From contig JAGVKY010000150.1 in NCBI GenBank assembly GCA_020050175.1, forward strand, positions 1-32,156: DNA of 32,156 nt, in the 5' to 3' direction. The position numbers and the translations under genes were made by a program. Shown here piece after piece: positions 1 to 32,156 of this stretch; within the stretch, counting starts at the first letter, position 1, and every line of letters starts with the position of its first letter. This stretch comes from Parachlamydiales bacterium. GTDB lineage: Bacteria > Chlamydiota > Chlamydiia > Chlamydiales > JAJFMK01. The notes under the pieces were generated by a model that was not told where the DNA came from, did no database searches, and saw only the letters and a list, made by a program, of their open reading frames with translations.

Positions 1-8
1 CCTGCTGA

Positions 9-96
9 GGTTGCCTCAACTTTTTATTTCCCTCAACATACTTCCGCTCTTTTCTCTGCCTTCACAACTGCCTAGAGGGACTTATGCAACAACGCC
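9..96. repeat. Left copy of a perfect 88-bp inverted repeat; the partner is at 32069..32156
   Basis: I reverse-complemented 9..96 by hand and it is identical base for base to 32069..32156. The match stops at 96/97 on the inner side. It runs to the last base of the window on the right, so the repeat may extend further outward. It contains an internal direct repeat CCTCAAC (x2). Confidence 0.95.
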
Positions 97-250
97 CTGC
101 TTTGGTATGGATCCCATCAAAGAGTACTTTTTCTGTTTCAAAAAGCACTTCTTTAATTACCTCTTGGCTGGCACCAGCTCTTTCGAGGGATCGTGCGATC
201 TTTTCCGGTTCATAGGATGTTACCTCTCCATTAGCTTTGATGATTTTCAT
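62..250 (-). pseudogene. ATP-cone domain protein, 3'-truncated by the inverted repeat
   Basis: The N-terminus MKIIKANGEVTSYEPEKIARSLERAGAS...DGIHTK fits the ATP-cone pattern (xIKrdG..epFdpeKi..sL). From codon 52 the frame runs into the repeat (9..96) and ends after 11 unrelated residues. The ORF is only 62 aa, against about 90 aa for a complete domain. Confidence 0.6.
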
Positions 251-262
251 TTGGCTTCCTGC

Positions 263-1945
263 TCAACGGAAATAGGCTTTGGTGACATATTGTTGCACCA
301 TTCGTTGTGCATTGAAAAATGAACCGTTTAAGGAAATACAGTGCCGCATGACATTGATAAATCGATCTCGATCATAGAAAGTGGGAATGACAACTTTTTC
401 TAATTTCTCATAAAGATCATTTGCGTCCGATTCGTCAGTTGTAGTTCCATTAATTTGAGGTTTACCAAATGCCCAACCTGTTATTTCTTCGATACAGCCT
501 TCAATCCACCAACCGTCTGGTATGCTGAGCATAGGTACTCCATTTAATGCAGCTTTCATTCCACTTGTCCCGGAGGCTTCCATGGGGGTTTGTGGCGTAT
601 TAAGCCAAATATCCACCCCTGATGTCATTTTCTTAGCTAATTCAATGTCATAGTTTTCAAGATATACAATCTTGATTGATTGTTTTAATTGCTCTTTAAT
701 TTTAAAGATATATTTGATCACATCTTTCCCTGGTTGATCTTGAGGGTGCGCCTTTCCAGCGTAGATGACTTGAATGGGTCCTGCTTTACTTACCAATTCT
801 TTAAGCTTCTTTATATCGTGGAATAGAAGACCTCCTCGTTTATATGTCGCTGAGCGTCTTGCAAAGCCTAGAGTTAGAACATCAAAATCCAATCCTTCGT
901 TTGTTACTTGATTCACGTACTCAATAAGTGTCTTTTTTTGTGTAAAATGTGCCTCCCAGATCTCAGATTTCGGGATGCTAAGGGCAGATCGTAAACTGAA
1001 GTTATCTTCTCTCCAACCAGGAATGTGGCGATCAAATAATTCCATAAATGAGGGAGACACCCATGTTGCTGCATGAACGCCATTTGTAATTGAATCAATG
1101 GAATATTTAGCGAACATAAGGCGAGTAATTTCACCATGCCGTTTGGCTACACCATTGATATAATGGCTGAGATTTAGAGCTAAAAAGGTCGTATTTAGAA
1201 TCCCTTCGCAACAAAAAACCTCTTTCATGTCGAAAATTTCTTTACGTTGTAGAACCTTTTCAACCATGTCTAGTGGAAATTGATCATGACCCGCCACTAC
1301 AGGGGTGTGAGTCGTAAAAATGCACTGTTTCCTAACAACCTCGACCTCTTCATGTGTAAACTGCTTTTTATTTGCTTTTAGAGCTGCTTCATCTAAAAGT
1401 TCCAGTGTTAAAAGACTCGCGTGCCCCTCATTCATATGAAAACGTCTAATGTTCTCATAGCCGAGAGCCCGTAACATCCTAACGCCCCCAATCCCCAACA
1501 CGATCTCTTGGCAAAATCGATAATATTGATCACCCCCATAAAGAAAATGGGTTAAAGTTCTGTCCCATGCACTGTTTTCAGGCAAATCGGTATCCAATAA
1601 ATAAACAGGGACACTAGACCCTTCTTTGCTTGTAATATTGTATCGCCAAGCTCTTACTTGTATTTTTCTTCCTTCAACATTCACCTATATACGTTGAGGA
1701 AGTTCTTGTAAAAAGTCCGATACAATCCATACTACAGGCAGTTCGCTCTGGACCCCCTCAGAATTTAACTTTTGATAGAAATACCCTTTACGATAGAGAA
1801 GGGTAACTGCAGCCATCGGAAGTTTTTGATCAGCGGCAGAGCGCAACATGTCTCCAGCTAAAACTCCTAAACCACCACTATAGGTTGGAATGCCTTCTTC
1901 GAGAGCAATTTCCATCGAGAAAAAGGCTATGGTTTCGCTATCCAT
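263..1945 (-). pseudogene. glgP: Alpha-glucan (glycogen/maltodextrin) phosphorylase, GT35 family, interrupted by one in-frame TAG
   Basis: ORFs 1685..1945 and 263..1684 are in the same frame. They are separated only by TAG (plus-strand cta at 1685..1687), followed by GTG. The N-terminal piece has [22 protein letters not shown]. The C-terminal piece has LLDTD..N, NEGHASL and the PLP-lysine motif [13 protein letters not shown]. Joined length is about 560 aa. Confidence 0.85.
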
Positions 1946-1959
1946 GATATTCCTATGTG

Positions 1960-2544
1960 TTAAAGGGGAGGATGCATGTGGTACGGCCCAAATGTCATGC
2001 CACCTCCTAAAAATCCTGTGACATTCACCAGCAAAAATAAAAGAACAAGACTGGTGTAATAAAGTTTACTTATTCCCAACCGCTCGCGCATAAAAGCCAC
2101 GAAAATCGCAAAAACAGCTGTTGCAGAGCCAAACCACATATGCCACCACACAAAATCGGCTAACAGACCATTATAGGAGGCTGTATAACTATAAGTCAGG
2201 CCAAGAAGGGCTGTCGGAATTGCTGAAATTGCTGCTGCAAACAGCATAAAACGAGAGGCATAGTCAAAAATGGGGCTTACGTACCAAGCAAAAAGTATCT
2301 CAGAAATAACTGTCATGACAATTAAAGCGATGGGAAAATGCAGAAAAATGAAATGAAAGCTGCCGATCCATTGGGTCCAACTTTGGGGTCTGCCTTCATA
2401 TAGTTTGACTGCTGGTTGATCTTGTGTTGTTTGAACGCTTTCTTTAATTGATTTATTTTCATGCATTTCTTTATGGCCTTCGTGACCAAAAAGAAAGGTA
2501 AAACTCATCAAGCATAATAAACTTAAAATGAAAATTTTATTCAT
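1960..2544 (-). CDS. Multi-pass membrane protein, DUF2231-like, with a His-rich N-terminal segment
   Basis: It has a signal/TM segment, then [10 protein letters not shown], then four or five hydrophobic helices including [10 protein letters not shown], which resembles the DUF2231 'HP..vHfPIal' signature. The function is unknown. Confidence 0.5.
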
Positions 2545-2548
2545 TATT

Positions 2549-2607
2549 AATGTCCCATGTGCTTCATTTGATTCATCTCATTTGTGTTAGGCATATCATG
2601 GGACATT
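2549..2607. promoter_or_regulatory. Perfect 11-bp inverted repeat (AATGTCCCATG / CATGGGACATT) with a 37-nt spacer, in the only sizeable gap of the minus-strand gene string
   Basis: Arms are 2549..2559 and 2597..2607, checked by hand. It lies between the xfp stop (2657) and the start of the DUF2231-like gene (2544). No U-tract follows it on the transcribed strand. Confidence 0.4.
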
Positions 2608-2656
2608 CCTTTCACTGTTATCCCAATTACTTGCGATTTAGCCATTCATATTTCCT

Positions 2657-5065
2657 CTAATAGGGCCATTTCCAGTCACGAATTTCTGGTAAATCATCGC
2701 CAAACTGTTGAATGTATTTTTTGTGTTCCAGTAATTTGCTTTCAGCCAATTCTCTTATATAAGCAGTCATCTTGGAAAAACGCGGCACTCTTTCCACTGT
2801 ATCAACAAACAAATGGAAGCGATCTAGATCATTAAGAACAACCATGTCAAAGGGCGTAGTCGTTGTCCCTTCCTCTTTGTATCCCCGAACATGGAGATTT
2901 TTGTGGTTTGTTCTCCTATAGGTCAGACGATGGATTAGCCAAGGATAGCCGTGGAAAGCAAAAACAATCGGTTTATCGATTGTAAATAGTTCGTCAAATT
3001 CTTGATCTGAAAGACCATGGGGATGTTCGCTTTTTGGTTGAAGGACCATTAAATCGATGACATTGATAAAACGGATTTTTAAATCAGGAACATGACACCG
3101 AAGCAAGTCTATAGCCGCTAAGGTTTCCATTGTAGGAACATCTCCAGCACAAGCCATGACGACATCAGGTTCACTATTAAAATCATTGCTGGCCCATTTC
3201 CATATTCCAATACCCTTAGCACAATGCTGAACCGCTTCATCCATAGCGAGATATTGTAGAGCTGGCTGTTTTCCAGCGACAATCACATTGACATAGTTGC
3301 GGCTTCTAAGGCAGTGATCAGCGACGGAGAGTAGGGTGTTTGCGTCTGGTGGCAAATAAACTCGAATGACTTCAGCCTTTTTGTTCACGACATGGTCGAT
3401 AAAGCCGGGGTCTTGATGAGAAAATCCATTATGATCTTGACGCCATACATGCGAAGTTAAAAGGTAGTTTAACGAAGCAACCGGATGGCGCCAAGGGATG
3501 TGTCGCGTTGTTTTGAGCCATTTTGCATGTTGATTAAACATCGAATCGATAATGTGAATAAATGCCTCGTAGCAGGAAAACAAGCCGTGTCTCCCCGTCA
3601 GAAGATAACCTTCAAGCCATCCTTGACACATATGTTCGCTTAATATTTCCATGACTCTCCCGTTGGGAGAAAGATAATCATCATCACTTGAATAGATCTT
3701 TCCATCAAATGCACGTCCCGTGACTTCAAACAAGGCATCTAGTCGATTTGAAGCGGTCTCATCAGGCCCCATCACACGGAAATTTCGACTTTCCATATTC
3801 AATTTCATGATATCGCGTAAAAAGCATCCCAAGATACGCGTAGCTTCACCCTCAACGATCCCAGGCTTGGTCACTGATACAGCATAATCGCGGAAATCAG
3901 GCATGCGCAGATCTCTTAGTAAAACTCCTCCATTGGCATGAGGATTTGCTCCCATTCTACGATTCCCATGGGGAGCCAAGTCTGCAAATTCCTGTTTAAA
4001 TTTACCCTGTTCATCAAAGAGTTCCTCTGGTCGATAGCTTTTCATCCAGTCTTCTAGAAGTTTTAGTCGACTTGGATTAGTGGCAAAGTCTGTAAAAGGG
4101 ACTTGATGTGAGCGCCAGGAGCCTTCAACTTGCTTCCCATCAATTTGTTTAAGACCTGTCCACCCTTTCGGCGTCTGCAAAATAATCATTGGCCAGCGAG
4201 GTCGTTTGCTGATATTTTGGACGCGTGCACGCTGTTGAATATCTTTAATTTTAGCAACGACAACATCTAATGTTGCCGCCATCAATCGATGCATTGTTTC
4301 GGGATCTGATCCAGCAACAAAATAGGGCTGGTAACCATAGCCCCGAAAGAGATCTTCCAATTCGTCTTGATCAATACGAGCAAGCACTGTGGGATTGGCA
4401 ATTTTAAAGCCATTTAGATGGAGGATAGGTAGTACCGCACCGTCATGAATGGGATTGAGAAATTTATTCGAGTGCCAGCTAGCTGCTAATGGACCAGTTT
4501 CAGCTTCTCCATCTCCAACTACACAACAAGCAATGAGGTCAGGATTATCGAATACTGCACCATAAGCATGCGACATGACATACCCAAGCTCACCTCCCTC
4601 GTTGATTGACCCAGGAGTTTCAGGCGCCACGTGGCTAGGAATTCCCCCAGGAAAAGAAAATTGTTTGAAGAGCTTCTTCATTCCTTCTTCATTTTGAGAG
4701 ATATTGGGATAGAATTCTGAATACGTGCCTTCAAGATAAACATTAGCGACAACTCCTGGGCCACCATGTCCCGGACCAGCCAAAAAGAGCATGTCTAGAT
4801 TATGTGCTTTGATCAGACGGTTGAGATGAGCATAAATAAAATTCAACCCAGGTGTTGTTCCCCAATGCCCTAAAAGCCTACTCTTAATATGTTGTAGTGT
4901 GAGCGGCTTTTTAAGAAGCGGATTATCTAGCAGATAGATTTGCCCTACAGAAAGATAGTTTGCAGCTCTCCAATAGGCATCGATCCTCCCTACCTCTTCT
5001 GGGCTAATGGGTCTTTTAAGTTCTTCCTGATGCAAGGTAGATTTTAAGGTTGCACACTGTTCCAT
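2657..5065 (-). CDS. xfp: Xylulose-5-phosphate/fructose-6-phosphate phosphoketolase
   Basis: 802 aa. Family hallmarks are [42 protein letters not shown] and [13 protein letters not shown] (ThDP-binding region). The length is typical. Confidence 0.92.
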
Positions 5066-5071
5066 AATACC

Positions 5072-8000
5072 TTATTGAGCTGGGTCACTAGACTTTGCTA
5101 ATTTCTTAAATTCACGATTTTTCCAGATGAAAAAAATGGCTGGATAGATAAAAAGTTCACTAATAAATGATGTGGCAAGACCACCTACCATGGGGGCTGC
5201 AACGCGTTTCATCACGTCCGCACCTTCACCTGTGCTCCATAGAAGTGGTAATAATCCAAGCATGGCCACCGAAACTGTCATTAGTTTTGGGCGAATACGT
5301 TTAGCCGCACCTTCCACGACAGAATCCTGTAAATCAGCAAGGGAATTCAACTTTCCTTCCTGTTTCCGGCGATTGTAAGCAAGTGTTAGATAAAGAAGCA
5401 TGACAACACCCGTTTCTGCATCCAACCCAGCTAAGGCAATGAATCCTACCCAAACAGCAATACTGAGATTATAATTCAAAAAATAAAGTAACCACAGAGC
5501 ACCAATTAGAGAAAAAGGTACGGCTAATAAAACGATACCTGTTTCCACGAAAGACTTTGTGTTGAAGTACAACAAAATAAAAACTGCCAACAAAGTCACT
5601 GGTAAAATTGTCCTAAGTTGTTCCATAGCACTTTGAAAATAAAGAAACTGGCCCGCCCATTCTAAACTCATTCCAGCCGGTATGACGACTTCATCTTTGA
5701 CGGCCTCTTTTGCCTGTTTGACATAATCAACAAGAGGAACTTCGCCTGGATCAACGTACACAAATCCCACTAGGTTAGCATTTTGACTGCGCACCATATC
5801 TGGCCCTCGTACAAAATTAATTGATGAGACTTGAGATAGAGGTATTTGATCACCAGCTTCTGTAGTAACAAAGACGCGTCGTAGAGTATCTGGATCTTCT
5901 CGGAATTCTCGTGCATAACGGACATTGACGGGGTAGCGCTCGCGCTTTTCAATCGTTGTCGTTACATTCATCCCCCCAATAGCTGAAGTGATGATATCTT
6001 CAATGTTTTTGACACGTAAACCATAGCGTGAGGCTTCGCGACGATTTACTGCAAAATCCATGTAAAAGGCACCTACAGATCGTTCAGCGTAGGCACTTAG
6101 TGTACCAGGTATTTTAGATACTGCTGCTTCAATGTCTAAGGATGTTTTTTCTATTTGTGCAAGGTCATCTCCATAGACTAAAATCCCTATAGGACTGCGA
6201 ATCCCCGTTGCAAGCATTTCGGTACGCGTTTGTATAGGCTGCCACCAGATATTCGTCATCCCTGGATATTGCAATTTTCCGTTCATTTCTTTAATAAGTC
6301 CCTCATAAGTGACTCCTGGACGCCATTGGTTTTTTGGTTTTAGAACAATGGTTGTTTCAACCATGCTGATAGGAGCGGGATCGGTCGCGGTGTTGGCTTT
6401 GCCCATTTTGCCTAAAACTGACTGCACTTCTGGAAACTGCATGATCTCTTGATCCGAAGCCTGTAAAAAATTGCCTGCTTCGGTGATCGACATTCCTGGA
6501 GATGTCGTCGGCATATAAAGGAGTGTTCCTTCATATAATGGCGGCATAAATTCTCTTCCCAGACTTAGCCACAAAGGGATGACTGGAATTAGAAACAAAA
6601 ATGCTACTAAAATAACTTTCTTAGGGTTTTTTACTACAAAATTCACAACTGGAATATATAGCGCAATAATCCAGCGATTAAGGGGATTTTTTTCTTCTTT
6701 CGATATCTTCCCTCTTATGACTAATGCGGCTATGGCAGGAATAAGTGTTATAGAAAGGATAGCTGCCCACCCAAGAGCGTAAGTTGTCGTAAATGCCAAA
6801 GGCTTAAATAGACGCCCTTCTCGTCCACTTAGTGAAAAAATGGGCATGAATGCTACAGTCATGACCAACAACGAGAAAAAGATGGAGGGCCCAACCTCTT
6901 GCATGGCTTCGATCAGCATGCCTAGCCGTGTACCAGGGCGACCTTCGAGCTCCCATTTCTCGTACTTCTTATTAATGTTTTCTATAATAATGATAGAGGC
7001 ATCCACCATAGAACCAATAGCCAATGCAATACCCCCTAGAGACATAATATTGGCAGACAGTCCTTGATAAAAAAGAGGAATAAAGGCGAGTAAGACGGCA
7101 AGCGGAAGTGCTAAAATGGGAATCAAGGCACTTTTTACGTTGAGCAGAAAAATAAAAACAATGACGCTGACAACGATCATCTGTTCAATTAAAGTGTCGG
7201 TCAGAGTTTTGATGGATCCTTCAATGAGTTCTGAACGATCATACCAAGTCACGAGTTTCACCCCTTTTGGTAAACTCGGTTCAATTTCCTTCAATTTGGC
7301 TTTTACGTCCTGGATAACCCTCAAAGGATTTTCCCCATATCGCATCACAACGATGCCGGCCACCACATTTCCTTTTCCATCGAGATCTGTGACCGCCCGT
7401 TGCGTTTCGGGACCGAGTTGGACCACGGCGACATCGCGGAGATAGATGGGATTCTTCTTTTCGTCCAAGGTGAGCACGATCTCTTCAAGATCTTGAATAT
7501 TTTTTATATAGCCACGAGCGCGAACCATATATTCAAATTCAGCAATCTCAATGACCTCCCCACCTGTATCATTGTTCGATTCTTTGATTGCTTGTGAGAC
7601 AGCTTCTATCGAAATGTTGTAGGAACGCAATTTATTAGGATCAATATTCACTTGATACTGTTTGACAAATCCACCAACTGAAGCAATCTCAGAAACACCA
7701 TGGACACTTCTCAATGCATAACGAATTTTCCAATCTTGAATGGAACGAAGTTGTTCCAAATCATTCTCACCTGTTTCATCAACGACTGCGTAACCATATA
7801 CCCAACCAACGCCGGTAGCATCGGGGCCAAGTGTTGGCGTTACTCCTTCTGGGAGCTTGGCTTGGATGCCCCCTAAATACTCAATGATTCTGCTTCTTGC
7901 CCAATAGATATCTGTCCCGTCTTCAAAAATAATATAGACAAATGAATAACCAAAAGCAGATAAACCTCTGACATATTTTACTTTAGGGGCCGAAAGAAAT

Positions 8001-8245
8001 TCCGAAGATATAGGATAAGTAATCTGGTCTTCAACTAATTCAGGAGTTCTTCCAGGCCATTCTGTGTAAACGATCACTTGCACATCAGATAAGTCTGGGA
8101 TCGCATCCATAGGTACTTGACGCAAAGATTGAACCGCCCATACACCTAACCCAGCAATTAAAAGGATCGTTAGTACAATATTGTTAGCACAACCGGAGAT
8201 GATTTTAGAAATGAATGAGGGCTCACTTTTCTCATTTTGGTTCAT
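5072..8245 (-). CDS. cusA: Heavy-metal efflux RND transporter, CusA-like (Cu(I)/Ag(I) type)
   Basis: 1057 aa, and it can be aligned by eye with E. coli CusA along its whole length (DA(I/L)PDLSDVQVI, FEDGTD.YWARSR, LGPDATGVGW). The three Met residues of the CusA metal site are conserved in context: LLYMPTT, ISMVETT and TEMLATGI. Confidence 0.9.
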   Translation of the reverse strand: MNQNEKSEPSFISKIISGCANNIVLTILLIAGLGVWAVQSLRQVPMDAIPDLSDVQVIVYTEWPGRTPELVEDQITYPISSEFLSAPKVKYVRGLSAFGYSFVYIIFEDGTDIYWARSRIIEYLGGIQAKLPEGVTPTLGPDATGVGWVYGYAVVDETGENDLEQLRSIQDWKIRYALRSVHGVSEIASVGGFVKQYQVNIDPNKLRSYNISIEAVSQAIKESNNDTGGEVIEIAEFEYMVRARGYIKNIQDLEEIVLTLDEKKNPIYLRDVAVVQLGPETQRAVTDLDGKGNVVAGIVVMRYGENPLRVIQDVKAKLKEIEPSLPKGVKLVTWYDRSELIEGSIKTLTDTLIEQMIVVSVIVFIFLLNVKSALIPILALPLAVLLAFIPLFYQGLSANIMSLGGIALAIGSMVDASIIIIENINKKYEKWELEGRPGTRLGMLIEAMQEVGPSIFFSLLVMTVAFMPIFSLSGREGRLFKPLAFTTTYALGWAAILSITLIPAIAALVIRGKISKEEKNPLNRWIIALYIPVVNFVVKNPKKVILVAFLFLIPVIPLWLSLGREFMPPLYEGTLLYMPTTSPGMSITEAGNFLQASDQEIMQFPEVQSVLGKMGKANTATDPAPISMVETTIVLKPKNQWRPGVTYEGLIKEMNGKLQYPGMTNIWWQPIQTRTEMLATGIRSPIGILVYGDDLAQIEKTSLDIEAAVSKIPGTLSAYAERSVGAFYMDFAVNRREASRYGLRVKNIEDIITSAIGGMNVTTTIEKRERYPVNVRYAREFREDPDTLRRVFVTTEAGDQIPLSQVSSINFVRGPDMVRSQNANLVGFVYVDPGEVPLVDYVKQAKEAVKDEVVIPAGMSLEWAGQFLYFQSAMEQLRTILPVTLLAVFILLYFNTKSFVETGIVLLAVPFSLIGALWLLYFLNYNLSIAVWVGFIALAGLDAETGVVMLLYLTLAYNRRKQEGKLNSLADLQDSVVEGAAKRIRPKLMTVSVAMLGLLPLLWSTGEGADVMKRVAAPMVGGLATSFISELFIYPAIFFIWKNREFKKLAKSSDPAQ

Positions 8246-9740
8246 CTTCTACGCCCCAATATTGCATCGCTGTAAGGATTCGACTTTCAGCGGCAATAAG
8301 AAAGTTTCCAGATGTTACTACCCGATCACCTAATTTAAGACCTGAAAGCACTTCATAATACCCATTGCTTCGCAATCCCACTTTTATTTTCTTAGGGCTC
8401 AAGCGACCATCTCCCAAATCGAGAAAAACTAACCGACCATCTCCGAGATATATCACCGCAGATTCTGGTACTTGTAAGCGCACCCCCAAAGCGATATCAA
8501 GTTCGACATTTGCATACATATCGGGTAGTAGCTCTTGAACGGGATTATCCAATTGAAAAAGCACCTGTCCTGTCCTGGCGTTTCCATTCAAATAGGGATA
8601 GATATAAGAAGCATGTGCGCTGTAAGTTTTCCCAGGTAGATAAGGCAGAGTAATAGTTGCCTTGTCACCAGGCCGGATTCGCAAGATATCGGACTGATAA
8701 ATTTCGGCTTTTAGCCAGACATTCGTAATTGGGACGATGCGGAAAACTTTCATCCCCGGTTCAACGATGTCCCCTTCAACGACATCCTTTTCAATGACAT
8801 ACCCATCCACAGCAGCTATAAAGGGCATCTTTTCAAAGGGTTCTTGCTTAGAGGTAATTTCATCGATTTGCTCATCGGATATACCCCAAAGCTTTAGACG
8901 TTCTATCGCTGATTTTATGATGGGCTTAGCACCTTCAACCTCTTCCCTTGATTTCTTAGATTCTCTTTTTAAAATTTGTAAGTATTCTTTTTGAGCCGCA
9001 TATAGGTCAGGGCTATACAAAGTGAAGAGAACTTGTCCTTTTTTTACATATTCACCTTTATAGTCGACTGTCAAATCAGTAATCCATCCCCGAACTCTGA
9101 TTGTCACATCGCTGAGTTCGGTTTCATTGTAAGTAATATTTCCAAAAGCTCGAATGACCAAATGCATCGGCCCTTCAATAACAGGTCCTGTGCGGACGCC
9201 AAACATTTGACGTCGTTGCGGTCCGACAGCAACGTCATATTTATTAGCCTCTTCTTTTTTGGCTCCTCCCCCTTCAGAGATTTTTGTTAATCCTTCCTGA
9301 CCTGTAGATAAGGTAAAGCGACCCCATCCTATACCTTGAGGCGTGCTGACAGTGACATTTAATGTCCAAATTTCCTTGTTTGGTAAATCTAGCTTGGCCT
9401 TATAGACCCCGTTGCTTTCCTCCTGAGCCTTTCCTGTTTTTCGTATCCCAGGCATCCCTGGCATGCTAGGTGCCTCATAGGCAATTTCAACTTGAGCCTT
9501 CTCTAATGCCACTCCCTTGGCATCTATTATCTTGATGATTAAAGTGTTGTCTTTTTCTCGAGGAGGATCGGGTGTTATTGAAACTTCAAAAACAAAGTTT
9601 TCTTCTTTAACGGCAGCACTTGGTGATTGTTTTTCAAGAAAGAAATTTGCGAATGTGGGAGTAAACTTAACCGCAAGCCCAGTGATGATGGCAGCAATCG
9701 ACACGAGTATAATAAGAAGAATGATGGTTTTTTTATTCAT
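8232..9740 (-). CDS. cusB: Membrane fusion protein (CusB/HlyD family) with an extra N-terminal Met-rich beta-sandwich-like domain
   Basis: The C-terminal two thirds fit the periplasmic adaptor pattern: a lipoyl/barrel region and a coiled-coil LYAAQKEYLQ. The N-terminal roughly 150 aa (FVFEVSITPDPP...APSMPGMPG...VYKAKLDL) looks like a YtkA/FixH-type metal-associated domain. I prefer the ATG at 9740 (MNKKTIILL) because it is preceded by GAAAGGA. The ORF track starts at 9779. Confidence 0.8.
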   Translation of the reverse strand: MNKKTIILLIILVSIAAIITGLAVKFTPTFANFFLEKQSPSAAVKEENFVFEVSITPDPPREKDNTLIIKIIDAKGVALEKAQVEIAYEAPSMPGMPGIRKTGKAQEESNGVYKAKLDLPNKEIWTLNVTVSTPQGIGWGRFTLSTGQEGLTKISEGGGAKKEEANKYDVAVGPQRRQMFGVRTGPVIEGPMHLVIRAFGNITYNETELSDVTIRVRGWITDLTVDYKGEYVKKGQVLFTLYSPDLYAAQKEYLQILKRESKKSREEVEGAKPIIKSAIERLKLWGISDEQIDEITSKQEPFEKMPFIAAVDGYVIEKDVVEGDIVEPGMKVFRIVPITNVWLKAEIYQSDILRIRPGDKATITLPYLPGKTYSAHASYIYPYLNGNARTGQVLFQLDNPVQELLPDMYANVELDIALGVRLQVPESAVIYLGDGRLVFLDLGDGRLSPKKIKVGLRSNGYYEVLSGLKLGDRVVTSGNFLIAAESRILTAMQYWGVEDEPK

Positions 9741-11097
9741 AACACGTCCTTTCTTCTGAAAAATGTGAGATATATCCAACAGCCTGATCTAACATAGCCA
9801 ATTGTCGATAAAATTCTGCCAAGGCTGAGTGAAGTTGCAACTCGAGTGTTCGTAAAGTTCTTTCAGACTCTATTAATTCTAAAAAGGTGTTTTTTCCAGC
9901 TTCAAAACCGGCAATTGCGGCTTCCAATTCATCTTTGGCTGTGGGTAGGATTTCTTCCTGCAAAATTTCTACATATTCTCGTGCCTGTGAAACTCTTTTT
10001 AGAGCAGTAGTGACTTCAACAAACGTTTGATCCACTAATTGGTCAAGCTTGTAAGACAAGCTTTTAATATTTGTACTAGCTTCATCAACAGCCCCTTGCC
10101 GTCTTTCAAGTTGAATGGGAAGGTTGAATCCAACGCCAAGCATGGTATACATGGATGAAAACGGCCACATGGTATTGTAAGTGCCCGACACTTCAAAATC
10201 GGGTAAATATTCCAAATGAGCCAATCGAAGTGTTGTTTCAGCTGCATCAATTTTAGCCTGTATGGCGTGTAAATCGGGTCTGTTTTGCAGGGCTACCTGT
10301 TGAAGTTGCTCCTCAGTTTCATAGACAGCAATTGGATGAAGGGCTTTTGGTGGAGGGGGTAGAGGTGTTGATGGATCGCGATGGAGTAGAGCATTGATTT
10401 TAGCAATGATGACTTCACGATCAGTCGCTAAAGAGATTTGTTCATACTCCAATTGGGCCAGCTCAACTTCGGCTTGAAGAGGGATTTGCAACGTTACCCG
10501 GCTAGTGGCATATTGGGCGTTAGCACTTTCCTTATACTCTTTTAGCAAGGCTATGTGTATATGATTAATTTCGATGGCTCGTTCAATCAAATAGTAATCA
10601 TCGAACAGATTAGAGGCGGCTGTAGCTAATTGAATTTTCACCCATTCGTAATCTTCTTCCGCACTTCCGGCTTCGGCTAAAGCGATTTTGCCTTTCAATC
10701 CTAACTTGCCTGGGAAAGGAAACTTTTGCCTAAGATCTATCTGTTGCCCATAAGCAACCTTTTTTGAATGGATAGTACCCGGAGCTAATGCATAAGAAGC
10801 CAGTGGATCATCCCAGGAGATGACTTGGGGATATTTAGCTAGCATGGTTCCCCAGGCTTGCCGAACGGATTCAAGACTGGGGTTAACAATTAGCACAGTG
10901 CCCACAAGATTGGATCGCTCTAGCGGTTCGTTTAACACGTACTCTTCAGCACTGCGTACATCCACTTTACAGTTAGAATTTCTAAAAGACCTAACCATCT
11001 GATGATATTGCTTGTTAGGCGCGGAACAACAAGAAGTCATTAAAAGAGCAAGACTCATAAAACCGGAGGTGATAAGACTTCTTGAAATGACTTCCAT
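9733..11097 (-). CDS. cusC: Outer-membrane efflux lipoprotein (TolC/NodT family, CusC-like)
   Basis: It has a lipobox LLMTSC near the N-terminus and two OEP-type repeats with coiled-coil character. Its position upstream of cusBA fits. The ATG at 11097 lies 2 nt after the atpG stop; there is an alternative TTG at 11109. Confidence 0.8.
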   Translation of the reverse strand: MEVISRSLITSGFMSLALLMTSCCSAPNKQYHQMVRSFRNSNCKVDVRSAEEYVLNEPLERSNLVGTVLIVNPSLESVRQAWGTMLAKYPQVISWDDPLASYALAPGTIHSKKVAYGQQIDLRQKFPFPGKLGLKGKIALAEAGSAEEDYEWVKIQLATAASNLFDDYYLIERAIEINHIHIALLKEYKESANAQYATSRVTLQIPLQAEVELAQLEYEQISLATDREVIIAKINALLHRDPSTPLPPPPKALHPIAVYETEEQLQQVALQNRPDLHAIQAKIDAAETTLRLAHLEYLPDFEVSGTYNTMWPFSSMYTMLGVGFNLPIQLERRQGAVDEASTNIKSLSYKLDQLVDQTFVEVTTALKRVSQAREYVEILQEEILPTAKDELEAAIAGFEAGKNTFLELIESERTLRTLELQLHSALAEFYRQLAMLDQAVGYISHFSEERTCYE

Positions 11098-11099
11098 TA

Positions 11100-12008
11100 T
11101 TACACCCAATTTTTTGATTGGTCTTTTGCCATGATCGTCTCAAACCCTGAGACAACGTCAAACAGTTCTTCATCAATGCGATTTTGTCGCTCTTGATTGT
11201 ATTTGAGATATTGCTTCTCCAACTGCTCATCAATGTGTTTTTCAGCCACTTGCATAGAAGCCAATCGACAAGCATTTTCACTGGCCAGTGATTCGGCGCA
11301 CGCTTTTATGATTGAAGTAAAGAGATGTTGGCGAATTAAAGTCGAAAATGTAACCTCTAGACCGTCAATTACTTCAGGATTCATATTGGTCGGCCATTTT
11401 TTTACCATAAAACTATTCATCCATTTTTTATCGATTGGGAGCAGGCTAAGACAAGTGGGTTCGAATTTAGCTTCAGACTTCGGTCTATTATAAAAAATAA
11501 GGAGCTGATCAACTTCTGCTAATGTTCTCTCGTGTTCTACATCGTCTAATAGTTGACTAATCAAAGTTGAAATAGTGCCAAGGGAATTAGGTACGGTAAG
11601 AGGGTTTTTGACTTTCAGGTTGGGATAATCTACCAATCGTGAAAAAACGCGCTCTCCAACAGGCCAAATAATTTTTTCTGCTGTTATTGAAGCAAGCTCC
11701 TTATGTGCATATTCAGCAATTTCATCATTAAATTGACCTACCATGCCTTGATCTGAACCAAAAATCACGATCCCAGTTCTTCGGATTACAGTTTTTTTGC
11801 TCTCAACTGCCTGTAGAATTTGAGGAGATTGAAATAAACAAGCGATTAAGCCTAATTTCACTGATTGATAGTAATGTTGGAGCGCCTTAACTGATTTTTC
11901 ATACGAATCGATGTTGATTGCAGAAAGAATTTTCATCGTTTTGATGATCGATTTAAGGGAATTCATCGTCTTGATTTTTTTTTGAAAAACGCGCATTTGG
12001 TCACTCAT
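11100..12008 (-). CDS. atpG: N-ATPase gamma subunit
   Basis: The N-terminus ...[22 protein letters not shown] and the C-terminus [17 protein letters not shown]...[12 protein letters not shown] are gamma-like. The start ATG at 12008 overlaps the atpA stop (ATGAGTGA). It is the last gene of the atpDCQRBEFAG order. Confidence 0.85.
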
Positions 12009-13542
12009 TGGCGTTACCTCCAATTTGTGACAGCGTTTTTTTAGCGATGTCGATGAGGATGCTCTTGATTTCAAGTGTCATTTTTTTGCCACCTACAATC
12101 TGCTGTTGCATGGTAGGGTCCATCTCTTCGCCAGCATGTCTAAGTCTTTTCTCTGCTTCTCCCAACTGATCGTAGGGTATTTGATCAAGTAGTCCTTCGG
12201 TAAATGCCAATAAGATAAAGATTTGAACATGGGTAGCTAAAGGATCTAGTCTGGTTTGATTAAGACACCAGCGAATGCGTTTGCCGTGTTCGAGAATTCG
12301 ACGTGTTGATTCATCCAATTGTGTGCCAAATCTGGCAAAGGCTTCCAATTCTTCAAATTGTGAGTAGGAAAGTTTAAGATTACCTGTCACCTCACGATAG
12401 GCCGCTAGTTGTGCTTTACCTCCAACGCGTGACACCGATTTGCCGACATCGACTGATGGTAAGACCCCTTTTTCAAAAAGATCTGAAGAAAGTACAATTT
12501 GTCCGTCGGTAATTGAAATGAGATTGGTCGGGATATAAGCTGAGATATCTTGAGCCTCAGTTTCAATAATTGGCAGGGCAGTTAAGGAGCCCCCACCCAG
12601 ACGTTCCTGCAAATGAGTGGCTCTTTCTAAAAGCTTGGCATGGATATAAAAGATGTCTCCTGGAAAAGCCTCTCGCCCTGGAGGTCGGCGCAATAAAAGC
12701 GAAAGTTCTCGATAGGCTCTGGCATGATTAGTCAGGTCATCATAAACGATGAGGACTTTGTGTCCGCGGTACATAAAATCTTCGGCAATGGTTGTCGCGG
12801 CATAGGGTGCTATATATCTTAATCCAGGGGGCTCATTGCCTTCGGCAACCATGACAATGGTGTATTCCATGGCGCCTCTTTCCTTGAGCTCCGCAATCAC
12901 TTTAGCTACTGAGGAGCTACGTTGCCCAATAGCACAGTAGATGCAGATGACATCCTTATTTTTTTGATTAATGATCGTATCGATGGCAATTGCTGTTTTT
13001 CCAATTTGTCGATCGCCTAGAATAAGCTCGCGTTGTCCATGGCCGATGGGAATTAAGGCATCAATAACTTTAGTTCCTGTTTGAAGGGGCAAAGTCACCG
13101 GGGCACGGTCCATTATTGCAGGAGCTTCGCGTTCAATTGGCAAACGTTCTCTGAATCTAATCTCTCCTAGACCGTCAAGAGGTGTTGCTTGTGCATTTAT
13201 CACCCGACCTAGCAAACCATCCCCAACGGGTACATCGACAACTCGGCCAGTTCGTCCTACTTCCATCCCGGCTTTAATCATTGAGCTCTCTTCAAGAAGC
13301 ACCACACCCACTTCGTTCTCATCGAGGTCATAAGCCAACCCTTTATGGCCACCTGAAAATTGGACTAATTCTTCAAAACCGACATGCGATAATCCCTTCA
13401 CTTTTGCAATGCCATTCAAAACCGACGTGACGATACCCACTTCCTTAAAGCTGATATGAGGGACTTGTGCTTTGCTAGTTTGGCTCATGTCATCCAAAAC
13501 AGAGGTAAGGACCGATCGAAGATCGCGATTTTGATTAGGCAT
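12001..13542 (-). CDS. atpA: N-ATPase alpha subunit
   Basis: It has the Walker A motif GDRQIGKT and the alpha signatures ELILGDR and [21 protein letters not shown]. The likely start is the ATG at 13542 (MPNQNRD), which overlaps the atpF stop by 8 nt. Confidence 0.92.
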
Positions 13543-14308
13543 GGATGTACTCAGAGTTTTTGTGTACCACTTCATTGGTCAGGCTTTCCAATGAAGTGAG
13601 GTAATCGGCAATATTCCAAGAGATTTTTTGCCCATTGGCCAGCAGTTCTATACCTCCTATTAATTCTGGAAGGACAATAAAATGGACGTCGAATTCCCGA
13701 CCAAACTCTTGTTGGACGGCTGCTTTGATTTTGTTGCGAATATTTTCTTTGGGTTCTGAGGCGATTTTAATTTCTAACGTTTTCGAAGCGTGAAGCCTAG
13801 CAAGCAGCTCGCCTTTTTCTTTTTGGGGAAGCATCTTCAGGTTCTGTAAAAAAACATCTACAAGTCGGTCTTGAATATCAGTATCGGCTAGATCGGCCAT
13901 GACCTTGCGCATAATAGAAAACAGTTCAGCCTGCACCTTCTGAGTGAGATCTCGAAAGACTTCTTCTTTTTCATTTTTTAGATTAGAGAGCCATTTTGTT
14001 CTTTGCTCTTCAACATCCTGCTTGGCTTCAGCTCTTAAGTTGTCTTGCAGTTGCTTGATTTCTTCGTTTAATTTTTTGATTCTTTCTGCTTTTTGCTGTT
14101 CAAACTCTTTATTCTTGTTTTGAAACAGTAAAGACTCTTCATCTGCTTCCCTTTTTTTTATTTCCGCTTCGCTGAGTTGTTTGGCAATCTCGTTTTGTCT
14201 ATCTGTGATCATTTTTAGAATTGGTTTATAGAGAAAAATTTTAAGCAGCCAGACAAGCACGAGAAAGTTCACAATCTGAGCAAATACTGTAAACCAATCG
14301 ATGAGCAT
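13535..14308 (-). CDS. atpF: N-ATPase b subunit with a delta/OSCP-like C-terminal extension
   Basis: The N-terminal TM helix plus [16 protein letters not shown] is a classic b subunit, followed by a long charged helix. The last roughly 100 aa ([30 protein letters not shown]) resemble the C-terminal motif of delta subunits. There is no separate atpH gene in the cluster. Confidence 0.8.
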
Positions 14309-14311
14309 ATT

Positions 14312-14590
14312 TTATCCAGCCACTTTAGAGATGAAGTAATTCCAGAAAGGATTAGCGAAGATAAGAATCATAGAGATGACCAAGCAATAGATGGCCATGG
14401 ATTCAATCATCGCTAAGCCAACGAAAAGAGTACGGGTCACCGGAGTGGTGACATCAGGCTGCTGGGCAATCGATTTTAAGGCAGCGTCAACGGCTCGCCC
14501 TTCAGCTAACGCAGGCCCAATTGTGCCAATGGTAATTGTAAGACCCGCAGTTATAATTGAAACAACAGCCACAAGGCTTATGTTATCCAT
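14312..14590 (-). CDS. atpE: N-ATPase c subunit (rotor ring proteolipid)
   Basis: It is a two-helix hairpin with the loop motif AQQPD and the ion-binding helix-2 motif MIESMAIY. It has an extra helix-1 Glu in GPALAEG. The ATG at 14590 lies 11 nt downstream of a strong AAGGAG, whereas the track's TTG at 14599 sits too close to that SD. Confidence 0.88.
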   Translation of the reverse strand: MDNISLVAVVSIITAGLTITIGTIGPALAEGRAVDAALKSIAQQPDVTTPVTRTLFVGLAMIESMAIYCLVISMILIFANPFWNYFISKVAG

Positions 14591-14595
14591 AATGG

Positions 14596-15285
14596 TCAAT
14601 CTCCTTTAGTTTTAACTTCTTCAAATGTTCTTGTCGCTGCTGCAATATAGACAGAAGCCAGAACAGTAAAAATATAGGCTTGCACTAAACTCGTAATCAA
14701 ATCCAATACATGTAAGAACACAGGGAAAAAGAGGGGGGAAATGCTGATAATAATGCCGATAGTCAAGGTTCCGCTCATCGTGTTCCCAAAAAGACGTACC
14801 GCTAAGGCTAGTGTGCGGGTAAAATCGGCGAGAATGTTAAATGGTAGAAAAATGAAAAAGGGGTGTAGATAATTTTTAAGAAAGCCGATCACTCCTTTCT
14901 CTTTAATGGCATACAATGGCACGGCAATAAAGACGCAGATAGCCAATGCCGCTGTAGTTGAAAGAGAACCAGTGGGAGGTATATATCCAGGGATAATAGT
15001 TAGAATTCCACAAAATCCTATAAAAACAAATATCGTGCCGATAAAACCGATATATTTCTCTGGTGTTTGCAGGCCTATTTCTTGCAAGTGTTTGTAAACG
15101 AAACTTACAATAATTTCTAAAAGAGTTTCGATATTAGTGCTGATTTTTCCTTTTACTATTCGTCGATTAAAAAACCATGATCCACTAACAAGAATAAGCA
15201 TCACTACCCACGTGACGAGAATGGTAGCATTTAATTTTAAAACACCATATTTCCAAAGAATGATCGAATCTGGCGTTATGTCCAT
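14596..15285 (-). CDS. atpB: N-ATPase a subunit
   Basis: 229 aa polytopic protein with the essential stator Arg in context (LALAVRLFGNTMSG). Confidence 0.88.
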   Translation of the reverse strand: MDITPDSIILWKYGVLKLNATILVTWVVMLILVSGSWFFNRRIVKGKISTNIETLLEIIVSFVYKHLQEIGLQTPEKYIGFIGTIFVFIGFCGILTIIPGYIPPTGSLSTTAALAICVFIAVPLYAIKEKGVIGFLKNYLHPFFIFLPFNILADFTRTLALAVRLFGNTMSGTLTIGIIISISPLFFPVFLHVLDLITSLVQAYIFTVLASVYIAAATRTFEEVKTKGD

Positions 15286-15289
15286 GAGC

Positions 15290-15565
15290 CTATCCTGAAG
15301 TTTTCATGGTAAGAACAATTTTTCTCGATAACATAAACCCGAGCAATATAAGCGCATATCTCGCTACATGCTCATTGGCAATCAGGTAGAAAACAGATGC
15401 CGTTACTACGATTCTAACGATAAAACTAGACCACCACCAAAGTGCAAAATGATTGGAAGAAAATCGCCTTAAAATAGTCCACCACAAGCCCACATAAAAA
15501 ATGGTTCCCACCCCAAGACCTACAATAAAAGAAAGAAACAACATCACTATTTCGGCCAAGTCCAT
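15290..15565 (-). CDS. atpR: N-ATPase accessory membrane protein AtpR
   Basis: About 91 aa from the ATG at 15565 (MDLAEIV...), which lies 1 nt after the atpQ stop. It has three hydrophobic helices with a membrane-embedded Arg (FIVRIVV). Its position between atpQ and atpB is specific to N-ATPase operons. Confidence 0.7.
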   Translation of the reverse strand: MDLAEIVMLFLSFIVGLGVGTIFYVGLWWTILRRFSSNHFALWWWSSFIVRIVVTASVFYLIANEHVARYALILLGFMLSRKIVLTMKTSG

Positions 15566-15566
15566 T

Positions 15567-15867
15567 TCAATCGTCCTCTTTCTTAAACATTTCTCTTGCA
15601 AGCAAAAATAAAGCTGACACAATCCCCACGCCGATACCCACAAGCAGCAAGGCAAGAGTCCATGCATGCGAGCCTGTAAAATAATGCTCTATCAACCCGC
15701 CTATAAAAATCCCTATCAATGCGGGTATGATAACTGCCCAGCCAACTAATCCAAACAGGCCAAATCCCCACCAAGCATTCACTTCTTTCTTGCGCCTTGC
15801 TTTGACCTTCCTGGCTTCTTTCTTGATGGCCTGGTTGCGAAAATCCTTTTTTTCTGGAGGTTGTTTT

Positions 15868-15875
<8 letters not shown>
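15567..15875 (-). CDS. atpQ: N-ATPase accessory membrane protein AtpQ (AtpZ/AtpI-like, 'ATPase gene 1' family)
   Basis: It has a basic N-terminus followed by WWGFGLFGLVGWAVIIPALIGIFIGGLIE...HAWTLALLLVGIGVG, which is the typical pattern of this family. It overlaps the atpC stop by 8 nt. Confidence 0.75.
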
Positions 15876-17726
<1,851 letters not shown>

Positions 17727-17733
17727 TTAAAAT

Positions 17734-17745
17734 TCTGTATACAGA
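17734..17745. promoter_or_regulatory. Perfect 12-bp palindrome TCTGTATACAGA about 70 bp upstream of atpD
   Basis: I checked by hand that it is self-complementary. It lies in the only non-coding stretch upstream of the 17-gene minus-strand string, so it is a candidate operator. Confidence 0.3.
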
Positions 17746-17877
17746 TCTTTTCATGCCTTATCAGATTTTATTTGATTTGGCGTCAATGATAAATTCTTCA
17801 AAAACAACCCATTGACTTGAATAGGTAGATTTTGAAGATTTAGGCAGGTACTTCTCTGTGTTAAAGGGAAAGAGGTT

Positions 17878-17916
17878 ATGAGGATATTAGTGGCGGGAGC
17901 GACAGGAGCGATTTAG
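17878..17916 (+). pseudogene. 12-codon remnant of a Rossmann-fold NAD(P)-binding (SDR/epimerase/NmrA-type) gene
   Basis: AAAGAGG is followed 5 nt later by ATG, then MRILVAGATGAI and TAG. This is the canonical N-terminal GxxGxxG dinucleotide-binding start, and no related sequence follows the stop. Confidence 0.35.
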
Positions 17917-18016
17917 CCAGCCAAAAACGGGTGCTATTAGTCAGCTAAAATGTACACATACCCAATGATTGTATACCTTACAAAGAAATGAGGATCCTTT
18001 GAAGGAACGGGATTTA

Positions 18017-18409
18017 TTAGGAGGCAGATTCTTCAAGAACCAAATGTCTTTGCCGTTTCACGGTGACATCTGATTCACGGTCGATTTTTTCATCAATAGC
18101 GTCCAAAATCCATTGCTTCTTGGACGTGAGATTTCTTTTTTCTTTAATTATTTCAAGATGATTTTTTAGCCTGTCAGATAGGTCAGGATCTAAAATAATA
18201 CTTAGAGTTTTCTCTTTTTCAACCGACTTAAGCTTCTGTTCTATTTTCAGTTTTTCTTAAATAGCTTCCTTCACCCACTCCTCATCAGAAATTGTCGGAT
18301 CAATGGCGCGTCGGATCTTTTGGACATGATTCTTGATTCTGGAAGAAAAAATGGAACTTACATAGACAGTATATTTCCGGTCGTCGCTATTATCTGAGGA
18401 GCCTTCCAT
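18017..18409 (-). pseudogene. Tandem ribbon-helix-helix (TraY/CopG-like) DNA-binding protein interrupted by an in-frame TAA
   Basis: I translated it by hand. It reads MEGSSDNSDDRKYTVYVSSIFSSRIKNHVQKIRRAIDPTISDEEWVKEAI, then TAA (18257..18259), then EKLKIEQKLKSVEKEKTLSIILDPDLSDRLKNHLEIIKEKRNLTSKKQWILDAIDEKIDRESDVTVKRQRHLVLEESAS and stop (18017..18019). Both halves show the RHH beta-strand/helix A/helix B pattern. The second half has no ATG/GTG/TTG start. Confidence 0.6.
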
Positions 18410-18572
18410 GTAGTCCAAGTTGATATGAAGAAATTAATCGAGGCCAATATTCTCAGCTCAGATTACTAGAAAATGGATAACTTTTCTATTCGCAATCTTT
18501 TTATGAACTCATAAACTTCGGCAGACCTTGTGTAAATAAAAAATTGCTTGCGTGGGATGAATATTTCTTGTA

Positions 18573-18608
18573 TTGACAAGATTTTAGCAAAAGGAATAGA
18601 GTCCTTTT
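18573..18608 (+). promoter_or_regulatory. Candidate sigma70-type promoter for the tra operon, overlapped by a 7-bp inverted repeat
   Basis: TTGACA (18573..18578), an 18-nt spacer, then TAGAGT (18597..18602). The inverted repeat AAAAGGA/TCCTTTT (18589..18595 / 18602..18608) straddles the -10. AGGAG at 18613..18617 precedes the traA-like ATG. Confidence 0.3.
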
Positions 18609-18629
18609 GCGTAGGAGAAATATTTTAAT

Positions 18630-18947
18630 ATGAACCAACGCACTTTTTACAGCCTGCTGTTCTTAGCTGGGCTAGTTTTCATCGTCTCTCCCGAATTTTT
18701 GTCAGCCGTTCAACAAACCAACGATAAGTTTTCTGGGAAAGAAATCACCGATCACGCCAATAGCATCTCTTCTTTCTTATTCGGGCCAGTCGCTCGAGTG
18801 GCTGGAGTTATTGGTGGGGGCTACGGACTCGTTACTTCCATCATTACCTCCTCTATCCGACCATTGATTACTTTTGGTGGAATTGGATTAGGGGTAAACC
18901 TCGTGCCAAAGTTTATTGATACCGTTTTTACCATGCTTCTCCCTTAA
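18630..18947 (+). CDS. traA: Putative F-type propilin (TraA-like)
   Basis: 105 aa. It has a leader with an AxA-like site (FLSA|VQQ) and then two Gly-rich hydrophobic segments. Its position immediately upstream of traL is canonical. I could not verify any direct sequence motif. Confidence 0.5.
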   Translation: MNQRTFYSLLFLAGLVFIVSPEFLSAVQQTNDKFSGKEITDHANSISSFLFGPVARVAGVIGGGYGLVTSIITSSIRPLITFGGIGLGVNLVPKFIDTVFTMLLP

Positions 18948-18953
18948 GCGAAG

Positions 18954-19265
18954 TTGGTCAAAATGGAAAGCAATCAACTCCATCCCATCATTAAGACGTT
19001 AGACAACGCTCCAAGAATTCTCTTCTGGAGCGTTGATGAATTTATCGTGATGTTTCTGCCGCTCTTTATTGGGATTTTTTTAGGAAGTCTCTTAGTGATG
19101 GCTCTGGGAATTGTGGCAAAACCCCTCTATTCAAAGCTCAAAAAAAGATACCCCAAATCAATTTTGAGACACCTTGCTTATTGGACGATGCCGAGGAAAG
19201 TTTTTTCCCATGCAGGAATCCTTAAAAGGGTACCCCCATCCCACATAAGGAAGTATCTCCTTTGA
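18954..19265 (+). CDS. traL: Type IV conjugative transfer protein TraL
   Basis: It shows the TraL pattern: LDNAPRILFWSVDEF, one TM helix, and the C-terminal YWTMP...VPPSHIRKYL (compare F TraL YWYMP...VPDSCFRQWI). The ATG at 18963 is an alternative to the TTG at 18954. Confidence 0.85.
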   Translation: MVKMESNQLHPIIKTLDNAPRILFWSVDEFIVMFLPLFIGIFLGSLLVMALGIVAKPLYSKLKKRYPKSILRHLAYWTMPRKVFSHAGILKRVPPSHIRKYLL

Positions 19266-19819
19266 AGACAAGCACTTACTACCACAACCTTCGGCTCATG
19301 GTTTTCCAAAGAAATATCTTTCTTGGATTGACCATTCTACTCTCATTGTCCCTTGTCATTCTTTCCATTTTTCTCTTTTGGAAAAGCGAGCGAATAGTTG
19401 TGGTCCCCCCTATGATTGAAAAAGAATTTTGGGTGGATTCTCGAGGGGTTTCAGGAAGCTACTTAGAGCAATTCGGAGGGTTTATAGGGCAACTCCTCCT
19501 CTCAAAATCTGCCCAAACAGCCCAAAACCAAAGGGCTATTCTCCTACGGCATACTGACCCATCTTTCTCGACCCTTCTCTCTAAGAAATTGGGAGAGGAA
19601 GAGCAAAAACTTCTCAAGGAAAATGCTTCTTATGTCTTCTATCCTATCGAAGCAAGAAGCAATCCTAAAACAAATGAAGTGCTTCTCATCGGAGATCGGA
19701 CAATTTATGTTTCTGGCACATCTATTTCTTCAGAAAGAGTTAGATATATCCTTTCCTTCTCAAATCAGGGGCCCAGGCTTTTACTAAAAGGGATAACCCT
19801 AAGCGAGGAAGAAAAATGA
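19262..19819 (+). CDS. traE: Type IV conjugative transfer protein TraE
   Basis: 185 aa with an N-terminal TM anchor. Its size, topology and position match TraE. It has a TTGA overlap with traL. Confidence 0.8.
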   Translation: MKTSTYYHNLRLMVFQRNIFLGLTILLSLSLVILSIFLFWKSERIVVVPPMIEKEFWVDSRGVSGSYLEQFGGFIGQLLLSKSAQTAQNQRAILLRHTDPSFSTLLSKKLGEEEQKLLKENASYVFYPIEARSNPKTNEVLLIGDRTIYVSGTSISSERVRYILSFSNQGPRLLLKGITLSEEEK

Positions 19820-20511
19820 GGTCGCTGCCGCTTCTTCTTCTTTTTCTTAGCACCTTTTTGAGCCGGGCTGAAGCGGCTCAATTCTTGGACATAGATACGA
19901 CTCAACTTCTTCGGTGTGTCTTTTCTTCAAGACATCACAATCGAATCGCTATCAGCGGAAAAAGGATTAAAAAAGTCTTTTGCCCTGAAGGGGATGTCGT
20001 AGTTAGGCAAGAAGAGGAGAGCGGACAAGTATTCGTTCAGTCTCTTGTTGAGAGGCCCCCTGTCACCACTATTTCCATCGTTTCCAATGATGGAATCGTT
20101 CAAGACATTGAGCTCCATTTTGAAGAATGCTCGGCAGAAATTTTAATCCTGACAGAGAGAAGAGAAGAGTGCCTTGATCCAAGATGCTGCATTGTTGATG
20201 CAGGAACCAATCCTTTCGATGCCTTAATTGCAGGAGTTCTCAATCAGCAAATCCCTGACAATTACATCTCTTTTTCCTGCGATAGAAAAGCCAAACAAGT
20301 CAAAAAAGGGGTTATCCTCCGTCGAATCTCAAAATTTATCGGAGAGAACGATACAGCCTATTTACTCGGAGTTGAAAACGTCTCAAGAATTAAACAGTGC
20401 ATCCAAGAAAGCGACGTCAATATTTTAGGCGGAGATTGGGTCTACCTTCAAAAAAGGGAACTCTGTCCGGGTGAAAAAACCTTTGCCCTAGTGGGAAGGA
20501 TGTTGCCATGA
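19816..20511 (+). CDS. traK: Type IV conjugative transfer protein TraK (secretin-like)
   Basis: It has a signal peptide and the motif HHNRIAISGKRIKKVF...ESGQVFVQ, which is typical of TraK. It has an ATGA overlap with traE. Confidence 0.8.
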   Translation: MRSLPLLLLFLSTFLSRAEAAQFLDIDTTQLLRCVFSSRHHNRIAISGKRIKKVFCPEGDVVVRQEEESGQVFVQSLVERPPVTTISIVSNDGIVQDIELHFEECSAEILILTERREECLDPRCCIVDAGTNPFDALIAGVLNQQIPDNYISFSCDRKAKQVKKGVILRRISKFIGENDTAYLLGVENVSRIKQCIQESDVNILGGDWVYLQKRELCPGEKTFALVGRMLP

Positions 20512-21728
20512 GTAACCAAAATCGGATCACTCACGGCAAGCAAATCAAAAGATTCTCACTCATAGCAGCGACAGCCACCCTCCTCTTCGGAGTCATTGGC
20601 TATTACCTCATTGACGACTCGAAAGAATCAAAATCTCCTCAAATGGAGAGCGATCTCCCTCTTGATCATCTCAATCCTCAAGATATGTGGATGTCTCGGA
20701 TGGAAAATGATTCCAAGCTTTTCCAGCAAAAAATGAATTATCTGGAAGACCTTATTCTGGAGACCAAAAAACGAGAATTCGAAACCGAACAAGAGAACAA
20801 CTCTCTACGCCAAGAACTTTCTAAGCTAAAAAGAGAGCTAAAGGAACTTTCAGACCGACCAGTTCAAGACCCTCCTCCAATGAGTTTCATGAACGACCCA
20901 TTTAAACCCTATGAAGAAAGATCTCCACAAGGGCCCGTCCGTTCCCCCCTTATTGAACTTGTCATAGAAGGCTCCCCTACAAAGACCAAAAATGTCGATG
21001 AAGTTATTCCAGCCGGCACTTCAGTTCGAGCCGTCCTGCTTTCTAGCGTGGATGTCCCTTGCGGAGCCTTCGGGAGTTCCGATCCACAACCGGTTAAGCT
21101 AAGAATTTTGGACAATGGCCATCTCCCCAAAAAGGTCCAAGCAAGATTGAAAGGGGGCATCGTGATTGGGAGTGTCTATGGAGACCTTTCCAATGAAAGG
21201 GTCTATATGCGTCTGGAACGATTGACCCAAGTCAGAAGCGACGGGGACTTTATCGAAACTGACGTCACTGGCTACGTCACTGGAGAGGATGGCAAGTACG
21301 GAGTTCGAGGATGTGTTGTCGATAAAAGTTCTAAGATGGTCACCAATGCTGCTCTTAGCGGTTTCTTTAGCGGGGTGGGACAATACCTCCAAGCTGCTGC
21401 ACTTGCCAACACTGTGGTCCCCTATGGAGCTGCGGCAGTTCCAGGAGGCCTCTCCCCTGCCTATAGCTTTTACCAAAATAGCGTGGACCTAGCTCAACAA
21501 GCTGGCGCGCAAGGGGCGGCTTCAGCCTTTGACATGCTGACGGATTATTTCATCAAAAGAGCTGAACAGATCCGACCTGTCATAGAAGTTACAGCCGGGA
21601 GAATGGTTGACATTACTTTTACTCACAACGCTGAACTAGGCGACCTCCACACCAAAAACAAGGTAAAGGAAATCCGGGAAAGTTGTCGGAGTCCTCAAAT
21701 CATTAACCCAAACCGTTCAAATGCTTAA
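20508..21728 (+). CDS. traB: Type IV conjugative transfer protein TraB (VirB10-like)
   Basis: It has a TM anchor, a coiled coil, a Pro-rich linker and a C-terminal barrel with IPAGTSVRAVLLSSVD. It has an ATGA overlap with traK. Confidence 0.85.
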   Translation: MSNQNRITHGKQIKRFSLIAATATLLFGVIGYYLIDDSKESKSPQMESDLPLDHLNPQDMWMSRMENDSKLFQQKMNYLEDLILETKKREFETEQENNSLRQELSKLKRELKELSDRPVQDPPPMSFMNDPFKPYEERSPQGPVRSPLIELVIEGSPTKTKNVDEVIPAGTSVRAVLLSSVDVPCGAFGSSDPQPVKLRILDNGHLPKKVQARLKGGIVIGSVYGDLSNERVYMRLERLTQVRSDGDFIETDVTGYVTGEDGKYGVRGCVVDKSSKMVTNAALSGFFSGVGQYLQAAALANTVVPYGAAAVPGGLSPAYSFYQNSVDLAQQAGAQGAASAFDMLTDYFIKRAEQIRPVIEVTAGRMVDITFTHNAELGDLHTKNKVKEIRESCRSPQIINPNRSNA

Positions 21729-22350
21729 GAAATTTTTATTTACGCAAATCATTGCAACGACGTGCCTAGTGGCCAATGATGATCCCCGAAAGGCACAGAA
21801 AATATTTCCCTCTGAAACATTTCTCATGGAGATGCCACAAAAGGGACAGAAGTGGAAAGACATATCAAGGTACATAAGCAGTATTGCAGCGCAAATCGAA
21901 TGCATTCCTTTTGATCAAAATGAGAAAAACTGGTCTGAACTGATTGCCATCCAATTTTTTCGCATCAGAGGAGGATGCCTCAAAGATATTATCTCTGAAG
22001 TTAAGGAGACTGCCCTTTCCTCATATCCTGGCACCAAGGTGACTTGGAACATTCTTGAGGAAGCTGAAAATGAGGTTATCTATGAGTGGACTATTCACGA
22101 ACCTTTTTTAAGTGTACCTCCTCAATACGAAGTTGCAAAAGCCATGCTGAGTCCCAGAGGATTCCACCGAATTGGCTATACCGTCAGAAATAAAGAGGTA
22201 ACCGATCAGCGAAAAGCAGAATTAACAAAGCTTATTCGTAAAAACACTAGAGTCGTTTCTTTCTCAGAGGCTGAGAGATTACCTGAGACGATCTCATGTG
22301 TAGATAGAGCTCACCGTTCGGCGGGACTAGGCGAAACATATAAAGATTAG
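21721..22350 (+). CDS. Hypothetical secreted protein embedded in the tra operon
   Basis: 209 aa with an N-terminal hydrophobic signal-like segment. It overlaps the traB stop by 8 nt. I recognise no family. Confidence 0.5.
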   Translation: MLKKFLFTQIIATTCLVANDDPRKAQKIFPSETFLMEMPQKGQKWKDISRYISSIAAQIECIPFDQNEKNWSELIAIQFFRIRGGCLKDIISEVKETALSSYPGTKVTWNILEEAENEVIYEWTIHEPFLSVPPQYEVAKAMLSPRGFHRIGYTVRNKEVTDQRKAELTKLIRKNTRVVSFSEAERLPETISCVDRAHRSAGLGETYKD

Positions 22351-22394
22351 AAAATGATGGAAGATATTTACACTAAATCCGGTAGAGAAATTTC

Positions 22395-22988
22395 ATGAAA
22401 TTCAACTCTCTTTTCACTCTCATTTTGACCCTAGCTTCTCTCTTATCGGCTGAATCCCTTCCCGAAAAATACCTAATCCCTTACGGCAACCCGACAGCAG
22501 AAACCAAAATAGTCGAATATTTTTCCTTTATCTGTCCCCACTGCATTTCTCTTTTCAGAAAAGATTTTCGAAAAATTCGAGAGACTTACATCGATAATGG
22601 AAAAATCTACTGGGAGTTTCATCCCGTCCCATTAGACCTTGTCACTGTCCAATCCCTTGTTTGTTTAGGGGATCTTTCAGAAAGAGAAAAAAGGATCTTT
22701 TTAGAGGCTCTTCTGGACGAGATTGAATCTGATGATACCAATCTCACCTCTCTCATGATGATCAAAGCGATGGAGCTCTTTCAGAAGCCAAAGCCTCGTC
22801 TTCGAGACGATGAATTTCTAGAAAATCATCCAGCTTTTACCGATGCCTTCAACTTCGTCAAAGAAAACAGAATAGAGGCTGTTCCAACTGTAGAGGTCAA
22901 CGGAAAAAAATATCCAACCGATGTTCCTGATCTAAGTTTCGTCAAAGGAGTCCTGGAAAAAAATAAGGAGGAACATGTTAAGGGTTAG
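22395..22988 (+). CDS. DsbA-family periplasmic thiol:disulfide oxidoreductase
   Basis: It has a signal peptide and the active site FSFICPHCISLF (CPHC, the same tetrad as E. coli DsbA). A late VPT motif is consistent with the cis-Pro loop of the thioredoxin fold. Confidence 0.8.
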   Translation: MKFNSLFTLILTLASLLSAESLPEKYLIPYGNPTAETKIVEYFSFICPHCISLFRKDFRKIRETYIDNGKIYWEFHPVPLDLVTVQSLVCLGDLSEREKRIFLEALLDEIESDDTNLTSLMMIKAMELFQKPKPRLRDDEFLENHPAFTDAFNFVKENRIEAVPTVEVNGKKYPTDVPDLSFVKGVLEKNKEEHVKG

Positions 22989-23313
22989 TCGCTTCTGCTT
23001 CGTATTACTCTCGTTTTTATTGACTTCCTGCCAAGTCTACAGGTCTCAATTTGATTGTCCTCCTGGTTGCGGCGTCCCTTGTACCCCCCTCACGACCTTA
23101 GAAAAGATGATCATTGAAACGGATGAAGGGCCCGATCTATTTCTTGGTTACCTCCCAAGAGAAGAGCAGGATTGCGAGTGTTTTAACCCAGGCCGCTCCT
23201 TAGAGTGCCCTCATAATAAAGCGGTGCGAAAAATTTGGATCGAAGGGAAAAACCTTCCCTGCGGAACTTACGTAGAAGGGCATTATGTCTATTACCCAAC
23301 GAGGGAGAATTGA
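22975..23313 (+). CDS. traV: Outer-membrane lipoprotein TraV
   Basis: It has a lipobox LLTSC followed by the Cys pattern FDCPPGCGVPC that is characteristic of TraV. Its position upstream of traC fits. Confidence 0.8.
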   Translation: MLRVSRFCFVLLSFLLTSCQVYRSQFDCPPGCGVPCTPLTTLEKMIIETDEGPDLFLGYLPREEQDCECFNPGRSLECPHNKAVRKIWIEGKNLPCGTYVEGHYVYYPTREN

Positions 23314-23315
23314 TC

Positions 23316-25766
23316 ATGCTCAGTTGGGTTGAAAGCATCGGAAGAAAATGTTCTGCAATTTTCTCAGAACCTACCCAGTATTCAAGCACAAATGAAGGGC
23401 TTCATCCTCATTTTGACCTGGACCCTCTTTCCCATGAGCTCCCCTACGAGGCATATGATGAGGAGAAAGAGGTCTTTCTCAATAGCCGAACGATAGGTTT
23501 TGTCCTCGAAGCTATTCCCCTAGTAGGAAGCGATGAAACTGTTTCCTCGATGTTAGGAAATTTATTCCAAGAATTCGGGCAAGAAGGGGCATCCATTCAA
23601 GGCCTTCTTTTAGCCGATCACCGCATCGACCCCTTCTTGCACTCTTGGTCTCGATCTAAAAATAAACAGGAGATCTTCGAGGCTATTGCTAAAGAGAGGT
23701 CCTCTTTTTATGCGAATTCAACCTCGCTTTCTCCAAGGATCTTCCGCTTTTTCCTCTCTTATACCCTCCCCCTTGAACAAGATATTCAAACAGAAGTCCA
23801 GCGGCTTTCAGAAACGAAGGAAAAAGTTCTAAAAAGCCTTCGCTCTTTCACTTCAGCTTTTGCTTGGAAACCCAAGGATCTCCTTGAAAATGTTGGCGGG
23901 CTCCTTTGCTTCTCCTTAAGCCCCGAGCTTAAAAGGAGAAACCACTCCCCTCTTCAAAATCTTTCAAGCCAGATCACACAAGGCGGCGGTCTAACTGTCG
24001 AACCTCATCACCTCGAATGGGAAAACGGGACTCACTTTAAAAGCTATAGAGTCGTTGATACTCCCTCCATCTGGTCGATGGGACAGATGCAAAATTTGAT
24101 CGGCGATACTTTAAGAGACGGCTTTAGAATCCCTCATCCTTTCTTCATTCATTATGGGGTTTACTATCCTCCACAAGAGAAAGCCGAGAATAGCTTTTGG
24201 CGGCGCTCTCAACTCATTGAAAACCAAGGGAAATCAGGCTATCTCATCCGTCTGATTCCTGAACTAGCAGAAGAGCTCCGCGAATGTGATTTTATTAGAA
24301 GATCACTCACACAAGGAGCGAAAATTGTCTGGACTCAGCTTTCTTGCGGTGTCTGGGGATCTAAGGAGTCTATCCGCGATGCAGAGCAATCCATTAAGGG
24401 TATTTTCAAGATCAACCAATTTAACCTAGCTGAAAACACCTATCTCCACCTTCCTCACTTAATTTCCATCCTCCCAATGGCATGGGGTGACTACGCCGCC
24501 GATCTAAAAAATCTCGACGTCTTAAAAACAACCCTTTCTTCTGAATGCCCCCACTTTTTTCCCTTCCAAGGGGAATGGATGGGAACATCGACGCCAGGGA
24601 TGATTTTGATAGGAAGGAGAGGACAGCTTCTTAACTGGAATCCATTCGATAGCAAGTCAGGTAACTACAATTCGATCGTCGTTGGCCGCAGCGGATCGGG
24701 AAAATCGGTCTTTATGCAAGACCTTCTCATGTCCGGCTTAAGAGGAGGGGCTCGAGTCTACGTTTTAGACGTGGGTCGGAGTTATGAAAAAATGTGCTCC
24801 ATGATTGGAGGGCAACAGATCGAATTTTCTAAAGATTCTCACATCTGCCTCAATCCCTTTTCGAAAATCAGGATAGATGACCAAGAAGATAAGGAAACAG
24901 CCTTTAGCTTCATTAAATCGATCATTGCCAGCATGGCTGCCCCTAGCTCACAAACAACCGATTATGAAAATGCCCTGATAGAGCGAGCCATTCAACAAGC
25001 TTGGGAAAGCAAAGGCAACTCAGCAACCATTACCGACGTCGCCCATTACCTCTCTCAAAAACCAGACGAAAGAGCAAAGGCTCTCTCTGTCATGCTCACT
25101 CCATACACAAAAGAAGGGATCTATTCGAAGTACTTTGAAGGGACAAACAACATTAGCTTCATGAACCAAATGGTTCTGATAGAGCTAGAAGAACTGAAAG
25201 GAAAAAAAGATCTTCAATCGGTCATCCTGCAACTCTGCATCATGACAATTGCAAATGATGCTTTCCTAGGCGACAGAAAAACCCCCTTCTTTATTTGCAT
25301 AGACGAAGCTTGGGATCTCCTCCGCTCTCCACAAACTGGAATTTTCATTGAAACTCTAGCCCGAAGACTTCGTAAATACTACGGCTCTTTGATTGTTGGA
25401 ACTCAAAGCGTAGACGACTTTTTTACCACGCCAGGAGCTAAAGCCGCTTATGACAATAGCGATTGGATGTGCTTCTTGGCTCAAAAGAAGGGATCTATTG
25501 GAGCTCTTGCCGAGAGCGGAAAAATCCAGAGAGATGAAACCCTTTTACGAGCTCTAGAGACAGTCACTACACGCCACGGAGAGTATAGCGAAGTGATGAT
25601 ATGCAATGCGGATGGGCAATTCGCCATTGCACGTCTCATTTTAGATCCCTTCTCGCGCCTTCTCTACAGTACCCAGGCTAAAGAATATGGTCGACTGAAA
25701 GATTTAACGAGCTCAGGCCTTACTGTCGTAGAGGCTATCCGTCAAATGTTGAGGGAAGGTCTATGA
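23316..25766 (+). CDS. traC: Conjugative transfer ATPase TraC (VirB4 family)
   Basis: It has a Walker A motif GRSGSGKS and a Walker B-like FFICIDEAW. I prefer the ATG at 23316, which lies 2 nt after the traV stop, over the track's 23235, which would overlap traV by 79 nt. Confidence 0.92.
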   Translation: MLSWVESIGRKCSAIFSEPTQYSSTNEGLHPHFDLDPLSHELPYEAYDEEKEVFLNSRTIGFVLEAIPLVGSDETVSSMLGNLFQEFGQEGASIQGLLLADHRIDPFLHSWSRSKNKQEIFEAIAKERSSFYANSTSLSPRIFRFFLSYTLPLEQDIQTEVQRLSETKEKVLKSLRSFTSAFAWKPKDLLENVGGLLCFSLSPELKRRNHSPLQNLSSQITQGGGLTVEPHHLEWENGTHFKSYRVVDTPSIWSMGQMQNLIGDTLRDGFRIPHPFFIHYGVYYPPQEKAENSFWRRSQLIENQGKSGYLIRLIPELAEELRECDFIRRSLTQGAKIVWTQLSCGVWGSKESIRDAEQSIKGIFKINQFNLAENTYLHLPHLISILPMAWGDYAADLKNLDVLKTTLSSECPHFFPFQGEWMGTSTPGMILIGRRGQLLNWNPFDSKSGNYNSIVVGRSGSGKSVFMQDLLMSGLRGGARVYVLDVGRSYEKMCSMIGGQQIEFSKDSHICLNPFSKIRIDDQEDKETAFSFIKSIIASMAAPSSQTTDYENALIERAIQQAWESKGNSATITDVAHYLSQKPDERAKALSVMLTPYTKEGIYSKYFEGTNNISFMNQMVLIELEELKGKKDLQSVILQLCIMTIANDAFLGDRKTPFFICIDEAWDLLRSPQTGIFIETLARRLRKYYGSLIVGTQSVDDFFTTPGAKAAYDNSDWMCFLAQKKGSIGALAESGKIQRDETLLRALETVTTRHGEYSEVMICNADGQFAIARLILDPFSRLLYSTQAKEYGRLKDLTSSGLTVVEAIRQMLREGL

Positions 25767-26230
25767 ATCAAAAGAAGAGATTCTACCGCTCTTTAGCCAT
25801 AACCCTCTGTAGTTTTGCCCTGGCCTCATGGCTGATTCTCTTCGAAGGTTTAGGGATTCGGATGAATGGCAGTGAAAGTCTCCCTTACAAATTTTTCTTC
25901 TCGAAGAGGCCCTCCTCACTAAAAAGAGAAACTCTTGTTGCCATAGAACATCCAAAGTTTCCTGGAAGAGTTGCTAAAAGAATCTCTGGCCTTCCTGGAG
26001 ATATCATCTCCATCAGAAACAATATTCTCTCGATTAATGATCATGAAATTGGCCCGATAAAAACCCTTTCCTCCTCAGGGAAAACGTATACACCCATTCC
26101 AGAAGGGGTTATCCCTTCCGATCATTACTTTCTTTCTGCCGATCATCTTGAAAGCTTTGATTCAAGATACACCGAATTCGGCCTCGTCAGAGGAGCATTT
26201 ATCAAGGAGGAGCTATGGCCCATCTATTAA
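25763..26230 (+). CDS. trhF: Conjugation-associated S26 signal peptidase (TrhF / TraF-peptidase type)
   Basis: It has a TM anchor, a nucleophile box GSESLP, a Lys box VAKRISGLPGD and a C-terminal SFDSRY..G box. It has an ATGA overlap with traC. Confidence 0.8.
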   Translation: MNQKKRFYRSLAITLCSFALASWLILFEGLGIRMNGSESLPYKFFFSKRPSSLKRETLVAIEHPKFPGRVAKRISGLPGDIISIRNNILSINDHEIGPIKTLSSSGKTYTPIPEGVIPSDHYFLSADHLESFDSRYTEFGLVRGAFIKEELWPIY

Positions 26231-26820
26231 CTCTCCTTCTTTACCTCTCTCTCCTTTCCACGACTCTTTTCGCAAAAGATCTAGGAGTCAATGGCCATCT
26301 TTTTGCCATCGAAGAAGAGGACCTCCTTGTCTATTTGCAAAACAAGTTTAGCTCTACTCCACTGCCCGAGAGTGCCATCATTGAATTTCGGGAACAATCC
26401 ACTAAATCACTTCGTCAACCAAAAGGCCTCGGCTTACCAAAAGCTGCGGCATCCCGTTCTTTTACTTATGACCCAAAAATCATGGTTCACGAAGACATTA
26501 AGGATGCCTCCGGCAAGGTAATCGTTGCGAAAGGGACAACCTACAATCCTCTTTCAAATCACTCTCTCACTTCTCCCCTCCTTTTCTTTGATGGAAGGGA
26601 TGAATCCCAACTTGAATGGGCTAAATCAGAGATAGGCCTGTGGATATTAACCGATGGCGCCCCATTAGAGATCGAAGAAAAAGAATCTAACCCGACCTAT
26701 TTTGACCAAAACGGTTTTCTCACCCAAAAACTTGGCATACAAGCTATCCCAGCTAAGGTAACCCAAGAGGGGGACCATTTGAAGATAGAGGAAATCATTT
26801 TAAAGGGGAGAATCTCATGA
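26215..26820 (+). CDS. traW: Type IV conjugative transfer protein TraW
   Basis: It has a signal peptide followed by DLGVNGHLFAIEEEDLL, which resembles the TraW N-terminal motif G..G..ypI.E.D. Its position fits. Confidence 0.8.
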   Translation: MAHLLTLLLYLSLLSTTLFAKDLGVNGHLFAIEEEDLLVYLQNKFSSTPLPESAIIEFREQSTKSLRQPKGLGLPKAAASRSFTYDPKIMVHEDIKDASGKVIVAKGTTYNPLSNHSLTSPLLFFDGRDESQLEWAKSEIGLWILTDGAPLEIEEKESNPTYFDQNGFLTQKLGIQAIPAKVTQEGDHLKIEEIILKGRIS

Positions 26821-27407
26821 GCTTGAGTCTTCTTTATCCCTTCTTAGCCGCACTCTTAGCCTTTGGAGATACAAAATGGGCGGAAGAGATCTCATCTCGC
26901 ATGGATCCTGAAGCTGTGGCATGGGTAAAAGAACAGCTCCTTAAAGATTCCACTATCGAACGGATCAAAAAGGCTGAACACCTCGAGCCTGCTTCAACAA
27001 AGCCTTGCTTCAACGCGGACATTCCAAGATGTCAAAACTACGATATAGCTGTTTGCATTTCATGCTCTGTTCCTGACTCTGTATGGGTTGAACTATCAAG
27101 AGAATTAGAAAAGATAAATGGAGCTTTTGTCCTCCGAGGACTTCCTGAAAATAGCTTTAGAAAGCTTTCAGAGAAGATCCTATCTCTCCAAAAATTGGGG
27201 GTTAATGCTCCCATACAAATTGACCCAAAATTCTTTTCTTCTAATCAGATCGAATCGGTGCCCACTTTCCTCATCCTAGAAGAGGGCAAAATCGATAAGA
27301 TCTCAGGAAACATCTCTATTAGATATGCCCTTCAAAAATTAAGCGAAGAAGGAGAGACTCAAAAAGCAAAGCATCTTGCAAAACTCTACCAAGGAGACAG
27401 CCTATGA
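26817..27407 (+). CDS. trbC: Type IV conjugative transfer protein TrbC (F-type)
   Basis: It shows the C-terminal thioredoxin-like TrbC pattern: VCISCSVPD...FVLRGLPENS...IQIDPKFF...VPTFLI. It has an ATGA overlap. Confidence 0.8.
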   Translation: MSLSLLYPFLAALLAFGDTKWAEEISSRMDPEAVAWVKEQLLKDSTIERIKKAEHLEPASTKPCFNADIPRCQNYDIAVCISCSVPDSVWVELSRELEKINGAFVLRGLPENSFRKLSEKILSLQKLGVNAPIQIDPKFFSSNQIESVPTFLILEEGKIDKISGNISIRYALQKLSEEGETQKAKHLAKLYQGDSL

Positions 27408-28390
27408 GATTGGGTTTCATCCTTCTCTTAGTTTTTTGTCCTCTCTCCGCTGGAATGTTCAATCCTGTCACTGATGTTTGTTGGGAATGCCTTTTCCCTA
27501 TGACAGTCAGCGGAACAAATGTAACGCCAGGAAAAGAGGATTTCGCCAAATACCACTCTCGTTTCTGCATCTGCCCGGGGACCCCTCCAAAAATGGGCAT
27601 TCCTCTGACATTTTGGGAGCCCTTACGCCTTGTAGATGTCACCCGTCATGCTTATAAACTTGTCGCCCTTGGAGGCATCTCCATTGGAAATGAGAGTATT
27701 AAAAACAGAGGATCTGTTGGACTAGTTGATGAGAACCCCTCTACTTCCAGCTTTTACCATGTCCATTGGTACGAATACCCAATTTTGAGCCTCCTCGGGC
27801 TATTCACCGACTTTTCCTGTGTCACAAAAGGTAAAATGGACACTCTCTACCTGAGTGAATTCGACCCTTTATGGAGAGATGATCAACTCAATGCCATTCT
27901 AAATCCAGAAGCAGGCCTTTTTTGTTCGCCTCTAGCACAAACAGCCTGTATTGCCGATTGTTTAACAAGTTCCACTTCATTCCCAAATGATGCTCTTTTT
28001 TGGTGCGCGGGATGTGAGGGTTCTCTCTACCCTTTCACTGGAACAGTGTCGCACCATGTTGGCGGCATTCAAGCGAGCAGCCTCTTAGTCCAACGAACAA
28101 TCGCTAAGCTTCACCGCATGTCTCTTTTAAAGGGGTACGAAAAGGGAGACTTTTGTGAACCAAGACTGATGCCTATCATCAAAAAGAGCCTTTACAAGAC
28201 TCAGCTCGTTCACCCTATTCCTCAAACTTCGGGTTCCTGCCATCCCCTAGGTAAAAGCGATCTGCTTTGGGGTTCAGGAAAATCCTTTCCTAAATCGGGA
28301 GAGGACTTTGTCTATCTACTTTGGGTAAAAAAACAATGTTGTCTCGATGCCGTCAAACCAGCCACCAAAGCCTTTGGAGCATCTTCATGA
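27404..28390 (+). CDS. traU: Type IV conjugative transfer protein TraU
   Basis: It has a signal peptide followed by NPVTDVCWECLFPMTVSG and multiple conserved Cys residues, which is the TraU signature. Confidence 0.9.
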   Translation: MRLGFILLLVFCPLSAGMFNPVTDVCWECLFPMTVSGTNVTPGKEDFAKYHSRFCICPGTPPKMGIPLTFWEPLRLVDVTRHAYKLVALGGISIGNESIKNRGSVGLVDENPSTSSFYHVHWYEYPILSLLGLFTDFSCVTKGKMDTLYLSEFDPLWRDDQLNAILNPEAGLFCSPLAQTACIADCLTSSTSFPNDALFWCAGCEGSLYPFTGTVSHHVGGIQASSLLVQRTIAKLHRMSLLKGYEKGDFCEPRLMPIIKKSLYKTQLVHPIPQTSGSCHPLGKSDLLWGSGKSFPKSGEDFVYLLWVKKQCCLDAVKPATKAFGASS

Positions 28391-30024
28391 TGGCACTCTT
28401 TCTTCCTGTTATCGGTTTTACCGGAGAGACTGACCGCCTGAAAAAAGAGGGCGAAGCCTTTGGAAAAGAAAGTGTTTCTCAAGGTTTGAAATACGCCAAA
28501 GAGATCAACCCCGAGGATCTACTCCCTCTAGAAGATCGTGGCAAAAAATTTGATCCCAAGATCGCAAGAGAGCAGGTCAGCAAACAAGAGGTTCGGGATA
28601 GCGAGGCCTTTTCTTTCATCAGGGATAAAAAAGTTTTAGAGAATATCTCTAAAAACGTAGAAGAGGTTCTCTTTTCTGATTCAGACAAAGCCATTGAAAA
28701 ATCAAACAAGGGCCTCCTCGAATTTACAGAGGAGAGAGAGGAAACGCTTGAAACATGCTTTGAAGAAGATAGCCCTTACCGATTCACCGCCGATAAGGAA
28801 CTTCGTGTCCAAGTCAAATCCTCCCCTAAGAAGGTCGAAGTCATTAAAGTTTGCGATGGCCATGAATCGAAAAAAAGCCATTTCTGGAAATCTCTAGCCG
28901 AAGAAGACGCGGAGAAACAAAAAGCCCGCTTTAAACAAGATTCTACGATCAAAAGCTATGAGGTTAAGATCAGAAATGGCGGAGTCCTTTCCGATTATGA
29001 AGTCGTTTCGAAATGGACCCATAAAGATAATACAAAAGGATGCAATGCCTTTACGGAAAAGCGCCTTACAACTTCCCCAAAGAAGGAGGAAGAAATCGAT
29101 GAATGGATCTCCCTCTCTCAAAATCCTGGTATTGAGGAGCTCGACTCTACCCTCTTAAATGTAGAGTGCATAGAGCTTGAAGCTTCCAAACAAATTAACG
29201 GAAAGGAAGTTCATCGGCAGTGTTGGAAAAAAAGGTTCCATTACCTAGCAAGACACCCACATAAAAAGGGATGCGAGTTTTTAAAATACAAAAACTGCCT
29301 CCAAACAAAGAAAACCTGTGTCCAGCCCTCTGAATGGGGCTGTTCGCTTTGGGAACTTACTTACCGTTGCTCCTCCAAGGTCATCAAGAAAACCACCTCC
29401 CTCAACCAGGAGGACCTTTATGGCCAAGAGGGGTGGGATACTTCTTACGCTCCCAACTCTTCGCTCCCTGAGGTAACCACTAAACTAAAAGTCTTTGAAG
29501 AGATGAAAAATGAACTGGAAAAATACAACATTTCCGACGCAACAAAGGTTCAGATCTTCTCCGGAAAAAAAGGCAAGTGCAGCAAAAGCACAGCTAACGA
29601 TCTTCTCTATGACTGCTGTTTTTCCTTCCATGGCCTCGCAAAAGACATCCAATTAAGCAAATGCTCCGCTGACGAACTCGCTCTTTCAGAAATGAGAGAG
29701 AAAGGGCTTTGCCACTACATCGGCTCTTACGACGAGAAATTTCTAGAACTTTGGAAAAGCCGAGAGGAGCATGTTTTCTGCTGCTTCCCATCTAAGCTTT
29801 CTAGAGTTTTTCAAGAAAAATCGAGAGAACAGCTAAAAATCTCCTGGGGAGAACCTGAAACCCCCAATTGCCGCGGCCTCTCTCAAGAGGAAATTGGAAG
29901 GCTAAACTTTTCTACCATGGATCTTTCTGAGGCCTTTGATCCACCCTCTCAACATGACTTTTCTGAGAAAATTCAACACATCGAAGAGAGATTAAAAGCT
30001 CGTTTAGCTGAGGAGCACTCATGA
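28387..30024 (+). CDS. traN: Mating-pair stabilisation protein TraN
   Basis: It is a large, Cys-rich secreted protein; the C-terminal half carries many Cys residues, including CSKSTANDLLYDCCF and VFCCFPSKLSRV. I prefer the ATG at 28387 (ATGA overlap with traU), which is followed by a hydrophobic signal segment. Confidence 0.85.
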   Translation: MMALFLPVIGFTGETDRLKKEGEAFGKESVSQGLKYAKEINPEDLLPLEDRGKKFDPKIAREQVSKQEVRDSEAFSFIRDKKVLENISKNVEEVLFSDSDKAIEKSNKGLLEFTEEREETLETCFEEDSPYRFTADKELRVQVKSSPKKVEVIKVCDGHESKKSHFWKSLAEEDAEKQKARFKQDSTIKSYEVKIRNGGVLSDYEVVSKWTHKDNTKGCNAFTEKRLTTSPKKEEEIDEWISLSQNPGIEELDSTLLNVECIELEASKQINGKEVHRQCWKKRFHYLARHPHKKGCEFLKYKNCLQTKKTCVQPSEWGCSLWELTYRCSSKVIKKTTSLNQEDLYGQEGWDTSYAPNSSLPEVTTKLKVFEEMKNELEKYNISDATKVQIFSGKKGKCSKSTANDLLYDCCFSFHGLAKDIQLSKCSADELALSEMREKGLCHYIGSYDEKFLELWKSREEHVFCCFPSKLSRVFQEKSREQLKISWGEPETPNCRGLSQEEIGRLNFSTMDLSEAFDPPSQHDFSEKIQHIEERLKARLAEEHS

Positions 30025-31106
30025 CTCCGACCAAATTAATCTCATTCGAGAGCTTCGAAATGTGTAACAGTTGCACATTTGAGTTTACGCAAAAGTCCCA
30101 CAGGTTGTGGGACAAATTAGGGCCAACCCCTACCGGGACAGAATCTTATAGAGACATTGCATTAGTGCAGCAGCTTGCTGCACTAATGCAGCGGAGCTAC
30201 AGGGGACAAGATTCCACAATAGTACAGGAGAAATTAGTGCCCCCGGCAGTGGCACAATTAAGAGAATTTATCTGGGTCTTTAGCCCCATTTCTTTTCGAA
30301 AATCCGAACAGGATGAAAAAGTCGCACCAGCAGTGCGACAAATTGAAGCCACAATCATCTATTTTGTAAAAGCCCTTGCTCTGTCTATTTTATTCCTTTC
30401 TTGCTCTCTAGATGCTGGCTGGCACGACAGAAAGGCTGAAGGGTGGGCTTGGTACGAGGACAAGCCTCAAAAAGAAACAGTAAAAGAATCGAGGGAAACA
30501 CGAGAAACTTCAGAAACAGCCCTCGAAAGACTCTCTACAATTAAGAAAGATCTTGAGGAGAAACTTGCCATAGCCGTTTTAGAGCCCTCAGAAGAAAACA
30601 TCGAAGCCTACATGGAGGAACAAAGAAAGTGGTTTGACCAATCTTCGAAATTCTCTAAAACTTGGTCCAAGCTTCTTCTATTACGCCCCGACCTTGACCC
30701 GACAGCTACTCAGTTCCCTGTTTCACAGTACGGATCACAGCTTCAAAAAAGATTAAGTGCAGAAGACACAAAAAATCTGATTCTCAATCTCGCCAAAGAC
30801 AATGGCCTTTTCTTTTTCTACGAAGGGAACAGCAAGGTCTCCCAAGCTTTTGCCAAAGTCATCCGAGAATTTTCTAAACGCTATTCCTGGGAAATTGTAC
30901 CTATCTCTGTTGATGGAACCCTTCTGGAGGGATTTCCCGATTCAAAACTTGATAACGGCATTTCTAACCAATTTGGAATCACGGTTTTTCCAGCTTTGTT
31001 TGTGATTAACCCATCATCTAAGACAGCTACACCCATCTCTTACGGTCTTGTTTCTCTGGACCAAATTGAGAGCAATTTCACCCTGCAATTTAAGGAGAGA
31101 GAATGA
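30021..31106 (+). CDS. traF: TraF (thioredoxin-fold, lacking CXXC) with an anomalous roughly 115-aa N-terminal extension
   Basis: From about residue 115 it matches TraF: a signal-like ALALSILFLSCSLDA, then EGWAWYED, and a C-terminal GLFFFYEGNSKVSQAF...VPISVDG...FPALFVINP. There is no canonical start codon just upstream of the signal-like segment. The upstream open frame runs through the palindrome cluster. Confidence 0.75.
   Translation: MTPTKLISFESFEMCNSCTFEFTQKSHRLWDKLGPTPTGTESYRDIALVQQLAALMQRSYRGQDSTIVQEKLVPPAVAQLREFIWVFSPISFRKSEQDEKVAPAVRQIEATIIYFVKALALSILFLSCSLDAGWHDRKAEGWAWYEDKPQKETVKESRETRETSETALERLSTIKKDLEEKLAIAVLEPSEENIEAYMEEQRKWFDQSSKFSKTWSKLLLLRPDLDPTATQFPVSQYGSQLQKRLSAEDTKNLILNLAKDNGLFFFYEGNSKVSQAFAKVIREFSKRYSWEIVPISVDGTLLEGFPDSKLDNGISNQFGITVFPALFVINPSSKTATPISYGLVSLDQIESNFTLQFKERE
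30058..30339. repeat. Cluster of five related palindromic stem-loops (GTGC/GCAC-type cores) plus three GGGACA-RR-AT direct repeats
   Basis: All were checked by hand.
- H0: 30058..30080, 10-bp stem with one G:T, loop CAG.
- H1: 30095..30113, 8-bp stem, loop GGT.
- H2: 30158..30190, perfect 15-bp stem, loop GCT.
- H3: 30232..30259, 4+5 bp stem with one bulge, 9-nt loop.
- H4: 30321..30339, 7-bp stem, loop CAGCA.
- Direct repeats are at 30109..30118, 30135..30144 and 30203..30212. Confidence 0.8.
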
Positions 31107-32083
31107 GCAAGAAATTAACCATCCTATCTCTGTTGCTCCTTCCCTCGTTGCTTGTAGGGGACCTAAAAAAGGATCTAAACAAGTTTTTTGACTCTATGGG
31201 CAGCACATCAAATGTGAGTTCTGCGGATATCTATAATGGCCAAAAAGCCGGCTATGCCACAGGGGGAAGCCTTACAGTTCGAAATCCCTCCCTTAACACA
31301 AAGGTGGCAACAGTCAATCTTCCTCAAATAGATGCGGGTTGCGGGGGAATCGATATCTACACAGGGGGCTTCTCTTTCATCAATAGCGATCAACTTATTT
31401 CAACCCTGAAAAGCATAGGCTCTAGCTCCGCAGGCTATGCCTTCCTTTTAGGTCTTGAAACAGTATCTCCCCAGATGGCCAATACAATCCGGCAACTTCA
31501 AAGCTGGGCCAATACGATCAATAGCATCGGAATTAATAGTTGTGAAACGGCAGCCACCCTAGTGGGCTCCGTTTGGCCGCGTAATGAGATGGCAAGTCAG
31601 CATATCTGTAGAACAGCGGCGACAGAAGGGGGAATCTTTTCTGACCATATCAAGAGTAGGCATGGGTGCAAAATTCCTGAAGATCAAGAAAATGTATTGA
31701 AAGGAGTATCAAATTCTAATCCCCTCCTTCTCATAGGGAACACAAATCTTGCATGGAAGGCCATCCAACGGCAGAAATTCTTCCAAGAAAACAAAAACCT
31801 TGCCGAACTTTTCATGACGATTACGGGAACACTTGTCCAAATTGAAAATGAAAAAGGACGGTCAGTCAAAACTTTCCCTTCAAAAATTAGAGATACTTCT
31901 TTTCTAAGATCAATTTTGGAAGGGGGAAACGCGATCGTTTACAAATGTAAAGATGCAGAGCAGTGCTTAATTGTTGAAGAAAAAGAAGTATTTATCTCTG
32001 AAAATGAATCTTGGGGAGGAAAAATTAAAAATATTCTCCTTTCAATTCAGGACAAAATAATTGATGACGGCGTTGTTGCATAA
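31103..32083 (+). pseudogene. traH: TraH, 3'-truncated by the inverted repeat
   Basis: It shows the TraH pattern: MN..FF..MG, QKAGYATGGSLTVRNP, LPQIDAGCGGIDIYTGGFSFINSDQLI and NSCE. It is only 326 aa, against about 450 aa for typical TraH. The frame enters the repeat at codon 323 (32069) and stops 4 codons later. Confidence 0.85.
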
Positions 32084-32156
32084 GTCCCTCTAGGCAGTTG
32101 TGAAGGCAGAGAAAAGAGCGGAAGTATGTTGAGGGAAATAAAAAGTTGAGGCAACC
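32069..32156. repeat. Right copy of the perfect 88-bp inverted repeat; the partner is at 9..96
   Basis: It is the exact reverse complement of 9..96. The match reaches the last base of the window, so the true repeat length is unknown. Confidence 0.95.

Follow-up and report, generated by a model that had tools for sequence, protein, structure and literature searches.

Both ends of a 32-kb Parachlamydiales contig probably carry the same end of a multi-copy IS903-type insertion sequence

Insertion sequences of the IS903 group are 1050-1054 bp long, have inverted repeats (IRs) of 15-27 bp, produce 9-bp target duplications and are found in several copies per genome (PMC3281130, Table 2). The IR of IS903 is GGCTTTGTTGAATA, and IS903 has a TGT motif in common with IS26, the terminal inverted repeat (TIR) of which is GGCACTGTTGCAAA (PMC8477213). 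ISSod12 is 1058 bp long with the IR GGCTTTGTTTCCTAAAT. In Tn903 and pirAB-Tn903, inverted IS903-type copies flank a cargo (PMC5294582).

The sequence analysed here, referred to as the window, is a stretch of 32,156 bp from a Parachlamydiales bacterium that begins and ends in an inverted repeat. We consider it quite probable that one and the same end of an IS903-type IS (IS5 family), present in multiple copies and inserted in two genes, forms both ends of the window. The terminus of the repeat starts with GGC, has a TGTTG core and agrees with the IRs of IS903 and ISSod12 at 12 of 14 and 14 of 18 bases, respectively. Metagenomic elements with an IR identical to this terminus measure 1047-1124 bp and have 18-bp IRs and one DDE_Tnp_1 transposase, as do members of the IS903 group (IS903/IS903B, ISSod12, the Vibrio 'IS903' and Paracoccus ISPko1; PMC3281130, PMC5294582), and the likeness extends to the presence of multiple copies and to gene disruption. 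The differences are that the transposases of these relatives are just ~42% identical to that of ISSod12, that the host here is chlamydial, and that the metagenomic copies with this IR show no target duplication, whereas one of 9 bp is typical of the group. The arrangement recalls Tn903 and pirAB-Tn903 in that what appear to be inverted IS903-type copies bracket a cargo, but the 32 kb enclosed here belong to a tra/N-ATPase region that is otherwise conserved, and a gene is broken at each inner border. IS26 and the IS6 pseudo-compound transposons are alike in 11 of 14 TIR bases, including the conserved GG, TGT and G10 (PMC8477213), but are built on elements of ~0.8 kb, in contrast to the ~1.08-kb IS5-family elements that have the exact 18-nt terminus.

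The assignment to a chlamydial host follows from a second contig with the same repeat (L001, described below) and from a Criblamydia homologue. Another environmental chlamydia, Protochlamydia amoebophila UWE25 (Parachlamydiaceae), harbors a genomic island of F-like tra genes, and the cargo of the window likewise includes an F-type traL-E-K-B-C-W/trbC-U-N-F-H set. The window cluster differs in being interrupted in traH by what is probably an IS, and the likeness is one of cargo and not of the repeat.

The inverted repeat at the contig ends and its copies at other sites

A repeat search of the 32,156 bp found positions 9-96 and 32069-32156 to be exact reverse complements over 88 nt (100% complementary), as the preliminary description had reported, and no repeat longer than 29 nt beyond this pair. 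With ~5e8 position pairs x 4^-88, a chance origin of the arms is excluded. Exact records of the window's proteins in NCBI and JGI/IMG identified the window as an entire contig of 32156 bp, so that the right arm extends to the last base of that contig. On the left, eight further bases (1-8) were counted as repeat because positions 1-96 of L001 and of the window are identical, which agrees with the earlier expectation that the repeat is longer on its outer side. The left copy thus comprises the terminal 96 nt of a repeated element (1..96, minus strand), the remainder of which lies off the contig, and the right copy (32069..32156, plus strand) is that same end, inverted and represented by its terminal 88 nt. 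The 18-bp terminal inverted repeat occupies 79-96 in the left copy, where it reads GGCGTTGTTGCATAAGTC on the minus strand, and 32069-32086 on the plus strand in the right copy. With up to 3 mismatches allowed, the IR matches the window at these two sites and nowhere else, against an expectation of 0.02. The possibility that the repeat is a structured RNA or a hairpin was rejected, since an Rfam search of the repeat gave sub-threshold noise only and its DNA fold was no better than that of shuffled sequences (z = 0.42).

Further copies were sought in two ways. The 29 nt beside the junction were scanned against 185,579 species-representative genomes and returned a single locus, L001, a 4,853-bp contig of the MAG 'Parachlamydiales bacterium SW_18' that starts with the 96 bases described above and diverges from the window at the same base into chromosomal genes, e.g. 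a class II fumarase. Six-frame peptides of the 96-mer, searched against 5.8 billion clustered proteins, also gave one match, a contig-edge ORF (P0001) on an 8,906-bp JGI contig that reads …LPRGTYATT/PLLNILNEACYG… and so crosses this terminus into a fourth flank unlike the other three. Looking for other copies of the repeat, as had been proposed, therefore established at least four unrelated insertion sites, and the four distinct junctions (window left, window right, L001 and P0001) all end in …ATGCAACAACGCC. These data point to an active IS, probably of the IS903 type, with four copies or more in a Parachlamydiales genome. Neither the 96-mer nor a 33-mer had a match in the plasmid, viral and JGI metagenome collections, so that a technical sequence is excluded. 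Exact-protein look-ups for the truncated TraH, the phosphorylase, DUF2231, XFP, P0001 and P0005 returned no record.

All four junctions are located at contig ends, and consequently none of them is crossed by a read-supported contig. The preliminary description had held that confinement to contig ends would speak against a mobile element. Literally the repeat is so confined, but this is what a multi-copy IS is expected to do in short-read assembly, and the junctions are not thereby artefacts. With at least four copies present, a short-read de Bruijn assembler would fail to cross the element and would stop a fixed distance (~90 nt) inside it at each flank, and a pair of copies in opposite orientations would inevitably show up as a perfect 'terminal inverted repeat' on the contig. 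The length of repeat retained is 96 nt at the left end of the window and in L001, and ~88 nt at the right end of the window and in the contig of P0001; one guess is that the difference stems from the stepwise k-mer sizes of an iterative assembler. This inequality of the arms, together with the restriction of the repeat to contig ends, might also be read as an assembly artefact, either a chimeric join or a fold-back onto the contig ends. We regard this as highly improbable and reject the fold-back explanation offered earlier, since the same final base stands against four flanks with a bona fide IS terminal repeat exactly there, the repeat does not derive from the contig interior, and a technical sequence would be expected in the plasmid, viral and other metagenome collections, where this repeat was not found. 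The IS accounts for the contig ends as the ordinary outcome of a multi-copy element in short-read assembly. This result serves as a warning that 'inverted terminal repeats' on metagenomic contigs are not evidence of complete linear genomes or of discrete mobile units.

Identity and orientation of the element

The terminus read from the junction (GGCGTTGTTGCATAAGTC…, 18 nt) was found at 54 loci in a scan of the metagenome collection. Four of these loci (L046, L047, L048 and L058) have two exact inverted copies of the 18-mer 1075-1087 bp apart and one ORF of ~305 aa, and allowing mismatches in the second IR added other complete copies, of 1047-1124 bp. The ORFs of these elements scored 278-284 bits on the NCBIfam model NF033579 'IS5 family transposase' (cutoff 140), contained the Pfam domains DDE_Tnp_1_5 and DDE_Tnp_1, and were 42% identical to ISSod12. 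ORFs of the L046/L047/L048/L058 type match thousands of enterobacterial plasmid records, which were taken to be IS903-type copies. The repeat of the window, which is foreign to both of the genes that it adjoins and ends at the same base in four junctions, thus terminates in the IR of complete IS5-family elements, and the earlier suggestion of two inverted IS copies gains support from this identity, from the junctions (at least four) and from the intactness of both genes in relatives. The IR length of ~15-27 bp and the initial GGC of the IS903 group are found in GGCGTTGTTGCATAAGTC, with one kind of end visible in the window, and the multiple copies of that group have their counterpart in the four flanks behind the same terminal base.

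An IS5-family transposase lies directly inward of the 18-mer at ~31 of 59 occurrences, and these transposases are 34-100% identical to two references. Because the values fall as low as 34-40%, the 18-mer is best regarded as the conserved IR of a broad clade, made up of environmental IS5-family elements and miniature derivatives (MITEs) that are mostly uncatalogued and for which GGCGTTGTTGCATAAGTC serves as a marker. The element of the window is probably a new, incompletely seen member of a well-known IS group. Homologues of the transposase occur almost exclusively on isolated contigs of 1.0-2.5 kb, a collapsed-repeat signature from which it follows that this IS type routinely breaks assemblies. 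No target duplication was present beside ~11 complete metagenomic copies, including L046, L047, L058, L007, L022, L025, L035, L051 and L052, and this may reflect the joining of flanks of different copies where repeats collapsed in assembly. Past the first 18-21 nt, the 96-mer did not significantly resemble clade left ends (z = 1.08; 61 of 500 shuffled sequences did as well), and the family assignment therefore rests on the IR and on the behaviour of the element. The GG..TGTTGCA terminus had also prompted consideration of the IS6/IS26 family, characterized by elements of ~0.8 kb with a 14-bp TIR (GGnnnTGTTGCAAA) and a DDE_Tnp_IS240 transposase. Despite the agreement at 11 of 14 TIR bases, this candidate was rejected, as the elements with the exact terminus are ~1.08 kb long and encode IS5-family transposases.

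On this evidence, the element would be ~1.05-1.1 kb long (1.05-1.12 kb in relatives), with perfect 18-bp IRs starting with GGC and one DDE transposase, and a full copy would begin or end with CCTGCTGAGGTTGCC… and finish in GACTTATGCAACAACGCC. We infer that a full transposase-bearing copy continues past each contig end. An unlikely alternative is that the repeat belongs to a MITE or a solo end of this IS family and not to a complete, transposase-bearing IS. A 114-bp MITE-like element with the same inverted repeat does occur in L023 (6515-6628, GGCGTTGTTGCATAAGTC … TTATGCAACAACGCC), which shows that this IS clade has non-autonomous derivatives. Furthermore, the 96 nt of the window are without transposase coding, no transposase linked to the 96-mer was found in the 5.8 billion clustered proteins, and none of the best 120 homologues of the L047 transposase has an N-terminus compatible with …LRQPQQ. 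However, a non-coding leader of 63-126 nt is usual in the left ends of the clade, so that 96 nt without coding are expected of a complete IS. The element extends past these 96 nt, within which no second IR appears, and this IR is found most often in complete copies. The locus is best read as two inverted IS903-type copies, or copies of a non-autonomous derivative, that inserted independently in a tra/N-ATPase island and at which the contig breaks off.

The complete elements also give an indication of which end is seen. In the left ends of the clade the ATG of the transposase is 63-126 nt from the terminus, often right behind a hairpin that includes the Shine-Dalgarno (SD) sequence, while in the right ends the stop codon is 40-79 nt from the terminus. 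Within the 96 nt of the window, all three inward frames have stops near the terminus, similarity to a transposase C-terminus is absent (a genuine right end gives E = 3e-7), and the sequence finishes in a possible SD and TTG start (…GAGGGAAATAAAAAGTTGAGGCAACCTCAGCAGG). These three features favour the left, transposase-upstream end as the most likely identity of the repeat, with a transposase that would read out of the window at either end. Frame +1 of the 96-mer (…SAFTTA*) was considered as a transposase C-terminus and discarded. No database protein carries it, its stop is 21 nt from the terminus as compared with 40-79 nt in clade right ends, and it has no C-terminal similarity. The left-end hairpin, GACACCTC…GAGGTGTC, is common to the left ends of the clade (L047 982-1111, L058 167-296, L012 1-123, L021 2670-2799 and others). 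Its 3' arm holds the SD sequence immediately before the transposase ATG, and it would be likely to block translation of read-through transcripts.

Interrupted genes and the bracketed 32 kb

Both inner borders of the repeat cut a gene that is intact in relatives. At the left border, the minus strand of 97..250 encodes codons 1-51 of a gene for an ATP-cone and Mrr-like/AF1548-like nuclease; the annotated ORF of 62 aa (62-250) takes its last 11 codons from the element, and the Pfam ATP-cone match covers profile positions 1-56 of 88. The gene is intact (280 aa) in L004 and L005, with its usual neighbours beyond, which in L004 are an MBL/beta-CASP gene and then a thymidine-phosphorylase-like gene. 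These two contigs are syntenic with the window at 82-86% identity across the N-ATPase, OEP, CusB, CusA, phosphoketolase and phosphorylase genes, and homology of the window to L004 ends at 96/97 to 97/98, which corresponds to codon 52 of 280. A search for the remainder of the ATP-cone gene gave full-length homologues and one unrelated, N-terminally truncated protein, P0043. In P0043, encoded on a JGI contig of 4279 bp, the first ~13 residues of the ATP-cone/Mrr-like gene are replaced by the unrelated MSVVFRCFAIVKRNEKFYYHSQRSCAKD…, which suggests that this nuclease gene may have been disrupted independently in another lineage.

At the right border, codons 1-322 of traH occupy 31103..32068 on the plus strand. 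The ORF continues to 32083 with an end supplied by the element (GVVA*), and its Pfam TraH match covers profile positions 1-303 of 358. The TraF protein of the window recurs unchanged on L002, an ENA contig of 16,345 bp with 95.8% identity to positions 26838-32069 of the window. L002 has an intact traH of 449 aa, followed by an ORF of 213 aa and traG. The window tracks this contig up to …ATTGATGAC(G) at 32068/32069, i.e. traH codon 323 of 449, and then enters the repeat. The C-terminal 88 aa of TraH (P0003/P0005) are encoded on a separate contig of 3587 bp from the same sources (NCBI and JGI/IMG), and these sources also record the exact 213-aa protein found downstream of traH in L002. The remainder of the tra region has therefore not been lost from the data, in keeping with a simple insertion. 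The codons at which identity had been reported to stop, 52 in the ATP-cone ORF and 323 in traH, are both correct with respect to L004 and L002, and the end of homology at the repeat boundary in two genes that relatives keep intact confirms that the repeat is foreign to both contexts.

Because the cut genes keep their normal neighbours in relatives and the remainder of TraH is in the same data, the arrangement speaks for two separate insertions into a region that was already in place. One copy would have inserted into the ATP-cone/Mrr-like nuclease gene and the other, in opposite orientation, into traH, in a Parachlamydiales genome or plasmid carrying an F-type conjugation cluster. We infer that both insertions were independent and simple; in a simple insertion into traH, a 9-bp repeat of ATTGATGAC/TTGATGACG would adjoin the other end of the IS. 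Both traH and the ATP-cone nuclease gene have probably been inactivated, and the loss of traH has probably disabled the F-type conjugation system.

The same gene structures bear on the idea that the contig is a linear plasmid or phage genome with terminal inverted repeats as its physical ends, to which a complete contig with inverted termini lends itself. Both termini cut conserved genes in mid-domain that continue in relatives, the same terminus adjoins chromosomal genes in L001, and replication, telomere and phage genes are absent from the window by Pfam. We give this idea almost no credence, and the linear element proposed earlier was rejected on the evidence of the cut genes and the chromosomal flank.

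The bracketed DNA falls into two blocks, both of which stand outside the repeat. The first (263..17666, minus strand), defined by Pfam matches and synteny with L004/L005, contains a phosphorylase, DUF2231, a phosphoketolase, a CusCBA-like RND efflux system and an N-ATPase operon. The second (18630..31106, plus strand), also supported by Pfam and 96% identical to L002, contains the F-type conjugation genes upstream of the broken traH, namely a pilin-like gene, traL, E, K and B, a DsbA-like gene, traC, an S26 peptidase gene, trbC, traU, traN and traF. The preliminary description had suggested that this segment might be a composite-transposon-like or invertible unit. The window has one IS in two copies around a segment, which is the geometry of Tn903 and pirAB-Tn903, where inverted IS903-type copies surround a cargo (PMC5294582); the IRs of the clade are identical at both ends, making any pair of ends usable; and metal efflux and N-ATPase genes are the kind of cargo that transposons often carry. 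However, the inner borders cut genes that continue outside the unit, in the order traH-orf213-traG in L002 and ATP-cone-MBL-thymidine-phosphorylase-like in L004, traH sequence from beyond the break survives in the same data, and no other context was observed for the unit. Since the border genes continue outside in relatives, the 32 kb represent a slice of a larger conserved region and not a delivered unit. The inverted IS copies of the earlier proposal thus stand, while the composite or invertible 32-kb unit becomes a formal possibility only. We consider it improbable that the segment moved as one functional compound transposon of the Tn903 type, or that the 32 kb flip by homologous recombination between the copies. 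Somewhat less probable still is an active, very large Tn903-like transposon or invertible cassette that shuttles the N-ATPase, Cus-type efflux, phosphoketolase and most F-type mating-pair genes between replicons of environmental chlamydiae. A site-specific invertible segment of the Hin/Gin/Fim type was rejected as well, as a Pfam scan of 33 ORFs detected no recombinase and the repeat is the end of an IS.

Comparison of the two blocks with their relatives revealed three further differences. In the first block, an in-frame TAG at 1685-1687 (minus strand) divides the glycogen-phosphorylase-like gene into ORFs at 1685-1945 and 263-1684; L004 has GAA at this site and an intact gene of 560 aa, and the split is probably a nonsense mutation or a sign of a pseudogene. 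A DUF2231 membrane-protein gene (1960-2544) lies between the phosphoketolase and phosphorylase genes of the window and is absent from the syntenic L004/L005. In the second block, L002 carries between the TrbC-like gene and traU a 5.4-kb insert (L002 780-6224 versus window 26796-26838) that is absent from the window and that encodes an AbiEi/AbiEii toxin-antitoxin/abortive-infection pair along with other ORFs.

What the first reader, a model, noticed from the sequence alone, without database searches (positions are those of the whole stretch)
30021..30390. A dense array of related stem-loops and short direct repeats is hidden in the traN-traF junction, inside an open frame fused to traF
Within 280 bp there are five palindromes sharing GTGC/GCAC-like cores and A/T-rich flanks.
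- 30058..30080
- 30095..30113
- 30158..30190, with a perfect 15-bp stem and a 3-nt loop
- 30232..30259
- 30321..30339

There are also three GGGACA-RR-AT direct repeats (30109, 30135, 30203). A 33-nt perfect palindrome is very unusual in coding DNA. Yet the region is open in the traF frame from an ATG that overlaps the traN stop (ATGA). Recognisable TraF, with its signal-like segment ALALSILFLSCSLDA followed by EGWAWYED, only begins about 115 codons later and has no canonical start codon of its own.

Possible explanations:
- An inserted miniature structured element that displaced the original traF start.
- A cis-acting DNA site, such as an internal oriT- or ssi-type single-strand hairpin cluster, or a centromere- or iteron-like protein-binding array.
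- An RNA processing or stability element within the polycistron.
- A genuine novel N-terminal domain whose repeats (EKLVPPAVAQL / EKVAPAVRQI) mirror the DNA repeats.
Basis: seen in the sequence. Interest (0 to 1): 0.7.

Follow-up and report, generated by a model that had tools for sequence, protein, structure and literature searches.

The report
Nuclease-gene palindromes inserted into traF
About 310-340 extra bases sit in frame inside the signal-peptide region of a chlamydial conjugation gene (traF); they carry five DNA palindromes of a family otherwise found in and beside DUF1016/YhcG nuclease genes, a family for which I found no published description.

Summary
Five palindromes lie within 290 bp: 4 of the window's 31 perfect hairpins, including a 15-bp stem. 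Folding z-scores are -4.9 (RNA) and -5.4 (DNA), and synonymous shuffles never reproduce the hairpins.

The block is an insertion specific to this contig. In 13 related chlamydial tra loci, the traN stop lies 53-136 nt from the TraF AEGW motif and no hairpins are present. Here the distance is 407 nt. All 94 TraF homologues lack the extension.

The ancestral ATGA start, with a GAGGAG Shine-Dalgarno, is kept. Only the traF frame has no stop codons (0, against 3-8 in the other frames).

The key result is what the palindromes are. A covariance model trained only on palindromes from DUF1016/YhcG nuclease genes ranks exactly these five sites first in the 32-kb window (E 8e-10 to 0.02). In DUF1016 genes these palindromes are conserved through compensatory changes. 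They also flank the gene, and they mark the site of a yhcG presence/absence polymorphism in E. coli.

In the window they lie in two different reading frames, so they are DNA-level units, not a protein repeat.

Best reading: a relic or cassette of DUF1016-type palindromes fused in frame to traF and kept open by selection. An oriT/ssi site and a true N-terminal domain are not supported. A role in mRNA structure remains possible.

The parts
28321..30024 (+). traN; its stop TGA (30022-30024) overlaps the traF start
   Evidence: Pfam F_T4SS_TraN, E 2.7e-57; ORF list
30010..30015 (+). Shine-Dalgarno GAGGAG, 5 nt upstream of ATG 30021
   Evidence: Read from the sequence. L002, the one related junction read at sequence level that shares this layout, also has a purine-rich stretch just before an ATGA start
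30021..31106 (+). traF open reading frame (361 codons). It keeps the 4-nt ATGA overlaps with traN and traH
   Evidence: 0 stops in this frame across the insert against 3-8 in the other five frames
30025..30365 (+). Contig-specific block absent from relatives. The most likely insert is about 30042-30353 (312 bp, 104 codons), but the boundaries are approximate
   Evidence: traN stop to AEGW motif is 407 nt here and 53-136 nt in 13 related loci; protein alignment; no flanking direct repeat
30057..30081 (.). H1, a DUF1016-type palindrome (AAATGTGTAAC.A.GTTGCACATTT). Its native reading frame is +2 relative to the ORF and now contains TAA
   Evidence: covariance model R1, E 0.019; frames
30090..30118 (.). 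H2, a DUF1016-type palindrome (AAAAGTCCCACA.GGT.TGTGGGACAAATT). Its native frame (+2) reads YAKVPQVVGQI; the ORF reads QKSHRLWDKL
   Evidence: R1, E 1.3e-9
30135..30144 (+). Unpaired half-site GGGACAGAAT
30158..30190 (.). H3, a perfect 33-nt palindrome (15-bp stem). Its ATTAGTGCA / TGCACTAAT ends match the DUF1016 palindromes of L187 and L189. In the ORF frame it reads IALVQQLAALM
   Evidence: R1, E 8e-10
30203..30212 (+). Unpaired half-site GGGACAAGAT
30232..30260 (.). H4, an imperfect DUF1016-type palindrome. In the ORF frame it reads EKLVPPAVAQL
   Evidence: R1, E 0.009; (D1 family)
30316..30344 (.). H5, a DUF1016-type palindrome (AAAAGTCGCAC.CAGCA.GTGCGACAAATT). It is a paralogue of H2 with a compensatory C:G to G:C change. 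In the ORF frame it reads EKVAPAVRQI
   Evidence: R1, E 1.9e-5
30333..30335 (+). In-frame GTG (codon 105), a possible alternative start. The nearest AGGA is 19 nt upstream, so the ribosome-binding site is poor
   Evidence: sequence
30366..30416 (+). Signal-peptide core VKALALSILFLSCSLDA. GTA AAA stands where relatives have ATG AAA
   Evidence: alignment with 12 homologues; helix 102-143 with pLDDT 83-95
30417..31103 (+). Mature TraF (thioredoxin-like pilus-assembly protein), intact
   Evidence: Pfam TraF, E 1.6e-62, profile positions 1-223 of 224; TIGR02739 above its cut-off; pLDDT >90

Best explanation
The block is a contig-specific, in-frame insertion of about 310-340 bp into the 5' end of traF. 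It lies between the ancestral start codon, which is still coupled to the traN stop as ATGA behind a GAGGAG Shine-Dalgarno, and the hydrophobic core of the TraF signal peptide.

The insert consists of five diverged copies, plus two half-copies, of a DNA palindrome family. That family otherwise lives inside the N-terminal-domain loop of DUF1016/YhcG PD-(D/E)XK nuclease genes and immediately next to those genes. There it is maintained as a perfect 8-15-bp hairpin through compensatory changes.

The copies arrived as DNA, not as a protein repeat. H3-H5 are read in the frame they have in DUF1016 genes, while H1-H2 are read in a different frame.

The most likely origin is a DUF1016-type cassette or palindromic mini-ORF that landed in the traN-traF junction. 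DUF1016 genes are known cargo inside F-type tra operons of intracellular bacteria. A three-palindrome mini-ORF sits in the same translationally coupled way between hsdM and hsdS in another metagenome contig. The cassette was then reduced and fused to traF.

The frame stays open because TraF can now only be made by translating through the insert from ATG 30021. The product would be a pre-TraF with about 115 extra cytoplasmic residues, removed together with the signal peptide at LDA|G.

If the hairpins have a present effect, it is probably as strong mRNA structure that slows or tunes traF translation or stabilises the upstream message.

What is shown: the insertion, the family membership, the frame pattern and the open frame. 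What is inferred: the origin from a DUF1016 cassette, translation from 30021, and cleavage. What is speculative: any regulatory role.
For: Insertion:
- 13 related chlamydial loci have 53-136 nt between the traN stop and the AEGW motif, and no hairpin of >=7 bp; the window has 407 nt and 4 hairpins.
- 94 TraF homologues are 217-276 aa and cover only the last 58-70% of the query.
- L002 has the same ATGA junction, followed directly by MK plus a signal peptide.

Open frame:
- There are 0 stops in the traF frame against 8, 6, 7, 3 and 5 in the others.
- The codon-usage score is 0.087: above every off-frame window, but only at the 3rd percentile of true coding windows.
- All tra genes in the operon overlap by 4 nt.

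DNA-level units:
- H2 and H5 share AAAAGTC[C/G]CAC..GTG[G/C]GACAAATT but lie at offsets 70 and 296 from the ATG.
- Synonymous shuffles never reproduce the hairpins.

Family membership:
- Covariance model R1 was built only from 31 palindromes of DUF1016 genes. Those genes were fetched through patterns in their C-terminal nuclease domain.
- In the window, R1 ranks H3, H2, H5, H4 and H1 as the top five sites (E 8e-10, 1e-9, 2e-5, 9e-3, 2e-2). The next hit has E 0.04 and all others are above 1.
- Other long hairpins in the window do not score.
- Background is low: 1 hit at E<0.01 in the 145-kb chlamydial plasmid pPNK and 1 in 54 kb of related tra loci.

The family itself:
- 40 of 57 distinct DUF1016 genes have a perfect palindrome of >=8 bp at codons ~97-163.
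- The mean best stem is 8.5 against 4.4 in synonymous shuffles.
- 85 cells are changed on both sides, against 24 in shuffles.
- Extragenic copies match the intragenic copy of the same locus.
- E. coli K-12 yhcG has 3 copies inside and 1 just after the stop. Strains lacking yhcG keep a lone palindrome at the site.

Precedents:
- A DUF1016 gene lies between traU and traW in the R. felis pLbaR RAGE (PMC4316617).
- L032 carries a 56-aa mini-ORF of three palindromes with ATGA overlaps to hsdM and hsdS.
Against: - No DUF1016 gene or detectable remnant lies in the 32-kb window: a DUF1016 HMM finds nothing in the six-frame translation.
- No target-site duplication or clear insert boundaries were found.
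- The units are spaced 35-85 nt apart, wider than the 29-57 nt (about 10-19 codons) seen between tandem copies elsewhere (DUF1016 genes and the orphan arrays L032 and L092).
- There is no close relative (best TraF identity 56-59%), so neither the age of the insert nor selection on it can be measured.
- Only one contig carries it, and read-level support could not be checked.
- Translation from 30021 and export of a protein with a 115-residue pre-signal extension are untested.
- An in-frame GTG at 30333 could serve as the start instead.
Confidence: 0.55

Rival explanations
1. The hairpin cluster is a selected RNA element within the tra polycistron. It would act as a stability barrier, a processing site or a translational brake that sets the TraN:TraF ratio. 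Its coding capacity would be incidental.
For: - Strong folding: z = -4.9 against dinucleotide shuffles and -4.0 against synonymous shuffles.
- A comparable three-hairpin mini-ORF sits in another operon junction, hsdM-hsdS.
- Lone palindromes of the family sit right after stop codons in E. coli, in L003 and in pPNK, like terminators or stabilisers.
Against: - It is absent from all 13 related tra operons, so it is not needed for F-type operon function.
- There is no T-tract on the sense strand; the only terminator-like sites are on the minus strand.
- There is no Rfam match.
- Stems are perfect Watson-Crick. No preference for G-U pairs on the sense strand was seen in the family: 47 A:C against 18 G:T mismatches at stem ends.
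Confidence: 0.15
2. The first ~115 residues are a genuine new N-terminal (cytoplasmic) domain of TraF, and the DNA palindromes are a by-product of its repeated helices.
For: - The frame is open, with a weakly positive codon-usage score.
- AlphaFold draws three helices, at residues 16-32, 42-60 and 75-86.
- H3-H5 are read in the same frame as in DUF1016 proteins.
Against: - No homologue: the word-indexed search of 5.8 billion proteins found nothing, and the exhaustive search of 1.84 billion representatives returned only the contig's own gene call plus one repeat protein (P0096, E 2.7e-5).
- No Pfam or NCBIfam hit.
- pLDDT is 30-66.
- H1 and H2 are read out of their native frame.
- The hairpins far exceed what the peptide sequence requires.
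- The region is absent in all relatives.
Confidence: 0.08
3. The cluster is a cis-acting DNA site of the conjugative element: an internal oriT or ssi-type single-strand hairpin cluster, or a centromere- or iteron-like array bound by a plasmid protein.
For: - Five related dyad-symmetric sites plus two half-sites lie within 290 bp.
- The ssDNA fold has z = -5.4.
Against: - The same palindrome family occurs in chromosomal and prophage DUF1016 genes, in an hsd operon and in E. coli between gltD and nanQ. None of these has a conjugation role.
- It is not present in related tra operons.
- It lies inside an ORF under frame constraint.
- The arm sequences differ between copies, so no single operator sequence exists.
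Confidence: 0.05
4. The insertion inactivated traF, making it a pseudogene in a decaying tra operon, and the open frame is luck. Alternatively, the block is a metagenome assembly artefact.
For: - Only one contig carries it.
- The JGI gene caller chose a different start, GTG 30165 inside H3.
- Palindromes can arise in amplified libraries (general knowledge).
Against: - With 3-8 stops in each of the other frames (mean about 6 per 115 codons), the chance of zero stops is roughly 0.003.
- The mature TraF and all neighbouring tra genes are intact, with 4-nt overlaps.
- Five different palindromes that all fit an independent family model are not what a chimeric read produces.
Confidence: 0.07

Closest known systems
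Palindromes inside and beside DUF1016/YhcG (PF17761 + PF06250) nuclease genes
   Same: Sequence and structure match: A/T-rich flanks (ATT/AAA ... AAT/ATT), a GT(G/C)..(G/C)AC core, perfect stems of 8-15 bp and loops of 1-5 nt. The five window sites are the top hits of a model trained only on DUF1016 genes. Copies occur in tandem and differ from one another by compensatory changes.
   Different: There is no DUF1016 gene in the window. There are five copies, against 1-3 per DUF1016 gene. Spacing is wider. Two copies are read out of their native frame. The host gene is traF.
Rickettsia palindromic elements (RPEs) and other MITEs that make in-frame fusions (review PMC10969869; Ogata et al. 2000 and 2002, cited in PMC4316617)
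   Same: Palindromic DNA is inserted in frame into a protein-coding gene of an intracellular bacterium. The reading frame is kept open and the host protein domain is left intact.
   Different: RPEs are single elements of ~150 bp, present in tens of dispersed copies per genome, each with a conserved peptide. Here there are five short hairpins. There is no second copy in 32 kb, and only 1 hit in a 145-kb related plasmid. Sequence relatedness to RPEs was not tested.
REP/BIME palindromes and their RAYT genes (REPINs)
   Same: Short palindromes cluster and are associated with, and flank, a particular nuclease-type gene. Copies within a locus evolve in concert.
   Different: REPs are extragenic and their partner is a HUH Y1 transposase. 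Here the partner is a PD-(D/E)XK nuclease, most copies are inside its coding sequence, and no genome-wide dispersal was seen in the DNA examined.
trbE of plasmid F, a small gene between traN and traF (from general knowledge of the F tra operon)
   Same: Extra coding sequence at the traN-traF junction of an F-type operon.
   Different: TrbE is a separate small gene, and no similarity to it was found. Here the extra sequence is fused to traF and consists of palindromes.
Hairpins kept perfect by template switching during replication (PMC8794818)
   Same: Perfect stems with paired (compensatory) differences between copies. A mutational mechanism could maintain them without any function.
   Different: That work concerns RNA genes. 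Whether template switching maintains the DUF1016-type palindromes is untested.

Membership tests
DUF1016-type palindrome (family defined here by model R1) | Significant score against a sequence-plus-structure model built from DUF1016-gene palindromes only | tested here: met
   H3 E 8e-10, H2 1.3e-9, H5 1.9e-5, H4 0.009, H1 0.019. These are the top five sites of the window
DUF1016-type palindrome (family defined here by model R1) | Perfect or near-perfect stem of 7-15 bp, loop of 1-5 nt, A/T-rich flanks | tested here: met
   H4 is imperfect
DUF1016-type palindrome (family defined here by model R1) | Lies in, or within about 250 nt of, a DUF1016/YhcG gene | tested here: not met
   No DUF1016 gene in the 32 kb (Pfam; HMM on the six frames). 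The cluster is an orphan array, like L032 and the E. coli empty site
Rickettsia palindromic elements / in-frame MITEs | In-frame insertion into a host ORF with the frame kept open | tested here: met
Rickettsia palindromic elements / in-frame MITEs | Many dispersed copies of the whole element in the same genome | tested here: inconclusive
   No other copy in the window. The rest of the genome is not available
Rickettsia palindromic elements / in-frame MITEs | A single ~100-150-bp element with terminal inverted repeats and a target-site duplication | tested here: not met
   Five separate hairpins, no long-range dyad and no flanking direct repeat
REP/BIME | Extragenic location | tested here: not met
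   The cluster is inside the traF ORF
oriT / ssi single-strand initiation site | Specific to conjugative elements and conserved at the same place in related elements | tested here: not met
   Absent from 13 related junctions. The family is found in non-conjugative loci
oriT / ssi single-strand initiation site | A nic site cut by the relaxase, or priming on single-stranded DNA | not testable with these tools
   Needs biochemistry
Intrinsic terminator | G+C-rich hairpin followed by a T-run on the transcribed strand | tested here: not met
   None on the + strand. H2 and H5 fit only on the - strand
Tandem repeat / iteron / CRISPR-like array | Near-identical direct repeats at regular spacing | tested here: not met
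   TRF finds nothing. The copies are 60-74% alike and spaced 35-85 nt apart
TraF (TIGR02739 / PF13728) | Full-length match to the family profile above its cut-off | tested here: met
   226 bits against a cut-off of 204.6, residues 118-356; Pfam E 1.6e-62. The first ~115 residues lie outside the family
Described RNA families (Rfam 15) | Match at or near the gathering score | tested here: not met
   Only two chance-level hits, E 0.5 and 8

The most novel reading that the evidence does not exclude
DUF1016/YhcG nuclease genes carry a widespread class of self-maintaining DNA palindromes for which I found no published description. On this reading the palindromes are cis sites of a mobile or recombining cassette: copies lie inside the gene, at its ends and at empty sites, and they evolve in concert by paired changes. 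The traF array, the hsdM-hsdS mini-ORF and the lone palindrome between gltD and nanQ in E. coli would then be footprints or landing pads of that system. This would resemble REP-RAYT, but with a PD-(D/E)XK nuclease and with the sites embedded in coding sequence.
Probability: 0.3. Interest if true: 0.85.

Novelty: new variant of a known kind. Interest (0 to 1): 0.62.

Why it matters
For conjugation biology, the case shows that an essential periplasmic pilus-assembly gene can carry about 100 extra codons of hairpin-forming DNA between its start codon and its signal-peptide core while the frame stays open. That offers a natural test of how much a Sec signal peptide and translational coupling can absorb.

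More broadly, chasing these hairpins exposed a conserved, covarying palindrome inside a very common nuclease gene family of unknown function (DUF1016/YhcG). The family includes E. coli K-12 yhcG. Copies also lie at gene ends and at the site where yhcG is present or absent among strains.

If these palindromes are recombination or recognition sites, that would give the first functional handle on DUF1016 proteins. It would also explain orphan hairpin arrays found in operon junctions. All of this is directly testable in E. coli K-12.

Tried and rejected
- Tn7/CAST-like transposon end. The GGGACAAATT-type repeats resemble TnsB-binding sites as I recall them, but the window has no tns genes. The neighbours are an N-ATPase operon, RND efflux genes, a phosphoketolase and tra genes. 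Dropped.
- Decayed DUF1016 gene. An HMM built from 57 DUF1016 proteins finds nothing in the six-frame translation of the window. tblastn similarity is limited to the palindrome units and a few flanking residues, and it was biased by how those loci were chosen.
- CRISPR-like or tandem array. TRF finds nothing.
- Known RNA family. Rfam gives only chance-level hits.
- Target-site duplication. The best left/right boundary alignment is no better than shuffles.
- The 14-nt match to 21390-21403 inside the TraB-like gene (TrbI-like domain). E is 0.04 and R1 does not support it, so I treat it as chance.
- Searching other copies with the exact H3 sequence in viral contigs found none.
- The source contig could not be looked up by P0001, and P0096 (a repeat protein with WDK/VGQD motifs) has no DNA on record.
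- The metagenome scan with the H2/H5 consensus did not return the window's own contig, so other contigs of the same organism could not be examined.
- REP-like dispersal in Chlamydiae. There is only one R1 hit at E<0.01 in the 145-kb plasmid pPNK.
- The sense-strand G-U bias test for RNA structure was uninformative or opposite in direction.


Full report
**1. The observation**

The region was read directly and scanned for repeats.
- H1, 30058-30080: 11-nt arms with one mismatch.
- H2, 30095-30113: 8-bp stem, 3-nt loop.
- H3, 30158-30190: perfect 15-bp stem, 3-nt loop.
- H4, 30232-30259: imperfect.
- H5, 30321-30339: 7-bp stem, 5-nt loop.

The motif GGGACA-RR-AT occurs at 30109, 30135 and 30203 and nowhere else in the window.

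A census of perfect hairpins (stem >=7, loop <=12) finds 31 in the whole 32,156-bp window, and four of them lie in these 280 bp. The 370-nt segment folds far better than dinucleotide shuffles: z = -4.9 as RNA and z = -5.4 as DNA. When the amino-acid sequence of the open frame is held fixed and codons are redrawn from the window's own usage, none of 2000 shuffles reaches four stems >=7 or a 15-bp stem, and the RNA energy z is -4.0. The structure is therefore real, non-random, and not a by-product of the encoded peptide.

**2. Context**

The + strand from 18630 to the end of the window is an F-type tra operon, in this order: an unassigned ORF, traL, traE, traK, a TraB/TrbI-like gene, an unassigned ORF, a thioredoxin gene, traC, an S26 peptidase gene, an unassigned ORF, trbC, traU, traN, traF and traH. 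Successive genes overlap by 4 nt. The - strand carries an N-ATPase operon, an RND efflux system, a phosphoketolase and a phosphorylase.

The nearest TraF relatives are all Chlamydiota: Parachlamydia, Waddlia, Parachlamydiales MAGs and plasmid pPNK of Protochlamydia naegleriophila. The contig is a JGI metagenome contig of exactly this length. JGI called traF from GTG 30165, which lies inside H3.

**3. The block is an insertion specific to this contig**

Pfam TraF matches residues 141-353, and TIGR02739 aligns residues 118-356 to profile positions 4-247. All 94 database homologues are 217-276 aa long and cover only the C-terminal 58-70% of the 361-aa ORF. In an alignment they begin with M-K plus a signal peptide where the window has V116-K117, that is GTA AAA.

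At the DNA level, 13 related chlamydial loci have 53-136 nt between the traN stop and the conserved AEGW motif, and none has a hairpin of >=7 bp. The window has 407 nt and four hairpins. In L002 the traN stop and traF start overlap as ATGA, exactly as at 30021-30024 in the window, and the signal peptide follows at once.

So the ancestral start has been kept. A GAGGAG Shine-Dalgarno lies 5 nt upstream of it. About 310-340 bp now separate that start from the signal-peptide core; my best guess for the insert is 30042-30353, or 104 codons. I found no flanking direct repeat.

**4. Is it translated?**

Across 30021-30365 the traF frame has no stop codon, while the other five frames have 8, 6, 7, 3 and 5. 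With about six stops expected, zero is unlikely by chance (roughly 0.003). The codon-usage score in frame (0.087) is higher than that of any off-frame window of real genes, but it sits at the 3rd percentile of true coding windows.

The only canonical alternative start is GTG 30333, inside the 3' arm of H5, and it has a poor ribosome-binding site. The simplest reading is that traF is translated from ATG 30021 through the insert, and that selection for TraF keeps the frame open.

The extension itself does not look like a domain.
- Neither a word-indexed search of 5.8 billion proteins nor an exhaustive HMMER search of 1.84 billion representatives finds a relative. The only other hit is one repeat protein, P0096, which looks like a translation of repeat DNA.
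- There is no Pfam or NCBIfam hit.
- AlphaFold gives pLDDT 30-66 for residues 1-100. The signal helix scores 83-95 and mature TraF scores above 90.

**5. What the hairpins are**

H2 and H5 share AAAAGTC[C/G]CAC ... GTG[G/C]GACAAATT, with a compensatory C:G to G:C difference, yet they lie in different reading frames of the ORF.

A scan of metagenome contigs with that consensus returned 117 loci, and in 115 of them the two S positions were complementary. A large share of the hits lie in genes that read, in frame, EKVAQAVRQI... or KVPQLVGQIPWGHN. Pfam confirms these genes as DUF1016_N plus the YhcG_C PD-(D/E)XK nuclease domain. In the same genes, other copies of the motif that my pattern had not selected are also perfect palindromes, with arm sequences that differ in pairs. 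Examples are ATTGTCCCGCCA.C.TGGCGGGACAAT, which encodes IVPPLAGQL, and GTGTCACCA.C.TGGTGACAC, which encodes VSPLVTQ.

To remove selection bias, I fetched 80 DUF1016 loci from viral contigs through peptide patterns in the C-terminal nuclease domain.
- Of 57 distinct genes, 40 carry a perfect palindrome of >=8 bp at codons ~97-163. This is the loop of the N-terminal domain just before the PW.HN motif. Stems reach 15 bp, there are often two copies in tandem, and the palindrome is usually the longest hairpin in the gene.
- In the 16 codons before the PW.HN tryptophan, the mean best stem is 8.5 bp against 4.4 bp for synonymous shuffles. Ten of 21 genes are individually significant at P <= 0.01.
- On an alignment of 31 such palindromes, 91% of cells pair. 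Eleven of 12 pairs show changes on both sides (85 cells, against 24 in shuffles). The caveat is that the inner 8 bp were used to pick the sites.

I built a covariance model, R1, from those 31 sequences only and scanned the whole window with filters off.
- The five best sites are H3 (E 8e-10), H2 (1.3e-9), H5 (1.9e-5), H4 (0.009) and H1 (0.019). The next site has E 0.04 and everything else is above 1.
- Other long hairpins in the window, for example 13568-13598 and 19004-19035, do not score, so the model is not simply detecting hairpins.
- Background is low: one hit at E<0.01 in the 145-kb chlamydial plasmid pPNK and one in 54 kb of related tra loci.

The five hairpins are therefore members of the DUF1016-type palindrome family. 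Taking the frame these units have in DUF1016 genes as their native frame, H3, H4 and H5 are read in that frame by the traF ORF, giving IALVQQLAAL, EKLVPPAVAQL and EKVAPAVRQI. H1 and H2 are native in frame +2, where H2 would read YAKVPQVVGQI and H1 now contains a TAA. The array looks like a formerly continuous coding array with one frameshift between 30119 and 30159. That also explains why two-thirds of it was free of stop codons on arrival.

**6. What is known about this palindrome family from the other loci**

- Extragenic copies sit right next to DUF1016 genes and match the intragenic copy of the same locus: L152 (+2 nt after the ORF), L155 (+32) and L157 (-27, +1, +245). Six of the 13 hairpins of >=9 bp in 153 kb of flanks belong to this family, and all six lie within 245 nt of the gene.
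- E. coli K-12 yhcG was not used in training. It has three tandem intragenic copies at a 39-nt period, and a fourth, best-scoring copy 14 nt after its stop.
- Judging from evenly spaced rows of the hit list, roughly one-sixth of 5,426 complete E. coli genomes lack yhcG. In strain AR_0081, gltD and nanQ are separated by a lone palindrome. Its 27-nt core is identical to the first intragenic palindrome of yhcG in strain FWSEC0010, and homology to K-12 resumes 9 nt beyond the palindrome.
- Orphan arrays occur elsewhere. L032 has a 56-aa mini-ORF made of three tandem palindromes at a 30-nt period, with ATGA overlaps to hsdM upstream and to hsdS downstream. L092 has two palindromes 29 nt apart in different frames. 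L003, a Parachlamydia-like tra contig, has a lone copy 3 nt after the traF stop, at the end of the contig.
- DUF1016 genes are documented cargo inside F-type tra clusters of intracellular bacteria: one lies between traU and traW on R. felis pLbaR (PMC4316617).
- I found no paper that describes a palindrome in DUF1016/YhcG genes. Only one paper in the library contains both terms, and there 'palindrome' appears only in a reference title.

**7. How it most likely works**

Shown:
- an in-frame, contig-specific insertion;
- five members of the DUF1016-type palindrome family, acting as DNA-level units;
- an open frame coupled to traN.

Inferred:
- A DUF1016-type cassette or palindromic mini-ORF entered the traN-traF junction and was then reduced and fused to traF. 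GTA now stands where relatives have the ATG start.
- TraF is made as a precursor with about 115 extra cytoplasmic residues ahead of the hydrophobic core. Signal peptidase releases the mature protein at LDA|G.
- Selection on TraF keeps the block free of stop codons.

Speculative:
- The hairpins slow ribosomes or stabilise the upstream message.
- They may be kept perfect by template switching (PMC8794818) or by the action of a DUF1016 nuclease encoded elsewhere in the genome.

**8. Rivals**

- A selected RNA element (0.15). It is plausible from the fold and from the L032 parallel, but it is absent in relatives and has no sense-strand terminator features.
- A true N-terminal domain (0.08). See the evidence in section 4.
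- An oriT, ssi or iteron site (0.05). The family occurs in non-conjugative loci and is absent from related tra operons.
- A pseudogene or an assembly artefact (0.07). The open frame and the fit to an independent family model argue against both.

**9. Comparison with known systems and novelty**

Functionally, the closest described phenomenon is the in-frame insertion of palindromic elements into genes of intracellular bacteria: the Rickettsia palindromic elements and other MITE fusions. This case is not an RPE-type element. It is not a single ~150-bp unit, it has no terminal repeats or target duplication, and no dispersal was seen. By sequence and structure the units belong to the DUF1016-associated palindromes. 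That family resembles REP-RAYT in its gene association, but it differs in the enzyme class and in being mostly intragenic.

I rate the finding a new variant of a known kind. The underlying palindrome family is possibly a new class of element, and I give that reading a probability of about 0.3.

**10. Verdict**

Interest is 0.62. The traF case alone is a curiosity of uncertain function, but it points to a conserved, covarying and apparently undescribed DNA feature of a very common nuclease gene family, and that feature can be tested directly in E. coli K-12.

Noticed in passing
L121-L200 (viral-contig DUF1016 loci); L211 6129-6235 (E. coli K-12 yhcG): DUF1016/YhcG genes carry one to three tandem perfect palindromes (8-15 bp stems) in the N-terminal-domain loop before the PW.HN motif. 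The stems far exceed synonymous-shuffle expectation, and compensatory changes alter the amino acids in pairs. I found no published description.
   Followed up: yes
L211 6969-6997; L212 3455-3485; L213 1935-1961 and 2770-2797: E. coli K-12 has a fourth copy of the palindrome 14 nt after the yhcG stop. Strains without yhcG keep a lone palindrome between gltD and nanQ. Its 27-nt core is identical to the first intragenic yhcG palindrome of another strain, so the presence/absence boundary lies at the palindrome.
   Followed up: partly
L152, L155, L157 (flanks of the DUF1016 ORFs): Extragenic copies lie immediately before and after DUF1016 genes and match the intragenic copy of the same locus (concerted evolution). 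L157 has copies at -27, +1 and +245 but none inside the gene.
   Followed up: partly
L032 646-816 (- strand): A 56-aa mini-ORF consists of three tandem DUF1016-type palindromes at a 30-nt period. It sits between hsdM and hsdS with ATGA overlaps at both ends. This is an orphan array in an operon junction, parallel to the traF case.
   Followed up: partly
L003 3783-3811: A lone DUF1016-type palindrome (TGTGCAACAG|CTGTTGCACA) lies 3 nt after the traF stop in a related Parachlamydia-like tra contig, at the contig end. The close relative L201 lacks it.
   Followed up: partly
L008, L018, L027, L054, L091 and about 20 more lake-metagenome loci: A conserved non-coding segment starts at the palindrome AAAGTCCCACAGCCTGTGGGACAAA and continues ttgcggttgctgcattatacc. 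Different sequences lie on its other side. In L018, L054 and L112 that other side is a DUF1016 N-terminal fragment that ends at the palindrome. On the opposite strand the segment reads TATAAT, then a hairpin, then TTTT, then ATG.
   Followed up: no
window 30165: The JGI gene call for traF (P0001, 313 aa) starts at GTG 30165 inside the perfect palindrome H3. It ignores the ATGA-coupled ATG at 30021, which has a GAGGAG Shine-Dalgarno.
   Followed up: yes
window 30095-30113 and 30321-30339, minus strand: On the minus strand, H2 and H5 are followed by TTTT(T) and so fit an intrinsic-terminator pattern for antisense transcription. The A-run comes from the GAA AAA (E-K) codons that precede the units.
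   Followed up: no
window 263-17666 (- strand): Next to the tra operon lie an N-type ATPase operon with AtpR, an RND efflux system (AcrB/HlyD/OEP), a phosphoketolase and a phosphorylase fragment. This is unusual cargo or chromosomal context for a chlamydial F-type transfer region.
   Followed up: no
window 17667-18630: The roughly 960-bp divergent region before the first tra-operon ORF (18630; traL begins at 18954) contains several hairpins (18467-18488, 18500-18515, 18587-18610), a weak R1 hit at 17730-17749 (E 0.04) and what appear from a visual read to be small minus-strand ORFs (not checked with any tool). It is a candidate promoter, regulator or oriT region and was not analysed.
   Followed up: no
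P0096 (389 aa, from the exhaustive protein search): The only non-self hit of the N-terminal extension is a protein made of 57-aa repeats containing LWDKM and FVGQDA. It looks like a translation of tandem DNA repeats carrying GTGGGACAA half-sites. Its DNA could not be retrieved.
   Followed up: partly
L214 12110-12134 (plasmid pPNK): The single R1 hit in the 145-kb related chlamydial plasmid is an 11-bp perfect palindrome (AAATTTGCAAC.C.GTTGCAAATTT) about 15 nt after the stop of a 4.4-kb AAA ATPase gene.
   Followed up: no
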